The notes under the pieces: generated by a model
Seen by the model: the letters and a program-made list of their open reading frames with translations, nothing else
Databases searched by the model: none
What the model was told of the DNA's origin: nothing
Shown: one piece after another, positions 1 to 64,000 of the stretch
How positions within the stretch are numbered: the stretch's first letter is position 1
How the letters are laid out: the number at the start of each line of letters is the position of its first letter
Program-made: the position numbers and the translations under genes
Assembly (NCBI GenBank): GCA_046331385.1
Contig: JAXLQW010000001.1
Coordinates: 497,596 to 561,595, forward strand
Reading direction: 5' to 3'
Length of the DNA: 64,000 bases
Source of the DNA: Thermoanaerobaculia bacterium
Lineage (GTDB): Bacteria > Acidobacteriota > Thermoanaerobaculia > Multivoradales > JAGPDF01

Positions 1-417
1 CTCTCTCTGCCGGTGGGCATCGCCGATCCGCTGGCGCGGCTCGCCGAGCTGCAGCGCCGGGCGAGCGCGCTCAAGCGCTCGGCCGAGCCGCTGGTGGTCT
101 TCTCGCTGCTGCGCGCCATGGGCGTGCTGCCGCAGTTCGTGCACACCGCAATGGTCAAGATCTTCGCCTCCAAGGCGACGGCGGTGTTCACCAACGTCCC
201 CGGCCCGCGCGCGCCGCTCTACCTCGCCGGCAGGAAGATCCGCGAGCTCTATTTCTGGGTGCCGCAGGCCGGCCGGCTGGGGCTCGGGGTGTCGATCTTC
301 AGCTACGCCGGCCACGTGCGCATGGGCGTCGTCACCGACGCCGGCCTGGTCCCCGACCCCGAGCGGATCATCGACGGCTTCCGCGCCGAGCTCGACGCCC
401 TGGCCGACGCCGTCTGA
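1..417 (+). CDS. Wax ester synthase/diacylglycerol acyltransferase (WS/DGAT) family protein, C-terminal fragment; 5' end lies outside the window
   Basis: ORF 13..417 is in frame from nt 1. It carries the TNVPGP..LYLAG motif typical of the WS/DGAT C-terminal domain. Stop at 415-417. Confidence 0.6.
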   Translation, partial: LSLPVGIADPLARLAELQRRASALKRSAEPLVVFSLLRAMGVLPQFVHTAMVKIFASKATAVFTNVPGPRAPLYLAGRKIRELYFWVPQAGRLGLGVSIFSYAGHVRMGVVTDAGLVPDPERIIDGFRAELDALADAV

Positions 418-447
418 CCCCCGCCGCCGAAGCAAGAGGAAAGAGCG

Positions 448-600
448 ATCACCTGGAAGCGAAAATCGAAAAGCTTCTGGTTAGGAGCGTGGGCTTCTCC
501 CGCGCCCTCGTGAACTGGCGAGCGGCTCGACTGGGCGAGGCCGGGAGTGCTGGCGTCTTTTCCCTTAGCCGAGCCTCTTTCTTTCTTCTTCTTTTCTCTC
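448..600. repeat. One copy of a dispersed ~140-bp intergenic repeat family, here between convergent genes
   Basis: The segment ggttaggagcgtgggc...cgccctcgtgaactggcg...ctgggcgaggc...ttttcccttagccgagcc recurs, 70-85% identical, at 7100-7400, 29090-29470 and partially at 58616-58660. Confidence 0.6.
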
Positions 601-678
601 GGTTCTCGGATCTGCGTGTCGCGGCGCGGTTGCCGCGAGGCGTGCGGGTCGAGCGGTCGGGTTGCGCCTGCGGCGCCG

Positions 679-2370
679 TCAGGCGCCGCCGCCGCGGCGC
701 AGGGCGAGGACGATGCCGAGCAGGAAGAGCGGGCCCCAGAGATACCAGGGGCCGTGCGCGGCCGCGACGATCGCCCCGGCGACGATGCAGGAGGCCGCGA
801 AGACCGTGCCACGCAGGCCGGCGAGCGGGTTCTCGGCCGGCCGCTTGGTGGCCGCCTCGAGCACCCGCAGCCCCTCGGTGATCAGCATCGGCGCCTTGGC
901 GAGGGCGTCGACTAGATCCGGAGCTCCGCGCAGGCTCTCCTTGGCCAGGCGCAGAGGCGAGAACTGCTGCAGGAAGATCGAGTTGACGTGCTTCTGCGAC
1001 AGCCCGGCGACGTCGAAGCCGGGCTTCAACATCTGGCCGACGCCTTCGAAGGTCACCAGCGCCTTGACCATCAAGACGGTCTCGACCGGGAAGTACATGC
1101 GGAACTTCGCTCCCTGGCCGACCGAGCGCATGATCAGGGCGGCGAGCGAGAAGCCGCTGAAATTGGACGATCTCGACCAGCGCCGGCAAACCTCCTCGAC
1201 CTCGCGCCGGAAACCTTCCACGTTGCCGCCCCGCCCGGGGTGCGCCACCAGCGAGAGATATCGCGCCGCGTTCTCGGAGTCCCCCATCACCAGGCAGTAG
1301 TAGTAGTACATCAGCGTGCGCCGCAGCTCCTCGGTGAAGCGGCCGACCATGCCGAGGTCGATGAAGGCGATTCGCGAACCGGGCAGGATGAGCAGGTTGC
1401 CGGGATGGAGATCGGCGTGGAAGAACCCGTCGCGATAGAGCATGCGGATGATCGACGCCGCGCCGAGGTCGATCAGCTTGTCGCGCTCGGCGTCGGTGAG
1501 CGACTGCGCCTCGGGCGACGAGGGCTTCACGCCGGCGAGGAACTCCATCGTCAGGACGTCGCGCCCCGAGTACTCGCGATAGATCTTGGGGAAGACCACG
1601 TCGGGCATGTCGCGGAAATTGGCGGCGAAGGTCTCGGCGTTGTCGGCCTCGCGGCTCAAGTCGAGCTCGCGCAGGGTGTAGTCGGTGAACTCGCGCAGCA
1701 CCTTGCGCGGCTGAAAGCGCTCGAGAAAAGTCTCGAGGAAACGACCGAGCATGCCGAGCAGGATGGTGTCGCGGCGCAGGATCTCACGGTTGCCCGGCTT
1801 GACCACCTTGAGCACCACGTCCTCGCCCGCGATCGTCCGCGCGCGGTGGACCTGGCCGATCGAGGCCGAACCGAGCGGATTGGGGTCGATCCAGGAGAAC
1901 ATGCTGACCACCGGACGGCCGAGGTCCTTCTCGATGATTTGCTGCACGCGGGAGAGCGGTACCGCCGGCAGCTTGTCGAGCAGGTTCTTGAGCTCGTCGG
2001 TGATCTCGGTAGGCAGGATGTCCTCGCGTAGCGAGAGCACCTGGCCGAGCTTGATGTAGGTGGGCCCGAGGATCTCGAGCCGCCGGCGCAGCTGCACCGG
2101 GAACGGAAGCGCGACGATGCCCCGGTCGAGAAACGGCCGCGCGAGCCAGGCGGCGAGGCGCGCCCAACCGAAGCCGCGCGGCGTGGGCTTGGCGCGCCCG
2201 CGCACCCACGCGGTCAGCCCGCCGAAGATCAGTCCGAGGACGTGCTTCTGGGTGACGAAGTAGCGGCCGATGAGGCCCGGCGGCGGGCTCTCGACCAGCA
2301 GCGGGAAGTCGCCGACCCGCGGCTCGCCCGTCGAGCCTCCCGGATCCGCCGCCGCGATCGGCTCGGCCAT
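679..2370 (-). CDS. ubiB: UbiB/ABC1 atypical protein kinase family protein (ubiquinone biosynthesis-associated)
   Basis: The ABC1 domain is recognisable (ILLGMLGRFLETFLERFQPRKVLREFTDYTLRELDLSREADNAE..., KLGQVLSLREDILP, HADLHPGNLLI). Start moved to the internal ATG at 2368-2370 (MAEPIAAADPGG); the longer upstream extension of the ORF is low-complexity GC-rich sequence. A 5-nt gap separates it from the upstream HMGR stop. Confidence 0.8.
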   Translation of the reverse strand: MAEPIAAADPGGSTGEPRVGDFPLLVESPPPGLIGRYFVTQKHVLGLIFGGLTAWVRGRAKPTPRGFGWARLAAWLARPFLDRGIVALPFPVQLRRRLEILGPTYIKLGQVLSLREDILPTEITDELKNLLDKLPAVPLSRVQQIIEKDLGRPVVSMFSWIDPNPLGSASIGQVHRARTIAGEDVVLKVVKPGNREILRRDTILLGMLGRFLETFLERFQPRKVLREFTDYTLRELDLSREADNAETFAANFRDMPDVVFPKIYREYSGRDVLTMEFLAGVKPSSPEAQSLTDAERDKLIDLGAASIIRMLYRDGFFHADLHPGNLLILPGSRIAFIDLGMVGRFTEELRRTLMYYYYCLVMGDSENAARYLSLVAHPGRGGNVEGFRREVEEVCRRWSRSSNFSGFSLAALIMRSVGQGAKFRMYFPVETVLMVKALVTFEGVGQMLKPGFDVAGLSQKHVNSIFLQQFSPLRLAKESLRGAPDLVDALAKAPMLITEGLRVLEAATKRPAENPLAGLRGTVFAASCIVAGAIVAAAHGPWYLWGPLFLLGIVLALRRGGGA

Positions 2371-2375
2371 TCTGG

Positions 2376-3932
2376 TCAGCGATTGCGCCCGTACTTCTCG
2401 TGGCTCGAGACCCAATCGAGCGAGGAGATCGCCGAAGCGAGCGAGATCTCGCCGGCGAGCACCACGCCGGCGACGATTTCCGCGAGCTTGCGCACCTTGC
2501 CGCGCCCGACGCAGTCGAGCACCGCCAGGCAGTCGCGCTGCGTCGGCAACCCCGTACCGCCGCCGTGGGTGGCGACGATCAACGACGGGATGGTGATCGA
2601 GATGTAGAGGTCGCGCTCGGGGGTGATCTCGGTGTAGACGATGCCGGCCGAGGACTCCGAGACGTTGGCCACGTCCTGGCCGGTGGCGATGAACATCGCG
2701 GTGATGCCGTTGGGCGAATGCGCGCCGTTGTTGTTGGCCCCGGAGATGAAGGCGCCGACGTTGGCGACCTGGGCATGGTAATGCAGCTGCTCGGGCTCGA
2801 CCCGCATGTTGTTCATCAGCACTTCGCGCGGGATCGTCGCCTCGGCGACCACCCGCTTGCCGCGGGTGCGCATGACGTTGACCTGCGAGGCCTTCTTGTC
2901 GGTCGCCAGGTTCGACTCGAGGTAGAACTTGCGCGCGTGCTCCTTCGGCCAGGGCTGCTCGAGAATCCACGAGCAGGCGGCGAAAGTGGCGCGCCCGACC
3001 ATGTTCTGGCCGGCGGCGTCGCCGGTCGAGAAGTTGAACCGCAGGTAGGCGAACTTGGACGCCAGGTAGGTGTCGATGTAGAGCAGCTTGGCGACCGTCG
3101 AGGTGGCCTCGGCCGCCTCGCGAATGGCGGTCAGGTTGACCTCGATCCAGTCGGAGAACTCACGCGCCTGGCGGGCGCCGTCGAAGACGAAGACCGGCGC
3201 GCGCTGCATGGCGTCGCCGATCACCGTGCAGGCGACGCCGCCGGAGAGGTTCAGCACCTTGATCCCGCGGTTGTAGGAGGCGACGAGGGTGCCCTCGGTG
3301 GTCGCGAGCGGAATCAGGAACTCTCCCTGCGCGTGCTCGCCTTCGACCTTCAGCGGCCCGGCGAACCCGATCGGGATCTGCGCGACGCCGGTGAAGTTCT
3401 CGACGTTGCCGCGCGTGATCGCCGGATCGAAGGAGAACTTGTCGACGTGCTGCAGGCGGTGGCCCGAGTACTCCTCGACGAAGCGCTGCCGGCGCCGGGC
3501 CATCTCGAGCGTGTGGTCGTCCTGCTTGTCGTAGGGAATCTGCGGTCGCTTCGGCACGTCCTCGGCGATCGCGTCGTTGACCTTGAAGGCGAGCTCGCCG
3601 AAGGGCTTGGCCTGGAAGGCGATCTCGATCTCGTGGTTGCCCTTGGCGAGCGAGTCGCGGTGCAGCCGGACGGTCACCACGCGCTTGAGCGGGAAGTCGA
3701 GCGGGTTTGCCTCGCCGAGGGCGGTGGCGGCGTGGACCACGCCCTCGCCGAGGTCGAGCTCGACGTGATCGAGCGGCACGTGCTGGCCGTCGATCGCCAC
3801 CCGGTCGAGGGTCAGGAGGGTCGCGTCGGAGAGCCGGTTCTTGAGACTGAATTGCACGCAGTTCTCGCCGTTCGCCAGACTGCCGAACGTGTAGAGCTGT
3901 TTGAGAAGCAGAGCTGGGATCTTGAAGAACAT
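2376..3932 (-). CDS. hmgR: Class I hydroxymethylglutaryl-CoA reductase with a ~130-aa N-terminal extension of unknown function
   Basis: Class I HMGR motifs are present: ENFTGVAQIPIGFAGPL, TTEGTLVASYNRG, GDAAGQNMV, and the C-terminal ...ATHGGGTGL. The catalytic region starts near residue 130. No transmembrane segment is evident in the N-terminal extension. Confidence 0.85.
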   Translation of the reverse strand: MFFKIPALLLKQLYTFGSLANGENCVQFSLKNRLSDATLLTLDRVAIDGQHVPLDHVELDLGEGVVHAATALGEANPLDFPLKRVVTVRLHRDSLAKGNHEIEIAFQAKPFGELAFKVNDAIAEDVPKRPQIPYDKQDDHTLEMARRRQRFVEEYSGHRLQHVDKFSFDPAITRGNVENFTGVAQIPIGFAGPLKVEGEHAQGEFLIPLATTEGTLVASYNRGIKVLNLSGGVACTVIGDAMQRAPVFVFDGARQAREFSDWIEVNLTAIREAAEATSTVAKLLYIDTYLASKFAYLRFNFSTGDAAGQNMVGRATFAACSWILEQPWPKEHARKFYLESNLATDKKASQVNVMRTRGKRVVAEATIPREVLMNNMRVEPEQLHYHAQVANVGAFISGANNNGAHSPNGITAMFIATGQDVANVSESSAGIVYTEITPERDLYISITIPSLIVATHGGGTGLPTQRDCLAVLDCVGRGKVRKLAEIVAGVVLAGEISLASAISSLDWVSSHEKYGRNR

Positions 3933-4023
3933 TCGGGCTCCCCGGGGGTCGGCGAGGAGTCTAGCGCGGTCCCGTCTCCGAACGGGGTCGGAGCGATCCG
4001 CGAGCGCCCGGCGGAAGTCCGGG

Positions 4024-6945
4024 CTAGGGCTCGGTGGTCCACCAGCGCCGCAGGTCGCCGCTCTCGAAGTGGTCTCCGAAGAGCGGCACGGCGAGCGCCA
4101 CCGGCGAGCAGCCGGCGGATTCCGAGAAGGCGCCGTTCAAGGCCCGAAGCTCGTAGGAATGCGTCGCTCCGCCGATCGCGCCGCGGTCGACGAAAGAGAG
4201 ATGGCTGGGCGAGATCTCGGCGAGCATCGCGCCGTCGCGGTAGAGGTCGTAGCGCCAGATGCCGGATTCGGGATCGACGACCGCGCCCCAATCGAGCCGC
4301 GCGTCGTCCGGATCGAGCGTCGCCGTCGGACCGGGGCAGGGCGGGCGCGACGGATCGGCGAGGCAGGCCGACGTCTCGACGTAGAGCCGCTGCAGGTTGG
4401 AGGGCACCCAGGCGAGAGCGAGCGCGACGCCGTTCCAGGCGATCGCCGAGCGGCCGCCGCGGTTGGCGAGGAATCGTTCGCCCGGCAACAGCGTCCCGTT
4501 GGGCAGCAGAGCCACCTCGCGCAGTGCGCCGTGCAAGCCCTCGACGTGGACCAGGCGGAAGCGATCGGTGTCCCAGTAGAGCTGCGGCTGGCGATCGTCC
4601 CAGTCGGTGCTGACCGCGACGACCTCCGGGAAGGCCTTGCTGCCATCGAGGTGGAGGACGGTGAAGTAGATGTCCTGACCGGGCGGATCGAGCGGCCCCT
4701 TGATCTGCGACCAGGCGACCGCGAGCTCCTTGCCGTTCCAGGCGGCGGTGAAGCCGCCGATCGGCAGGATGTTCGGCAGCGGCGAGGCCGCGATCTGAAC
4801 CGCCGGCACCGCCACCGAGCCGTCGGGATTCAGGAGGCCGAAGTAGAGGTTGCCGTTCTGCGGCCAGAGGACGGCCCAGCCGCTCCCGACCCAGAGCAGG
4901 GCCGGTCCGGAACCGCCGCAGGAGCCGAGGACTGTCAGCTTGCCGCCCACGAGTGCGCCGCTCGGAGCCACGCGCTGGAAGGTGAGCGAGCCGTTCTCCT
5001 GCCAGAGGGCGCCGTAGACCTCGCCGTTCCACTCGAGCGCCACGGCGCGATTGGTACCCTGATCCGAGAGCTGGGTCTCGGGAAACAGGGCGCTACCCGT
5101 CGAATCGAAACGCTGGAAGAGGATGTCGTTCGTGCCGGTCTCCCGCCAGGCGAGAGCGAACGTTCCGCCGAGGCTCGCCAGGCCGGGAGTCCCGGACCCA
5201 GGTCGCGGCGGGAAGGGCAAGACGTCCGCGACCGTGGTGCCGCTGCCGTCGACGATGCGCGCGCCGAAGCGCGACGCCGCGGTCGACGCGTCGGTCCAGA
5301 CGAAGACGAAGCCGGCGCCGAGCGTCGCCGCGCGCGCGTTGCCGGGACCGTTGTTGAGGAATGCATTTCCGGGGCTGTGGCCCGCGGTGATGGTCGTGGG
5401 CGCGGAGGGCGGGTTCACTCCCGAGGCGTCGACCAGCAAGTCGGCGATCTCGTGGCTACCGCCGCCGTTGTCGTTATAGACGGCAAGAAAGCGAGTGCCG
5501 TCGGTCGCGATGCGCGGGCTCGTAGAGAACAGCGCGTCGCTCGGCGAGAGCTGGACGCGAGATCCGGTCGGATTCCCGTCCGCATCCGCCGTGAGGCGCC
5601 CGATCTCGTACGACCCTGGCGGAGTCGGATCGTCCGAGGTGGCGAAAACGGCGAAGCCCGACGGCGGTTTGGGGAAAATCTGCGGCCCGAAGTCCTCGAC
5701 AGTCGCCGGATCCGAGATCCGTTGCGGCGCGCCGATCGGCGTGCCGTCGGCGAGGAGCGTCTGGAGGTAGACCCCGCCGTCGGAGAAGGTGGGGTCGTAG
5801 GCCGTCCAGGCGACTGCCCAGTGGGTTCCGTCCCAGGCGACGTGCGTACCGTTCCAGCCGTAGGCATTCGACGAGGATGCCAGGAGAACCGGCGATTCGG
5901 CGACGCCGGTCGACTCCTCGACGCGCTGGAAGTAGACGTACCAATTCGCATGTCGGTAGGCGATCCAAGCGGCGCCGACCTTACCGAGGCTCGGGCTCCA
6001 GGCCGCGGCGACCTCGGTCTTCTTGGTCGAGGGCACGCTCGAGATGACGAGCGGGCCGAGCTCGAGGTCGCCGGTCTCGCTCCAGCGAGCGAAGGTCACC
6101 TCTTGATACGGCGCCGTATCGGTGATCCCGAGGTAGTCCCAGCGCGAGCCGTCCCAGACCAGCGCGGTCTCGAAGGAGGAGTTGATTCCGATCGGCGGAG
6201 CGGCGCCGAACGGGCGTGCCCGGGCGCGCAGCGGCGAGCCGTCGGCGCGCAAGAGCGAGAAGAAGAAATTAGCGGGATTGGCGGCTCCGGGCTCGCCGCG
6301 CATCCCTTCATAGGACACCAGGCCGAAGCGCGCGCCGTTCCAGCGCAGGGTGGGGAACTGCGACGGCGAGTCGCTCTGCGAGAGGTTGGCCGGCGACCCG
6401 ATCGGCGTGCCGTCGACTCCGGCGAGGCGCTGCAGAAAGATCTCGTTGTTGCCGGTGGCGTCGCGCTCCTGCCAGGCGGCGCCCCAGTCGACTCCGTTCC
6501 AGGCCGCAGCGGGAAAACGCGCCGACGTGAGCCCGACGTCGAGCGGGCCGACGCAGACCCTTGCCGCGACCGCGGGAAAGGTGGTGGCGGTGGCGATGTT
6601 GGAGGCGTCGCCGTCGCCCCCGGCGGTCAGGGTCACCAGCCGGTAGTAGTAGACCGTGCCGGCGGAGAGTGCCGCGTCGACGAACTCCGTGTCGTTGGCG
6701 CCGGCGGCTCCGACCGGCGCCCAAACCGTGCCGCTCGGCGAGCGCTCGACCCGAAAGCCGGTCTCGTCGGCGTTCGGATCGAGCCAGCTCAGGCGAGAAT
6801 GATCGGTGGCGGTCGGTAGCGCGTAGAGGCCGATGGCGGCGTTCGCCGCGAGCGCGGCGGGCGCCAGTCCGATCGACAGGAGGCAGCTGAGCAGGAGCGG
6901 AACGGCGACTGCACCGGCGACCGCCGAGACGGACCGAGGGGCCAT
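4024..6945 (-). CDS. Large secreted repeat protein with N- and C-terminal fibronectin-III-like domains, ~12 W-x-G-containing repeats of ~50 aa, and the shared C-terminal tag LFGDHFESGDLRRWWTTEP
   Basis: Start trimmed to the ATG at 6943-6945 (MAPRSVSAVAGAVAVPLLLSCLLSIGLAPAALAANA, a signal peptide). An aaggagg RBS lies just upstream. Repeats have the form xAWNGxxWGAAW...GNNEIFLQRL..DGTPIG. The C-terminal 18 aa match those of the proteins ending at 18085 and 44159. Confidence 0.75.
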   Translation of the reverse strand: MAPRSVSAVAGAVAVPLLLSCLLSIGLAPAALAANAAIGLYALPTATDHSRLSWLDPNADETGFRVERSPSGTVWAPVGAAGANDTEFVDAALSAGTVYYYRLVTLTAGGDGDASNIATATTFPAVAARVCVGPLDVGLTSARFPAAAWNGVDWGAAWQERDATGNNEIFLQRLAGVDGTPIGSPANLSQSDSPSQFPTLRWNGARFGLVSYEGMRGEPGAANPANFFFSLLRADGSPLRARARPFGAAPPIGINSSFETALVWDGSRWDYLGITDTAPYQEVTFARWSETGDLELGPLVISSVPSTKKTEVAAAWSPSLGKVGAAWIAYRHANWYVYFQRVEESTGVAESPVLLASSSNAYGWNGTHVAWDGTHWAVAWTAYDPTFSDGGVYLQTLLADGTPIGAPQRISDPATVEDFGPQIFPKPPSGFAVFATSDDPTPPGSYEIGRLTADADGNPTGSRVQLSPSDALFSTSPRIATDGTRFLAVYNDNGGGSHEIADLLVDASGVNPPSAPTTITAGHSPGNAFLNNGPGNARAATLGAGFVFVWTDASTAASRFGARIVDGSGTTVADVLPFPPRPGSGTPGLASLGGTFALAWRETGTNDILFQRFDSTGSALFPETQLSDQGTNRAVALEWNGEVYGALWQENGSLTFQRVAPSGALVGGKLTVLGSCGGSGPALLWVGSGWAVLWPQNGNLYFGLLNPDGSVAVPAVQIAASPLPNILPIGGFTAAWNGKELAVAWSQIKGPLDPPGQDIYFTVLHLDGSKAFPEVVAVSTDWDDRQPQLYWDTDRFRLVHVEGLHGALREVALLPNGTLLPGERFLANRGGRSAIAWNGVALALAWVPSNLQRLYVETSACLADPSRPPCPGPTATLDPDDARLDWGAVVDPESGIWRYDLYRDGAMLAEISPSHLSFVDRGAIGGATHSYELRALNGAFSESAGCSPVALAVPLFGDHFESGDLRRWWTTEP

Positions 6946-7099
6946 GCAGACCTCCTTCTCGAGTCCTACCAGGAGCCACGTACCGCTTGAATCTCGATTC
7001 GCCAACGAGGGTACGCCCCAAGCTCCGAACCGTCAAGGCGGCCACGGCAGGACGGCGCCACCTTGCCTGCCTCCTTCTTCCAGGAAGGCGCCAGGTCGC

Positions 7100-7400
7100 A
7101 AGACTCACCCAAAGGCGAAAAGCGTTCGGCTAGGAGCGTGGGCTGGGCAACGCCCTCGTGAACTGGCGGCTGGGTGGCCTGGGCGCCGGACTCACAGCCA
7201 GTGTCCTTTTCCCTAGCCGAGCCTTCCCTTGCAGAGCGGCTGCAGGTCGAACGACTCACCCAAAGGCGAACAGCGTTCGGTTAGGAGCGTGGGCTGGGCG
7301 GCGCCCTCGTGCACTGGCCGAGAGGTCGGCTGGGCGCCGCTCTCACAGCCAGCATCCATTTCCCTGGCCGAGCCTTTCTTCGCAGGATGTGGCGCAGCCT
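7100..7400. repeat. Two tandem copies of the ~140-bp intergenic repeat family
   Basis: caaaggcgaa[a/c]agcgttcgg[c/t]taggagcgtgggctgggc..cgccctcgtg[a/c]actgg...ttccct[a/g]gccgagcc occurs twice here. It is homologous to 448-600 and 29090-29470. Confidence 0.6.
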
Positions 7401-7416
7401 CCGGTGGTGCCGGCGG

Positions 7417-9096
7417 TCAGTGGGCGGGGGCAGCCGCGGCCTCGAAGACCACTCTGCCGCCGACGACGGTGCGCAGCGCGTGGATGCCGGCGATGTCGTC
7501 CGGGGCGACGGCGAGCAGGTCGGCGGAGAGCTCGACGAAGTCGGCGAGCTTGCCGGGGGCCAGGGTTCCCTTGTCGTTCTCCTGGAACGCGGCCCAGGCG
7601 GCGCCCGAAGTGTAGGCGGCGAGGGCTTCGGCGACCGAGATCTTCTGCTCCGGGATCCAGCCGCCCGGGTTCTTGCCGTCGAGCGTCCGGCGGGTGACCG
7701 CGGCGGAGATGCCCTGGAGCGGATCGAGGGTCGCGACCGGCCAGTCGGAGCCGAAGGCAAGCTTGGCGCCCGAGTCGAGCAGCGAGCGGAAAGCGTAGGT
7801 CGTGCGGCAGCGCTCGGAGCCGATTCGCTTCTCCGCCCAGCGACCGTCGTCGGCCTCGTGGTAGGGCTGCATCGAGGGGACGACGCCGAGCGCCGCGAAG
7901 CGCGCGATGTCCTCGGAGCGCAGATGCTGCGCGTGCTCGACGCGGAATCGGCGGTCGCGCGGTCCGTTCTCCTTCGCCACCTGGGCGAAGACGTCGAGCA
8001 GCATGGCGTTGGCGCGGTCGCCGATGGCGTGAACCGAGACCTGGAAGCCGGCTCGGTCGGCGGCGGCGATCCGGTCGTGCAAGATGCCCTCGGGATGCCA
8101 GTCCTCGGCGAGCAGGCCGAAGTTTCCCGGCGAATCGAGGTAGGGCTGGAAGAAATAGGCGGTCGAGGAGCCTAGCGAACCGTCCATGTAGGCCTTGAAG
8201 CCGCCGAGCCGGAGCCATGCGTCCCCGGCGCCCTGCGCGCCGACGAGATCGCGCTGCCTCTCCCACTGCGCGAGCGGCGTCCGGCTGTAGAAGCGCACCG
8301 TCAGCTCGCCGCGCTTCTTCGCCGCCGCGAGCGCCTCCCACTCCGGCCACATCGTGATGTCGTGCACCGAGGTCACGCCGAGCTCGCCGGCGCGCTTCTC
8401 GGCGGCGAGCAGCGCCTGGCGGTACTGCTCGGGCGTCGGCGGCGGGACGACGTTGAAGACCAGGCCCATCGCCGCGTCCTTGAGCACCCCGGTCGGCTCG
8501 CCGCGCTCGTCGCGCACGATCGTGCCGCCCGCCGGGTCCTTCGTGTCGCGCGTGATGCCGGCGAGCTTCAGGGCGATCGAATTGGCGAGGCCCATGTGCC
8601 CGTCGAGCCGCTGCACGAAGACCGGGTGGTCGCCGACCGCGGCGTCGATCCACTCGCGGCGGGGGAGCGGCGCACCCGGCCAGCGCTCGTGGTCCCATTC
8701 GCCGCCGAGCACCCATTCGCCCTTCGACAGCTTGGCCGCGAACTCGCCGAGGCGCCGCGCGAACTCCTCGCGGCTCGCCGCGTAGCGCAAGTCGATCGTC
8801 AGCAGGGTGAAGCCACCGTCGAAGAAGTGGGTGTGGCTGTCGGTCAGTCCGGGGACGACCCGCCGCCCGCCGGCGTCCAAGAGCCGGGTCTTCGGCCCCA
8901 CCCAGGCGGCGATCTCGGCGTCGGTGCCGAGCGCTACGATCCGTTCGCCCACCACCGCGAGCGCCTGCGCTTCGGGGCGCGCCGCGTCGCCGGTCCAGAT
9001 GCGGGCGTGGCGCAGGACGAGATCGGCGGCATCGGCCGCCAGAGCGGGGGCGGCGACCCCAGCGAGGACGAGGCAGAGGAGCGGGACGCTGCGCAT
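7417..9096 (-). CDS. Secreted amidohydrolase family protein (Amidohydro_3, N-substituted formamide deformylase-like)
   Basis: Signal peptide MRSVPLLCLVLAGVAAPALA. Metal-binding motifs include TDSHTHFFDGG, HAIGD and the C-terminal GSDWPV. Start taken at the ATG at 9094-9096 with a gaggagg RBS. The ORF's longer 5' extension has no recognisable amidohydrolase motifs and is probably not coding. Confidence 0.8.
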   Translation of the reverse strand: MRSVPLLCLVLAGVAAPALAADAADLVLRHARIWTGDAARPEAQALAVVGERIVALGTDAEIAAWVGPKTRLLDAGGRRVVPGLTDSHTHFFDGGFTLLTIDLRYAASREEFARRLGEFAAKLSKGEWVLGGEWDHERWPGAPLPRREWIDAAVGDHPVFVQRLDGHMGLANSIALKLAGITRDTKDPAGGTIVRDERGEPTGVLKDAAMGLVFNVVPPPTPEQYRQALLAAEKRAGELGVTSVHDITMWPEWEALAAAKKRGELTVRFYSRTPLAQWERQRDLVGAQGAGDAWLRLGGFKAYMDGSLGSSTAYFFQPYLDSPGNFGLLAEDWHPEGILHDRIAAADRAGFQVSVHAIGDRANAMLLDVFAQVAKENGPRDRRFRVEHAQHLRSEDIARFAALGVVPSMQPYHEADDGRWAEKRIGSERCRTTYAFRSLLDSGAKLAFGSDWPVATLDPLQGISAAVTRRTLDGKNPGGWIPEQKISVAEALAAYTSGAAWAAFQENDKGTLAPGKLADFVELSADLLAVAPDDIAGIHALRTVVGGRVVFEAAAAPAH

Positions 9097-9207
9097 CGGT
9101 GAGCCTCCTCGACCGCCGGCGGCGGCCGTCCGGAATCGGGTTCGTGGACCGTCGCCGCATGCTAACATTCGACGGCTGTTCGAGATACGGAAAGCGACGG
9201 GATCCAG

Positions 9208-10557
9208 ATGGTGAACCTGATCGTGGTCGGGATGCAATGGGGAGACGAAGGCAAGGGGAAGATCGTCGATCTCCTCTCCCCGGCCTTCGATGGCGTCGTC
9301 CGCTACCAGGGCGGCCACAACGCCGGGCACACGGTGAAATTCGCCGATCGCCATTTCTCCCTGCAGCTGATTCCCTCGGGCATCCTCCATCCCGGAATGG
9401 ACTGCGTGCTCGGCAACGGCATGGTGATCGCGCCCGACGCCTTCTTCACCGAAGTCGAGCGGCTGGAAAAGGAGGGGGTGCGGGTCGAGAAGCGCCTCTT
9501 CGTGTCGAATCGCGCGCACGCGCTGCTGCCGCCGCACGCCCTTCTCGATCGCGCCCGCGAGAGCGCGATGGGCGCCGGCGCCATCGGCACCACGGCGCGC
9601 GGCATCGGTCCGGCCTACGAGAGCAAGGTCTCGCGCTACGGCCTGCGGCTCGGCGAGCTCGCCGAGCCGGATCTCGAGACGCGCCTGCGCGCCGTGCTCG
9701 AGCGCATGCAGCGCGAGCTCGGCGAGCGCTCGGCGGAGCCCTTGCCGCACCCGGCGAGGCTCGCCGATCAGTGCCGCTCGTGGTCGGCGCGTCTGGCGCC
9801 TTATCTGCGCGACACCGAGGAGCTGTTGCACGAGTGGCTGGGCAACGGCCGCAGCCTGCTCTTCGAGGGCGCCCAGGGCACGCTGCTCGACGTCGACCAC
9901 GGCACCTACCCCTACGTCACTTCGAGCAACTCGACCGCCGGCGGCGCCTGCACCGGCAGCGGCGTGCCGCCGACCGCGATCGACGGCGTGCTCGGCATCG
10001 TCAAGGCCTACACCACCCGGGTCGGCGGCGGGCCCTTCCCCGGCGAGCTCACCGACGAGCGCGGCGAGTACCTGCGCCAGCGCGGCAACGAGTTCGGCAC
10101 GGTCACCGGCCGCCCGCGGCGCTGCGGTTGGTTCGATGCGGTAGCGGTGCGCTACGCCCGCCAGTTGAACGGCACGGAGATCCTGGCGTTGACCAAGCTC
10201 GACGTACTCGACACGCTGCCCGAGATCCCGGTCTGCATCGCTTACCGCATCGACGGCCGGGAGGTGCGGCATCTGCCCTCGAGTCAGCGCGCGCTCGAGC
10301 GCGCCGAGCCGGTGTTCAAGGTCCTCAAGGGTTGGGAGAAGCCGACCAACGGGATCCTCGACTACGAGGCGCTGCCGCGCGCGGCGCGCGAGTACGTCGA
10401 TTTCCTGGAGCAGCAGGTCGATGCGCGCATCGCCATCCTGTCCACCGGACCGCGGCGCGAGGAGACGATCGTGCGCGAGAGCCCGACGATGTCGCGCTGG
10501 TTGGCGAGCAAGATGGTGCGCGTGCTCGCCGAGCGCAGCGGCAGCTATCCGCTATAA
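9208..10557 (+). CDS. purA: Adenylosuccinate synthetase
   Basis: N-terminus MVNLIVVGMQWGDEGKGKIVDLL..YQGGHNAGHTV matches the PurA P-loop and GHNAGHT signature. Full length, 449 aa. Confidence 0.95.
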   Translation: MVNLIVVGMQWGDEGKGKIVDLLSPAFDGVVRYQGGHNAGHTVKFADRHFSLQLIPSGILHPGMDCVLGNGMVIAPDAFFTEVERLEKEGVRVEKRLFVSNRAHALLPPHALLDRARESAMGAGAIGTTARGIGPAYESKVSRYGLRLGELAEPDLETRLRAVLERMQRELGERSAEPLPHPARLADQCRSWSARLAPYLRDTEELLHEWLGNGRSLLFEGAQGTLLDVDHGTYPYVTSSNSTAGGACTGSGVPPTAIDGVLGIVKAYTTRVGGGPFPGELTDERGEYLRQRGNEFGTVTGRPRRCGWFDAVAVRYARQLNGTEILALTKLDVLDTLPEIPVCIAYRIDGREVRHLPSSQRALERAEPVFKVLKGWEKPTNGILDYEALPRAAREYVDFLEQQVDARIAILSTGPRREETIVRESPTMSRWLASKMVRVLAERSGSYPL

Positions 10558-10570
10558 TGCGCCGCGCGCG

Positions 10571-10646
<76 letters not shown>

Positions 10647-10678
10647 ACCCGAGCTCTCCCCGCCGCACGCCGCACGAC

Positions 10679-10756
10679 CGGCCCCATCGTCTAGCCCGGT
10701 CCAGGACATCGCCCTTTCAAGGCGCAAACACGGGTTCGAATCCCGTTGGGGCTACC
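10679..10756 (+). tRNA. tRNA-Glu (anticodon TTC)
   Basis: The tcgtctag D-arm and the anticodon loop ctttcaa flanked by tcgcc/ggcgc give anticodon TTC. T-arm acggg-ttcgaat-cccgt. Acceptor ggcccca/tggggct. CCA is encoded. Boundaries are ±2 nt. Confidence 0.8.
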
Positions 10757-11085
10757 AATCCTCGCTTCGCTCGCTCGACACCTCGGCCGGGATCCGGTCC
10801 TGCCTGGGCCTGAACGGCCCGGCAGGTGGCGAATCCCGTTGGGGCTACCAATCCTCGCTTCGCTCGCTCGACACCTCGGCCGGGATCCGGTCCTGCCCGG
10901 GCCTGAACGTCCCGGCAGGAGGCGAATCCCGTTGGGGCTACCAAACCTCGCTTCGCTCGCTCGACACCTCGGCCGGGATCCGGTCCTGCCTGGGCCTGAA
11001 CGGCCCGGCAGGCGGCGAATCCCGTTGGGGCTACCAAACCTCGCTGCGCTCGGGACCAACTCGGCGGGATAAGGCGTCGCTGGGA
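10757..11085 (+). repeat. Tandem array of ~93-bp units, each reiterating the last ~22 nt of tRNA-Glu (gcgaatcccgttggggctacca) plus a ~72-nt spacer with a 12-bp hairpin; three pseudo-copies follow the genuine tRNA 3' end
   Basis: gcgaatcccgttggggctacca recurs at about 10829, 10922 and 11015. The spacer is atcctcgcttcgctcgctcgacacctcggccgggatccggtcctgcctgggcctgaacggcccggcagg. The last unit has a divergent tail, ...ctcgctgcgctcgggaccaactcggcggg. Confidence 0.8.
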
Positions 11086-11472
11086 TGAACGGGGCCTCTG
11101 CACACGCACAGGCCGCGTCGGCAGTGGCGATGCGAGCGCCGCGAGGATCGTCGTTTCGACGCTCCCGAGTGGCGCGCTGCGTCGCCCGCAACCTAACCGT
11201 TGCCGGCGCGTATCAGCCGCCTAAGCTCACCTCATGCGGCACCTCCGAGTACTCAAGCCAGGCAAACTTCGTAACGAGGCGCGCAAGCCCTCTCGCGGAT
11301 TCGTCGAAGCGTCGATGCGGACGGTTCGACCCTTGGACGCGAAACTCCATCCGGCGCTCGATCGGGCCCAGCAGCGTTCGGTCGAAGGACAAGTGGCTTG
11401 CCTGGACGAAAACCGACGGACCGCCCCGAGCCGCGCCAAGCGTGTCGACCGCAGCCCGCACGGAGGGAGACG

Positions 11473-13539
11473 ATGACGATCAGCCGACGAGCCTTTCTCA
11501 AAGCTGCAGCAGCCATCGGTGCTTCGCTCGCATGGGTCGGACCGGCGCGAGGTTCGCGGGTCCACTGGCACGAGCGGCGCGATCTCTATCCTCAAGGGGT
11601 CGCCTCGGGCGATCCCGATCCGAGGAGCGTCATCCTGTGGACGAGGCGTCCGTTTGCCCAGGGCACGCGCGAGCTGCTCACCGTCGAGGTCGCCGAGGAC
11701 GAGGGCTTCCACCGGGTCGTTGCGCACGCCAAGGCCCCGGTCTCCCTCGCCGCGGACTGGACCGCGCGCGTGCTCATCGGCGGACTCGAGCCGGCACGCA
11801 CTTACTGGTATCGCTTCACCGACAGCGACGGCAACGGCAGCCGGGTCGGCCGCACGATCACCGCGCCGTTGCCCGAAGATCCCCGCGCGGTGAACTTCGC
11901 CTTCGTCAGCTGCCAGGACGTCAACGAAGGCAAGCTCAACGGCTATCGCCGGATGATCTACGAAGACGAGCGGGCGCCTGTCGCCGAGCAGCTCGGCTTT
12001 GTGTTGCACCTGGGCGATTTCATCTACGAGGTCGTCGAGTATCCCGACGAGGTCAAGACACGCTACGACCGCACGATCTACGAGGTCGCACGCCTTCCGG
12101 ACAGCCACAAGGTCGGCAACTTCCACATCCCGCTGACCGTCGAGGGCTACCGCGCGATCTACAAAGGCTATCTCGTCGATCCCGACCTCCAGGACGCGCG
12201 CGCCCGCTGGCCGTTCGTCTGCATCTGGGACAACCACGAGTTCTCCTGGCAGGGTTGGCAGAGCACCGTCAAGGCAGGGAAGTTCGAGCAACCCGCCCCG
12301 AGCATCAAGATCGCGGCGAATCAGGCCTGGTTCGAATACCTCCCCGCGCGCGTCGCGCCGCCGAGCGGGTCGCTCGACCAGTTCGGTCCGCCCGCCGTGA
12401 AGGACGGAGTTCCCATCCAGGAGCTCGACGACAGCGGTCTGGGGCTGGAGCCGAACAACCTGACGGCGATCCACAGCCTCAAGGCCTACCGGACGCTGCG
12501 CTATGGCCGGAACCTGGATCTGATCGTCACCGACCAGCACAGCTACCGCAGCGCGGATTGCTTCAGCGATCCGTCGCTGGGGAATCTCGGCGGCGACGAG
12601 TTCATCTCCATGTTTCCCGAGTCTCTGATGAAGGTCCTCGATGGCGGGCGCGCCGCGAACGGGGGCCATCCTCCGGCGGAGATCCGCTTCAACGACGCGC
12701 ACGTCCCCAATCCGCAACGCAACGCGCCGCCGCAGACGATCCTCGGGGCGGAGCAGAAGGCGTGGTTCAAGGAGAGGCTCCGGAGCTCGACGGCTTCGTG
12801 GAAGATCTGGGCCAACTCCCAGGGCACGCTCGACCAGCGCGCCGACCCGCAGAACCTGCCCGCGGGTCTCACCAAGGAACCCTGGCCCGCAGACGGCGGG
12901 TACGCAGCCATGAGCGGCGGCGACTACGGCAGCGCATACATGGAGCGCGCCGAGATCTACCAGCTCGTGCGCGATTCGCAGGTGTCGGGCTTCGCCATCG
13001 TCTCGGGCGACCTCCACAGCTTCTGGGCCGGCTATGCGGCCGCCGAGCTTCCACCCGGCAAGTTCGACCCCGTCGGCCTGAGCTTCGTCGGCGCCTCGCT
13101 GACCAGCCCGGGCGCCATGGAAGCGCAGGAGCACAATCTGCCGAAGGACATTCCGCTCCGGTCGCTGTTTCTCGCCGACAAGCCGTCGGGGCCACCGGAC
13201 TGGACCCACAACATGCTGCTCCGGCACGGCGTTCGCTCCTGTCTCGAGTACGCCAAGAGCTTCGATCTCGCGCGCGCCCGAGCGCTCTCCAACCCGGATC
13301 TCGCGCCGCACCTCGAGTTCGTGGATCTCGGAGGGCACGGGTACGCGAAGGTCCGGCTGTCGGCCGACGAGATGCGCACCGAGTTCGTCTGCATTCCGCG
13401 CCCGATTGCGCGCAGCGAACGACCGGACGGCGGGCCCATTCGGTATCGGGTCGAGCTCACTGCCGCACTCTGGAAGAGCGGAGAGCGCCCCCGGCTCAAG
13501 ACCTCGGTCCTCGAAGGCGACGTCGGGCTGTCGATCTGA
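11473..13539 (+). CDS. phoD: Tat-secreted PhoD-like phosphatase/phosphodiesterase (alkaline phosphatase D family)
   Basis: Twin-arginine signal MTISRRAFLKAAAAIGASLA. PhoD motifs are present: FVSCQD, HLGDFIYE, WDNHEF. Start trimmed to the ATG at 11473, preceded by a ggaggga RBS. Confidence 0.8.
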   Translation: MTISRRAFLKAAAAIGASLAWVGPARGSRVHWHERRDLYPQGVASGDPDPRSVILWTRRPFAQGTRELLTVEVAEDEGFHRVVAHAKAPVSLAADWTARVLIGGLEPARTYWYRFTDSDGNGSRVGRTITAPLPEDPRAVNFAFVSCQDVNEGKLNGYRRMIYEDERAPVAEQLGFVLHLGDFIYEVVEYPDEVKTRYDRTIYEVARLPDSHKVGNFHIPLTVEGYRAIYKGYLVDPDLQDARARWPFVCIWDNHEFSWQGWQSTVKAGKFEQPAPSIKIAANQAWFEYLPARVAPPSGSLDQFGPPAVKDGVPIQELDDSGLGLEPNNLTAIHSLKAYRTLRYGRNLDLIVTDQHSYRSADCFSDPSLGNLGGDEFISMFPESLMKVLDGGRAANGGHPPAEIRFNDAHVPNPQRNAPPQTILGAEQKAWFKERLRSSTASWKIWANSQGTLDQRADPQNLPAGLTKEPWPADGGYAAMSGGDYGSAYMERAEIYQLVRDSQVSGFAIVSGDLHSFWAGYAAAELPPGKFDPVGLSFVGASLTSPGAMEAQEHNLPKDIPLRSLFLADKPSGPPDWTHNMLLRHGVRSCLEYAKSFDLARARALSNPDLAPHLEFVDLGGHGYAKVRLSADEMRTEFVCIPRPIARSERPDGGPIRYRVELTAALWKSGERPRLKTSVLEGDVGLSI

Positions 13540-13547
13540 CCGGCCCG

Positions 13548-13645
13548 CGATCTGGGCCTGAACGGCCCGGCCGGCGGCGAATCGCGTTGGGGTTACCGCC
13601 GCTTTCTGCGCTCGATTCCAACTCGACGGGTTTCGGGATCATTCT
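13548..13645 (+). repeat. Degenerate copy of the tRNA-Glu 3'-end repeat unit, forming the right-hand direct repeat around the phoD segment
   Basis: ctgggcctgaacggcccggccggcggcgaatcgcgttggggttaccgccgctttctgcgctcgattccaactcgacggg is ~85% identical to the last unit of the 10757-11085 array. Confidence 0.65.
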
Positions 13646-13766
13646 CCCGGAGTGCCCGCGGATGGCGCATGGCTCCAGGGCCGCCTGCGCCCCGAGGGCG
13701 GTGGCCACGTCATCCCTTCCGCGCGCCGGGTAGGATTCGCCGTCGAATTGGAAAGGACGCTGAACC

Positions 13767-14600
13767 ATGAACAGGATCTGCCTCGTTTTCGGCCTCGGCC
13801 TGCTGACCGCCGCCACCGCCCGGGCGGGAAGCGGGCCGTTTTTCGACACTTACAGCCACGGCATGGAGGTCGGAGAGCTCGAGCTCGAGCTCGGAGTCGA
13901 CGCGGTGCGCTCGCCGCGAGGCGAGTGGACCTACGGACAGGTGGCCGAGTTGGAGCGCGGCTTCGATCCGCACTTCGCCTCGGCGCTCTACCTCCTGGGT
14001 ACCTGGGCGCCCGGAGAGTCGCCGCGGATCGACGGCTTCAAACTTCAGGGGCGCTTCCGCCCTTGGCTGGCGAACAACTTCTTCCTCCCGGTCTTCTACT
14101 TGGAGTACGAACAGTTCCATCATCCCGAGACCTATCGCGAGCTGGTCGTGGGCACGCTCGAAGAAGAAGAGGCGGGAGAGTTCGCGACCGAACACGAACT
14201 CGAGGGGCGCTTGATCTTCTCGCAGGACTTCGACTGGGGGAATCTGTCGCTCGACTTGGCCGCCGAGAAGAATCTCGACGGCGGCGAGATCGCCGTCGGC
14301 TATACCGTCGGTTTCTTCCTCCTGGGCCCGAATCGGATCTACTCGGGTGCGGCGGCGTTCGATCCGGACGGCGACGGCGACTCGCACCTCCTCTATGGAG
14401 TCGAGCTCTTCGGCGGGCTCGGCGAGCGGGGCGACCTGGGCCTCCACGCCGCGCGTCAGGAGCACTACCTCCAACCCTTCCTTGCGGTCCCGCTCTCCGA
14501 CCGGCTGGCGCTCAAGGCGGCGCTGGCGATCGGTTTGACTTCGGGCTCCGGCGATCTCGTGCGCGCGCTGCTCGTGGTGCGGCTGGGTCGCGCGCTCTAG
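13767..14600 (+). CDS. Hypothetical secreted protein, possibly an outer-membrane beta-barrel
   Basis: Signal peptide MNRICLVFGLGLLTAATARA. Alternating-hydrophobic, Gly/Tyr-rich beta-strand-like segments. No recognisable catalytic motif. Confidence 0.5.
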   Translation: MNRICLVFGLGLLTAATARAGSGPFFDTYSHGMEVGELELELGVDAVRSPRGEWTYGQVAELERGFDPHFASALYLLGTWAPGESPRIDGFKLQGRFRPWLANNFFLPVFYLEYEQFHHPETYRELVVGTLEEEEAGEFATEHELEGRLIFSQDFDWGNLSLDLAAEKNLDGGEIAVGYTVGFFLLGPNRIYSGAAAFDPDGDGDSHLLYGVELFGGLGERGDLGLHAARQEHYLQPFLAVPLSDRLALKAALAIGLTSGSGDLVRALLVVRLGRAL

Positions 14601-14669
14601 GCGCGAGGGAGCTCTTCGCTCGGCAACCGCGCCGAGGTTCGCTGTCGATGAGGGAGCGGGCGCAGGAGC

Positions 14670-15083
14670 TCAGTCGGCGACGCCCGGCACCGCGCCCTCG
14701 CCCTGCGGCTCCAGACCCGCGCTCGCCGGCCGCTTGGCGTAGACCGTGGCGGGCTTTTGCAGCAGCCCGTTGTGCACGATGACGTCGTCCTCGCCGCCGA
14801 GCTCGCCGTCGGCGCCGAGGGAGACCAGGTCGTAGTGCCCGTCGTCGATCCTGCGGTATTGGAGCGGGTGCCCCCACGGATCCTCGAATGGCAGAGCGAC
14901 GCGCAGCAACGGGTCGATCTCCGCCAGCGCGTGGGGGTAGGTGTAGTTGCCCTCGGACGACGTCGCCAGGTGGTGGTTGAGGGCGTCGGCCCAGGTGATC
15001 AAGAGGTGCTCGGCGTCGCTTCGCTTGCCGCCGCAGGCGGCGAGCAGGGCGGCGATCGCCAGCGCCAACGCGATCCTTTTCAT
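14670..15083 (-). CDS. Small lipoprotein, unknown function
   Basis: Start trimmed to the ATG at 15081-15083 (MKRIALALAIAALLAACGG), which gives a lipobox LAAC. The upstream part of the ORF is GC-rich junk. Confidence 0.55.
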   Translation of the reverse strand: MKRIALALAIAALLAACGGKRSDAEHLLITWADALNHHLATSSEGNYTYPHALAEIDPLLRVALPFEDPWGHPLQYRRIDDGHYDLVSLGADGELGGEDDVIVHNGLLQKPATVYAKRPASAGLEPQGEGAVPGVAD

Positions 15084-15254
15084 GCGCGACCCTCCTCCGG
15101 AGTCCTGGTGCGCGAGTCTACCGCCGCCGCGGGTCCCGCCGCGCGCGGCTCCGGACGAGCCAGCGAAGCGCGAGCCGAGCGCCATCGAGGGTCGGTCTCG
15201 AGCCTCATGCGCGTTCGGACCGCGCGCCAGGGGACCGGATTGCGTCGCCCGCCC

Positions 15255-16271
15255 TCACCCGGGGCGACGCCGCGAGGCGGCTCGCAGCGCGGAGCCCTCG
15301 ATTTCCACCAGTAGGTCGCGGCGGCACACATCCGCTTCGAGATAGATCGCGCGCGAACCGGGAGCGAGCGCTGGGCCGAGCTTGGAACGGACCGCTTCGA
15401 AGTGGTCCGCGTCGCGCAGGTAGACCTTGACCAGGTCGAGGTCGGCGAGCCGGAGTCGCGGCTCGCCCGGGGCGCGAGGAATCTGCTCGAGAATGGCGTC
15501 GATGTTGCGCAGCGTCTCGCCGAGCTGCCGGTCGATCGAGCCCGCGTGCACCGTCGCGTGGCCGACGATGCTCGCGGTGCCCGAGAGGAAGAACGCGGCA
15601 CCCGGCCGAGGGGCGGCGAGCGTCGCGCGGCTGAACGAGGGCGGCCTCGGGCCATAGGTCTCGGGGTACCGGAAAGCGCTCACTTGGCGCGGATTCTCCA
15701 GGTGCGTCGCCGGCCTCGCCGAGGCCAGGAACACCGTCAGCGAGTGCGAGCCCGGAGATCCGACCGCGGAGGAGGCCGGATACTCGAGCTCCGGGGCCGG
15801 ATCGGCGCTCGCCGCGAACGCCGCGGCGCGGCCGACGTTGAACCGCCGATAGCGCTCGTCGTCGCCGTCTCCCCGGTTGATGGCGGGCAGGTAGTTCCAG
15901 ACGCGGAGCAAGTGCGGGTAGCCGCGCCGCGCGATCAGATCCAGCAGGCCGGCGAAGTGGAGGCGCGTCGCTTCCGTCAGGTCGCCGTGCTCGGCGCGAC
16001 GGCTGCACCCGAGGAGCACCTGCCCGTTCTCGCTCCAGCGAAACGGATCGGCGTCGAAGCTGCGCGCCGCGCGCCGCGAATGCCAGATCTCGCTGAGCGG
16101 ACCGGCTCCGAGCACGCGATTGGGTATCGCGACGCGAACCCCCTCGGGAGAGCGCGGCTCCACCTTGCCACCGTAGTCGACGCGGAGCAGCAGGCGCTCG
16201 CCGAGCTCCGCCGCCCGGTGCGCCGCTCGGTCAGCGCCGAGCAGATCGAGGCATAGCTCTGCCGAGGGCAC
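15255..16271 (-). CDS. RidA/YjgF-fold protein, possibly FkbO/Hyg5-type chorismatase family
   Basis: The C-terminal half has a RidA-like pattern (FFLSGTAS...GSIDRQLGETLRNIDAILEQ...VKVYLRDADHFEAV...LVEIEGSA). At 338 aa it may carry two tandem YjgF-like domains. The family call is tentative. Confidence 0.4.
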   Translation of the reverse strand: MPSAELCLDLLGADRAAHRAAELGERLLLRVDYGGKVEPRSPEGVRVAIPNRVLGAGPLSEIWHSRRAARSFDADPFRWSENGQVLLGCSRRAEHGDLTEATRLHFAGLLDLIARRGYPHLLRVWNYLPAINRGDGDDERYRRFNVGRAAAFAASADPAPELEYPASSAVGSPGSHSLTVFLASARPATHLENPRQVSAFRYPETYGPRPPSFSRATLAAPRPGAAFFLSGTASIVGHATVHAGSIDRQLGETLRNIDAILEQIPRAPGEPRLRLADLDLVKVYLRDADHFEAVRSKLGPALAPGSRAIYLEADVCRRDLLVEIEGSALRAASRRRPG

Positions 16272-16357
16272 GCCCGCGCATCGTAAGGGCGGGGGCTCGG
16301 ATCGGGGATGACGGCCGTCATAGGTGCCCGGCCTGGCGGGCGCTAGCTTGCCGCCGA

Positions 16358-18085
16358 ATGATCGGCTCGAGGTTCCCTTGGCGCCCTCCTCGCCGGGGCG
16401 TGGCGCTCGCTCTCGCCGCCCTCGCCGGCTCGGCGATGGCGGCGCTGATCCCGATGACCGCCGCCGACTTCTGGGTCGCGGGCACGCAGACCGGCGACGT
16501 CGAAGAGGGGACCCTCCTGCCGGCGACCAACTGCCGCGCCTGCCACGGCAACTTCGATCCGGGGCGCGATCCCTGGTCGACCTGGGCCGGAAGCCTGATG
16601 GGTCTGGCGGGCCGCGATCCGCTGTTCTACGCCCAGCTGACGGCGGCCAATCAGGACGTCGGAGAGGTCGGAACCTTCTGTCTTCGCTGCCACGTACCCC
16701 TGGCCGTGATCAGCGGCCACGCCGCGGATCCCACGGGAGCGGCGCTGACCGACGACGACCGGGGCGGCGTCGATTGCCACTTCTGCCACAGCCTCGTCGA
16801 CCCGATGTACGTGGCCGGGACGAGCCCGCCCGAGGACGAAGCGGTGCTCGCCGGCCTCGCGAATCCGCCCGCCCACGTCGGCAACGCGATGTTCGTGGTC
16901 GACCCCGAGGGGCGGCGGCGGGGACCGTATTCCGACGCTAACCCGCCTCACCTCGCCTTGTCCTCGCCCTTCCACCGCCGAGCCCAGCTTTGCGGTACCT
17001 GCCACGACGTCGGCAATCTCGCGGTGTCCCGCCAGCCGGACGGGACCTACCGGTACAACGCGATCGGAGCCCCAAGTCCCGACCCCGACCCGCACGGCCA
17101 GTTCCCGCTCGAGCGCACCTTCACCGAGTGGCTGCTCAGCAGTTTCGCCAACGGCGGAGTCGACCTGGGAGGTCGATTCGGCGGCTCGCGCGGCCCTCGC
17201 GTCTCGACCTGCCAGGACTGTCATATGCCGACCCATACGGGGCGCGGCTGCTTCGCCGGACCGGAGCGGACCGACCTGGCGAGTCACGAGTTCGCCGGCG
17301 CGGCGGTTCCGGTCCTCGACCTGATCGCGGCGCAGCTCGAGTCGGACCCGAATCCGCCGGTCGATCCCAAGCAGTTGATGCTCGCGCGCGAGCGGGCGCT
17401 CTCGATGCTCCAGCGCGCCGCGAGCCTGGCGCTCTTCGAGCGCGACGGGTTGGTCGTCGCGCGGCTGGTCAATCAGACCGGGCACAAGCTGCCGACCGGG
17501 CACATCGAGGGCCGGAGGATGTGGCTGCACGTCCGCTTCCTCGACCCCGACGGCGAGGTCCTCGCCGAGTACGGTCACTACGACGCCGAGCAGGCCGAGC
17601 TCGACGAGGAGACGACGACGGTTTTCGAGATGCGGGTCGGCCTGAGCGAGGAGGCGGCCGCGGCCACGGGATTGCCGGCGGGAGTCACCGGTCACATGGC
17701 GCTTGCCGACTCGATCGTCGAAGACAATCGGATCCCCCCCCGCGGGTTCGATCCGGCGGCCTTCGCGGCGGCGGGCGCCCCGGCCGTCGGCGCCGCCTAC
17801 GCCGAGGGCCAGTTCTGGCACGACTCCATCTTCACGCCGCCGCCGGGTGCCGTCCGGGCGGAGTGCGAGGTCTACTACCAGAGCCTCCCGCGCCGATACG
17901 TCGAGGCGCTGCGCGATGGCAACGTGACCGACGACCGCGGCAAGGAGCTGGAAGAGCTGTGGGAGCGGACGGGACGGGGCGCGCCGCTGCTCATGACGGC
18001 GGCCAGCGCATTCATGACCGGGTCCTTGTTTTCCGACGGATTCGAGTCCGGCACGACCTACGCTTGGGGCGATCCGCAACCGTGA
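16358..18085 (+). CDS. Secreted pentaheme c-type cytochrome carrying the shared C-terminal tag LFSDGFESGTTYAWGDPQP
   Basis: Signal peptide MIGSRFPWRPPRRGVALALAALAGSAMAA. Five CxxCH motifs are present: CRACH, CLRCH, CHFCH, CGTCH, CQDCH. The C-terminal 18 aa match the tag at 4024 and 44159. Confidence 0.8.
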   Translation: MIGSRFPWRPPRRGVALALAALAGSAMAALIPMTAADFWVAGTQTGDVEEGTLLPATNCRACHGNFDPGRDPWSTWAGSLMGLAGRDPLFYAQLTAANQDVGEVGTFCLRCHVPLAVISGHAADPTGAALTDDDRGGVDCHFCHSLVDPMYVAGTSPPEDEAVLAGLANPPAHVGNAMFVVDPEGRRRGPYSDANPPHLALSSPFHRRAQLCGTCHDVGNLAVSRQPDGTYRYNAIGAPSPDPDPHGQFPLERTFTEWLLSSFANGGVDLGGRFGGSRGPRVSTCQDCHMPTHTGRGCFAGPERTDLASHEFAGAAVPVLDLIAAQLESDPNPPVDPKQLMLARERALSMLQRAASLALFERDGLVVARLVNQTGHKLPTGHIEGRRMWLHVRFLDPDGEVLAEYGHYDAEQAELDEETTTVFEMRVGLSEEAAAATGLPAGVTGHMALADSIVEDNRIPPRGFDPAAFAAAGAPAVGAAYAEGQFWHDSIFTPPPGAVRAECEVYYQSLPRRYVEALRDGNVTDDRGKELEELWERTGRGAPLLMTAASAFMTGSLFSDGFESGTTYAWGDPQP

Positions 18086-18140
18086 GCGGCTCGCCAGGGC
18101 GCGCGGCCCGGGTCGCGGTCGGTTCGGAGAGCCGTCCGCG

Positions 18141-19601
18141 ATGAACCACGATCAACTCGGCGCGTCAGTCGGGAGGCGGCCTTCTGGCGGCCTGCCGGAG
18201 TTGATCCAGGGCGGCATGGGAGTCGGCGTTTCGAACTGGCGGCTCGCGGCGGCGGTCGCCGATTGCGGTCAGCTCGGGGTGGTCTCGGGAACGGCGCTCG
18301 ACGTCCTGCTCGCGCGCCGGTTGCAGGACGGAGACGCCGACGGGAGCCTGCGGCAGGCGATGGAGAGCTTCCCGCTGCCGGAGGTGGCGGCGGCCGTCTG
18401 GAAGCGCTTCTACCGGCCCGGCGGCCGCCGTCCGGGAGAGCCGTATCGGGCCCTCGCGATGTGGAGTCGGACGGTGTCGAAACTGCGCCAGCAGACGACC
18501 GTCCTCGCCAACTTCGTCGAGGTGTTTCTGGCTCGTCGCGGTCGCTCCGGACCGGTGGGGATCAACCTGCTGACCAAGATCCAGCTCCCGAACCTCGCCT
18601 CGCTCTACGGCGCCATGCTCGCCGGCGTCGACTACGTCTTGATGGGCGCGGGAATCCCGCGCGAGATTCCGCGCGTGCTCGACGACTTGGCGGCCCGTCG
18701 CCCGACCGCTCTGCGCCTCGACGTCGAAGGCGAGGCGGCCGAGGCTCCGGACCAGGTGACGCTCGATCCGGCGGCTCTCGGGCCCGCGTCGTCGAGTTCG
18801 CTCAAGCGACCGCGATTCCTCGCGATCGTGGGTTCGAACTCGCTCGCCAGCCTGATCACTCGGAAGTCCCAGCACCCGGCCGACGGGCTGGTGATCGAAG
18901 GGGCGGTCGCGGGCGGACACAATGCGCCGCCGCGGGGCGCGCCGCTGCGCAACCCGCGCGGCGAGCCGGTCTACGGCGAGCGCGACGCGGTCGATCTCGC
19001 CCGGATCGCCGAGTTGGGTCTGCCGTTCTGGCTGGCAGGCGGCTACGGCTCTCCCGAGGCGGTTGCCGAGGCGCGCCGGGTGGGCGCCGCGGGCGTGCAA
19101 GTCGGGACGCTGTTCGCCTACTGCCGCGAATCCGGCTTCGCGCCGGCGCTCAAGCAGCGGGTGCTCGCCGCGGCCGCCTCGGGGGAGCTCGACGTCTTGA
19201 CCGACGCGGACGCCTCGCCGACGGGCTTTCCGTTCAAGGTCGTGCAGCTCGAGGGCACGCTGGCCGAGGAGCGACGCTACCGCGAGCGGCGCCGAATCTG
19301 CGACCTCGGCTACCTGCGCGCGATCTACCGCAAGGCCGACGGGGTGGGATATCGCTGTCCGGCCGAGCCGCTCGAGGATTTCGTCGCCAAGGGCGGAGAC
19401 GCGACGCGCACCGCGGGACGCAAGTGCTTGTGCAACGCCCTGCTGGCGGCGGTCGGGCACGCGCAACTCCGGCCCGGCGGCGAGGCCGAGCTGCCGCTGT
19501 TGACGAGCGGCGACGATCTGCGCCACATCCATCGATTCGCCGCCGGACGGTTGGAGTACACGGCGGCCGAGGTCGTGACCTACCTTCTCGGCCCGCCGTA
19601 G
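18141..19601 (+). CDS. Nitronate monooxygenase (2-nitropropane dioxygenase, NMO) family FMN enzyme
   Basis: N-terminal IQGGMGVGVSNWRLAAAV matches the NMO signature. TIM-barrel-like layout with a later GGHNAPP segment. Confidence 0.7.
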   Translation: MNHDQLGASVGRRPSGGLPELIQGGMGVGVSNWRLAAAVADCGQLGVVSGTALDVLLARRLQDGDADGSLRQAMESFPLPEVAAAVWKRFYRPGGRRPGEPYRALAMWSRTVSKLRQQTTVLANFVEVFLARRGRSGPVGINLLTKIQLPNLASLYGAMLAGVDYVLMGAGIPREIPRVLDDLAARRPTALRLDVEGEAAEAPDQVTLDPAALGPASSSSLKRPRFLAIVGSNSLASLITRKSQHPADGLVIEGAVAGGHNAPPRGAPLRNPRGEPVYGERDAVDLARIAELGLPFWLAGGYGSPEAVAEARRVGAAGVQVGTLFAYCRESGFAPALKQRVLAAAASGELDVLTDADASPTGFPFKVVQLEGTLAEERRYRERRRICDLGYLRAIYRKADGVGYRCPAEPLEDFVAKGGDATRTAGRKCLCNALLAAVGHAQLRPGGEAELPLLTSGDDLRHIHRFAAGRLEYTAAEVVTYLLGPP

Positions 19602-19612
19602 ACTCGCGGGCG

Positions 19613-20107
19613 ATGCGCGTCCTCTATCTCCTCTCGGTCTGGATCCACCTGCTATCGGTCGTCACCTGGCTGGGCTCGACGATCTCGGTCGCGCTCATCC
19701 TGGTGCCGGCGTTGCGCCGGCGCGGAGATCGGCGGCTCACCGCCGAGCTGATGGACGCCGCCGGCCGCCGCTTGCGGACGATGGGCTGGATCGCTTTCGC
19801 GCTGCTCGCGCTCACCGGCACGACGCAGCTCTATGTGCGTGGCTTTCGGTTCGCGGACCTCACGGGTACGCTCTGGCAGGGCGAGTTCGGCCGGGCGCTG
19901 GCGGTGAAGCTCGTGCTCTTCGCGCTCGTGGTGGCGCTCTCGGCGATCCACGACTTCAGCCTCGGTCCGCGCGCCGGGCGCGCCGCGCCGGGGTCGGCCG
20001 AGGCCGAGTCCCTGCGCCGCAGGGCCTCCTGGCTCGGCCGGCTGAACCTAGTCTTCGGACTGCTGATCGTCTTCTTCGCCAGCGGCCTGGTGCGCGGCGG
20101 GCCCTGA
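19613..20107 (+). CDS. Small integral membrane protein (4 predicted TM helices; CopD/DUF4149-like)
   Basis: ATG at 19613. Four hydrophobic helices: LLSVVTWLGSTISVALILV, MGWIAFALLALTGTT, LAVKLVLFALVVALSAI, LNLVFGLLIVFFASGL. Confidence 0.5.
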   Translation: MRVLYLLSVWIHLLSVVTWLGSTISVALILVPALRRRGDRRLTAELMDAAGRRLRTMGWIAFALLALTGTTQLYVRGFRFADLTGTLWQGEFGRALAVKLVLFALVVALSAIHDFSLGPRAGRAAPGSAEAESLRRRASWLGRLNLVFGLLIVFFASGLVRGGP

Positions 20108-20647
20108 AGCGGGAGGCAGGGGGCGCAGGTCGAACACCCCTCCCGGTCCGAGCACCAGAATCCGCACTCGACCGCGGGGAAATTCGACGACGCCCGTGAA
20201 ACGCGGGCTGCCGAGCTCGGCCGTCGCCTCGGCGGGGGCGCCGGCCGGGGGCACCGGCCGGAACTCGACCTCGACGTCGTGCCGGCCGGGCGGGATCTCG
20301 AGCTGCTCTTCGACCGCCAGCGGACGGGTACGGCGGACGCCCTTGTGGCGGACCTCGCGCTCGAGCCGCGACGTGCCGTCGATCGTCACCCGCAGCCGGT
20401 AGTCGATCGCGGTTTCCTGGCACTGCCGCCTCTGGCGCATGTGCGCCGGCAGCTGGGCGAGCTCGCTCTCCGTGAGGTCGCGGCAGATCTCGATCTTGGC
20501 GTGCTCGGCGCGCAGCGCCAGGCGCAGCGCGGCCGCGGTCGCCGGCGCGCCGAGCGGCATGTGCGCCAGCGCGCCGACCGCCGCCACCAGCGCCGCCGCG
20601 AGTGCCAGGCCGGCGAGGGAACGCACGATGCGGCGGATTTCAGGCAT
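20048..20647 (-). CDS. Hypothetical protein with an N-terminal signal-anchor; last gene of the heme-copper oxidase operon
   Basis: ATG lies 2 nt after the stop of the upstream cytochrome b fusion gene. N-terminus MPEIRRIVRSLAGLALAAALVAAVGALA. No recognisable domain. Confidence 0.45.
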   Translation of the reverse strand: MPEIRRIVRSLAGLALAAALVAAVGALAHMPLGAPATAAALRLALRAEHAKIEICRDLTESELAQLPAHMRQRRQCQETAIDYRLRVTIDGTSRLEREVRHKGVRRTRPLAVEEQLEIPPGRHDVEVEFRPVPPAGAPAEATAELGSPRFTGVVEFPRGRVRILVLGPGGVFDLRPLPPASGPAAHQAAGEEDDQQSED

Positions 20648-22247
20648 GCGCCACCTCGACGCCAGCCTCGCTCTCGGCGGGGGTCTCGCACACCAGCTCC
20701 GGCTCCCAAGCTTCGACCGTGCCGCCGCCGAGCCGGTCGACCCGCGCTTCGAGATCGCCGAGCGCCGCGACGATGCGCGGCCACTCGCCGGGCGAGAAGC
20801 TCGCGACTTCGACGCGCAGGCGATCGACCCGCTCCGGCAGCTCGGCCTCGCGGCCGTCGAAGACGCGCGCCGCCAGCCACTTCGGGCCTTCGCGGAAATA
20901 GCAGTCGCGCGGCGAGCAGGTGAGCAGGAAAACTCCGCCGGCGCCGCGGCGCAGGAGCAGCTCGAGCACCGAGGTGTGCACCGATCCGCCGCAGCCGGTG
21001 GGCAGGATGGAGCGCTGCGGGCCGGCGAGCCGGGCGAGCGTCGCGGCGTGCCCGTTGGCGCAGCCGAGGATCACGATCTGGCGCGGTCCGGGGCGCTCGC
21101 GTTCGAGAAAAGCGCGCGCCGCCGCGAGCTGATCGCGGCCGGTGCGCTCGGCGGGGCCGACGCCCATCGGCGCGCAGGAGCCGGCGCAGATGCCGCAGCC
21201 GACGCAGCGCGTCGGATCGACGCGCGCCACCAGCGGCGAGTGCTGGCGCTCGGCGAGCGTGCGCGGCACCATGGCGATCGCCTCGTAGGGGCAGTCCTGA
21301 TAGCAGTTGGTGCAGCCCGTGCAGTGGTCCTCGTCGACGAAGGAGGGCGCGATCTCGCGCCGCGGCCGCCAGAGCCAGGGCAGCGCGACGAGCAGCGAGA
21401 AGAGCGCCAGCCAGAAGCCGAGGTGGGCGAGCGGCTCGACGCGCTGGGCGAGCGGCAGCCAGAAGGCGAAGAAGAGATCGGTCGCCAGGCGGTCCGGCAG
21501 CTGCGTCAGATCGGCGGCGGGTGGCAGGCGGACCGGCGCCACCGCAGCGTAGACCACCAAGAGCGCCAGGACGTAGCGGCGAACGGCGCGCGGCGGCAGG
21601 AGCGCGGGGCGGGCGAGGCGCGAGACGTGCAGCCAGAGGACAGCGGCGATGCCGAGCGGCAGGGCGACGTGCAGGAACAGGTTCATGAAGAAGAACGACG
21701 ACGGGATCGGCGTCTCGCCGCTGAAGTTGCGCGCGATGGGTTCGGAGAAGATGGGCAGCAGGTCGGCGAGCCGCGCCCCCTCGACCGCGATCTGCTGGCC
21801 CTGGCGGTCCCAGACCATCACCAGGCCGGTCCAGCCGGAGAGCAGCACCACCCCGAGCAGCACGATGCCGGAGATCCAGGCGACCGCCCGCGGACCCCAA
21901 GTTTGGCCGTGCGCCAGCTTGCGCAGCAGGTGCAGGATGACGGCGACGATCGCCAGGTCGGCGCTGTAGCGGTGCATCGAGCGCGCCCAGGCGCCGAGGA
22001 AGACCCGCTGCTGGATCTCCACCACCGAGCCGTGGGCATCGGCGATGCGGTAGAAGAGGAAGAGGTAGAGACCGGTCGCCAGGGTAACCAGGAAGAAGAG
22101 GATCGCCAGGTTGCCGCTTTGGTAGATCGGATTGAAGCGTGAGCCGTAGAGACGGTCGAAGAGCCGGTCGAGGAGCGCCAGCAGGCGGCCGAGGCTGCGG
22201 CCGATGGCCGGCGGACCCGCGGCGCCGGCGGCCGGCTTGGAGCTCAC
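20640..22247 (-). CDS. Fusion protein: cytochrome b N-terminal-like membrane domain + 4Fe-4S dicluster ferredoxin + MvhD/FlpD-like domain
   Basis: Membrane part (FNPIYQSGNLAILFFLVTLATGLYL, MHRYSADLAIVAVILHLLRKLAHG) resembles the cytochrome b/b6 N-terminal domain. Two Fe-S motifs follow: CTGCTNCYQDCP and CVGCGICAGSCAP. A C-terminal Cys-rich segment (GCANGHA...CGGS...CSPRDC) matches the FlpD/MvhD pattern. Proposed GTG start at 22245-22247 overlaps the SCO1 stop (GTGA); this start is uncertain. The ORF's longer N-terminal extension is Arg/Pro-rich junk. Confidence 0.6.
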   Translation of the reverse strand: MSSKPAAGAAGPPAIGRSLGRLLALLDRLFDRLYGSRFNPIYQSGNLAILFFLVTLATGLYLFLFYRIADAHGSVVEIQQRVFLGAWARSMHRYSADLAIVAVILHLLRKLAHGQTWGPRAVAWISGIVLLGVVLLSGWTGLVMVWDRQGQQIAVEGARLADLLPIFSEPIARNFSGETPIPSSFFFMNLFLHVALPLGIAAVLWLHVSRLARPALLPPRAVRRYVLALLVVYAAVAPVRLPPAADLTQLPDRLATDLFFAFWLPLAQRVEPLAHLGFWLALFSLLVALPWLWRPRREIAPSFVDEDHCTGCTNCYQDCPYEAIAMVPRTLAERQHSPLVARVDPTRCVGCGICAGSCAPMGVGPAERTGRDQLAAARAFLERERPGPRQIVILGCANGHAATLARLAGPQRSILPTGCGGSVHTSVLELLLRRGAGGVFLLTCSPRDCYFREGPKWLAARVFDGREAELPERVDRLRVEVASFSPGEWPRIVAALGDLEARVDRLGGGTVEAWEPELVCETPAESEAGVEVAHA

Positions 22248-23188
22248 CGCGCCGGCTCCGCCGAGCGCCGCAGAGCCTCGACGAGCCAGGCCGGTGAGGG
22301 ATTGAGGAAGCGGTAGGCGAGACGGCCCTCGGGATCGACCACGAAGGCGAGCCCCGGGTGGACGATGTCGCCGGTCGCCAGGTCCCGGCTGGCGCCGATT
22401 CCCCAGGCGTCGTGGGTCGCGGTCACGGCGGAGATCTCTCCCGAGAGGACGCGTGCGTCGGGATCGTCCGCGAGCTGCCACTGCGCGGCGATCGAGGACA
22501 GCGATCCTACCGTGTCGCGCCACGGGTCGAGCGTCACCACCACGATCGCCGGACGCAGCGCCGGCGGCGAGAGATCGCGTGCCCGGCGCAGAGTGGCGAC
22601 CAGCACCGGACAGACGGTCCGGCAGTGGGCGAAAGCGAAAGTGACCAGCGCCGGCCGTCCGCGCAGGGAGGCGAGGTCGAAGCTCGCACCTCCGGCCGCG
22701 GTGAGCCGGAGCGGCGGCGCGGGATCGCCGCCGCGCGGATAGAACTCGGGCAGGGGCTCGGGCGCCGCCTCGGCGCCGATCGCCCGCCCGGCGCGGGCCG
22801 CGGAGGCGACGCGGTCGCCGAGCCAGATGGCGCCGACGGCGAGCGCCAGAGCGAGCGTGCCGAGGAGCGTCGCGCCGGCGAGCCGGCCCGAGAGCCAGGC
22901 GAGGCCGGCGCGCAGCTCCCGTCCCCAGACGACGAGCAAGAAGCCGAGCATCGAGGCGGGGCCGAGGACGAGGAGCATCCAGCCGTAGTCGTCGGGCAGG
23001 CCGCTCGGCAGGGTGCCGAAGCAGATCGCCCGCGTCCGGGTCAGCCAGTCCGGTGGGAGAGAAAGCGGAGCGAACGCCAGGGCCCACCAGAGCCCGGTCA
23101 CCGCCAGCCAGCCGAAGAACGCGGCGAGCGGGAACGGGGCCGGGCGAGGCTCGGCGCCGGTGGGCGCCATGGCGTCCGCGTGCGACAC
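22244..23188 (-). CDS. SCO1/SenC family copper chaperone with an N-terminal membrane domain
   Basis: Thioredoxin-like domain with a CxxxC motif (FAFAHCRTVCP) and a downstream His (ATHDAWG). Two or three hydrophobic helices at the N-terminus. Confidence 0.7.
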   Translation of the reverse strand: MSHADAMAPTGAEPRPAPFPLAAFFGWLAVTGLWWALAFAPLSLPPDWLTRTRAICFGTLPSGLPDDYGWMLLVLGPASMLGFLLVVWGRELRAGLAWLSGRLAGATLLGTLALALAVGAIWLGDRVASAARAGRAIGAEAAPEPLPEFYPRGGDPAPPLRLTAAGGASFDLASLRGRPALVTFAFAHCRTVCPVLVATLRRARDLSPPALRPAIVVVTLDPWRDTVGSLSSIAAQWQLADDPDARVLSGEISAVTATHDAWGIGASRDLATGDIVHPGLAFVVDPEGRLAYRFLNPSPAWLVEALRRSAEPAR

Positions 23189-23192
23189 GGTG

Positions 23193-24965
23193 TCAGCCGA
23201 CCTTCCAGATCATCGACAGGATCTTCCAGTTGGTGAAGTAGTAGAGGATGAAGACCGCCAGGAAGACGAAGACCAGCACGATGGTGCCGGGCGCGCCGAC
23301 CTTGTGCGCCGCCTCGGAGGTGGCGAGGTCGTGCGACTGCGCGGGAAGGCGGAGAACGCCCTGCGGGATCCCCCGGGCGTTGGCCTCGAGGGCCGCCGGA
23401 TCGAACTTCTTGCCGAAGAAGATCGACACCACCGCAATGGCGATGAAGGACAGCACGGCGATGACCGCGATCACTCCGCCGATGCCGATGCCGGCCATGA
23501 AGAGATCGACCGCCGGCGGGAACTCGAGGTGGAAAGGCGCGCCCGGGAAAGTGATGTCGGCGTGCCGGCGCGGCACCCCGAAGGTGCCGGCGAAGGTCAT
23601 GCTCATCGACAGGATGACGATGCCGAGCGCGAACAGGTAGGGCTGCCAGCGGGCGAGACCCCAGAACGCGACGCGCTTCCGGAACACGAGCGGGATCACG
23701 TAGTAGGTGAGCGCCATGAAGGCGAGAGCCGTCCCGCCGACCACGGTGACGTGGAAGTGGCCGGGGACGCGCAGGGTGTTGTGGGCGATGATGTTGATCT
23801 GCTCGGTGCCCTGGGTCACGCCGGTGACCCCGCCCATGAAGCCGAAGATGACGATCGACAGGAAGGTGCCGGAGAAGCCAGGGTCCGACCACGGGGCCTT
23901 GCGCAGCCACTCGAAGCGCCCCTTGTTGAAGCCGCGCAGGCGCATGCCCATCTCCATGCCGGCGGGCACGGTGAAGCCGTGGATCATCGAGGCGAGCACC
24001 GCGAGGTACATGGCGTAACTGGTGTTCCAGACTTTCCACGCCGGGCCCATGCCGGGGTCGACCAGCAGGTGGTGCGCCGAGGCCATGGAGATGAAGAGGA
24101 CGTAGAGCACGAAGGCCCAGCGGCTGACTTTCTGGTTGACCACCACCGCGCCGATGGTGAGCGCTCCCATCAGATACCAGACCGAGACCATCGCCGCGAC
24201 GTTGATCTGTTGCGAGGAGTGGCCGAGGGCCCAGAACACCATGCGGTAGACCTCGGGGTCGACGTTCATCTTGTCGATCGACCAGAGGAAGGTCGGGATG
24301 TAGATCGCGGCGCCGTGCACCAGGGTGATCACCGCGATGATCGCCGCGGTCAGGGCGCCGAAGGTGACGAGCGACATCGAGCCCGAGTAGGACTTCTCGC
24401 GCTTGGCCACCACCAGGGCGGCGAAGAAGAGTAGGGTGGCGATGAGCGCCCCGACCGCGAAGAGGATGATTCCCAGGTAGTAGGCCGGGTGGGCGCGCAG
24501 CGGGATGTAGGAGGTGAAGAGCACGTCCGCCTTGCCGGCGAAGACCATCACGTCGACGAGCAGCGCTCCGGCGAGCATCAGGCTGAATCCCGCCCAGGCG
24601 AGCTTCGGTGCCGGCTGCCGGCAGCCGAGCAGCACCGGCCCGGCGAAGTAGAGGATCGCCATCTCGAAGAAGATGATGAAGAAGATCAGCATGTTGAGCC
24701 CGTGCGCGGTCAACATGCGGTAGTACCAGACCGGGTTGAGCAGGTGGACCGCCTGCCAGCGGGTGAGCGCCAGCAGCAGGGCGGCGATCACCCCGACCAG
24801 GAAGAAGACCACGCCGGCGACCGCGTTCCATTTCACCAGGCGCTCGGAATCGCGATTGACGGTCAGGCCGGTGACCGGACAGACGCGGGCGGCGAGGCGC
24901 CAGATGGCGCTCGGCTCGCGGGCGCCGACGGGCGCGCCTCCCGAGGTAACGTCAGCGACGCTCAT
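23193..24965 (-). CDS. Heme-copper oxidase superfamily subunit I (divergent; no Tyr follows the CuB His; possibly NOR-related)
   Basis: Twelve-plus TM helices. Conserved His pattern: FWALGHSSQQ, MASAHHLLV, HFHVTVV. The A/B-family GHPEVY cross-link Tyr is replaced by GHSSQQ. The start overlaps the subunit II gene by 14 nt. Confidence 0.75.
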   Translation of the reverse strand: MSVADVTSGGAPVGAREPSAIWRLAARVCPVTGLTVNRDSERLVKWNAVAGVVFFLVGVIAALLLALTRWQAVHLLNPVWYYRMLTAHGLNMLIFFIIFFEMAILYFAGPVLLGCRQPAPKLAWAGFSLMLAGALLVDVMVFAGKADVLFTSYIPLRAHPAYYLGIILFAVGALIATLLFFAALVVAKREKSYSGSMSLVTFGALTAAIIAVITLVHGAAIYIPTFLWSIDKMNVDPEVYRMVFWALGHSSQQINVAAMVSVWYLMGALTIGAVVVNQKVSRWAFVLYVLFISMASAHHLLVDPGMGPAWKVWNTSYAMYLAVLASMIHGFTVPAGMEMGMRLRGFNKGRFEWLRKAPWSDPGFSGTFLSIVIFGFMGGVTGVTQGTEQINIIAHNTLRVPGHFHVTVVGGTALAFMALTYYVIPLVFRKRVAFWGLARWQPYLFALGIVILSMSMTFAGTFGVPRRHADITFPGAPFHLEFPPAVDLFMAGIGIGGVIAVIAVLSFIAIAVVSIFFGKKFDPAALEANARGIPQGVLRLPAQSHDLATSEAAHKVGAPGTIVLVFVFLAVFILYYFTNWKILSMIWKVG

Positions 24966-25539
24966 GCTCGACCTCCTTGGCGAGCGCGGAGACCCGCGCC
25001 GCCGGCTCGACCACGATGCGGCCGAGCATGGTGTGGTGATTGATGCCGCAGAACTCGTTGCAGACGATGCGGTAGTCGCCGGGCTTGTTGGGCTGGATGG
25101 TGAGCCCGTAGTCGTAGCCCGGGACGATCTGGATATTGAGGTTCGCCGGATAGAGGCTGAAGCCGTGATTGACGTCGATCGACGAGAGGTGGATGGTGTA
25201 GCTCGCCCCTTCTTGCAGCTTCAGCGCCGGATACCAGCGCCACATCTGGGCCATCAGGTAGACGTCGCTGCCGGGCGGCGGTGCGACCAGCGGAATGCCG
25301 TTCTCCTCGCCGATCTTGTACTCCTCGACGAAGCGGAAGACGCGCGCCACGTAGTCCTCGGGCTTGACCCGCGAGCGGATGCCCGAAGGGTTCTGGCCGC
25401 CGCGCAGATGCCAGAAGGGCATCATCGCGAACAGCACCATGCACCAGCAGAAAGCGATCGCCACCCACAGGCGCTCCTGCTTGCCCGCGGGTCGCCACCA
25501 CACGCCCTGCGGAGTCACGATTCCGGAATGGAGCTCCAT
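24952..25539 (-). CDS. Heme-copper oxidase subunit II with a complete CuA centre
   Basis: Single N-terminal TM helix and a cupredoxin domain. CuA ligands H..CNEFCGINHHTM are present. ATG at 25537-25539 lies 9 nt from the IS end. Confidence 0.8.
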   Translation of the reverse strand: MELHSGIVTPQGVWWRPAGKQERLWVAIAFCWCMVLFAMMPFWHLRGGQNPSGIRSRVKPEDYVARVFRFVEEYKIGEENGIPLVAPPPGSDVYLMAQMWRWYPALKLQEGASYTIHLSSIDVNHGFSLYPANLNIQIVPGYDYGLTIQPNKPGDYRIVCNEFCGINHHTMLGRIVVEPAARVSALAKEVEHERR

Positions 25540-25548
25540 CGCATCTCC

Positions 25549-27153
25549 TTAGCCCGGATCCACGGATAAGGCGGGGATGTTGAAGTAGCGGAAGCGCCCC
25601 AAGCCTGATAAGACGGCGCTGTTCAAGGTCGTCGTCTTCAGGAGAGGAGCACTTCCGAGGTGAAGATCCCAAAGCGAGTCCGTGGCGTCAAGTTCCGATC
25701 GTCGGGCGCGGCGACGACCTCCTTCGCGGGCCTGCGTTTCGTGGTCGAGCTGGCGTCGAAGCTGCGAGTGATCGAGCGGCTCCGCGTCGTTTCGGTGAAG
25801 AAACGCCGTCGAGGAATTCCAGTCGAGGACTTCGTGATGAGCCTGGCGTCGAGCTTTCTGGTCGGCGGCGACAGCCTGAGCGATCTGTCTGTGCTGCGAG
25901 AAGAGACCGTGACGCGCGAGTTGTGCTTCGATCTCGAGGTGCCGGCGCCGACGACGGCGGGCGAGCGTCTGCGCAGCTTCTCGTTGGGTCACCTGCGACA
26001 GCTCGATGGAGCCCAGCGTGAGACCTGCCGCGAAATTCTCGAGCGGACGAGTGGGAGCGAAGCGCTGACGCTGGACGTGGACAGCTCGATCATCGAGGTC
26101 TACGGCGACCAGAAGCAGGGTGCGCGTTTCGGCTACAGCGGCGTGCGTGGGCTGCATCCGCTGCTGGCCTTCGCTCACGAGGAGCGGCTTCTGTTGGGGG
26201 CGCGGCTACGCGCGGGCAACCGAGCCTCGTCGGACGGCGTCGTCCCGTTTCTCGAAGACGTCCTCACGGCGATCCCGGCTCGCCGTCGGGTGCGCCTGCG
26301 GATGGACGCCGGTTTCTACGGCAAGTCGGTGGAAGGATTCGCGACCGAGCGTGCCCTGGGCTTCAGCATTTCGGCGAGGCTGACGAAGCGGCTGCGCGCC
26401 GAGATCGAAGCGCTTCCCGAAGGGGCGTGGCGCAGCTATCCGTGGGAAGAAGAGGCCGAGTACGCCGAGCTGCGTTACCGGCCCACGGGCTGGTCGAGCG
26501 ACTACCGCCTCCTCGTCAAGCGGACGCCCTGGTTCGACCAGGAGCAGCGCCTGCTCGACGAGCACTTCTTCACGCCGGTCATCACCAACCTGCCGGGCGC
26601 CGCGAGCAGCCTGATTCGCTATCACCTGGCACGCGGTGGGGCCGAGAACTACATCGAGGAGTTCAAGTCCGGCATCGGCGCCTCGCATCTGCCCTCACGC
26701 TGCTTTCACGCCAACTGGGCCTGGCTGTTGATCGCCGCTCTCGCTTACAACCTCGCGCAAGCCTTCAAGCTCCTGCTGCTCCCCGCCGCCGAGCAGGCGC
26801 AGCAGATCAAGAAGCTGCGCCTGCACTGGCTGTGCGTCGCCGCCCGCTTCATCCGCACCGGCAGACGCTTCGTCCTGGCGCTCGCTCGCGGACCGGACAC
26901 GGCCAACGCCTTCGAGCGCCTGCAACAACAGCTCACCACGCTCTGATTCCGCAACCAAGGGAAGCGGCATCCCGGCTGCGCGCCAGGAGTGTCTCCCGCG
27001 GACCCCTCCATCCTCCAACTCACGCTCGACCACCGCCTTCGACCGCGAACACCAGCCCTACCTGAGCCAGAAATCCGCCGCGCGGGTGGCCGCTGCAGCA
27101 ATCTGAGCCCGTCCGCTCCACTTCAGCCGCCTTACCCGTGGATCCGGGCTTAG
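25549..27153 (+). mobile_element. IS1380-family insertion sequence (~1.6 kb) with 24-27-bp imperfect terminal inverted repeats
   Basis: IRL ttagcccggatccacggataaggcgg at 25549-25574. IRR ccgccttacccgtggatccgggcttagg at 27127-27153, whose reverse complement matches IRL at 24 of 26 positions. One transposase ORF lies between them. No clean target-site duplication could be identified. Confidence 0.75.
25660..26946 (+). CDS. IS1380-family DDE transposase
   Basis: 428 aa. GTG start preceded by ggagaggag. Features characteristic of IS4/IS1380-type transposases: ...VDSSIIEVYGDQKQGARFGYSGVRGLHPL... and C-terminal YHLARGGAENYIEEFKSGIGASHLPSRCFHANWAWLLIAALAYNL. Confidence 0.7.
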   Translation: MKIPKRVRGVKFRSSGAATTSFAGLRFVVELASKLRVIERLRVVSVKKRRRGIPVEDFVMSLASSFLVGGDSLSDLSVLREETVTRELCFDLEVPAPTTAGERLRSFSLGHLRQLDGAQRETCREILERTSGSEALTLDVDSSIIEVYGDQKQGARFGYSGVRGLHPLLAFAHEERLLLGARLRAGNRASSDGVVPFLEDVLTAIPARRRVRLRMDAGFYGKSVEGFATERALGFSISARLTKRLRAEIEALPEGAWRSYPWEEEAEYAELRYRPTGWSSDYRLLVKRTPWFDQEQRLLDEHFFTPVITNLPGAASSLIRYHLARGGAENYIEEFKSGIGASHLPSRCFHANWAWLLIAALAYNLAQAFKLLLLPAAEQAQQIKKLRLHWLCVAARFIRTGRRFVLALARGPDTANAFERLQQQLTTL

Positions 27154-27305
27154 GGGAGCTTTCCCTGGGGTAGGGAGAGGATCTCGAAGAGGCCCCATCC
27201 CGTGTAAAAGAGGACCATCACGAAGAGGCCGGCGGCGAGCAGCAGGAACGGCCGCTCGAAGAGCCGCTGCCCGAGGGGTACGGGGTCTTTCACGGATTCG
27301 GCCAT
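27150..27305 (-). CDS. Small single-TM membrane protein (51 aa), possibly an oxidase subunit IIa-like accessory subunit; its stop codon lies inside the IS terminal repeat
   Basis: Not in the ORF track because it is under the length cutoff. ATG at 27303-27305 with an aaggaggg RBS. Sequence MAESVKDPVPLGQRLFERPFLLLAAGLFVMVLFYTGWGLFEILSLPQGKLP. The stop TAA is the 'tta' of the IRR outer end (cctaagcccgg). Confidence 0.45.
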   Translation of the reverse strand: MAESVKDPVPLGQRLFERPFLLLAAGLFVMVLFYTGWGLFEILSLPQGKLP

Positions 27306-27565
27306 GCGTTCCCTCCTTGCGGATGTCGGGACCCGGATCGGGTCGAGAGGACGTTAGGCGCAAAGCGTTCGCGTGCTCATGACGATGGTCATACGGACAG
27401 CGCAGGCGTGACGCGCGCCCGAGAAACGGGCCGGCGACGGGGCTCGGCGGCCTTCCGCCGGTCGGCGTCGACCTCACGATTCCATCTTGATTCTTAGCTT
27501 TCGTCGTGCTCTAGTAATAACAAACAGGGCACGCATTACACTAAATCTTCAAGGGAGAAACATAA

Positions 27566-29002
27566 ATGGCGACGGAGCTCAGAGACTTTCTGGAGATCCC
27601 CTACGACCAGCTCGAGGCGATGAACCTCGCGGCGAAGGAGGAACGGTCGGCGCGCAGGGATCCGGGAAAGGTCCAAGAAGCGCGCATCAAGTACCTGACC
27701 GACGAGAAGCGCATCAAGGCGGTGACCGTCTGCTTCACCGACCTCGAGGGGCGCTTCCACATGCTCGACTACGACAAGAAGTTCCTCCTCAAGTCGACCG
27801 ACAACCTGACCTTCGACGGCTCCTCGATCCGCGGCTTCTCGCAGCAGGCCGAGTCGGACCTGCGCCTGGCGATCGACTGGCCGGCCTTCTACTGGCTGCC
27901 GGCCGACATCTTCGGCCCCGGCAAGGTCCTGGTTTTCGGCGAAGTGCGCGAGCGCGACGGCTCGCCCTATCGCGCCGACATGCGGGCGCGGCTCAAGGCC
28001 TATGCCGACAAGCTCTGGGCCAAAGACCAGACGGTCGCCTACGCGGCCAACGAGATCGAGGGTTTCCTCTTCCGCGGCCGCGACGCCGAGCGGCGCTACC
28101 ACGAGGCGGAGAAGTTCGAGTTCATCTCGACCGGCGGCTACTACCACTCGCTGCCCGGCGACGCGCTGCGCCTGTTCATCGACACCGCGGCCGAGGTGCA
28201 GCGCGCCATGGGATTCGCCAACGAGAAGGACCACCCCGAGGTGGCGCCGTCGCAGTTCGAGATGAACTACGGCTACACCGAGGCGACGATCGCCGCCGAT
28301 CAGGTGCAGCTCTACAAGCTCCTGTCGCGCCAGGTGGCCGCGCGCCTCGACATGACCGCCTGCTTCCTGCCCAAGCCGGTCACCGGGGTCAACGGCAACG
28401 GCATGCACACCAACTTGTCGCTCGCCAAGCGGGGCAAGAACCTCTTCTACGACAAGAAGGGCCAGGACGGTCTGTCGGCGGCCGGCTGGGACTTCATCCA
28501 TCGCATCCTCGCCAGCGCCAACGACATCTGCCTGATCCTGAACTCGAGCGTCAACTCCTATCGTCGCCTCGACCCGCACTTCGAGGCGCCGAACCAGATC
28601 AAGGCCTCGGCGATCGATCGCGGTTCGATGGTGCGCATCCCGCTAGGCAACGAAAAGTCGGCGCGGGTCGAGGTGCGCTCGATCGCCCCGGACGCCAATC
28701 CGTACCTCGCCATCTACTCGCTGCTGCGCACCGGCCTCGACGGACCGCTCGAGAACGAGGAGAGTGACGGCAAGCGCTCGCGCACCCGGTTCCTCCCCGA
28801 CAACATCTACGACGGCATCCGCCTGTTCAAGGCGAGCAAGTTCGCCCAGGAGATCCTGGGCGAGGAGGTGCACGCCAAGCTCGCCGACCTGAAGCTCGCC
28901 TCGGCGGAACGCTGTCCCAAGGCCCTCGGCGCGCTGGTGAAGGCGGCCGAGATCCAGTTCCACCACGAAGTCACCAACCAGTACCTCTGGTCGCAGTTCT
29001 GA
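27566..29002 (+). CDS. glnA: Glutamine synthetase
   Basis: 478 aa. Catalytic-domain motifs are present: KPVTGVNGNGMHTNLS, NSYRRL, RIP. RBS aagggag 6 nt upstream. Confidence 0.9.
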   Translation: MATELRDFLEIPYDQLEAMNLAAKEERSARRDPGKVQEARIKYLTDEKRIKAVTVCFTDLEGRFHMLDYDKKFLLKSTDNLTFDGSSIRGFSQQAESDLRLAIDWPAFYWLPADIFGPGKVLVFGEVRERDGSPYRADMRARLKAYADKLWAKDQTVAYAANEIEGFLFRGRDAERRYHEAEKFEFISTGGYYHSLPGDALRLFIDTAAEVQRAMGFANEKDHPEVAPSQFEMNYGYTEATIAADQVQLYKLLSRQVAARLDMTACFLPKPVTGVNGNGMHTNLSLAKRGKNLFYDKKGQDGLSAAGWDFIHRILASANDICLILNSSVNSYRRLDPHFEAPNQIKASAIDRGSMVRIPLGNEKSARVEVRSIAPDANPYLAIYSLLRTGLDGPLENEESDGKRSRTRFLPDNIYDGIRLFKASKFAQEILGEEVHAKLADLKLASAERCPKALGALVKAAEIQFHHEVTNQYLWSQF

Positions 29003-29089
29003 CCCGCACGCGGATCGGCGGGAACGCGAGGGGATGGGTCGCCACCGACCCATCCCCTTTTCCATCCTGAACTAGCCGCCCGCCCAGCT

Positions 29090-29470
29090 CGGCGAAGCTG
29101 TCGCTGCCGGAGTCGTTTTCCTCGACCGAGCTTTTCTTCGCAGGATGGCGATGGGTCGAACTCCGAAGGCAAAGGCTCTCGCCTGGGAGTGTGGGCCTTT
29201 TCACCGCCCTCGTGAACCGGCGCCGGGCTCGACTGGGCGAGGCTGTCGAAGCGGCGTCTTTCTTCCTTAACCGGGCTTTTCTTCGCAAGATGGCGTGGGA
29301 TCGAACTGCGTGGGCAAAGGCTCTCGCCTAGGAGCATGGGCCTCTTGACCGCCCTCGTGAACACGCGGCGGGCGCGGCTGGGCGAGGCTGTCGAAGCGGC
29401 GTCCTTCGTCCTTAACCGAGCGTTTCTTCGCAGGATGTTGGCGAGTCGAGCGCGTTGGCCTTCGCCTCGA
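29090..29470. repeat. Three tandem copies of the ~140-bp intergenic repeat family, between convergent glnA and the DinB-like gene
   Basis: Unit: ...ctgggcgaggctgtcgaagcggcgtctttcttccttaaccgggcttttcttcgcaagatggcg...gggcaaaggctctcgcctaggagcatgggcc..cgccctcgtgaac.. Homologous to 448-600 and 7100-7400. Confidence 0.65.
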
Positions 29471-29507
29471 GCTGGGTGGCGCGCGGCGCGCGTGGGGTCA
29501 CCAGCCC

Positions 29508-30025
29508 ATGCGCTCGCGCAGGGCGGTGACGTGGGCGGTGTGGTGCCGGCCGTGCCAGGCGTACATCCCCACGCTCCAGTCGAGTCGGATCTCTTTCCCC
29601 ATCTCCGGGTGGACGAAGACGCGCGCGAAAGCGGCGGGATCGAGCGCGCGCAGGAACGCGAGCCAGCGCACGTGCACCAGCTCGAGCAGCCGGAGCGAGA
29701 CGTCGACCTCCACCTGCGCCACGTCGCCGAGCTTCGACCAGAGGTTCTCGTCGTAGGGCAGGATCGTCGGCTTGTCCTCGGTGACCGTCAGCTTGTGGCG
29801 GACATAGGCGTTCATGTGGCTGTCGGGCAGGTGGTGCGCCACCTGGCGCAGCGTCCACCCACCGTCGCGATAAGGAGTCTCGAGCTGGGCGGGCGTGAGG
29901 CCGGCGAAGGCCGCCGCGAACCGGCGCGGCGCCAAGGCGAGCTCGTCGAGGTAGGTGGCGAGGAGATCGGTCGAGATCTCCGCCGGCGGTGCGTACTTTC
30001 CGATCGGATAGCGCGGGTCGTCCAT
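29508..30025 (-). CDS. DinB/YfiT-like (DinB_2 superfamily) putative metal-dependent hydrolase or thiol transferase
   Basis: 175 aa. The His triad context (HHLPDSHMNAY ... WHGRHHTAHV) is typical of the DinB_2/YfiT four-helix-bundle family. Confidence 0.65.
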
Positions 30026-30034
30026 GCGCGCCTA

Positions 30035-31123
30035 CTATCTCAGGATCTCGAGCTTCTTCCACCCCGCGCCCTCGGTGAATTCCCTCATCGAGAAGACCCA
30101 GACCACGACCCGCTTCGAGGCCAGGCCGTCCCCACGGCGCAGCAGGTTGATGCGTGCCGGGGTCGAGCCGCCGTTACGCACCGCTTCGTAGTCGACCGGA
30201 AAGCCGAGCTCCTTGGCGAGGTGGTCGGGCAGTCCCGCTCCCTTGGCTTGCAGGTCGCCGCCGGTGTGGAACGACAAGACGTAGCTGTCGCCGAGCAGGA
30301 GCACCGGGCTCTTGCGCCAGGTCTTGAGGAGACCTCCGCCGGGCTGCTCGACGACTTCGATGTCGGCCTCCTCGCGTTGCGGCCGGGGCTCGGGCAGGTC
30401 GGTCCACAGATCGCCGGTGAGGACGCGGCGCTCGACACTGACGAGATACGGGGTCGCGGGGCTGGGGGGGCGCCACTCGCGCTCGCCGATCGCCGTCGCG
30501 ATCGCGTGCGCCGCGATCGCGATCCCGCGGCCGACCCAGTGCGCGTCTTGGCGGCAGAAGAGCGGCGAGCCGTCGTCGCGCGCTGCCAGGAACGGCTCGG
30601 TCAGGTCGAGCACCTTCACTCCGCGCTCGCCGAGCAGGCGGTAGAAGCGCTGGTGGTAAGGGTCGAGCCGCGTGCCGGCAGCCAGGCGCGGAATCTCCTC
30701 GGGGAGCTTGTCGGCGTAGATCGCGGCCCGCGCCGGCACCGGAACCACGAGGAGATCGATGCCGTGGCGCGCAAGCTGCGCCTGGAAGTCGAGGATGGCC
30801 GGGAGCGGGTCGGCGTCGGCGGGGTTCTCGGCGCGACTGGCGCGCGCCGCCGCCTCGCCCCAGAACTCCCCTGCCGCGAGGGCGCGCAACTCCGGGGCGT
30901 AGAAGAGCCAGCCGTCGCGCCCGGTGACGACCGGTTGGCCGGTCGCCTCGGCCCGCGCCGCGAGCGCGGCGAGCTGGCCGAGCGGCAGCTGGTCGGGCGG
31001 TGGCGTGGCCACGGTCGTGCGATGGCAGGCGGTCGCCGCGAGCGCTGCGACGGTCGCGAGCGTCGCGAACGCGGCGATCGCGGCGAATCGAGCCGCGCGC
31101 GCGCGGTGGATCCTCGTCGTCAT
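30035..31123 (-). CDS. AlgJ/AlgX-like SGNH-fold protein (polysaccharide O-acetylation accessory)
   Basis: Start trimmed to the ATG at 31121-31123 (MTTRIHRARAARFAAIAAFATLATVAALAATA, a signal or TM segment). It overlaps the upstream stop as ATGA. AlgJ/AlgX signature DAHW (CRQDAHWVGRGIAIA) and LLLGDSYVLSFH are present. Confidence 0.65.
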   Translation of the reverse strand: MTTRIHRARAARFAAIAAFATLATVAALAATACHRTTVATPPPDQLPLGQLAALAARAEATGQPVVTGRDGWLFYAPELRALAAGEFWGEAAARASRAENPADADPLPAILDFQAQLARHGIDLLVVPVPARAAIYADKLPEEIPRLAAGTRLDPYHQRFYRLLGERGVKVLDLTEPFLAARDDGSPLFCRQDAHWVGRGIAIAAHAIATAIGEREWRPPSPATPYLVSVERRVLTGDLWTDLPEPRPQREEADIEVVEQPGGGLLKTWRKSPVLLLGDSYVLSFHTGGDLQAKGAGLPDHLAKELGFPVDYEAVRNGGSTPARINLLRRGDGLASKRVVVWVFSMREFTEGAGWKKLEILR

Positions 31124-32766
31124 CGCGTCTCGTCCTGCGGTTCTCCCCAGTAGACGGGGAGCGAGCGCCACTCGGCGCCCTCGAGCTCGAGGCGTTGCGT
31201 CGCGCCGAGGTCGCCCTCGACTTCGCCCCACGGGCGCAGTCTCCAGAGCTGCGTCGCTCCGGCCCGGGTCGCGGCGGCCGGGGCGAGGCGTCGATCGCGG
31301 TAGGCCCAGCCGTAGAGCAGGGCCCTGCCGCCTCCGGCGGCCGGCGGCAGCTCGACCTCGAGCGCCAAGAGGGCGTCGGCGTAGGGCGAGCGTGCGGGAT
31401 CGGGAATCGCGGCGACGCGCACGACGCGGACCGTGACCGGGCGGGGACCGGTGGCCACCGCCGATCGCGGCGCCGCCGCCACCGCCGGCAGCTCGACCGG
31501 CGGCCAGTCGCCGATCGCGAGCAGGCGCTCGGCGAGCTCGTAGATCACCACCCGTGCGCTCGCCAGGCGGGAAGCGGCGAGCGAAGGGACCAATTGGAGG
31601 CCGACGGCGCCTTCCTGCGCGTGGCTCGCGACCGGGAGCCCGAGATGGTAACTGAGCTGATCGGCGAAGCCGGCCCCGCCCTCGACCCCGGGCGTGCGCG
31701 CGAAAACGGTCGAGAAGCTGTCGCCCAGAAGGAGCACCGGCGCCTCCGGCGTCCGATCGGCCGCGAAGGGCGCCCCGGAAGGGTCGCGCACCGCCGCGAG
31801 CTCGATCGTCTCGGGGAGCAGGCCGGATCCGGAGAGGCCGAGCAGACGGGCGAGATCGCCCGCGCGCTGCGCCGCCGCGGCGCGGCGGCTGAACGTCCCA
31901 AGCGGCTCGTCGGCGAGCCCGAAGCGCGGGCGGAGAAATCGCGCCAGATCCCGCGCCACGCGGTCCATGCCGGCCGGCGACCAGTGGGTGTCGGCGCGCA
32001 GGAAGGGGTCGGTTCCCGCGATCGCCAGCTCGACCAGGCCCGGCGTCGGATCGAACACCGCGATGCCCTCGCTCTCGAGCCGGCGCCGGAAGCGCTCGAT
32101 CGACGGGTTGCGCAGCCGACCGCGGCGGTCGGCGAGCCGCGGACGCAGATGGTCGGCCTCGATCGACACCTTGGGCGGGATGGGAACCACGACCAGCGCG
32201 ATCCCGCGCCGCGCGAGCTGAGCGGCGAAGTCGGCCAGCGCGGGCAGAGGATCGGGAGCCCCTCCCGGATGGGGACCACGGCCAGCGCGCCGCGCGGCGA
32301 GGTAGCGCGGCTCGAGGAAGCCCGGTCCGACCACGGCCTCGAGCTCGTCCTGGTAGAAGAGCCAGCCGTCGCGCCCGACCAGGACCTGCGTGTTGCCGTA
32401 GCGCAGGGCGCGTGTGAGCCAGGCCTGCGCCGCCGGGCGCAGAGCGTCGGCGAGCGCCGACTCCTGCCCGATCCGCGTCTCGAGCGCCGCGAGCGCGCTC
32501 GCCACGCGCCGGTTCGCCGCGCTGGCACCGCGCTCGCGCACGAGCTCTCGAAGCTCGGAGAATCCGGGCATTCCGGCCGCGCCCTCCCCGAGAAGGCGGC
32601 TGGCGCCCCCGCGCGCGACCCGGGCGACCTCCGCCGTCGCGCCCGCCAGGCAGGCGAGCAGGAAGAGCCCGACGAGGGCGAAGCGCGCGCCGGCGCCGAT
32701 GCGGGTGGCGTCCATCTCGGCCATGGCTTCGGCCTCACGGGCCCCGGGGTGGATGGCGCGGCTCAT
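31120..32766 (-). CDS. AlgJ/AlgX-like SGNH-fold protein with an N-terminal membrane anchor; paralog of the downstream gene
   Basis: DTHW signature (FLRADTHWSPAGMDRVARDL) and LLLGDSFSTVFAR are present. Start chosen at the ATG at 32764-32766, 30 nt after the algI stop. Alternative ATGs at 32724 and 32715 are in frame, so the start is uncertain. Confidence 0.6.
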   Translation of the reverse strand: MSRAIHPGAREAEAMAEMDATRIGAGARFALVGLFLLACLAGATAEVARVARGGASRLLGEGAAGMPGFSELRELVRERGASAANRRVASALAALETRIGQESALADALRPAAQAWLTRALRYGNTQVLVGRDGWLFYQDELEAVVGPGFLEPRYLAARRAGRGPHPGGAPDPLPALADFAAQLARRGIALVVVPIPPKVSIEADHLRPRLADRRGRLRNPSIERFRRRLESEGIAVFDPTPGLVELAIAGTDPFLRADTHWSPAGMDRVARDLARFLRPRFGLADEPLGTFSRRAAAAQRAGDLARLLGLSGSGLLPETIELAAVRDPSGAPFAADRTPEAPVLLLGDSFSTVFARTPGVEGGAGFADQLSYHLGLPVASHAQEGAVGLQLVPSLAASRLASARVVIYELAERLLAIGDWPPVELPAVAAAPRSAVATGPRPVTVRVVRVAAIPDPARSPYADALLALEVELPPAAGGGRALLYGWAYRDRRLAPAAATRAGATQLWRLRPWGEVEGDLGATQRLELEGAEWRSLPVYWGEPQDETR

Positions 32767-32795
32767 CGCGCGCCTTGGGGGGAGCTCGACCACGG

Positions 32796-34250
32796 TCAGA
32801 AGATGAAGTAGATGAAGGGATTGAAGTCCTGCGTCGAGAGCGCGACCAGAGCCAGAGCCAGCACCGCGAGGGCGGCCGTGGCGCGCAGCGCCCCGATCTG
32901 GCGCGTCCAGGTCCAGCTCTGCGGCGCGGCCCAGACGACGAGGGCGGCGAGCCCGAAGCTCACGGCGAGGTAGGGGCCATACAGGAATCCCGGCAGGAGC
33001 GCCGCGCCGGGCGCGGTCGCGCCGGCGCCGAAGAGCGCGCCGAGCATGGAGAGCGCGCCGGCGAAATCGGCGGCACGGAAGAAGACCCAGCCGAGGAGCA
33101 CCAGGGCGAAGACCACGCCGATCCGCAGCGGGCGCGGCATCCAGCCGTAGAGGCGCTCCACGCCGATCGCGCGCTCGGTCGCCAGCAGGCCGCCGTGCAG
33201 CCCGCCCCAGACGACGAAGTTCCACGACGCGCCGTGCCACAGGCCGCCGAGCAGCATGGTGGCCATCAGGTTCAAGTAGGTGCGCGCCGCGCCCTTGCGA
33301 TTGCCGCCGAGCGGGATGTAGAGGTAGTCGCGCAGCCAGGTCGAGAGCGAGATGTGCCAGCGCTGCCAGAACTCGGTGATCGAGCCCGCGCGATACGGCG
33401 AGTCGAAGTTCTTCGGGAAGACGAAGCCGAGCATCAGGGCGAGGCCGATCGCCATGTCGGAATAGCCCGAGAAGTCGAAGTAGATCTGGAAGCCGTAGGC
33501 GCCGAGACCGTACCAGGCGTCGACCGTACGCACGCCCGCGGCGGCGAAGACCGTGTCCGCGATCCGCCCGCAGGGATTCGCCAGCAGCACCTTCTTCGCC
33601 ATGCCGAGGGCGAAGAAGGCGACGCCGCGCGCGAAACGGGCGAGAGACGGCGTCCGCGTCCGCAGCTGGTCCTCGAGCTCGGAGAAGCGGACGATCGGCC
33701 CGGCGACGAGCTGCGGGAACATCGACACGAAGCAGGCGAAGTCGACGAAGTTGCGCAACGCTCGGGCATGACCGCGGTAGACGTCGATGGCGTAACTCAT
33801 CGAATGGAAGGAATAAAAGCTCAGGCCCGCCGGCAGAGCGATGCGCAGCGTCTGTTCGATCGCCGCCTGCGGCAGCCCGAGCGCCGCGACGACGCCGTTG
33901 AAGCTGCCGACCGCGAAGTTGAAGTACTTGAAGAAGCCGAGGATCGCGAGGTTCGACGACAGCGAGACCACGAGCGCCAAGCGCTGGCGGGCGTCGCGTG
34001 CTCCTCCCGGCGGGAGCAGCGGCACCGCGGAGCGCGCCCAGGGCGTTGTTCCCGCGAGAACCAGGCCGGCGACGTAGTCGATCGCCGTCGCGCCGAGCAG
34101 CAGCAGGGTGAAGGCGGGATTGGTCCAGCCGTAGAAGAGGTAGGACAGGGCCGTCAGGACGAGGTTGCGCGCCCGCCGTGGCGCCGCGAAATAGGTCGCC
34201 AGCGCGAACGGCAGGAAGTAATAGAGGAAGACGTTGGAGCTAAAGACCAC
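32796..34250 (-). CDS. algI: MBOAT family membrane O-acyltransferase (AlgI-like)
   Basis: 484 aa, multi-TM. N-terminus [21 protein letters not shown] and the conserved His-containing segment ([24 protein letters not shown]) are typical of AlgI/DltB MBOAT proteins. Confidence 0.85.
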   Translation of the reverse strand: [484 protein letters not shown]

Positions 34251-34360
34251 GGCGGCGCGCGAGCGTAGCAGAGTGTCGCCGGAGCGCCCCGTCGGTGCCC
34301 GAGGCCAGCCGCGAAGAGTAGGTCACGCAGGCCGTCGAGTCGCGGTGCGCGCGGATCCGG

Positions 34361-35542
34361 TCAACCGGTCTTCCGCGCCACCGCCTCGCCCAGGCGCTCG
34401 AAATCGGCGAGCTCGTTGTAGACCTGGGCCGAGATGCGGATCCAGGTCCGCCCCTGGAAAGTCTTCACCAGGACCTCGATTCCGTCCTCGTGCAGCAGCC
34501 GGTCGCGCAATCGTTCGGCGGCTTCCTGTCCCGCCTCGACCGAGGCCGGCAGCGGCACCGCCGCCATGCCGGCGATCATCGACTCGGGGGCCTCGAAACG
34601 CGTCCCCCAACGCTCGGCCAGCAGGTGGGCGGCCTGCCAGGCGAGGCGGTGGTTCCAATTTCGCACTTCGGCGACGCCCCATTCGCGGAGCATGGCGATC
34701 CCCTCGGGCGCCGCCAGATGCGGCGTGGGGTCTCGCGTTCCGGGCAGGTCGAACTCCATCGCCAGGCCCCGGTCGAGCCCCCAGGAGACCACCGCGGGAT
34801 GGAGGTCCGCCTGGCGCTCGGGCGCCGCCCAGAGGATGCCGCTCGAGATCGGCGCCCAGGCCCACTTGTGGAGGTTGCCGACGTACCAGTCGGCGCCGAT
34901 CTCCGGCAGGCGCAGGTCGAGCGAGGCCGGGGCGTGCGCGCCGTCGACCAGGACCGCGACCCCGCGCCGGCGGCAGAGGGCGACGATCTCGGCGATCGGC
35001 AGGACGAGCGCCGTGCCGGAGGTCAGGTGATCGACGACCAGGATCCGGGTCGCGGCGCCGATCTCGGTCTCGAGGCGCTCGAGGATCCGCTCCGGTCCCC
35101 GCCAAGGTTCGGGGACGGCGACCTCGCGGAAGCTCGCGCCGCGATCGCGCGCCGCGTGCCGGGCGGCGTTCGAGACCCCACCGTAGCCGAGCTCGGTGAC
35201 CAGCACTTCGTCTCCGGGGCCGAGCGGGAACGAGCGCAGGACGGCGTTGGCGCCGGTGGTCGAGTTGTCGACGAATGCGAGGTCGTCGGCGCGCGCGCCG
35301 AGGAAAGTGGCGACGGCCGCCGCGGCGACCCGCATGCGCGGTGGATCGGGGCGCGGTCCGCCGACGCGGACGCCGGTCAGCTCGCGCAGCAGAAAGGTCG
35401 CCGGCTGGCGCTCCAACTCCTCGAGCAGGGCGCGCCGCGCCGCCTGGACGCGCCGCGGGGTCGCACCGACCGTGCCGTGGTTCAGGTAGAGGACGTCGGG
35501 ATCGAGGGCCCAGTCCGCACGGCGAGGATGTCCGAAGTTCAC
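34361..35542 (-). CDS. Class V aminotransferase-fold PLP-dependent enzyme (isopenicillin-N epimerase/cysteine desulfurase-like)
   Basis: 393 aa. PLP-fold features are present, including the Lys-containing segment VGNLHKWAWAP and the LNHGTVGATP N-terminus. Confidence 0.65.
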   Translation of the reverse strand: MNFGHPRRADWALDPDVLYLNHGTVGATPRRVQAARRALLEELERQPATFLLRELTGVRVGGPRPDPPRMRVAAAAVATFLGARADDLAFVDNSTTGANAVLRSFPLGPGDEVLVTELGYGGVSNAARHAARDRGASFREVAVPEPWRGPERILERLETEIGAATRILVVDHLTSGTALVLPIAEIVALCRRRGVAVLVDGAHAPASLDLRLPEIGADWYVGNLHKWAWAPISSGILWAAPERQADLHPAVVSWGLDRGLAMEFDLPGTRDPTPHLAAPEGIAMLREWGVAEVRNWNHRLAWQAAHLLAERWGTRFEAPESMIAGMAAVPLPASVEAGQEAAERLRDRLLHEDGIEVLVKTFQGRTWIRISAQVYNELADFERLGEAVARKTG

Positions 35543-35645
35543 CGGCGGATACTAAGACGTAGGTCGCGCAGTCGCGGAGCCCGGAAAGCAAAACGGCCTC
35601 CCGAGGATCCCCCGGAAGGCCGCCTCCTCGACGCCCGCTTCGATC

Positions 35646-36206
35646 TCAGGCGCGGCGGCGGCGGAGCAGCAGGACGGAAGCCGCGGCGAGAGCGAGCGCC
35701 AGCGCCGCCAGTCCGGCGAAGTTCAGCGTCGGCACCTCGAACGGGCTGTCGATGATGCGGACTTCGAGGGTGTAGGGACCGATCGCCGAGCCGAAGCCAT
35801 CGGCGCGCAGGACGTAGTCGCCGTCGAACGGGACCACGAAGCTGATGATCGAGCTGTCGAAGGCATTGCAGTCGACGCCGTTGGGATAGTCGTCGGAGCC
35901 GAATCCGTCGTCGTTGTAGACGTCGGCGTTGGCCGTGTCGCTCGAGTCGCTGCCCGGGAAGTAGGCGGAGAGGACCGGATCGAGCGGCCGGTTGCCGTTG
36001 CCGGGCACGGTCTCGTCGCACACCAAGGTCGCCTGCACCTTCTGGTAACCCTTGAGGCCATTCAGGTTGTAGAGATCGTACTGGGCGCCGCTGAGGATGT
36101 TGCCGGTGTAGGTGAGGACCTGATTCGCGGCGGCGGGAGAGGCGAGCCAGAGGCTCGCGATGCCGAGGAGCAGGACCAGGGTTCCGATCGTGACGCGCTT
36201 GGACAT
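35646..36206 (-). CDS. Secreted protein with a pre-peptidase-C-terminal-like domain and an IPTL-CTERM-type sorting signal
   Basis: Signal peptide MSKRVTIGTLVLLLGIASLWLASPAAA. C-terminus ...EVPTLNFAGLAALALALAAASVLLLRRRRA, i.e. [IV]PTL followed by a TM helix and an Arg cluster. The GDYVLRADGFGSAIGPYTLEV segment resembles the PPC domain. Confidence 0.7.
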   Translation of the reverse strand: MSKRVTIGTLVLLLGIASLWLASPAAANQVLTYTGNILSGAQYDLYNLNGLKGYQKVQATLVCDETVPGNGNRPLDPVLSAYFPGSDSSDTANADVYNDDGFGSDDYPNGVDCNAFDSSIISFVVPFDGDYVLRADGFGSAIGPYTLEVRIIDSPFEVPTLNFAGLAALALALAAASVLLLRRRRA

Positions 36207-36283
36207 GCCTTCCCTCCGAAAGGAATTGCTTATTTCACTGAAGCATATCGCGAAAAAGCCCGGATCTCAAGCTGTTCGATCGT

Positions 36284-38047
36284 TCACAGGCCGGTGACTC
36301 GAATCACCTCTTCGTAGGTGGTGATGCCCTCGGCGAGCTTGCGCAGCGCCGACTGGCGCAGGGTCTTCATGCCGTTTTTGACCGCTTCGCGCTTGATCTC
36401 CGGCGCATCCGATCCCGACACGATGAGGGCCTTGACCCCGTCGTCGATCGCCAGGATCTCGAAGATGCCGGCGCGCCCGCGATAACCGGTCCCCCGGCAT
36501 TCGTGGCAGCCCTGGCCCTCCTTGACTTTGATCTTCTTGCCCGGCGGTACGGCGAGGCGCAGGGTGTTGGCCTCGTCCGAGCCGAGCGCCCGCTCGACGA
36601 CGCAGTGCGGGCAGATGCGGCGCACCAGGCGCTGCGCCATCGAGCCGATCAGGGTCGAGCTGATCAGGAAGCGCTCGACGCCGAGGTCCACCAGGCGGCT
36701 GATCGAGGTGGCGGCGTCGTTGGTGTGCAGGGTGGAGAAGACCAGGTGGCCGGTGAGCGCCGCCTGGATGGCGTACTGCGCCGTCTCGCCGTCGCGGATC
36801 TCGCCCACCATGATGACGTCCGGGTCTTGGCGCAGGATGTGGCGCAAGGCGCCGGCGAAGTCGATCCCCACCTTCGGCTGCACGGCAGTTTGGTTGAAGT
36901 CCTCGATCACCATCTCGATCGGATCCTCGATGGTGGTGATGTTCTGCTCGCGGTTGGCGATCGCCTTGAGCGCCGAATAGAGGGTGGTCGTCTTGCCGGA
37001 GCCCGTCGGTCCGGTGATCAGGATGATGCCGTGCGGGCGGCTGATGAACTCGTTGAAGACCATCTGCTCCTCGGGGTAGAAGCCGAGGGTCGCGAGATCC
37101 TGGGTGAGCACGTCGGGGTCGAAGATGCGCAGCACCGCCTTCTCGCCGAAAGCGACCGGCAAGGTCGAGACGCGCAGCTCGACCTCCTTGCCGGCGCGCA
37201 TCGTCTTGACGCGGCCGTCCTGCGGGCGGCGCTTCTCGGCGATGTCGAGACGGGACATCGTCTTGACGCGCGAGATCACCGCGTTGTGGACGATCTTCGG
37301 CATCGTCTGGATGTCGTGCAGCACGCCGTCGATGCGGAAGCGGATCAGGCTGAACTCGCGCTTGGGCTCGACGTGGATGTCCGAAGCGCGCGAATCGAAG
37401 GCGTGCTGGAGCATGAACTCGACCGCGTTGACGATGTGCTGATCGCTCGCCTCGATCTCGGCCTCGTTCTTCATCCGCACCAGCTGCTCGAGGTTGCCGA
37501 GGTCGACGCCGGCCGTGAGGTCGCGCTCGGCGCGCTTGACCGAATGGCGCAGACCGTAGAACTCGGTGATCGCGCGCAAGATCTCGGGCTCGGAGGCGAC
37601 CACCAACTGTAGGTCGCGTCCGGCGATGCGGCGGAACGAGTCGATGCCCTCGATGTCGAACGGATTGGCGCAGGCGACGCGCAGCTTGCCGTTGGCCATC
37701 GCGATCGGGATCATCCGGTGGCGGCGGGCGAAGGGACGGGAGATCTTCGACTCGATCAGATCGGCGTCGAGGGTCAGGGAATCGATGCGCACCACCTCGA
37801 GGCCGGCGTCGACGGCGAGGGCGCGCGCGATCGTCGTCTCTTCGATGATCGTCCCCGGTTCGCGCAGATTCGGCAGGCGCAGGCTGGCGATCAGGTCGTA
37901 GGCGACGGCCTTCTGTTCGTAGGTCGTGGCCGAGCGGACGCGGTTGGGGAGGTTGCGCTCCTCGCGCTTGATGTCGGCCGCCTGGGCGTCCGTGATCATG
38001 CGCTGGCGGACGAGGACGTCGGCGACGAATCCTGCGGCGAGCACCAT
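36284..38047 (-). CDS. GspE/PilB family secretion ATPase (type II secretion or type IV pilus assembly)
   Basis: 587 aa. Walker A motif GPTGSGKTTTLYSAL. N-terminal T2SS-E_N-like domain. Tetracysteine motif CPHC...CHEC. Aspartate box and His box are present. Confidence 0.85.
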   Translation of the reverse strand: MVLAAGFVADVLVRQRMITDAQAADIKREERNLPNRVRSATTYEQKAVAYDLIASLRLPNLREPGTIIEETTIARALAVDAGLEVVRIDSLTLDADLIESKISRPFARRHRMIPIAMANGKLRVACANPFDIEGIDSFRRIAGRDLQLVVASEPEILRAITEFYGLRHSVKRAERDLTAGVDLGNLEQLVRMKNEAEIEASDQHIVNAVEFMLQHAFDSRASDIHVEPKREFSLIRFRIDGVLHDIQTMPKIVHNAVISRVKTMSRLDIAEKRRPQDGRVKTMRAGKEVELRVSTLPVAFGEKAVLRIFDPDVLTQDLATLGFYPEEQMVFNEFISRPHGIILITGPTGSGKTTTLYSALKAIANREQNITTIEDPIEMVIEDFNQTAVQPKVGIDFAGALRHILRQDPDVIMVGEIRDGETAQYAIQAALTGHLVFSTLHTNDAATSISRLVDLGVERFLISSTLIGSMAQRLVRRICPHCVVERALGSDEANTLRLAVPPGKKIKVKEGQGCHECRGTGYRGRAGIFEILAIDDGVKALIVSGSDAPEIKREAVKNGMKTLRQSALRKLAEGITTYEEVIRVTGL

Positions 38048-38091
38048 GCGCGCAGTTTACCGGAGGCGCGACGCCGCGGCAGCGGCTGATA

Positions 38092-38964
38092 GTGTCCGCC
38101 GACCGTATCGCCGCGATGCCCGCGCTCTCCGCTCTCTCGCTCGCCGTGGCCTCGGCCTTCGCTTGGGCCGGCTTCGACCTCGCGCGGCGTTACCTCGCGG
38201 CCCGCGTCTCGGCCTGGACGCTGGTTCTCGGCGTGACCGCCGGGGCGATGCCGCCGCTCGTCGCCTGGGGGGTCGTCGCCGGCGAGTGGCGGATCGGACC
38301 CGGCTATGCGCTTCCCGCGGCGGGCTCGGTGGTGCTCAACCTGGGCGCGAACTTCGCGTACTCGCGCGCCTTTCAGCTCTCGCCGCTCTCGGTCACCCTG
38401 CCGATGCTGTCGCTGACGCCGGTGTTCACGGCGCTCTTCGGCGCAGCCTTTCTGCGGGAGTCGATTCCCGCCGTCGGCTGGGCGGCGATCTTCTTGGTGG
38501 TCGTGGGCGCGGCGTTGCTCGGTCTGTCGCGCGACTTCCGCTTCGAGCCGGGGAGCGCCCTGATGTTGCTGGTGGCGCTCCTCTGGTCGGCGGCGCTGCT
38601 GCTCGACAAGCTGGCGCTGCGCGCCGGCAGCGCCGACGTCCACGCCTTGGTGCTCAACGGCGGAGTGGCGATCGGCGCCCTGGCGGCGCTGGCGGCGACG
38701 CGCAGGCTGGCCGACGCCCGCGCTCTCGGCCGCCATCTGCCGCTGCTCGCCGGCGCGGTGCTCTGCGGTGCGATCGCCCTGACCTTGCAACTGCTGGCGC
38801 TCGCCGCGGTGCCCGTCGGGCTGCTGGAGACCCTGAAGCGCGGGGTCGGCGGGACGCTGGCGGTGGTCTGGGGAAGGGCCTTCTTCCGCGAGCCGGTGAC
38901 CGCGCGCAAAGTGCTGGCGGTGGTTGCCCTGGTGGCCGGCGTGGCGGTGTTGCTCAACCGTTGA
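38092..38964 (+). CDS. EamA/DMT superfamily transporter
   Basis: 290 aa with ~10 TM helices in the two-repeat EamA architecture. It is divergent from gspE with only a 44-bp gap. Confidence 0.65.
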   Translation: MSADRIAAMPALSALSLAVASAFAWAGFDLARRYLAARVSAWTLVLGVTAGAMPPLVAWGVVAGEWRIGPGYALPAAGSVVLNLGANFAYSRAFQLSPLSVTLPMLSLTPVFTALFGAAFLRESIPAVGWAAIFLVVVGAALLGLSRDFRFEPGSALMLLVALLWSAALLLDKLALRAGSADVHALVLNGGVAIGALAALAATRRLADARALGRHLPLLAGAVLCGAIALTLQLLALAAVPVGLLETLKRGVGGTLAVVWGRAFFREPVTARKVLAVVALVAGVAVLLNR

Positions 38965-39007
38965 ACCGATCGCCCGCGCGGCAGATACTCCCCGTCACAA
39001 CTTCGCC

Positions 39008-39035
39008 TTGCGCTGCGCCGCCCGGGCCCTATAAT
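39008..39035 (+). promoter_or_regulatory. Consensus-like sigma70 promoter (TTGCGC-N16-TATAAT) upstream of the giant DUF11 protein gene
   Basis: TTGCGC at 39008-39013, a 16-nt spacer, then a perfect TATAAT at 39030-39035. This is striking in ~70% GC sequence. It lies ~125 nt upstream of the ATG at 39162. Confidence 0.45.
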
Positions 39036-39161
39036 GGCCCCTGGTTGCGTTTCGGACATGTGTCCCAGTGCTGGCGCCCGGCGCGACGGAGCGCCGCGAT
39101 CGGCGATTTCCTGCGACAGCCCGGCCGGATGCAGGGTGGCGAGCTCGGAGAGGTGAATCTG

Positions 39162-42100
39162 ATGACCAGGCGGACGGGGAACCGGTTGACCGCGCTCGAT
39201 TTGGCCTTGCGCAGCCTCGCCTGGACCGCGTTCTCCGTCCTGATCGCCTCGCCCCTGCTCGGTTCGGGCGAATCGGTCCCGTTCAACGCAGTCCACGTCC
39301 CTCCCGGCGCGACGGTCACCATCACCTTCGACGTCGACGTCGACGATCCGCTCGGCGTCTGCGCCACCGCGATCTCGAATCAGGGCAGCGTCACTTCGAC
39401 CAACCACGCGAGCGTCCTCACCGACGACACGGCCGTGGGCGGCGGCGCCGACCCGACGGTCACGGGGCTCGACGCGGTCGACCTCGCGATCACCAAGACC
39501 GACGGCGTCGCGAGCGAGACCCCCGGCACCGCGATCACGTACACCATCACCGCCTCGAACGCCGGACCCTCGGGCGCGACCGGAGCTCTCGTCGCCGACA
39601 CCTTTCCGGCGACGGTCACCGGCGTGACCTGGACCTGCGTCGGCGCCGGCGGCGGCACCTGCGCGGCGAGCGGCTCGGGGAACCTCAACCAGTCGGTCAA
39701 CCTGCCGGCCGGCGGCTCGGTCACCTTCACCGTTTCGGGATCGATCTCGCCGAGCGCCACCGGCAGCCTGACCAACACCGCCACGGTGACCAAGCCGGCC
39801 GCGGTGCTCGAGTGCAACCTGGCGAACAACTCGGCGACCGACACCGACACCCTGAGCCCGCAGGCCGACGTCTCGATCACCAAGACCGACGGCGTCGCGA
39901 GCGTCGACGCCGGGAGCAACACGACTTATACGATCACCGCTTCGAACGCCGGCCCGAGCGACGCGCCGAACGCCGGGGTGGCCGACACGTTCCCGGCGGA
40001 GATCACCGGCGTCGCTTGGACCTGTGTCGGCGCGGGTGGCGGTACCTGCGCCGCGAGCGGCAGCGGCAACCTCAGCCAGAGCGTGAGCCTCCCGGCCGGC
40101 GGCTCGGTCACCTTCACCGCCGTCGCCTCGGTGTCGGGCTCCGCGACCGGATCGCTGGTCAACACCGCGACGGTCTCCTCGGGCGCCGGCGTGACCGACC
40201 CGGCCCCCGGCAACAACAGCGCCACCGACACCGACACGATCAACCCGGTGGCGGATCTCGCGATCTCGAAGAGCGACGGCACGACGACGGTGGTCCCCGG
40301 GCTCGCGACCGCGTACACGATCGTGGCCTCGAACGCCGGCCCGGCGACGGCGACCGGCGCGACGGTGGCGGACACCTTCCCGGCGGCCTGCGCGTCGGTG
40401 ACCTGGACCTGCGTCGGCGCGGGTGGCGGTACCTGCACGGCGAGCGGGTCGGGCAACATTTCCGACAGCGTCAATCTCCCCTCGGGCGGCAGCGCGACCT
40501 ACACCGCGGTCTGCACCACGGCCGCCAACGCGAGCGGCAGCCTCTCGAACACCGCCACCATCTCCGGCGGCGGCGTCAGCGACACGAACGCCGGCAACAA
40601 CTCGGCGACCGACACCGACACCTTCCTGCCGCTCGACTTCGGCGACGCCCCGGACGCCTCGATCGGCGCGCCCTGGGCCTATCCGACGAAGCTGGCGAAC
40701 GATGGCGCGCGCCACGGCGTCAACGGCCCGATCGCGCTGCGCTTCGGCGCCCAGATCGACACCGAGACCGACGGCCAGCCGACGGCGAACGCCGACGGCG
40801 ACGACGCGAACCCGGCGCTCGCGCCTGACGACGAGGACGGCATCACGCTGCCGACCTTCCTCGTCGCCTGCGAGAGCGCGAGCGTCACCGTCAACGCCTC
40901 GGCGATCGCCAAGCTCGATGCTTTCGTCGACTTCAACCGCGACGGCGACTTCGCCGACGCGGGCGAGAAGATCTTCAGCAGCCAGGCGCTGGTCGCGGGC
41001 GCGAACCCGCTCAACTTCACCGTTCCCTGCGGCGCCACCCCGACCGCGCTGACCTTCGCCCGCTTCCGCATCTCGACCGCCGGCGGCCTGTCGTACGACG
41101 GCGTCGCCGCCGACGGCGAGGTCGAGGACTACCCGGCCGCCGTTCGCGGTCTCGACTTCGGCGATGCCCCCGTCGTCTACGCGACGCTCTTCGCCGACAA
41201 CGGCGCCCGCCACGTCGTCACCGGTAGCGGCCCGGTGCTCGGCGCGGTCGCTCCGGACACCGAGGCGGACGGGCAGCCGACCGCCGGCGCCACCGGCGAC
41301 GACGCCAACGGGGTCGACGACGAGGACGGCGTCAGCTTCACCTCGCCGCTGCTGCGCGGGCAGAACGCCACGGTCACCGTTACCGCCTCGGCGGCCGGAG
41401 TGCTCAACGCCTGGCTCGACTTCAACGGCGACGGCAACTGGACCACCGCCGGCGATCAGATCTTCACCAACCAGGCGCTCGCCGCCGGGGCCAACCTACT
41501 CACCTTCGCGGTGCCGGCGACCGCGACGACCAACCTATCGACGGTGTCGCGTTTCCGGATCGCCACCGCGCCCGGCCTGTCGTTCAACGGCTTGGCGCAG
41601 AACGGCGAGGTCGAGGACCATGCGGTGGCGACGGCGGCCGAGGCCGACCTCTCGATCGCCAAGAGCGACGGTTCCGCGACCGAGGTTCCGGGCACGACGG
41701 TGACCTACACGATCGTCGCTGCGAACGCCGGGCCGGACGCCGCCACCGGCGTCACCGTCGCCGACACGTTCCCGGGGATCCTCTCCGGCTGCACCTGGAC
41801 GAGCATCGCCGCGGGCGGCGCCACCGGCAACGCCGCTGCGGGGAGCGGAAATATCTCCAACGGCGGCATCAACCTGCCGAGCGGCGCCTCGGTCACCTAC
41901 ACCGTGACCTGCACGATCGCCGCGAGCGCCACCGGGACTCTGACGAACACCGCCACGAGCTCGGTACCAGTCGGTCTCAACGACCCGGTCCCGGGCAACA
42001 ACAGCGCCACCGACGCCGACACGCTGACCCCGCAGACCGATCTCGCGGTCACCAAGACCGACGGCTCGGCGACGGAGGTTCCGGGCACCTCGGTGAGCTA

Positions 42101-44159
42101 CACCATCGTCGCTTCGAATGCCGGCCCGTCCGACGCCGTCGCGGCTTCGGTCGCCGATTCCTTCCCGGCGACGATCACCGGCGTCGCCTGGACCTGCGTC
42201 GGCGCCGGGGGCGGGACCTGCCCGGCGAGCGGCAGCGGCAACATCTTCGCCAGCGTGAACTTGCCGGTGGGCGGTTCGGCGACCTTCACCGCCACCGGCA
42301 CGATCTCGGCCGCGGCGACCGGGAGCCTCGCGAACACCGCCACCGTCGCCGCGGGCGCCGGGGCGACCGATCCGACGCCCGGCAACAACAGCGCCACCGA
42401 CACCGACACCCTGACGCCGCAGGTCGACCTCGCGATCAGCAAGAGCGACGGCTCGGCGACGGAGGTTCCGGGGACGCCGGTCACCTACTCGATCGCGGTC
42501 GGCAATGCCGGCCCCTCGAACGCCGTTGCCGCGGTGGTCGCCGACACCTTCCCGGCGGCGATCTCCGGGGTCGCCTGGACCTGCGCCGGCGCCGGCGGTG
42601 GCACTTGCCCGGCCGCGGGCTCCGGCAACCTCAACACCGCGGTCAACGTACCGGTCGGCGGCACGGTGACCTTCACCGCCACCGGCACGATCGCCTCCTC
42701 GGCCACGGGAACCCTGTCGAACACCGCGACGGTCACCGCCGCCGGCGGCACGACCGACACCAACGCGGGCAACAACAGCGCGACCGACACCGACACGCTG
42801 ACGCCGCAGGCGGACCTGCAGATCACCAAGGACGACAGCGCCGACCCGCCGCCGGCGGGGGAGAATCTGGTCTACACCCTCACGGTGCACAACTTCGGTC
42901 CGTCCGACGCCGCCGGCGTCGCGGTGAGCGATCCGCTGCCCGCCGCCGTGACCTACGTCTCCGATACCTGCGGCGGCACCAACACGCCGCCGTGGAGCTG
43001 GACGATCGGCGCCCTGGCGAGCGGCGCGACGGTGTCGTGCGACATCACGGTGTCGATCAACCCGGCGCCGCCGATCTCGATCTCCAACACCGCCTCGGTC
43101 ACCGCGACGACGCCGGACCTGGTCGCGGGGAACAACTCGGATACCGAGACCACGCAGCTCGACGCCATCCCGCCGACGGTCGACAACGTCGATTCGCAGG
43201 CCGGCACCGGCGACGGCACCCTCGCCGACTGCGAGACCGCCACCGCGCCGATCCACCACCTGCTCCTCGCCTTCAGCGAGGCGATGGCGAATCCGCCGGG
43301 CGACGGGGGAGCGAACGACGTCACCAACCCGGCCAACTACCTGCTGGTCAGCGCGGGGGCCGACTTCGACTTCTCGACCACGGCCTGCGGCGGCGCAGCG
43401 GGCGACGACCTCGCCATCCCGGTCGTCGGGGTGGCGTACAACGGCGGGACGGACACCGCGAGCCTCGACCTCGGCGGGGCGCTCGCCCCGGCGCAGTACC
43501 GACTCTTCGCTTGCGACACGCTGACCGATCTCGCGGGCAACCCGCTCGACGGCGACCTCGACACCACGGCGGGGGGAGATTTCCTCCGCCGCTTCCGCGC
43601 CGACTCCGACGACCTGTTCGCCAACGCGCACTTCGACTGCAGCCTGGCGGGTTGGACGGCGAGCGCGCCGGCCCCGGGCGAGGTCACCTGGACGGGAGCC
43701 GAGGACGCCGACGGCGCCGACGACTCGGGCGCCGTGCGCGTCACCAACCTCGCCCCCGGCGTCGACACGAGCTTCGCGCTCGCCCAGTGCTACGACCTGC
43801 CGGCGGCGGTGCCCTACCAGGTGCGGGCACGGCTGCGGCTCGACGCCGCGCCAGGGGTGCTGGTCGGCCTGACGCGCGCCTGCACCTTCTACAATGGCCC
43901 GGCCTGCGCCGGCGGATCGACGACCCAGTCGGACACCGTTCTGCTCGGCAGCACCGGCGGGAGCTGGATTCCGCTGGTCAAGACGGTCACGCCACCGGTC
44001 TCGGCGCTCTCGGCACTGTGCACCTTCCGTTGGGACACGCCGGTCGCAGCGGGTTTCGATTCCTTCCTCGACGCCGCCTTCTTCGGCGCGACGGGGCAGC
44101 TGTTCTCGGACGGCTTCGAGACCGGCGACACTTCACGTTGGTCGGCGACCGTGCCTTGA
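39162..44159 (+). CDS. Giant secreted adhesin-like protein with ~7 DUF11 repeats and GEVED-type motifs, ending in the shared C-terminal tag LFSDGFETGDTSRWSATVP
   Basis: The true start is probably the ATG at 39162 (MTRRTGNRLTALDLALRSLAWTAFSVLIASPLLGSG), which has a ggagagg RBS. Upstream, the ORF is antisense to gspE and EamA. Repeats follow the pattern L[AS]I[TS]K[TS]DG...TYTI.ASNAGPS.A....ADTFPA..TGV.WTC. Interspersed DFGDAPD...NDGARH...GEVED[YH] segments are present. Confidence 0.8.
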   Translation: MTRRTGNRLTALDLALRSLAWTAFSVLIASPLLGSGESVPFNAVHVPPGATVTITFDVDVDDPLGVCATAISNQGSVTSTNHASVLTDDTAVGGGADPTVTGLDAVDLAITKTDGVASETPGTAITYTITASNAGPSGATGALVADTFPATVTGVTWTCVGAGGGTCAASGSGNLNQSVNLPAGGSVTFTVSGSISPSATGSLTNTATVTKPAAVLECNLANNSATDTDTLSPQADVSITKTDGVASVDAGSNTTYTITASNAGPSDAPNAGVADTFPAEITGVAWTCVGAGGGTCAASGSGNLSQSVSLPAGGSVTFTAVASVSGSATGSLVNTATVSSGAGVTDPAPGNNSATDTDTINPVADLAISKSDGTTTVVPGLATAYTIVASNAGPATATGATVADTFPAACASVTWTCVGAGGGTCTASGSGNISDSVNLPSGGSATYTAVCTTAANASGSLSNTATISGGGVSDTNAGNNSATDTDTFLPLDFGDAPDASIGAPWAYPTKLANDGARHGVNGPIALRFGAQIDTETDGQPTANADGDDANPALAPDDEDGITLPTFLVACESASVTVNASAIAKLDAFVDFNRDGDFADAGEKIFSSQALVAGANPLNFTVPCGATPTALTFARFRISTAGGLSYDGVAADGEVEDYPAAVRGLDFGDAPVVYATLFADNGARHVVTGSGPVLGAVAPDTEADGQPTAGATGDDANGVDDEDGVSFTSPLLRGQNATVTVTASAAGVLNAWLDFNGDGNWTTAGDQIFTNQALAAGANLLTFAVPATATTNLSTVSRFRIATAPGLSFNGLAQNGEVEDHAVATAAEADLSIAKSDGSATEVPGTTVTYTIVAANAGPDAATGVTVADTFPGILSGCTWTSIAAGGATGNAAAGSGNISNGGINLPSGASVTYTVTCTIAASATGTLTNTATSSVPVGLNDPVPGNNSATDADTLTPQTDLAVTKTDGSATEVPGTSVSYTIVASNAGPSDAVAASVADSFPATITGVAWTCVGAGGGTCPASGSGNIFASVNLPVGGSATFTATGTISAAATGSLANTATVAAGAGATDPTPGNNSATDTDTLTPQVDLAISKSDGSATEVPGTPVTYSIAVGNAGPSNAVAAVVADTFPAAISGVAWTCAGAGGGTCPAAGSGNLNTAVNVPVGGTVTFTATGTIASSATGTLSNTATVTAAGGTTDTNAGNNSATDTDTLTPQADLQITKDDSADPPPAGENLVYTLTVHNFGPSDAAGVAVSDPLPAAVTYVSDTCGGTNTPPWSWTIGALASGATVSCDITVSINPAPPISISNTASVTATTPDLVAGNNSDTETTQLDAIPPTVDNVDSQAGTGDGTLADCETATAPIHHLLLAFSEAMANPPGDGGANDVTNPANYLLVSAGADFDFSTTACGGAAGDDLAIPVVGVAYNGGTDTASLDLGGALAPAQYRLFACDTLTDLAGNPLDGDLDTTAGGDFLRRFRADSDDLFANAHFDCSLAGWTASAPAPGEVTWTGAEDADGADDSGAVRVTNLAPGVDTSFALAQCYDLPAAVPYQVRARLRLDAAPGVLVGLTRACTFYNGPACAGGSTTQSDTVLLGSTGGSWIPLVKTVTPPVSALSALCTFRWDTPVAAGFDSFLDAAFFGATGQLFSDGFETGDTSRWSATVP

Positions 44160-44208
44160 GGCCCCGGACATGTCGACGACGCTTGCAGGCAAGCACGAGG
44201 GACGCGGT

Positions 44209-45102
44209 ATGCGGGGAGGCGAGTTGAACGAATCGACCGGTCGGGAGGCGAGGTGGGTGACGGCGAGGCGGCACCGCCGAATGCTGGGTGTTTCGGCCCT
44301 GGCGGCGCTGTGGGCGACCGGCGCCGTAGCGCAGGCCGACTCGGCGCCGGTGGTGCGCTTCCGCGCCGAGCAGCGCGCCGTGGCGACGGTTCCGCCGCTG
44401 CCGCCGACCTCGACGTTCCCGGTGCAACTGGTCCTCGACGACGACAGCTTCGAGGGCACACTCGGCGTGGCGAGCGGCCAGAACGCCAAGCAGTTCCTCT
44501 TCTTCGAGCGCTTCGGGCCGGTGCCCGGCTTCACCCTGCAGGAAGTCTGGATTCTCTTCCCGGGCGACGCCCCGGTCGGCGGCGCGATCGAGATCGTGGT
44601 CTTCGAGGACAGCGACGGCGATCCGTCGAACGGCGCAACGTTGCGCGCGGCTTTCGCGACCACGGTGTCGGCCAACGACGGCAACACCTTTTCGGTCTAT
44701 CCGTTGCCGGCGCCGCTCGCCTTCGATTCCGGTCGCGAGGTGCTGATCGGCGCCGTGCCGCGCTTCATCCAGAGCGGCGTGACGCCGTTCCTCTTCCCGG
44801 CGGCGATCGACGGCACCGCGAGCCAGGGGCGCTCCTGGCTCGCGGTCTGGCTCGGCGACCCGCCCGATCCGCCGCTGCTGCCGGCGGACCAGATCACCGC
44901 GCCGCTCGACGACTTCCAACCCGGCAACTGGATGATTCGCGGCTTCGGCACCGGCGTGAGCCCGCTCGAAGTTCCGGCGCTCGGACCGGCCGGGCTCGCC
45001 GCGCTCGCGGCGCTGCTCGCGGCCGGCGGACTCGCTCTGCTACGACGTCGGGACGGCGCGCGGATCGCGATGGGGAAGCACGACGGAGGAGGTCTCGAGT
45101 GA
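44209..45102 (+). CDS. Secreted hypothetical protein with an IPTL-CTERM-like C-terminus (VPALGPAGLAALAALLAAGGLALLRRRDGA...)
   Basis: The start is ambiguous: ATG 44170, 44209 or 44281 are all in frame, and 44209 has a gaggga RBS. Signal-like segment MLGVSALAALWATGAVAQA. A C-terminal TM helix plus RRR is followed by an unusual 15-aa tail. The stop overlaps the downstream GTG (GTGA). Confidence 0.5.
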   Translation: MRGGELNESTGREARWVTARRHRRMLGVSALAALWATGAVAQADSAPVVRFRAEQRAVATVPPLPPTSTFPVQLVLDDDSFEGTLGVASGQNAKQFLFFERFGPVPGFTLQEVWILFPGDAPVGGAIEIVVFEDSDGDPSNGATLRAAFATTVSANDGNTFSVYPLPAPLAFDSGREVLIGAVPRFIQSGVTPFLFPAAIDGTASQGRSWLAVWLGDPPDPPLLPADQITAPLDDFQPGNWMIRGFGTGVSPLEVPALGPAGLAALAALLAAGGLALLRRRDGARIAMGKHDGGGLE

Positions 45103-48100
45103 TCAGCCCGCGTTTGCCGAAGCGGTTCCGGAGGTGGTTCTCGCGCGCGGCGGTCGGGCTCCTCGCCACGCTCGTCTGGGGCCAGGCGCCGGCTCGGGCC
45201 CAGGTGATCGTCGACAGCTTCACCACCGTCCAGTCGACTCTCAGCGCACCGCCCGACGCGAGCTCGACCGCCACCGGCGGCGCCGACATCGTCGGCACCA
45301 AGCGCGGCATCGTGCAGCACGAAGTCGCGGGCGCCGGGCCGTCGACGGTCGCGGTCGCCGCCGGCCTGTTGACCCTGACGGTACCCAACACGACCCCCGA
45401 TTCGCGCGCCGAAGCGCGGCTCTCCTGGGACGGCGACAACAGCCCGGCGGTGCTCAATCCGACCGGCCTCGGAGCCGTCAACCTGACCGCCGGCAACTCC
45501 GGCGGATTTCGCATCCGCGTCGCTTCGGCGGGCGCCGGAGCCGAGCTCGAATTCGCCGTCTACTCGACCGCCGCCAACTTCTCGCGCGCCGCCCGCCTGC
45601 TGCCGGCGATCGCCTCGTCGACCGACGTCTTCCTGTCGTTTTCGGAGTTCCGCACGGCCGGCGGCACGGGGGCCAACTTCGCCAGCGTCGGCGCCATCGA
45701 GCTCACCGTGCGCGGCAAGGAGATCGCCGTCGTCCTCGACGAGATCGTCACCAGCGCGCCGATCCTGGCGGCGACCAAGGTGGACGCGCAGACGGTCGAC
45801 GTCGACGGCGACACGCGGGTCGATCCCGGCGACCGGGTGCGCTACACGGTAACCATCACCAACACCGGAAACGACGCGCTGGCGGTCGACCTGACGGACG
45901 CGGTCGACGCCAACACCACGCTGGTCGCGGGCTCGGTGCACTCGACGCCGGTGGCGCGCAACGACCAGTACGGCTGGTTTGGGAACGTGACCTTCGCCGC
46001 CGACGGGAGCGCCGGCCGGCCCGGCCTGCTCGCCAACGACGAGGACGGCGACGGCGACACGCTCACCGTGACCTCGGTCTCGCCGACCAGCTCCCAGGGC
46101 GGCACGGTCACCCTCGACGATGCCGCGACCGGCAAGTTCACCTACGCTCCGCCGGCGGGCTTCGCCGGCGTCGATTCGTTCGGCTACACGCTGCAGGACG
46201 ACGACGGCAACAGCAAGTCGGCGACCGCCTACGTCCAGCTCAAGGGAATCGTCTGGTTCGTCGACAATGCCTGCTCGGTCGGCTGCGGTCAGGGGACCTT
46301 CTCCTCGCCGTTCACCACCCTGCCGCAGGCCGAGACCGCCTCGGGCGCCAACGACATCGTTTACGTCCGTACGGGCTCGGGGGCCTACGACACCGGTGCG
46401 GCGAACGGCTTTTCCATGGACGCCGATGAGCAGCTGCTGGGCGAAGGCGTCGCCCTGGTGCTCGACGGCACGACGATCGTGCCGGTCGGCGCGCCGCCGC
46501 TGCTCACCAACGAGGTGGCGACGGTGGGTCGGGGCGTCACCCTGGCCGCCAGCGGCACCGACACCCTCCGCGGCCTGACGATCGGCAACACCGCCGGCGC
46601 GAAGATCTTCGGCAACACCTTCGGCACCCTGGCGACCGACACCCTCACCCTGAACGGCACGGGCCAGGCGCTCGACCTGACCAACGGGGTGCTGGCGACG
46701 ACGCTCGTCGGTCTCGCGTCGTCGACCAGCGCCACGACCGGGATCTCGCTCGCGACAGTCTCGGGTTCACTGACGGTGACCGGCTCGACGGGAATCACCA
46801 ATCCCGCCGGTACCGGTATCAGCATCGCGACTTCGACCGCCGCGCTGAGCTTCGCGTCGACGAGCATCGACAAGAGCGCGAGCGCCGGAACCGGGTTGTC
46901 GATCACCGGCAGCAGCGGCACGACCGGCTTCTCGAACCTGGCGGTCACGACCAGCGCCGGTACCGGCGTTCTCGTCTCCGGCAGCCCGCTCTCCGTGGGC
47001 GGCTCGGCGAGCACGATCGCCGCCACCGGCGGCCCGGCCCTCGACCTCACCACCGTGAACCTCGGCGCCGGCGCGACCTTCGCCACTGCGAGCTCGACCG
47101 GCAGCGCCGGCAAGGGCATGAACCTCGACACCCTGACCGGCGCCCTGACCATGAACGGCGGCTCGATCAGCACGCCAACCGGCACCGCGTTCGACCTCAA
47201 CGCCGGCTCCGCCAACGTGACCTACGCCGGCTCGGTCAGCAACACGGCGAACGCGCTCCTGGTCGAGATCACCGGCCGCAGCGGCGGCACGGTGGCGCTC
47301 TCGGGCGCGCTCTCGAGCACCGGCTCGGGCAACGGCATCAGCGTGGCCAACAACACCGGCGGCACGATCAACTTCAGCAACGCCTCGAAGACGCTGACCA
47401 CCGGCGCGGATCCGGCGGTGACGCTCGCCAGCAACACCGGCGCGACGATCAACTTCAGCGGCGGCGGGCTGGCGATCACCACCACCTCGGGCGCCGGCTT
47501 CACCGCCACCGGCGGAGCGACGGCGATCACGGTCCAGGGCACCGCCAACACGATCAGCTCGACGACCGGCACGGCGCTCAACGTCGCGAATTCGACGATC
47601 GGCGCGAGCGGCTTGACCTTCCAGAGCGTCTCGGCGAACGGCGCTTCGCGCGGCATCGTGCTGAACACGACCGGTGCCTCCGGCGGGCTGACCGTGACGG
47701 GCAACGGCGGCACGTGCACCAGCGCGGATACTTCCGGCTGTTCCGGCGGGACGATTCAGGCGTCGACGGGCGCGGATGACTCGAGCCTCACGCCGGCCGG
47801 GACCGGGATCGTGCTCAACAGCACGGCGAGCGTCTCGCTCACGCGTATGTTCATCCACGACCACAGCAACTACGGAATTCGCGGCACCTCGGTGGCCGGG
47901 TTCACGCTCGATCAGAGCGTACTCGGTGGCACCAACGGCGGCCCGCTCCCGGCCAGCGCCGGTTCGCCTTTCCACGACGGCTCCATCAAGTTCGACAACC
48001 TGACCGGCTCGGCGACCATCTCGAATTCGGCGATCAGCGGCGGTTTCTCGAACAACGTGCGCGTCGACAACACCACGGGCACCCTCAACCGCATCACCTT

Positions 48101-49064
48101 TTCGGGGGATACGATCGGCGCCAATAGCACCAGCGACGGTGAAGACGGTATCCTGTTGGAGACAGAGGGCAGCGGCGGCGTGATCTTGGCAACGGTACAG
48201 AACTGCGCGTTCACATCGGCGAGAGGCGACCTGTTCAATTTCGTCAGCAACTCAACCAGCGCCACCGCAGATGATCTCGTGTTCACCGGCAACACACTCA
48301 CCAACAATCATCCGGCGATCGCCACGGGCGGCGGCGGCACGACGATCAGCAGCAACGGAGGCAAGACGTTCACCTTCAGCATGTCGGGCAACTCCTTCCG
48401 AGATGCGGTGGGCATCGGCGTGCTGGTGGTGAAATCGACCGGCTCCAGCACGCTCTCCGGAACGTTCGCCAACAATTCCATCGGCGTCGCCGCGGTCGCC
48501 AATTCCGGATCTCTCGAGGGCTCCGCGATCAAAGTGCAAAACGCCGGACTGGGCGCGGTGACGATGGCGATCACGAACAATCAGATCCGGCAGTACAACA
48601 ACTTCGGAATCGAGCTCCTGACCGGGGGCGGCGCCTCACCCCTGAGCGGCGCCCTCAACGCCACGATTACCGGGAACTCGATCACCAATCCGGGCACCAA
48701 CCCCGCCACCGCATCGATCGCGAAGAACGGGCTCCACCTGAACGGCGGCACCGTCCCAGGGGACACCTATCAGATTTGTCTCGACGCCGGCGGCGCGGGC
48801 GCGCTCCAGAACTCGCTGTCGACATCGGGGGCGCCGAGTGACGTCCCGGCGGGCGGCGAGGACATTCGGCTGCGGCAACGCCAAGCGACCACGGTTCAGC
48901 TGCGTGGCTACGGCGGGGCGAACAACGACAACACGGCGGTGCAGAACTATCTGATCGCGCGCAACTCCGGCGACGGCGCGCCGTCGGCGATCGCCTCGAA
49001 CACCGTTCCCACCGGGGGCGGATACGTGAATACCCCAGGAGGAGCCGCATGTCCCCTGCCGTAG
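45099..49064 (+). CDS. Giant secreted parallel beta-helix repeat protein with an N-terminal DUF11-like domain and a VCBS/cadherin-like domain
   Basis: GTG start at 45099 with a strong ggaggagg RBS. Signal peptide (M)ISPRLPKRFRRWFSRAAVGLLATLVWGQAPARAQ. VCBS-like segment NDEDGDGDTLTVTSVSPTSSQGGTVTLDDAATGKFTYAPPAGFAGVDSFGYTLQDDDGNS. Dozens of Gly/Thr/Ser-rich beta-helix rungs (NNQIRQYNNFGIELL, NSAISGGFSNNVRVDN). The ORF's N-terminal extension before 45099 is an artefact. Confidence 0.75.
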   Translation: MISPRLPKRFRRWFSRAAVGLLATLVWGQAPARAQVIVDSFTTVQSTLSAPPDASSTATGGADIVGTKRGIVQHEVAGAGPSTVAVAAGLLTLTVPNTTPDSRAEARLSWDGDNSPAVLNPTGLGAVNLTAGNSGGFRIRVASAGAGAELEFAVYSTAANFSRAARLLPAIASSTDVFLSFSEFRTAGGTGANFASVGAIELTVRGKEIAVVLDEIVTSAPILAATKVDAQTVDVDGDTRVDPGDRVRYTVTITNTGNDALAVDLTDAVDANTTLVAGSVHSTPVARNDQYGWFGNVTFAADGSAGRPGLLANDEDGDGDTLTVTSVSPTSSQGGTVTLDDAATGKFTYAPPAGFAGVDSFGYTLQDDDGNSKSATAYVQLKGIVWFVDNACSVGCGQGTFSSPFTTLPQAETASGANDIVYVRTGSGAYDTGAANGFSMDADEQLLGEGVALVLDGTTIVPVGAPPLLTNEVATVGRGVTLAASGTDTLRGLTIGNTAGAKIFGNTFGTLATDTLTLNGTGQALDLTNGVLATTLVGLASSTSATTGISLATVSGSLTVTGSTGITNPAGTGISIATSTAALSFASTSIDKSASAGTGLSITGSSGTTGFSNLAVTTSAGTGVLVSGSPLSVGGSASTIAATGGPALDLTTVNLGAGATFATASSTGSAGKGMNLDTLTGALTMNGGSISTPTGTAFDLNAGSANVTYAGSVSNTANALLVEITGRSGGTVALSGALSSTGSGNGISVANNTGGTINFSNASKTLTTGADPAVTLASNTGATINFSGGGLAITTTSGAGFTATGGATAITVQGTANTISSTTGTALNVANSTIGASGLTFQSVSANGASRGIVLNTTGASGGLTVTGNGGTCTSADTSGCSGGTIQASTGADDSSLTPAGTGIVLNSTASVSLTRMFIHDHSNYGIRGTSVAGFTLDQSVLGGTNGGPLPASAGSPFHDGSIKFDNLTGSATISNSAISGGFSNNVRVDNTTGTLNRITFSGDTIGANSTSDGEDGILLETEGSGGVILATVQNCAFTSARGDLFNFVSNSTSATADDLVFTGNTLTNNHPAIATGGGGTTISSNGGKTFTFSMSGNSFRDAVGIGVLVVKSTGSSTLSGTFANNSIGVAAVANSGSLEGSAIKVQNAGLGAVTMAITNNQIRQYNNFGIELLTGGGASPLSGALNATITGNSITNPGTNPATASIAKNGLHLNGGTVPGDTYQICLDAGGAGALQNSLSTSGAPSDVPAGGEDIRLRQRQATTVQLRGYGGANNDNTAVQNYLIARNSGDGAPSAIASNTVPTGGGYVNTPGGAACPLP

Positions 49065-49097
49065 TGCGGCGTAGACTAGCAGCGGAAGGGAGAGCCG

Positions 49098-49598
49098 ATG
49101 GCCGAACCATTCCTGAGTGAGATTCGACTCATGAGCTTCGGCTTCGCGCCGAAGGGCTGGGCGTTGTGCAATGGCCAGCTCCTGCCGATCAATCAGAACC
49201 AGGGCCTTTTCTCTCTCCTCGGGACGACTTTCGGAGGGGACGGAAGAGTCAACTTCGCGCTGCCCAACCTCCAGGGTCGAGTGCCGATTCACGTCGGGTC
49301 CGGGCACACTCTCGGGGAGCGCGGCGGGGAGCAAGCTCATACGCTGTCGATTTCCGAGCTGCCTACCCATACCCATGCGGTCGCCGTCTCCTCGACGGCG
49401 ACCGGCGGTAACGTGAATCCGAGCGGGCGGTTCCTGGGCGGCGGGAACAACGCCTATCACGCGCCAGCGAGCCTGACGACCATGAATCCGGCGAGCGTGG
49501 CGAATGTCGGCGGGAGCCAGGCACATCTCAACATGCAGCCGTTCCTGGCGCTCAATTTCTCCATTGCCCTCCAGGGGATCTTCCCTTCTCCCAATTAG
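49098..49598 (+). CDS. Phage tail collar domain protein (T4 gp36-like; MdpB-type), paralog 1 of 3
   Basis: N-terminus MAEPFLSEIRLMSFGFAPKGWALCNGQLLPINQNQGLFSLLGTTFGGDG..NFALPNLQGR matches the tail-collar domain signature. Confidence 0.8.
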   Translation: MAEPFLSEIRLMSFGFAPKGWALCNGQLLPINQNQGLFSLLGTTFGGDGRVNFALPNLQGRVPIHVGSGHTLGERGGEQAHTLSISELPTHTHAVAVSSTATGGNVNPSGRFLGGGNNAYHAPASLTTMNPASVANVGGSQAHLNMQPFLALNFSIALQGIFPSPN

Positions 49599-49607
49599 GA
49601 GAGAACG

Positions 49608-50111
49608 ATGGCCCAGCCCTACGTCGGGGAAATCCGCATGTTCGCCGGGAACTTCGCTCCCGCCGGATGGATGTTCTGCGAAGGCCAGCTGCTACCGATT
49701 TCCGAGAACGAGACGCTCTTTCAGCTGATCGGAACGACCTATGGCGGCGATGGAGAGAGCACTTTCGCGCTGCCTGACCTGCGCGGCCGGGTACCGATTC
49801 ACTTCGGGAACGGATTCATCCTGGCCGAAACCGGCGGAGTCGAACAGATCACTCTCACGGTGCAGCAGATTGCGGCGCATTCGCACTCGCTCCTGGCCGC
49901 GGGCACGACCGGAGATCAGGTGAGTCCGGCCAACAACCTGCCTGCGAACTCGTTCAATGTCACGCCTTACATCAATGACGTACCGAACGGCAACATGAAC
50001 GCTGCTGCGATCACGGCGGTCGGGGGCAGCCAGCCACACGACAATTTCCAGCCGTACCTCTGCGTCGACTTCATCATCTCGTTGTTCGGCATCTTTCCTT
50101 CGCCGACCTGA
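49608..50111 (+). CDS. Phage tail collar domain protein, paralog 2 of 3
   Basis: N-terminus MAQPYVGEIRMFAGNFAPAGWMFCEGQLLPISENETLFQLIGTTYGGDGESTFALPDLRGR. It begins 10 nt after paralog 1. Confidence 0.8.
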   Translation: MAQPYVGEIRMFAGNFAPAGWMFCEGQLLPISENETLFQLIGTTYGGDGESTFALPDLRGRVPIHFGNGFILAETGGVEQITLTVQQIAAHSHSLLAAGTTGDQVSPANNLPANSFNVTPYINDVPNGNMNAAAITAVGGSQPHDNFQPYLCVDFIISLFGIFPSPT

Positions 50112-50120
50112 GAGGGCGCC

Positions 50121-50642
50121 ATGGCCGATCCCTTCGTCGCCGAGATCCGCATCTTCCCGTTCAACTTCGCGCCCCGAGGCTGGGCGTGGTGCGACGGCCA
50201 GTTGATGCCGCTCTCCCAGAACACCGCTCTGTTCTCCCTGCTTGGAACGACCTACGGTGGGGACGGAAAGAGCACCTTCGGATTGCCCGATCTCCAGGGG
50301 CGGGCGCCGATGCACCCCGGTCAGGGCCCCGGCCTGTCGTTGCACGATCTCGGCGAGATTTCCGGCAGCGAGACGATCACCCTGCTCGAGAGCGAGATTC
50401 CAACCCACTCCCACCAGATGCGAGCCGACGTGGTGGATCTCGCCGACACGAACGTCGCGAGCCCCAACGCGAGCTTCGCTCTGTCGGCGGGTGGAACGTT
50501 GTACCAGGCGGCGTCGAACGCCACGGCTTCCGACCAGGCCCTCGCCCCCGCCGGCGGCGACCAGCCGCACAACAACATGCAGCCGTACCTGACGTTCTAC
50601 TTCAACATCGCGCTGCAGGGAGTCTTCCCGCCGCGGACCTGA
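50121..50642 (+). CDS. Phage tail collar domain protein, paralog 3 of 3
   Basis: N-terminus MADPFVAEIRIFPFNFAPRGWAWCDGQLMPLSQNTALFSLLGTTYGGDGKSTFGLPDLQGR. Confidence 0.8.
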   Translation: MADPFVAEIRIFPFNFAPRGWAWCDGQLMPLSQNTALFSLLGTTYGGDGKSTFGLPDLQGRAPMHPGQGPGLSLHDLGEISGSETITLLESEIPTHSHQMRADVVDLADTNVASPNASFALSAGGTLYQAASNATASDQALAPAGGDQPHNNMQPYLTFYFNIALQGVFPPRT

Positions 50643-50657
50643 GGAGGGCAACCGGTC

Positions 50658-51395
50658 ATGACGAAATCCGACTCCGGACCAACCGCGGCGCTCTCCGGGC
50701 TCGCCGGCTTCGAGCTCGACCGCCGTTCGCTGATTCTGGCGACCGGAGCGGGCGCGGCGTTGCTCTCTCTCGAGCGCACCGCCGAGGCCGCGCTGCCGGT
50801 GATCTATCCGATGTCCCTCGGCTTCGTCGAGCCGCTCGACGGCGACTCGTTGAAGACCATGCCGTGGAACACCAATCCCGAGGGCACCGCCGTCGAGCCG
50901 GCGACCAAGCTCATCTCGGGCGACCAGAACCTGGCGCTCTCGCCGGTCACGGTGCGTATCGTCGGCCTCTACCCGAGCCTGCCGTGGCCGCAGAAGAACC
51001 GGCTCAACTCGATCGACCTCGACGCCTGCTTCGAACCCGAGGACCCGCAACTGCCGAACCAGATCCCCTTCGCCGCCTGGGGATACCGCCGCCTGCCGGC
51101 GCGCAACTTGTCGCCGCCGATCCACTTCCGCATGGAGATGGGGGTCACCGACGGCTTGGCATTGAAGCTGCGGGTGCAGGACAAGTCGCTGCGCTGGCGC
51201 CAGTACGAGACCCGCTTCACCGTCGATTGGACCGCGGGCATGCCGCGGCTGATGCGCGGCATCTACCTGCTCGGTCTCGACCCCGGCACCTGGGACGACG
51301 GCGGCATGCTGCCGCCGGCGGGCTCGCCGCCGGACTACTCCCGGCGGTCGGTGATCCTCACCGTGGATCCGGTGCCGCTGATGCCGCCGGCGTGA
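50658..51395 (+). CDS. Hypothetical protein with a Tat-like signal, co-operonic with the tail-collar triplet
   Basis: N-terminus ...FELDRRSLILATGAGAALLSLERTAEAA has a twin-arginine-like n-region and an h-region. No recognisable domain. The stop overlaps the next GTG (GTGA). Confidence 0.5.
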   Translation: MTKSDSGPTAALSGLAGFELDRRSLILATGAGAALLSLERTAEAALPVIYPMSLGFVEPLDGDSLKTMPWNTNPEGTAVEPATKLISGDQNLALSPVTVRIVGLYPSLPWPQKNRLNSIDLDACFEPEDPQLPNQIPFAAWGYRRLPARNLSPPIHFRMEMGVTDGLALKLRVQDKSLRWRQYETRFTVDWTAGMPRLMRGIYLLGLDPGTWDDGGMLPPAGSPPDYSRRSVILTVDPVPLMPPA

Positions 51396-51889
51396 ACTCC
51401 GGCCCCCCGCGACCGACGCTGCGCCGCGAGGAGCCGGCCGATCGGCCGTTCGTGGCGCGGGTCTATGCCGCGACCCGCGACGAGGAGCTCTCGCAGGTCG
51501 ACTGGCCGCCGGGAGAGCGCGATCGCTTCGTCAGCCAGCAGTTCGAGGCGCAGCGGGCCTACTACCTCGAGCACTATCCGGACGCGGAGTTCTCGATCGT
51601 CGAGCTCGGCGACGAACCGGTGGGGCGCCTCTACGTCGAGCGCCGGCCGACCGAGATCCGCCTGATGGACATCTCGATTCTCCCCGCGGCGCGCGGCCGT
51701 GGCACCGGCGGAACCCTCGTGGCGCAGCTGCTCGAGGAGTCCCGACGCAGCGGCAAGCCGCTCACCATCCACGTCGAGCGCTTCAACCGCGCGCTGTCGC
51801 TCTACCAGCGCTTGGGGTTCGCCGTGAAGGAGGATCGCGGCGTCTACCTGTTCCTCGAATGGGACCCGGCGCGGGAGGCGCGTGGATGA
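51392..51889 (+). CDS. GNAT family N-acetyltransferase
   Basis: GTG start at 51392 overlaps the upstream stop. The GNAT acetyl-CoA motif is present (ILPAARGRGTGGTLVAQLLEESRR...YQRLGF). Confidence 0.65.
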   Translation: MNSGPPRPTLRREEPADRPFVARVYAATRDEELSQVDWPPGERDRFVSQQFEAQRAYYLEHYPDAEFSIVELGDEPVGRLYVERRPTEIRLMDISILPAARGRGTGGTLVAQLLEESRRSGKPLTIHVERFNRALSLYQRLGFAVKEDRGVYLFLEWDPAREARG

Positions 51890-52188
51890 GTCTCGACGTC
51901 CTGACGGTCGACGATTTCGCGCCGCACGTCGGGGAGGCGATCGATCTCGTGGTCGACGAGCGCCGGGTCGCGGCGGTCCTCGCCTCGGCGCTCCCGGTGG
52001 GCGAGGCGCCGCCGCCCGGATCGGCCCGCCGCTGGACCTTCTCGGTGGTCTTCCGCACCGCCGCCGACGTCCGCCTGCCGCAACGGATCTACGGCGTCGA
52101 GCACCCGCGCCTCGGGCGCCTCGACCTCTTCTTGGTTCCGATCCAGCCCGACGCCGCGGGCAACCTCTACGAAGCGGTCTTCAATTGA
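51886..52188 (+). CDS. Small hypothetical protein (100 aa), translationally coupled to the GNAT gene
   Basis: ATG at 51886 overlaps the GNAT stop (ATGA). Sequence MSLDVLTVDDFAPHVGEAIDLVVDERRVAAV... Confidence 0.45.
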   Translation: MSLDVLTVDDFAPHVGEAIDLVVDERRVAAVLASALPVGEAPPPGSARRWTFSVVFRTAADVRLPQRIYGVEHPRLGRLDLFLVPIQPDAAGNLYEAVFN

Positions 52189-52215
52189 CGAGAAGCGCCG
52201 CTCGCCGACTTCGCG

Positions 52216-52803
52216 CTAGGCAGAGCGACGGCGACGGAGGATGAGCAGGCTCGCGCCGAGCAGGACGAGCAGGAAGAGCGCCAGGCCGATCTGCGACAGA
52301 GTCGGGATCGCTTGGATGACGCGATGGGCGCGGATCGCACCGCCGCCACCGTTGAAAGGATCGTCGACCACTTCGATCTGCACGGTGTGCTGGCCGGAAG
52401 CGAGCTGGAACGTCGCGTGCGAGAAGGTCGGATCGGCGAAGCACCGGTCGAGGTCGTCCTGGAATCGATCGCAGCCCGCCTCGGGCGGAACCGGTGGCGT
52501 GGTGCCAATGACCTGACCGTCGACCCGCACCCGGAAGGAATCGCCGGAGCAGAAGCAGTCGGTAACGTCGATCCGATTCGGTCCGGTGGCGAAGACCGGA
52601 TCGGCGAAGATCACCGCGCCGCTCGGATTCGAGCCCCAAGCGAAGCAATACCACTGGCCGTCGGCGGCCAAATTCGGCGACTCGACGCATCCGCTCTCGC
52701 CGCGTTCGCCGCCACGGTTGACGGGGCTCTGCGCGAGGGCCGCGGCCGCGACGCTCAGCGCCACGCCACAGATCCGCAAGGTGTCGCGAAACCGGGCTTT
52801 CAT
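52216..52803 (-). CDS. Cys-rich secreted protein with an IPTL-CTERM sorting signal
   Basis: Signal peptide MKARFRDTLRICGVALSVAAAALAQ. C-terminus ...AIPTLSQIGLALFLLVLLGASLLILRRRRSA. Confidence 0.7.
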   Translation of the reverse strand: MKARFRDTLRICGVALSVAAAALAQSPVNRGGERGESGCVESPNLAADGQWYCFAWGSNPSGAVIFADPVFATGPNRIDVTDCFCSGDSFRVRVDGQVIGTTPPVPPEAGCDRFQDDLDRCFADPTFSHATFQLASGQHTVQIEVVDDPFNGGGGAIRAHRVIQAIPTLSQIGLALFLLVLLGASLLILRRRRSA

Positions 52804-52868
52804 CTCCTATCCCTCCAAGGAAGTGAGCTGTGATCCTAACCCGCCGCGGCCTGCCGTCCGGCCGGGCC

Positions 52869-54029
52869 TCAGCTGTAGTTGCCCGGATGCCCGGTCTGGA
52901 AGACCACCACCCGGTGGCCGGGCAGGATCCGGCCGGCGGCGGCGAGATCCTCGACCGCCGCGAGGGCCGCCGCGCCTTCCGGGCCGACCAGGAGCCCCTC
53001 TTGCTTCGCGACGCGCTCGATGGTCGGCTCCAGGCGCTCCTCCTCGATCGCCACCGCGGCGCCGCCGGTCGCGCGCAGCGCGGCGAGGATCAGGAAGTCG
53101 GCGATGGCGCGCGGAACGCGCAGGCCCCAGACGCGGGTGCGCGGCGCTTCCCAGGGCGCCGCGGTCTGCTCCCCGGCCGCGAAGGCGCGCACGATCGGCG
53201 CGCAGCCGGCCATCTGCACCACGGCGAAGCGCGGGCGGTCCGGGCCGATGAGTCCCAGGGCCTCGAGCTCGGCGAAAGCCTTGTGCATGCCGACGATTCC
53301 GGTGCCGCCGCCGGTCGGGTAGACGATCCAGTCCGGCAGCCGCCAGCCGAGCTGCTCGGCGAGCTCGAATCCCATCGTCTTCTTGCCCTCGACCCGGTAG
53401 GGCTCGCGTAGGGTGGAGAGGTCCCAATAGCCGAGCGGCGCCTCGGCGAGCCGCGCCCGCGATTCGACCAGGGTCGCTCCCGCGACGATCACCTCGGCGC
53501 CGTGCAGTCGGCAGCGCTCGACGATCGTCTCCGGCGTTTCGAGCGGCAGGGCGACGCGTGCCGCCAGTCGGGCCGCGGCGGCGTAAGCGCAAAGCGCCAG
53601 GGCGGCGTTGCCGGCGCTCGCGAGCTCGACGCCCGGCGCGCCGAGCTCGCGCGCGCGGTTCACCGCCAGGCTGAGCCCGCGCGCTTTGAAAGAGCCGGTG
53701 GGGTTGCCACCCTCCTCTTTGACCAGAACCTCGACTCCGTCGGGCGCCAAGCGTCGGAGCCGGACGAGGGGCGTGCCGCCCTCGCCGAGATCCACCCGGC
53801 TCGCGAAGTCGGCGATCGGCAGCAGCTCGCGGTATCTCCACAGCGTCCAGGGCCGGTTCTGGAGCGCGGCCCGGAGCGCGGCGCCGCGCTCGGCGTCGAG
53901 CTGGTAGGCGACGAGCCAGGGCGCGCCGGCGGGGGAGAGGAAGGCCGGCCGGTCGAGCGGCACGCCCACCCCGGTGCGCGAGCAGCGAAGTCCCGTGGCC
54001 CAGTGTCCGGGGCTCGCGGCGGGGGTCAT
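52869..54029 (-). CDS. thrC: Threonine synthase (PLP-dependent, fold type II)
   Basis: WRYRELLPI and the GGTPLV...NPTGSFKARG motif with its PLP-binding Lys are present. 386 aa. Confidence 0.75.
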   Translation of the reverse strand: MTPAASPGHWATGLRCSRTGVGVPLDRPAFLSPAGAPWLVAYQLDAERGAALRAALQNRPWTLWRYRELLPIADFASRVDLGEGGTPLVRLRRLAPDGVEVLVKEEGGNPTGSFKARGLSLAVNRARELGAPGVELASAGNAALALCAYAAAARLAARVALPLETPETIVERCRLHGAEVIVAGATLVESRARLAEAPLGYWDLSTLREPYRVEGKKTMGFELAEQLGWRLPDWIVYPTGGGTGIVGMHKAFAELEALGLIGPDRPRFAVVQMAGCAPIVRAFAAGEQTAAPWEAPRTRVWGLRVPRAIADFLILAALRATGGAAVAIEEERLEPTIERVAKQEGLLVGPEGAAALAAVEDLAAAGRILPGHRVVVFQTGHPGNYS

Positions 54030-54090
54030 CGGTCGCTTCTCGAGAGCATCGCTCGACCTGGATCGGAGCTGGAGGAGAGGTGGCGGTCGG

Positions 54091-55275
54091 TCAGCGCCGC
54101 GGCCAGGAGCGCTCGAGCTCTCGGGTCGTCGCGAGGTGGGCCTGGAGCTCGGCCATCGAGTCGCCGCCGAGCTTCTCGAGCAGCGCGTCGGCGAGCACCA
54201 GGGCGAGCATCGCCTCGCCGATGACGGCCGCGGCCGGCAGGGCGGTCACGTCGCTGCGCTCGTATTGCGCGGCGTGCGGCTCGAGGGTGTCGAGATCGAC
54301 CGACGGCAGTCCATCGCGCAGGGTAGCGATCGGCTTCTTGTAGACGGTGACCACCACGTCCTCGCCGTTGGTGATTCCGGCCTCGAGGCCGCCGGCGCGG
54401 TTCGTGTCGCGGTGGAAGCCGCGCCCGGGCGAATGCAGGATGGCGTCGTGCGCCGCGCTGCCGAAACCGCGGCTGGCGTCGATCGCGTCGCCGATCTCCA
54501 CCGCCTTGACCGCCGGGATCGAGAGCATCGCCTGCGCGATCCGGCCGTCGAGCTTCTCGTCCCAGTGCACGTGCGAGCCGAGCCCCGGCGGCACGCCGTG
54601 GGCGATCACCGTCGCCGCGCCGCCGAGCGTGTCGCCCTTTGCCTTCGCCTGGTCGACGAGCGCCACCATCTCCGGCTCGCGCTGGCGGTCGATGGCGCGC
54701 AGCGGCGAGGCGTCGTCGACCCGCGCTACCTCCTCCCAGGTGGGCGCCTTACGGTCGGCACCGATCGGACCGAGCGCGCGCACTCCCGAGGCGATTTCGA
54801 TGCCGCATTCGGCGAGCAGCATCTTGGCGAAAGCGCCGGCGGCGACGCGCGCCGCGCTCTCGCGCGCCGAGGCGCGCTCGAGCAGGTCGCGCAGGTCGTC
54901 GCGCAGGTATTTCTGCCCGCCGGCGAGATCGACGTGTCCGGGGCGCGGCGAACGCAGGCGGCGGCGCGCCGCAGATTCCGGATCGACCGCCGCCGCGTCC
55001 ATCACTTTCTGCCAGTTCGGCCAGTCGCGGTTCTCGATCCAGAGAGCTACGGGCGAGCCCAGGGTCTCGCCGTCGCGCACCCCGCCGCGGATCTCGGCGC
55101 GATCCTGCTCGATCTGCATCCGCCGTCCCCGACCGTGGCCGTGCTGGCGGCGGGCCAAATCGCGCTCGAGGCGCCCGAAGTCGATCCGCAGGCCGGCCGG
55201 CAGACCCCGGAGGACGGCGGTGAGACCCGGACCATGGCTCTCCCCGGCGGTGGTCAGGACCAGGCGTCGCATCAC
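54091..55275 (-). CDS. aroC: Chorismate synthase
   Basis: N-terminus MMRRLVLTTAGESHGPGLTAVL carries the GESHG signature. 394 aa. Confidence 0.9.
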   Translation of the reverse strand: MMRRLVLTTAGESHGPGLTAVLRGLPAGLRIDFGRLERDLARRQHGHGRGRRMQIEQDRAEIRGGVRDGETLGSPVALWIENRDWPNWQKVMDAAAVDPESAARRRLRSPRPGHVDLAGGQKYLRDDLRDLLERASARESAARVAAGAFAKMLLAECGIEIASGVRALGPIGADRKAPTWEEVARVDDASPLRAIDRQREPEMVALVDQAKAKGDTLGGAATVIAHGVPPGLGSHVHWDEKLDGRIAQAMLSIPAVKAVEIGDAIDASRGFGSAAHDAILHSPGRGFHRDTNRAGGLEAGITNGEDVVVTVYKKPIATLRDGLPSVDLDTLEPHAAQYERSDVTALPAAAVIGEAMLALVLADALLEKLGGDSMAELQAHLATTRELERSWPRR

Positions 55276-55377
55276 GAGCAGCCTATCGCGAGGCGCAGGT
55301 CGACCGCGGTCCGGCCGGGCCCCGCGGATGACGGCGCTCCTCCGCGGAACGCCATCGCGACCGCGCCGCGGGCGCGC

Positions 55378-55797
55378 TCAGGGCAGGAAGCGGGAGAAGG
55401 GCTCTTTCAGGTCCTCCGGGAAGCGCGTCGGGCGGCGGGCCGCGGCGTCGACCCAAATGTGCTCGGTCGAGCCGGTGGCGAGCAGCGCACCGCCGCGCGA
55501 GACGAGATAAGCGAAGGTCACGCCGCGACTGCCCACCCGATCGACCCAGCAGGCGACGTCCACCAGATCGCCGTAGCGCGACGGACCGCGGTAGGAGAGG
55601 CTCGCGCCGGTGACCAGGAGCAGGAAGCCGCGGCGCTCGATGTCGGCATAGTGGAAACCGGCCTCGAGGCAGAGGCGGGTGCGCGCCTGTTCGAACCAGA
55701 CGAGGTAGTTGGCGTGATGGACGATCCCCATCTGGTCCGTCTCGGCGTAGCGCACCTCGATCGAGGCGTGAACGGCGTGCGGCGGCGCTTGGTGCAT
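55378..55797 (-). CDS. Acyl-CoA thioesterase, hotdog fold (YbgC/4HBT family)
   Basis: 139 aa. VRYAETDQMGIVHHANYLVWFEQAR is typical of 4HBT thioesterases. Confidence 0.75.
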   Translation of the reverse strand: MHQAPPHAVHASIEVRYAETDQMGIVHHANYLVWFEQARTRLCLEAGFHYADIERRGFLLLVTGASLSYRGPSRYGDLVDVACWVDRVGSRGVTFAYLVSRGGALLATGSTEHIWVDAAARRPTRFPEDLKEPFSRFLP

Positions 55798-55830
55798 GCC
55801 GCGGAGCTTAGCCGAGCGCGGGCGGGTCGT

Positions 55831-56694
55831 TCAGCGCGGCGGGAAAGCGGCGAGGTAGAAGTAGACCGCCTGCAGCTCCTCGTCGCGCAGGTAGGTCGCC
55901 TCCGGGCCGCGACCCGAGAGGCCGGCGCCCCGGTGGCGCGCGGCGCGGACGAAATCGGCGACCGCGATCGTCTGAGTCATGGTGGCGAGCGGGTGGATCG
56001 ACGGATCGCTGCCGAGGCGCGCGTAGTCGGCGCGCGCGTCGTGGCAGATCTGGCAGTTGCCCTTGACGATCTGCTCGCCGACCCGGTCGACCGGCAGCCG
56101 CAGCGGGCGATCGACATGGCGCGGATCCGGGATGGCGGCGAGCTTCTCGAGATACCCGAGGAGGACCTCGGCCTCGTCGTCGGCCAGGTAGTCGAATGCC
56201 GGCATCGACGTGCCGCCGGCTGCCAGACGGTGGCGAATCAGCCGATCGGCCGCCGCCGCGATCCGCGCGGCTTCCTGGGTCGCGCCGCCGGCGCGCCCGG
56301 CCTGGAGCTCGGCCGACGTGCGGCGGATGGCCGCCACCAGCGACAGGATCTCCGGCGGCTGGCCGATCCCCTGCGCGCCGTGGCAGGCGCGACAGGAGTA
56401 GCGGAACAGATCGGCGCCGTGCGCCTCGAGCCCATCGCGCAGCCAGACCCCCGGCGCCGGGGCCGGGGCCTGCAGCTCCGGGTCCTGCTGTCGCGGCCCC
56501 AGGCCGCCGATCCGTCCGAGCGCCGACTTGTCGAACGAGCGGCCGAGGTGCGAGAGCCAGCTTGGGCCCGTGGCGGGGCTGCTCACGGGGGCGACGTAGT
56601 GGTCCCCGGCGAAGCTCGCGACCGCGAGGACCGCGGCGGCTAGACCGAGGCGAACCGAGAGCCTGCGAACGGACCCCTGCGTGGTCGGGTTCAT
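55831..56694 (-). CDS. Secreted diheme c-type cytochrome
   Basis: Signal peptide MNPTTQGSVRRLSVRLGLAAAVLAVASFA. Two CxxCH motifs: CRACH and CQICH. Confidence 0.7.
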   Translation of the reverse strand: MNPTTQGSVRRLSVRLGLAAAVLAVASFAGDHYVAPVSSPATGPSWLSHLGRSFDKSALGRIGGLGPRQQDPELQAPAPAPGVWLRDGLEAHGADLFRYSCRACHGAQGIGQPPEILSLVAAIRRTSAELQAGRAGGATQEAARIAAAADRLIRHRLAAGGTSMPAFDYLADDEAEVLLGYLEKLAAIPDPRHVDRPLRLPVDRVGEQIVKGNCQICHDARADYARLGSDPSIHPLATMTQTIAVADFVRAARHRGAGLSGRGPEATYLRDEELQAVYFYLAAFPPR

Positions 56695-56772
56695 GCGCGG
56701 AGGCTACTGGAAAGCGACTCCCGATGCTCCGCCCGATCGGGTGGCCCGGCTGCGATATTCTCCCGCGTTCCG

Positions 56773-57333
56773 GTGGCTCCTGTGAGCGCCGGCCGGAGCG
56801 CACCCGTGCCGATCCATCCCTATCGAGACCAGGTTCCTCGCCTCGGCGCCGGCGTTTTTCTGGCGCCCTCGGCCGAGTTGGCGGGCGAGATCGAGGTCGG
56901 CGGAGATTGTTCCTTCTGGTTCCACACCGCCGCCCGGGGAGACGTGAACTGGATCCGGATCGGAGCGCGGACCAACGTTCAGGACGGAGCCATTCTGCAC
57001 GTCACCCACGAGCGCTTTCCGCTCTCGATCGGCGACGACGTGGTGATCGCCCACGGCGCGATCGTCCACGGCTGCACGCTCGAGAACGCCTGCCTGATCG
57101 GCATCGGCGCGCGGGTGCTCGACGGGGCGGTGGTCGAGAGCGGTGCTCAGGTCGGCGCCGGCGCGGTCGTGCCGCCCGGGATGCGGGTGCCCTCGGGCTC
57201 GCTAGTGCTGGGGATCCCCGCGAAAGTGGCGCGGACCTTGTCGGAGGACGAACGCGAGGAGATCGGCCGCATCGCCCGGCGCTATGTCGAGGTCAAGAAC
57301 GAGTACCTCGCGGCGATCGGCCGGGGCTACTGA
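56773..57333 (+). CDS. Gamma-class carbonic anhydrase family protein (left-handed beta-helix, hexapeptide repeats)
   Basis: The conserved metal-ligand His residues sit in a hexapeptide-repeat context (HTAARGDVNWIRIGARTNVQDGAILH; IAHGAIVHGC). Confidence 0.75.
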   Translation: MAPVSAGRSAPVPIHPYRDQVPRLGAGVFLAPSAELAGEIEVGGDCSFWFHTAARGDVNWIRIGARTNVQDGAILHVTHERFPLSIGDDVVIAHGAIVHGCTLENACLIGIGARVLDGAVVESGAQVGAGAVVPPGMRVPSGSLVLGIPAKVARTLSEDEREEIGRIARRYVEVKNEYLAAIGRGY

Positions 57334-57334
57334 G

Positions 57335-58615
57335 ATGGCCAACCCCAGGATCCAAGCGCCCAAGGGGACACGCGACCTGCTGCCGCCCGAGACGGCGGTC
57401 TGGGCGGCGGTCGAGAGCGCGGCGCGCGAGGTCTTCGCGCTCTACGGCTACCGCGAGATCCGCACTCCGATCTTCGAGGAGACCGAGCTGTTCGTGCGCG
57501 GCGTCGGCGAATCGACCGACATCGTGGGCAAGGAGATGTACACCTTCGAGGACAAAGGCGGACGCTCGCTGACGCTACGGCCGGAGAACACCGCTCCCGT
57601 CTGCCGCGCCTACCTCGAGCACGGCATGCAGAGCCTGCCGCAGCCGGTGCGCCTCTTCTACGTCGGGCCTCAGTTCCGGGCCGAGAAGCCGCAGAAGGGT
57701 CGCTATCGCCAGTTCTCGCAGATCGGCGCCGAGCTGCTGGGCGGGCGGGGAGCCGAGTCCGACGCCGAGATCCTGCTGCTGCTGGTCGCGTTCCTGCGCC
57801 GGCTCGGCTTCGCGGATCTCAAAGTCCTGCTGAATACGGTCGGTGACGAGGCTTCGCGGGCCGCCTATCGGCGGGCGCTGGTCGAGTACTTCGAGATGCG
57901 AAAAGCTCACCTGGGGGAAGACAGCTTGCGCAGGTTGGCGACGAATCCGCTGCGGATCCTGGACAGCAAGGACCCGCGCGAGCAGGAGGTGCTCGCGGGC
58001 GCTCCGCGGCTCGAGGCTTCGCTGACGGCGGAGAGCCGCGAGCAGTTCGCGGCGGTGCGCGCGGCGCTGGAGGCCTTCCGGGTGGCCTACGAAGTCTCGC
58101 CGCGCCTGGTGCGCGGTCTCGACTACTACACCCACACGGTGTTCGAGATCGTCTCGGAGGGCCTGGGGGCGCAGAACGCGATCTGCGGCGGCGGTGCCTA
58201 CGAGAAACTGGTCGAGGAGCTGGGCGGCCCGGCGACTTACGGCGTCGGTTTCGCGATCGGCGAGGATCGTCTGATCGACGTCCTGCCGGCGGCGACGCGC
58301 ACCCGGCTGGCGGGCGTCGGGCCGGCGGTCGTCGCGCCCATGGGCAAGCTACCGGACGACGCGGCCGGCGTCTCGCCGCTGCTCGAGCTGCTGCAGGAGC
58401 TGCGCGCAGAGGGGATTCCGGCGATCCAGGGGCCGGCGAAAAAGGAGCGCCTCTTTGCTTTCGCCGAGTCGATCCAGGCCCCGGTGATCGTCTTCCTCGG
58501 CGAGACCGAGCTGCAACAGAAGACGCTCGCGCTGCGCGACCTGCGCACCCGGAACCAGGAGTCGATCCCGCGCGCCCAAGCCGCCGACAGACTGAGATCT
58601 TTCTTCCCCAAGTGA
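57335..58615 (+). CDS. hisS: Histidine--tRNA ligase
   Basis: Start at the ATG at 57335, overlapping the upstream stop (TGAGATG). N-terminus MANPRIQAPKGTRDLLP...YREIRTPIFEETELF. Class II motifs are present. Confidence 0.9.
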   Translation: MANPRIQAPKGTRDLLPPETAVWAAVESAAREVFALYGYREIRTPIFEETELFVRGVGESTDIVGKEMYTFEDKGGRSLTLRPENTAPVCRAYLEHGMQSLPQPVRLFYVGPQFRAEKPQKGRYRQFSQIGAELLGGRGAESDAEILLLLVAFLRRLGFADLKVLLNTVGDEASRAAYRRALVEYFEMRKAHLGEDSLRRLATNPLRILDSKDPREQEVLAGAPRLEASLTAESREQFAAVRAALEAFRVAYEVSPRLVRGLDYYTHTVFEIVSEGLGAQNAICGGGAYEKLVEELGGPATYGVGFAIGEDRLIDVLPAATRTRLAGVGPAVVAPMGKLPDDAAGVSPLLELLQELRAEGIPAIQGPAKKERLFAFAESIQAPVIVFLGETELQQKTLALRDLRTRNQESIPRAQAADRLRSFFPK

Positions 58616-58681
58616 GCTTTTGCTTTTTCCTAACCGAGCTTTTCTTTTTCTTCTTCTGATTTGAGAGACGTGGGAGCGCAG

Positions 58682-60436
58682 ATGAAACGCCGCGGCGCAG
58701 GGACCTTGACGATCGCCGACGTGGGGAGCCGGGTGTTGTTGCAGGCCTGGGTGCAGCGCCGCCGGGACCACGGCGGGGTGCTGTTCCTCGACCTGCGCGA
58801 CCGCAGCGGCGTTGCCCAGGTGGTGGTCAAACCGGAGATCTCGCCCGACGCGCTCGCGACCCTCGACCCGGCGCGCTCGGAGTGGGTGATCGAGATCGAG
58901 GGCACGGTCGACGCGCGCGCCCCGGAGGCGGTCAATCCGAAGATGGCGACCGGCGAGGTCGAGGTGCGGGTCGAGCGCGCGGCGGTGCTCGCCAAGAGCG
59001 ATCCGCTGCCGTTCGCGATCGACGCCCGGGTCGACGTGGCGGAGGAGACGCGGCTGCGCTACCGCTTCCTCGACCTGCGCCGCCCGGAGCTGCAGAAGAA
59101 CCTGATCCTGCGCCACCAGATCACCTTCGAGGTGCGGCGCTACTTCGACGAGCGCGGCTTCCTCGACATCGAGACGCCGATCCTCACCAAGTCGACTCCC
59201 GAGGGGGCGCGCGACTACCTGGTGCCCTCGCGCGTGCATCGCGGCGAGTTCTACGCCCTGCCGCAGTCGCCGCAGCTCTTCAAGCAGCTGCTGATGATCT
59301 CGGGCTACGAGCGCTACATGCAGATCGCGCGCTGCTTTCGCGACGAGGATTTGCGCGCCGACCGCCAGCCCGAGTTCACCCAGATCGACCTCGAGATGGC
59401 GTTCCCCCACGAGGAGGACGTCTTCGAGCTCGTCGAAGGGCTCTTCGCCCGCGTCTTCCCGATCGTCGGCATCGAGATCCACCGCCCCTTCCGCCGCTTC
59501 ACCTACGCCGAGGCGATGGCGCGCTACGGCATCGATCGGCCCGACCTGCGCTTCGGGATGGAGATCGCGGAGCTCGGTCCGCTTTTCCTCGACTCCGCCT
59601 TCCGCGCCTTCCGCGACGCCGCGGCGTCGGGCGGCGTGGTGCGCGGCTTCGTCCTCGCCGGCGGCGCGAGCGTGACCCGCAGCCAGACCGACCTGTGGGT
59701 CGAGAGCGCCAAGAAGATGGGCCTTCCGGGCCTGCTCTTCCTGCGCCGCCAGAACGGCGAGCTCCTGTTCACGGTCAAGAACGCCCTGTCGACCGACGAG
59801 CTCGAGCGCGCGGCGACGGCGCTCGGGCTCGGCGAGGGGGACCTCGCCGTCCTCGCCGCCGGCGACCCGAAGCGGGTCGCTCCCGCCCTCGGGGCGCAGC
59901 GCCTCGAGCTCGCGCGCCAGTACGGCAGGATCCCCGAAGGGCGCTTCGAGTTCCTCTGGGTCACCGACTTCCCGCTCTTCGACTGGAGCCCCGAGGAGCA
60001 GCGCTGGACGGCGATCCACCACCCCTTCACCAGCCCCGATCCGCGCGACCTCGAGCGCCTCGAGAGCGACCCGGGCTCGGTCCGCGCGCGCGCCTACGAC
60101 GTCATCCTGAACGGGACCGAGCTCGGCGGCGGCTCGATCCGCATCCACGACCGCGACCTGCAGGAGCGCGTCTTCCGCCGGCTCGGCATCAGCGCCGAGG
60201 AGGCGCGCGAGCGCTTCGGCTTCCTGCTCGACGCGCTGCGCCTCGGAGCGCCGCCGCACGGCGGCCTGGCGCTCGGCCTCGACCGGATGGTCATGCTGAT
60301 GACCGGCGCCGCCTCGCTGCGCGACGTGATCGCCTTCCCGAAGACCGCTTCGGCCACCGACCTGATGACCGAGGCTCCTTCCGCGGTCGACGCTCGCCAG
60401 CTGCGCGAGTTGGGAATCGGGATCGTGCGGTCTTGA
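58682..60436 (+). CDS. aspS: Aspartate--tRNA ligase
   Basis: ATG at 58682 (MKRRGAGTLTIADVGSRVLLQAWVQRRRDHGGVLFLDLRDRSG). The OB-fold N-domain, FRDEDLRADRQPEFTQID and the GGSIRIH C-terminal motifs are present. Confidence 0.9.
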   Translation: MKRRGAGTLTIADVGSRVLLQAWVQRRRDHGGVLFLDLRDRSGVAQVVVKPEISPDALATLDPARSEWVIEIEGTVDARAPEAVNPKMATGEVEVRVERAAVLAKSDPLPFAIDARVDVAEETRLRYRFLDLRRPELQKNLILRHQITFEVRRYFDERGFLDIETPILTKSTPEGARDYLVPSRVHRGEFYALPQSPQLFKQLLMISGYERYMQIARCFRDEDLRADRQPEFTQIDLEMAFPHEEDVFELVEGLFARVFPIVGIEIHRPFRRFTYAEAMARYGIDRPDLRFGMEIAELGPLFLDSAFRAFRDAAASGGVVRGFVLAGGASVTRSQTDLWVESAKKMGLPGLLFLRRQNGELLFTVKNALSTDELERAATALGLGEGDLAVLAAGDPKRVAPALGAQRLELARQYGRIPEGRFEFLWVTDFPLFDWSPEEQRWTAIHHPFTSPDPRDLERLESDPGSVRARAYDVILNGTELGGGSIRIHDRDLQERVFRRLGISAEEARERFGFLLDALRLGAPPHGGLALGLDRMVMLMTGAASLRDVIAFPKTASATDLMTEAPSAVDARQLRELGIGIVRS

Positions 60437-60490
60437 CTGATTTCGCGGCCCGTCCATGAGCCCTTCCCCGGCCGAGGCGCGAGACCGACC

Positions 60491-61579
60491 GTGACCGCGC
60501 CGGCGCGCTTCGCGCTGCGCCATCCGGGCGGCAGCACGCCGATCGTGGTGGGCGAGGGGGCGCTTGCCGCCGTTTCGGACGAGCTCGCCGGGCTCGTCCG
60601 CGACCGGCGGGTGTTCGTCGTCTCGACCGAGCGCGTGCTCGCGCTGCATCGCGGTCTGCTCGCCCCGGAGCTGGCGGAGGCGACGGCGGTGACCTGGCTC
60701 GAGGTACCGGAGGGCGAGGCCGCCAAGACGCTCGCCGAGGCCGGCCGGCTCTGGGACGCCCTGCTCGAGCTCGGCGGCAAGCGCGACAGCCGGGTGATCG
60801 CCTTCGGTGGCGGCAGCGTCGGCGACCTCGCCGGTTTCGTCGCCGGCGCCTTCCTGCGCGGCATCGGCGTCGTCCAGGTGCCGACCACGCTGCTGGCGCA
60901 GCTCGACGCGGCGATCGGCGGCAAGACGGCGATCGATCTTCCGGGCGGCAAGAACGTGGTGGGGCTCTTCCATCACCCGCTCGCGGTCGTGGCCGACACC
61001 CGCCTGCTCGCCACCCTGCCGCGCGCCGAGCTGCGGTCGGGACTGGTCGAAGGGGTCAAGATGGGGGTCGTCGCCCGCCCGGAGCTGCTCGACCTCGCCG
61101 AGCGCGACTTCGACCGTTTGCTCGCCGGCGACCCGGCCGCGGCGGCGCCGTTCGTGGCGATCGCCGGCGCGGCCAAGGCGGCGATCGTCGAGCGGGACCC
61201 CGACGAGAGCGGCGATCGCCAGCTGCTCAACCTCGGGCACACCCTCGGGCACGCGCTCGAGACCGCCCTTGGTCACGGGACGATCCTTCACGGCGATGCG
61301 GTGGCCCACGGCCTGCGATTCGCGTTCCTTCTCGCCGAGCGGCGCGGAGCCGACCCGGCGCTCGGCGGACGGGTGGAGAGGCTCCTGCTCCGGCTGGGAG
61401 TCCCGCCCCTGCCGCCGGTCTCGCCGCAGATCGTGCTCGAGATCCTGGGGCGGGACAAGAAGGCGCGCGAAGCGGGGCTCACCTGGATCCTGCCGATGGC
61501 AGCGGGCCGCTGCGCACGCGAGCCCTTGAGCGCCGCGGACCGGCTCGAGGAGCGGCTGCGCAGATTCCTCGCCGCCTGA
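60491..61579 (+). CDS. aroB: 3-dehydroquinate synthase
   Basis: GGGSVGDLAGFVAGAFLRGIGVVQVPTTLLAQLDAAIGGKTAID and the HTLGHALE metal site are present. Confidence 0.85.
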   Translation: MTAPARFALRHPGGSTPIVVGEGALAAVSDELAGLVRDRRVFVVSTERVLALHRGLLAPELAEATAVTWLEVPEGEAAKTLAEAGRLWDALLELGGKRDSRVIAFGGGSVGDLAGFVAGAFLRGIGVVQVPTTLLAQLDAAIGGKTAIDLPGGKNVVGLFHHPLAVVADTRLLATLPRAELRSGLVEGVKMGVVARPELLDLAERDFDRLLAGDPAAAAPFVAIAGAAKAAIVERDPDESGDRQLLNLGHTLGHALETALGHGTILHGDAVAHGLRFAFLLAERRGADPALGGRVERLLLRLGVPPLPPVSPQIVLEILGRDKKAREAGLTWILPMAAGRCAREPLSAADRLEERLRRFLAA

Positions 61580-61603
61580 CGCGGTTCGGGGCCCGGCCGC
61601 GCC

Positions 61604-61609
61604 TATAAT
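61604..61609 (+). promoter_or_regulatory. Perfect TATAAT -10 box 14 nt upstream of the HD-GYP gene ATG (no clear -35; possible short-leader transcript)
   Basis: gcgcctataatcccggtcgtcgcgATG. The nearest TGACGC is 21 nt upstream, which is a poor spacing. Confidence 0.3.
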
Positions 61610-61622
61610 CCCGGTCGTCGCG

Positions 61623-63392
61623 ATGTCCGCCGCGTTCTTCACCCGTCGCCTGCGCATTCGGCAGCTGGTGTTCATCCTCCTGCTGCTGTCGGGAGCGATT
61701 CCGCTCGCCATCAGCACGAGCCTGCTGATCCTCGAGAATCGCGACCTGCTGGAGACCCAGGAGAAGAGCTTTCTCACCCGCTCGGCGCTCGCGCTGTCGA
61801 ACGAGGTCAGCGACTCGCTCGCCTCGGTCCGCCTTCAGCTCGATCAGCTGGGCGGCGCGCTGCTCGCGGCGCCCGGGCCGCCGCAGGTCGAGGACCGGCT
61901 GCGCGAGGCCTGGGTCTCGCCCTATCTCGAGCGCTTCTTGCGCGCCAATCCCTCGATCCTCGCCTTGCGCGTGCTCGATCGGGAGGGGGCCGGACCTCGC
62001 TTCTCGCCCCCCGACCTGCCGGACCGCCAGCTGGCGGCCCTCGACGACGGCTTCACGGCGGCGCGCAACCGCAAGCAGCCGACCTTCCGTTTCACCGCCC
62101 TGCCGCGCACCGAGGAACCGGCGGCCGTGCTGGCGGTCCCGGTCGGCGACGCCGACGGGGCGCCGGTCCTGATCGTCGAGGCGTTGCTGCGGATGGGGCT
62201 GCTCGAAGCGGTCTTCCAGCGCGAGGCGCAGGGCGACCTCGACGTCTTCCTGATCGACCGCGACGGCACCCTGCTGTGGACCACCGCCGGCGACGCCGCC
62301 ATGCGCCAGTCGCTCGCCGCTTCGGCGCTGGTGCGCGATTTCGTCCGCAAGCCGCTCCACCTGACCGCCGAGTACTCGGTCGAGTCCGCCCGCGGCCGGT
62401 TGCGGATGATCGGCCAAGTCTCGCCGGTGGAAGAAGCCGGTTGGGGCGTGGTGGTCCACAAGCCCACCGCCAACGCCTTCGAGGCGGCGCGCAAGATGGT
62501 CGCCTCGGCGGTCTTCGCCGCCCTCCTCCTGCTGCTGATCGCGGCCCTCTTCGCGCTGGTGATCTCGCGCTGGCTGGGGCAGCCGCTGCTGCGCCTGATC
62601 GAGACCACCCACGAGATGGCGGGCGGGAACTTCGACAAGCGGCTGCCGGAGCAGCGGGTGGTGGCCGAGCTCGCCGATCTGGCGACCGACTTCAACCGGA
62701 TGAGCGGCACGATCCAGCGCTACATCGACCAGCTGCAGGACGCCGCGCGCCAAAATCGCGACCTGTTCATCGGCTCGATTCGCGCCTTCGCGGCGGCGAT
62801 CGACGCCCGCGACCCCTATACCCGCGGCCATTCGGAGCGGGTGGCCGAATTCTCGCGCGCCATCGCCCGCCACCTGGGCCAGAACGAGGACTTCCAGCAG
62901 AAGTTGTGGATCGCCGCCCTGCTGCACGATGTCGGCAAGATCGGCATCGAGGACCGGATTCTCAAGAAGGGCGGCGTGCTGACCGCCGAGGAGTTCGAGC
63001 TGATGAAGGCGCACCCGACGATCGGCGCCGACATCCTGGCGCCGATCGACTCGCTGCGCGAGATGCTCCCCGCGGTCCGCTGGCACCACGAGAACTGGAA
63101 CGGCCGCGGCTACCCGCACGGCCTGCGCGGCGAGGACATCCCGCTCACGGCGCGCATCGTGGCGGTCGCCGACTGCTTCGACGCCATCACCACCAGCCGC
63201 CCGTACCAGAAGGCCTATGCGCCGCGCTACGCGGTCGATACGATCACCGGGCTCGCCGGCTCGCGCTTCGACGCCAAGGTGGTGACCGCGTTCCTGCGCG
63301 CTTTCGAGGCCGGGGACATCGCCGCGCGGCTCGAAGACGTGACGCTGGTGACCCAAGCCGACACCGAGCTGCCGGCGGTGGCGAATACCTGA
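61623..63392 (+). CDS. Membrane sensor protein with HAMP and HD-GYP domains (probable c-di-GMP phosphodiesterase)
   Basis: Two TM helices flank a periplasmic sensor region, followed by a HAMP-like segment. The HD-GYP domain carries HSERVAEF...LLHDVGKIGI...WHHENWNGRGYPHGL...AVADCFDAITTSRPYQKA. Confidence 0.75.
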   Translation: MSAAFFTRRLRIRQLVFILLLLSGAIPLAISTSLLILENRDLLETQEKSFLTRSALALSNEVSDSLASVRLQLDQLGGALLAAPGPPQVEDRLREAWVSPYLERFLRANPSILALRVLDREGAGPRFSPPDLPDRQLAALDDGFTAARNRKQPTFRFTALPRTEEPAAVLAVPVGDADGAPVLIVEALLRMGLLEAVFQREAQGDLDVFLIDRDGTLLWTTAGDAAMRQSLAASALVRDFVRKPLHLTAEYSVESARGRLRMIGQVSPVEEAGWGVVVHKPTANAFEAARKMVASAVFAALLLLLIAALFALVISRWLGQPLLRLIETTHEMAGGNFDKRLPEQRVVAELADLATDFNRMSGTIQRYIDQLQDAARQNRDLFIGSIRAFAAAIDARDPYTRGHSERVAEFSRAIARHLGQNEDFQQKLWIAALLHDVGKIGIEDRILKKGGVLTAEEFELMKAHPTIGADILAPIDSLREMLPAVRWHHENWNGRGYPHGLRGEDIPLTARIVAVADCFDAITTSRPYQKAYAPRYAVDTITGLAGSRFDAKVVTAFLRAFEAGDIAARLEDVTLVTQADTELPAVANT

Positions 63393-63405
63393 GGAGAACG
63401 GCGCG

Positions 63406-63777
63406 ATGCCGCATCAGTACATCCTGGCCAACCTGCTGGCGCGCAACGAAGGCGCGGTGGGAGCCCTGTTCCTCGACGACAGCGGCGAGACGGTCGACTT
63501 CGCCTGCTCGGAGTTCAGCCCCTACCAGATGCGGGTGGTGGGCGCCTACCTGGGGATCTACCTGCGCCAGGTGGAGCGCTTTCTGGCGGCGCAGGGCCTC
63601 GGTCGACCGGGGTGGCTGCATATCGAGAAGGACAACCTGAATCTCTACGCCATGCCGCTGCCCGACGGCTACTACATGGTGCTCGTCCAGCGTCATCCGG
63701 CGGTGGTGGCGTTGGCGCACCGCCAGCTCGCCGAGGCCTGCCGCGACCTGTCGCGCGAGCTGTTCGCGACCTCCTGA
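63406..63777 (+). CDS. Roadblock/LC7 (MglB-like) domain protein
   Basis: 123 aa. ...ALFLDDSGETVDF...YLGIYLRQVERF... and the overall size fit the Roadblock/LC7 fold. The family call is tentative. Confidence 0.45.
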   Translation: MPHQYILANLLARNEGAVGALFLDDSGETVDFACSEFSPYQMRVVGAYLGIYLRQVERFLAAQGLGRPGWLHIEKDNLNLYAMPLPDGYYMVLVQRHPAVVALAHRQLAEACRDLSRELFATS

Positions 63778-63788
63778 CCGGTTCCGCC

Positions 63789-64000
63789 ATGACGCAGGAG
63801 AGACGGGGGCTCTGGCAGAAGCTCCGCGCCGGGCTCGCGCGCACCCACGAACGCCTGGTCGAACGCTTGGGGCCGGCGCGCGAGAGCGCGGCGCGGCTCG
63901 ACGAGACGACGCTCGTGGATCTCGAGGAGGCGCTGATCGGCGCCGACCTCGGCGTCGCGACGACCGGCGAGCTGCTCGATCGCCTGCGCGAGCGGGTGCG
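63789..64000 (+). CDS. ftsY: Signal recognition particle receptor FtsY, N-terminal fragment; continues beyond the window
   Basis: MTQERRGLWQKLRAGLARTHERLVERLG...DLEEALIGADLGVATTGELLDRLRERV matches the FtsY N/helical-bundle region. Confidence 0.6.
   Translation, partial: MTQERRGLWQKLRAGLARTHERLVERLGPARESAARLDETTLVDLEEALIGADLGVATTGELLDRLRERV

Follow-up and report, generated by a model that had tools for sequence, protein, structure and literature searches.

A recurrent cassette of three Collar-domain genes and a giant beta-helix protein in bacterial chromosomes: a candidate exchangeable recognition module

Six consecutive genes of a Thermoanaerobaculia genome, located on the plus strand at positions 49098-52188 of the window (the whole stretch of 64,000 nucleotides that was analyzed), represent a copy of a chromosomal, non-phage cassette with a wide distribution. 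Three of these genes encode paralogous Collar proteins and follow the gene of a giant beta-helix protein. Sequence comparison of related loci shows that the type of the variable Collar heads changes with the type of the beta-helix, and that heads and beta-helix behave as a single specificity unit in these exchanges, which extend across phyla. The explanation that we favor, with modest confidence, is that the three paralogs form a 1:1:1 heterotrimeric, tip-like knob, which together with the giant protein makes an exchangeable ligand-recognition module with the accessory proteins P4, GNAT, and DUF6916. The cassette appears to be undescribed in the searched literature, where "tail collar" and "cadherin" are not mentioned jointly and DUF6916 is not mentioned.

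Organization of the Thermoanaerobaculia locus

The first-pass annotation of this DNA had proposed a six-gene operon, and all six genes were found where it had placed them, on the plus strand. Collar paralogs A, B, and C (C1, C2, and C3; 166, 167, and 173 aa) are encoded at 49098..49598, 49608..50111, and 50121..50642, respectively. They are followed by the genes of the Tat-signal protein P4 (245 aa, 50658..51395), a GNAT acetyltransferase (165 aa from a GTG start, 51392..51889), and a small DUF6916 protein that has no signal peptide (100 aa, 51886..52188). The Collar genes are 9 nt apart, not 10 nt as reported earlier, and all three share one reading frame. Two of the proposed stop/start overlaps are real (GTGA at 51392-51395 and ATGA at 51886-51889), but C3 and the P4 gene are separated by 15 nt and do not overlap. 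Housekeeping genes flank the cassette.

The gene of the giant protein (1321 aa, 45099..49064, plus strand) ends 33 bp before C1 and is coupled to the preceding gene by a GTGA overlap at 45099-45102, both as had been noted. The protein starts with a Sec-like signal and contains one domain of the Big_9/Cadherin_5 type in Pfam (cadherin-like, aa 276-381), followed by a conserved module of ~900 aa; the VCBS content suggested earlier was not recovered, as Pfam gave no VCBS match. The variable C-terminal part (aa 881-1321; 47739..49061, plus strand) is a probable right-handed beta-helix module, judging from its homologues. The window copy has no match to Pfam Beta_helix at E ≤ 10; among 26 homologous segments, PF13229 is matched by seven (best E 3e-9), and the profile of the segments matches a GH110 beta-helix structure with E 6e-7. 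The C-terminus of the giant protein ends with ...TVPTGGGY..GAACPLP. The upstream gene (300 aa, 44202..45102, plus strand) encodes a protein with no match in Pfam or NCBIfam; its N-terminus is signal-like, and its C-terminal tail is of the exosortase type, consisting of the motif, a TM helix, and RRR. Its counterparts, of 269-307 aa and in the same position, are present in close relatives only (L003, L006, and L007). Comparison of the protein with that of L003 gave 27% identity, yet nucleotide identity there is 85-95%; the low protein value is therefore an artefact of the start or frame, and this gene is not among the variable elements.

Each of the three ~170-aa proteins, originally recognized as tail-collar paralogs, scores well above the PF07484 gathering score of 24 bits: 90.6 bits for C1 (E 5.9e-26), 103.1 for C2 (E 7.5e-30), and 96.2 for C3 (E 1.1e-27). 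Their initial label, gp36-like, is better replaced by T4 gp12/gp37/gp10-like on the basis of Pfam and PDB sequence matches. Gp10_C is weakly matched by the C-terminal halves of C1 and C3 (E 5e-5 for C3), and PDB sequence matches of C2 are T4 gp12 and a long tail fibre. NCBIfam and PADLOC gave zero matches for the Collar proteins. The Collar domain begins at residue 7-8 of these 166-173-aa proteins, leaving no room for an N-terminal shaft like that of phage fibres. Their secretion had also been raised; no signal peptide was found on the Collar proteins, so they may remain intracellular.

The tree of Collar proteins contains three ancient orthologous clades, and C1, C2, and C3 belong to clades A, B, and C, respectively. 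An HxH motif, putatively metal-binding, is invariant in the Collar alignment and is present in 247 of 248 proteins, as THTH in paralog A and as HSH in paralogs B and C. The ends of the Collar proteins are conserved (median identity 77-84% and 81%), whereas the central heads, located approximately at aa 95-140 in A, 95-141 in B, and 100-147 in C, have median identity of 32-34%.

Recurrence of the cassette in cellular genomes

Related loci were gathered with the Collar alignment, yielding 80 loci from more than ten phyla; these are the closest relatives of paralog B, and thus the percentages hold for this Collar subfamily only. The synteny survey proposed at the first pass revealed the Collar trio together with both GNAT and DUF6916 in 67 of the 80 loci, again in more than ten phyla. 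Taken separately, GNAT and DUF6916 are each present in 69/80, and when only those loci are counted that have 3.5 kb or more of sequence on each side, the two co-occur in 50 of 56. Exactly three or six Collar genes are found in 72 loci, where the gene order is ABC (62 cases), permuted (seven), or ABCABC (three), with one member per clade each. The cassette resides in cellular chromosomes and megaplasmids. The same set of genes was found in distant loci reached through DUF6916 and in cultured strains, namely Ruegeria sp. TM1040, Aminobacter aminovorans, Chiayiivirga flava, Flavobacterium phragmitis, and Conexibacter arvalis; these cultured carriers make the question of its function testable.

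A giant open reading frame on the same strand and within 1.3 kb of the trio is present in 60 of the 80 loci, and a giant gene that is homologous, close by, and on the same strand in about 61; 12-19 loci have no adjoining giant gene, many of these being short contigs. Residues 220-1321 of the giant protein align in BLAST with the giants of ~55 loci at 25-60% identity. The ~900-aa module is conserved among the giants beside Collar trios elsewhere and is always encoded at the trio-proximal end: in many loci the giant gene lies downstream of the trio and the module is at the N-terminal end of the protein.

Joint variation of the Collar heads and the beta-helix module

The similarity of the Collar heads follows the similarity of the beta-helix modules. 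The Spearman coefficient is 0.56 for comparisons against the window copy; for all pairs it is moderate, 0.375, or 0.36 when the Collar N-termini are controlled for (0 of 2000 permutations in the Mantel test). Co-variation persists when the giant gene is downstream (L015), across a poorly conserved intervening region that is 35% identical. An example is provided by the nearest relative, L003, whose giant protein has 83-97% amino acid identity to the window copy over the first 800 aa and only 20-30% in the beta-helix module. Relative to L003, a 3.1-kb tract (47650..50750, no strand assigned) has been swapped that holds the 3' end of the giant gene with the beta-helix module, the complete Collar trio, and the initial bases of the P4 gene. 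Nucleotide identity falls from 92-98% in the flanks to ~40% in two parts of this tract, the 3' end of the giant gene and the heads; for the conserved Collar parts it is 66-89%. P4, GNAT, and DUF6916 are 91-94% identical between the two loci. P4 (or, elsewhere, a Tat-signal DUF6916 paralog), GNAT, and the small DUF6916 protein are conserved parts that do not change when specificity changes. The signature of exchangeable specificity is clear, and this specificity is coupled to giant adhesin-like proteins.

Such joint exchange has precedents among phage fibres. Tfa and T2-type gp38 are phage tail-fibre assembly proteins matched to their fibre, and R-type pyocins and P2-like phages exchange the C-terminus of the fibre jointly with its chaperone. 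By analogy, the trimer could be not an adhesin but a dedicated folding or capping factor for the beta-helix of the giant protein, with the co-variation of heads and beta-helix reflecting a chaperone-client interface. The joint swap, the tight adjacency of the trio and giant genes, and the resemblance to R-type tailocins and P2-like phages, where the distal part of a fibre-like protein is likewise replaced along with the small gene(s) after it, agree with this scenario. We consider it improbable, however: with its Sec-type signal the giant would fold outside the cytoplasm, and the Collar proteins are signal-less; Collar proteins are homologues of receptor-binding tips, not of known fibre chaperones; and the virophage trio discussed below itself bound cells (PMC12724248). 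The tailocin and P2-like cassettes also differ from the present one, which lacks contractile-tail genes and in which the swapped partner of the small genes is a monomeric beta-helix carried by a giant repeat protein.

The co-variation could partly reflect physical linkage, as the sequence swapped relative to L003 forms one uninterrupted tract. An alternative is that the trio is functionally unrelated to the giant protein and acts, for example, as a lectin-like protein akin to RhiB/MrpB (COG4675), inside the cell or released from it, with adjacency and co-variation as by-products of linkage in a mobile island. Stand-alone cellular Collar proteins without known fibre context do exist: RhiB of the Rhizobium rhiABC genes and MrpB of Microcystis, of COG4675 ("microcystin-dependent protein"), the Microcystis Collar proteins being discussed together with the extracellular glycoprotein MrpC. 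The one-tract swap, the lack of signal peptides on the Collar proteins, and the loci without an adjoining giant gene also fit. Several observations make this explanation unlikely. The trio-adjacent giants are homologous across phyla, and their conserved module always faces the trio; the loci with a downstream giant retain co-variation across a region with low identity; and the Mantel test controls for relatedness of the Collar N-termini. In their published descriptions, RhiB and MrpB differ from the cassette: they are single Collar genes paired with RhiA or MrpA, an annotation carried by none of the cassette proteins, and a trio, GNAT, DUF6916, or giant beta-helix partner is not reported for them.

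Polymorphic antagonism or kin discrimination, in analogy to CDI (CdiA-CT/CdiI) or identity-recognition systems, is quite unlikely. In this case the giant protein would carry the effector or the determinant of identity at its variable end, and the variable trio would match or protect against it. It would account for a sharply variable C-terminus directly followed by co-varying small genes, for the replacement of alleles between close relatives, and for types common to different phyla. But CDI and polymorphic toxin systems combine a toxin domain with a non-homologous immunity gene, whereas here the variable part consists of beta-helix repeats with no recognizable toxin domain and the genes that follow are paralogs of one another, conserved at both ends. 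Many loci have the module at the N-terminal end of a downstream giant, and none of eight proteins compared with PADLOC matches a known anti-phage defence system.

Genes annotated as "tail fiber protein" occur in thousands of bacterial genomes and are usually read as prophage debris; those described here constitute a conserved cellular cassette. An ordinary prophage or tailocin remnant would be suggested by the presence of the Collar domain, by the RefSeq name "tail fiber protein", and by matches to PHROG "tail protein" families, but we reject this very improbable reading on context: no tail tube, sheath, baseplate, capsid, or integrase gene is present in ~23-64 kb of the window, in agreement with the first-pass annotation, or among the 25 most frequent of 123 neighbor families at related loci; the locus has housekeeping flanks and shaftless Collar proteins; phage matches cover only the first ~60 residues of these proteins; and 2.9 million viral contigs contain only six loci with full-length relatives. 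Several of these six loci carry the same GNAT or DUF6916, and their Collar genes come in sets of three, six, or nine where the contig is complete. The neighbor genes of related loci are otherwise heterogeneous and chromosomal. Recurrence, adjoining giants, co-variation, and scarcity in viral contigs support the genomic side of the initial suggestion, a free-standing, non-prophage trio that would work with the giant protein.

Proposed mechanism and accessory proteins

HxH histidines of T4 gp12 and gp37 coordinate metal on the trimer axis. T4-type tips (gp12, gp37, and gp10) resemble the cassette proteins in the Collar domain, the HxH motif, and conserved ends combined with a variable distal part. 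They differ in being homotrimers on long shafts, encoded among tail genes, whereas the cassette, which is not in a phage context, encodes three short chains, each different and each with the collar at its very start. A closer parallel is provided by the virophage DSLV2 (Aquatic Virophage 1 lineage), in which three consecutive Collar proteins co-purify 1:1:1 and form 16-nm fibres (PMC12724248). The published description of these tripartite tail proteins agrees with the cassette in three consecutive co-oriented Collar genes of ~170-180 aa, in orthology by position or clade, and in a conserved collar with a variable head (PMC12724248). In DSLV2, the trio lies beside capsid genes and the heterotrimer was demonstrated biochemically; in the cassette, the heterotrimer is a proposal and the neighbors are the genes of a giant Ig/cadherin and beta-helix protein, GNAT, and DUF6916. 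The idea of a heterotrimer, raised at the first pass, fits the three ancient orthologous clades, the sets of three, six, or nine genes, and this virophage precedent (PMC12724248).

By analogy with these systems, paralogs A, B, and C most likely assemble 1:1:1 into a small knob resembling a tail-fibre tip, which the HxH histidines would staple with metal ions as in gp12 and gp37. The conserved N- and C-terminal parts would make the collar; each chain would add its hypervariable central stretch of ~45-50 residues to a composite distal head. Knob and beta-helix may touch each other or share one variable ligand, most likely a surface glycan, and together would form a polymorphic adhesion or recognition module. 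P4, GNAT, and DUF6916 would serve maturation or export. If this model holds, it provides a role for three uncharacterized families (cellular Collar trios, DUF6916, and P4) and an example of phage receptor-binding architecture reused for bacterial surface recognition. A bolder version, which we advance tentatively and regard as doubtful, is a pan-bacterial, horizontally exchangeable lock-and-key system, in which the exported heterotrimeric knob docks on, or shares a glycan with, the matching beta-helix of a giant surface fibre, giving strain-specific recognition of partner, kin, or substrate from domesticated phage receptor-binding parts. If true, the dedicated GNAT, DUF6916, and Tat-linked maturation or export route would be new.

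For the export step in this lineage, a candidate is Tat transport of the pre-folded, signal-less trimer riding on P4. The predicted Tat signal of P4 comprises a twin-arginine motif, a hydrophobic stretch, and an AxA site (DRRSLILATGAGAALLSL..AEA), and the twin arginine is at least 90% conserved across an alignment of 60 sequences. P4 has no match in Pfam, NCBIfam, PHROG, or PADLOC, and its homologues form 70 clusters, none with a Pfam domain. The modeled body is a beta-sandwich (pLDDT 84) with no PDB match in Foldseek at E ≤ 0.001. In many other loci the P4 slot is occupied by a Tat-signal DUF6916 paralog, with the Tat motif kept in at least 28 loci. Comparison of P4 with DUF6916 by hhalign gave E 0.055 at first and E 5e-4 with deeper profiles, at a probability of 31%, a weak match that serves as a lead only. 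Tat hitchhiking as a universal export route is ruled out by the alphaproteobacterial cassettes (Aminobacter and Ruegeria TM1040), because their P4 slot holds a signal-less, propeller-like protein.

Another candidate step is acetylation by GNAT of the M-A/S/G N-termini. The assignment of this protein to the GNAT family holds (PF00583, 42.8 bits against a cut-off of 20.7, E 7e-11); its best NCBIfam match, RimI, is under the cut-off, and no NCBIfam equivalog is reached. The last gene, earlier described as a 100-aa open reading frame, proved to encode a DUF6916 protein (PF21880, 91.1 bits against a gathering score of 27, E 5e-26), which NCBIfam and PADLOC do not match. Its model is a small beta-barrel (pLDDT 95) with no significant fold match in PDB or BFVD (Foldseek, E ≤ 0.001), and thus no function can be read from the P4 and DUF6916 folds. 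The DUF6916 family is large, with 9558 representatives (50% identity) at E ≤ 1e-3.

Organization of the Collar operon and its surroundings

The core of the cassette consists of three tandem genes for Collar proteins (Pfam PF07484) on the + strand: C1 (49098-49598, 166 aa, E 5.9e-26), C2 (49608-50111, 167 aa, E 7.5e-30), and C3 (50121-50642, 173 aa, E 1.1e-27). In each product the Collar domain starts at residue 7-8 according to Pfam, which also gives a weak match to Gp10_C in the C-terminal half of C1 and C3. The PHROG matches of the Collar proteins are tail and tail-fibre families, and their sequence matches in the PDB are T4 gp12 and a long tail fibre. The spacers between the three genes measure 9 nt, not 10 nt as originally reported, and each has a Shine-Dalgarno-like sequence. 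The stretch 49098-50642 forms a single frame in which these spacers are identical and two stop codons are the sole breaks in translation. The operon continues on the same strand with P4, a 245-aa protein with a Tat signal (50658-51395), a GNAT acetyltransferase gene (51392-51889) with its GTG start within a GTGA overlap, and a gene for a 100-aa DUF6916 protein (51886-52188) starting within an ATGA overlap. Thus, the gene content described in the first-pass annotation (three Collar paralogs, a Tat-signal protein, a GNAT, and a small ORF) stands with small corrections (Pfam, coordinates). The stop/start overlaps proposed for the operon are present at P4/GNAT and GNAT/DUF6916, whereas C3 and P4 are separated by a 15-nt gap.

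The 1321-aa giant ORF upstream (45099-49064, + strand) indeed ends 33 bp 5' of C1 and is coupled by a GTGA overlap to the preceding 300-aa ORF. Directly 5' of the 300-aa gene is another very large ORF (~39300-44159), which contains many repeats of the DUF11 type; the cassette therefore closes a series of giant surface-type genes. A T2SSE/MshEN-type secretion or pilus ATPase is encoded on the - strand at 36284-38047, ~7 kb 5' of the giant genes. On the other side, at 52216-52803 on the - strand, a 195-aa protein has an IPTL-CTERM-like tail; compared with its counterpart in L003, the locus most closely related to the window, it is far more diverged than its neighbours (51-83% nucleotide and 68% amino acid identity).

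The examined part of the window (~23-64 kb) has chromosomal-type flanks. The 5' side encodes cytochrome oxidase subunits, a DDE transposase, glutamine synthetase, a DinB-family protein, an AlgX-like protein, an aminotransferase, the T2SSE-family ATPase, and an EamA transporter. The 3' side, syntenic with L003, encodes a PLP enzyme, chorismate synthase, a thioesterase, cytochrome c, and His- and Asp-tRNA synthetases. The transposase gene (25660-26946; DDE_Tnp_1_4, E 1e-57) lies between the cytochrome oxidase and glutamine synthetase genes in a region of lowered G+C content (~65%).

Distribution of the cassette and of the three Collar clades

Homologues of P4 are rare, with 9 clusters found by a single-sequence search and 70 by a profile search, none of the 70 containing a Pfam domain, and their contigs repeat the entire gene set. 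Even where P4 is 50% identical and the flanks are different, the order is still a giant Big_9/cadherin gene, three Collar genes, P4, GNAT, and DUF6916. Distant DUF6916 proteins (46-48% identity) lead to contigs from ENA and JGI and to Conexibacter arvalis, where three Collar genes occur with a GNAT, DUF6916 in one or two copies, and giants of the Ig/cadherin kind. In some distant cassettes, sulfotransferases and an Asp/Asn beta-hydroxylase are encoded beside the Collar, GNAT, and DUF6916 genes (related loci L011, 7043-7855 and 11232-12999, and L013, 2127-3973 and 7134-7988), which hints at protein or glycan modification.

A scan with the Collar alignment, one genome per species, confirmed at least 595 loci, of which the best 80 were analyzed, accessory genes being counted by local HMM searches. 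These 80 loci span more than 10 phyla, and paralog B is 59-83% identical even between phyla. Among the carriers are Chromatiaceae, Luteolibacter, Burkholderiales, Chloroflexota, Pyrinomonadaceae, Thermoanaerobaculia, Mesorhizobium, Flavobacterium phragmitis, Nocardioides currus, Chiayiivirga flava, and Dyadobacter linearis. Judging by the closest loci and by protein names, the window itself probably derives from the Thermoanaerobaculia (Acidobacteriota). GNAT and DUF6916 are each present in 69 of the best 80 loci. The synteny survey proposed in the first-pass annotation found both with the Collar trio in 67 of the 80 (50 of the 56 with at least 3.5 kb on each side). P4 itself occurs in 6 of these 80 loci, and either P4 or a Tat-signal DUF6916 paralog in at least 28. 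The DUF6916 profile retrieves 9558 representatives at 50% identity from 1.84 billion proteins. The cassette is also carried by RefSeq megaplasmids of cultured strains, such as Aminobacter aminovorans, Ruegeria sp. TM1040, and Paenibacillus amylolyticus, under the product name 'tail fiber protein'. It corresponds to AA2016_RS29755-29785 on pAA01 of A. aminovorans and to TM1040_RS01845-RS01875 in Ruegeria; Chiayiivirga flava DSM 24163 is a further cultured carrier. In Chloroflexota and Actinomycetota, a Peripla_BP_6 (periplasmic binding protein) gene often adjoins the trio (L046, 8261-9478; L051, 1782-2927; L055, L065, L092, and L093; 7 of 116 neighbour ORFs).

Since the flanks within the examined ~23-64 kb are of chromosomal type and full-length viral relatives are few, a prophage origin was rejected. 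Among 2.9 million viral contigs we observed only six full-length Collar relatives, with 41-57% identity; complete sets on such contigs comprise 3, 6, or 9 genes, with the same GNAT at three loci and DUF6916 at one. Genuine phage matches cover just the first ~60 residues of the Collar proteins. The most frequent neighbour families of the 80 related loci include no phage structural family, the other neighbours being heterogeneous, and PADLOC has no matches among the cassette-region proteins. The flanks, the neighbours of related loci, and the viral contigs thus all agree with the initial view of the trio as free-standing.

The tree of Collar proteins from seven loci contains three clades, A, B, and C, corresponding to C1, C2, and C3 in the window, and every locus contributes one member to each. 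The gene order among the best 80 loci is ABC in 62, BAC in 4, BCA in 2, ACB in 1, and ABCABC in 3, the remaining loci being interrupted by contig ends or frameshifts. Two or three tandem A-B-C sets (6 or 9 genes) are found both in genomes and on 'viral' contigs (L024, L067, L068, L078, L094, L096). An HxH motif is conserved in 247 of 248 Collar proteins, and other invariant positions include His-x-Asn near the C-terminus. In the virophage DSLV2, three consecutive Collar proteins co-purify as a 1:1:1 complex of ~55 kDa that forms 16-nm fibres and binds Synechococcus cells; its trio shows the same position-wise orthology as the cellular one (PMC12724248). Because of this correspondence, the most economical reading is that A, B, and C form a heterotrimer.

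Collar heads and the beta-helix module are exchanged as a pair

At about 60 of the best 80 loci, the cassette is accompanied, at a distance of at most 1.3 kb, by a large ORF on the same strand (800 to more than 3100 aa), many of the other loci being on short contigs. These giants are homologous: residues 220-1321 of the window protein can be aligned, with 25-60% identity, to giants of ~55 loci. The position of this shared module depends on gene order: upstream giant genes encode it at the C-terminus and downstream ones near the N-terminus; thus, its coding sequence always adjoins the Collar genes. Other parts of the giants contain Big_9, Cadherin_5, Cadherin_4, and Cadherin repeats (Pfam). PbH1-like repeats occur in the last ~440 aa of the window giant. 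This copy has no Pfam or PDB matches; of 26 homologous segments, 7 match Beta_helix (PF13229), and a GH110 beta-helix glycosidase is hit by their profile (E 6e-7). The tail ..NTVPTGGGY/F..GAACPxP, in which a Cys stands 2-10 residues before the C-terminus, is conserved in the window (48990-49064) and in upstream-type giants of L014, L016, L028, L032, L042, L087, and others; in downstream-type giants it is internal. The window giant has a second Cys ~90 residues before the tail Cys.

Comparison with L003 reveals one replaced DNA tract, ~47650-50750. The flanks are 92-98% identical at the DNA level, housekeeping proteins are 89-99% identical, and P4, GNAT, and DUF6916 are 91-94% identical, whereas the Collar proteins share 76-80% overall. 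Within them, identity is 80-100% (mostly 95-100%) in the first ~90 residues, 15-35% in the middle ~45 (the heads), and 75-100% in the last ~25. The giants are 83-97% identical over 800 aa and 20-30% over the last ~470 aa. In the Collar proteins of 70 loci, the median identity is 77-84% in the N-terminal part, 32-34% in the head, and 81% in the C-terminal part.

The heads of A, B, and C change type jointly. In 56 locus pairs the A heads are more than 50% identical, and in 22 of these the B and C heads are too, against ~0.03 expected under independent assortment. The heads most similar to those of the window (64-69%) come from L016, L014, L015, L006, and L007, and L014-L016, whose giants are in the comparison set, also provide the best matches to the window beta-helix module (53-63%). 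In L015 the giant gene is downstream, and the intervening region is just 35% identical. Over 496 pairs of 32 loci, head and beta-helix similarities correlate with a Spearman coefficient of 0.375 (0.36 when Collar N-terminal identity is controlled), and 0 of 2000 Mantel permutations reach the observed value. The heads and the beta-helix module are thus shown to co-vary and to be exchanged as a pair across phyla. Homologous giants at ~60 of 80 loci and this co-variation bear out the genomic side of the previously suggested link between the trio and the adjoining giant. We infer that heads and beta-helix touch each other or share one variable ligand.

Each component has been described before, namely the Collar domain, GNAT, giant Ig/cadherin/beta-helix proteins, and DUF6916, which is named as a domain of unknown function. 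Virophages provide a precedent for heterotrimeric Collar trios, and RhiB and MrpB are examples of cellular Collar proteins. The searched literature yielded no description of the cellular cassette, its breadth, or the coupling of head and beta-helix types. The system is of fairly high interest because it recasts a very common 'phage' annotation and because cultured strains make these readings testable.

Accessory genes of the cassette

The roles that we infer for P4, the GNAT, and the DUF6916 protein are provisional. P4 has a conserved twin-arginine signal and is predicted to fold as a beta-sandwich (pLDDT 84), for which no significant structural match was found. In many other loci, its slot between Collar C and GNAT is occupied by a DUF6916 paralog of 140-180 aa that bears a canonical Tat signal, and a very diverged domain of the DUF6916 type may be present in P4 (hhalign E 5e-4, probability 31%). 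The small DUF6916 protein is modelled as a compact beta-barrel (pLDDT 95), and structure comparison gave no informative match. The GNAT most resembles N-terminal acetyltransferases of the RimI type but scores below their cut-offs. Most Collar proteins (86%) begin with M-A, M-S, or M-G, which weakly suggests that it may acetylate their N-termini. In the alphaproteobacterial loci, the slot contains a signal-less, possibly propeller-like protein of 405-494 aa with W-rich repeats that matches neither P4 nor DUF6916 (L111, Aminobacter, 13071-14555; L112, Ruegeria TM1040, 13126-14343). In Aminobacter, the next gene after it belongs to the SapC family.
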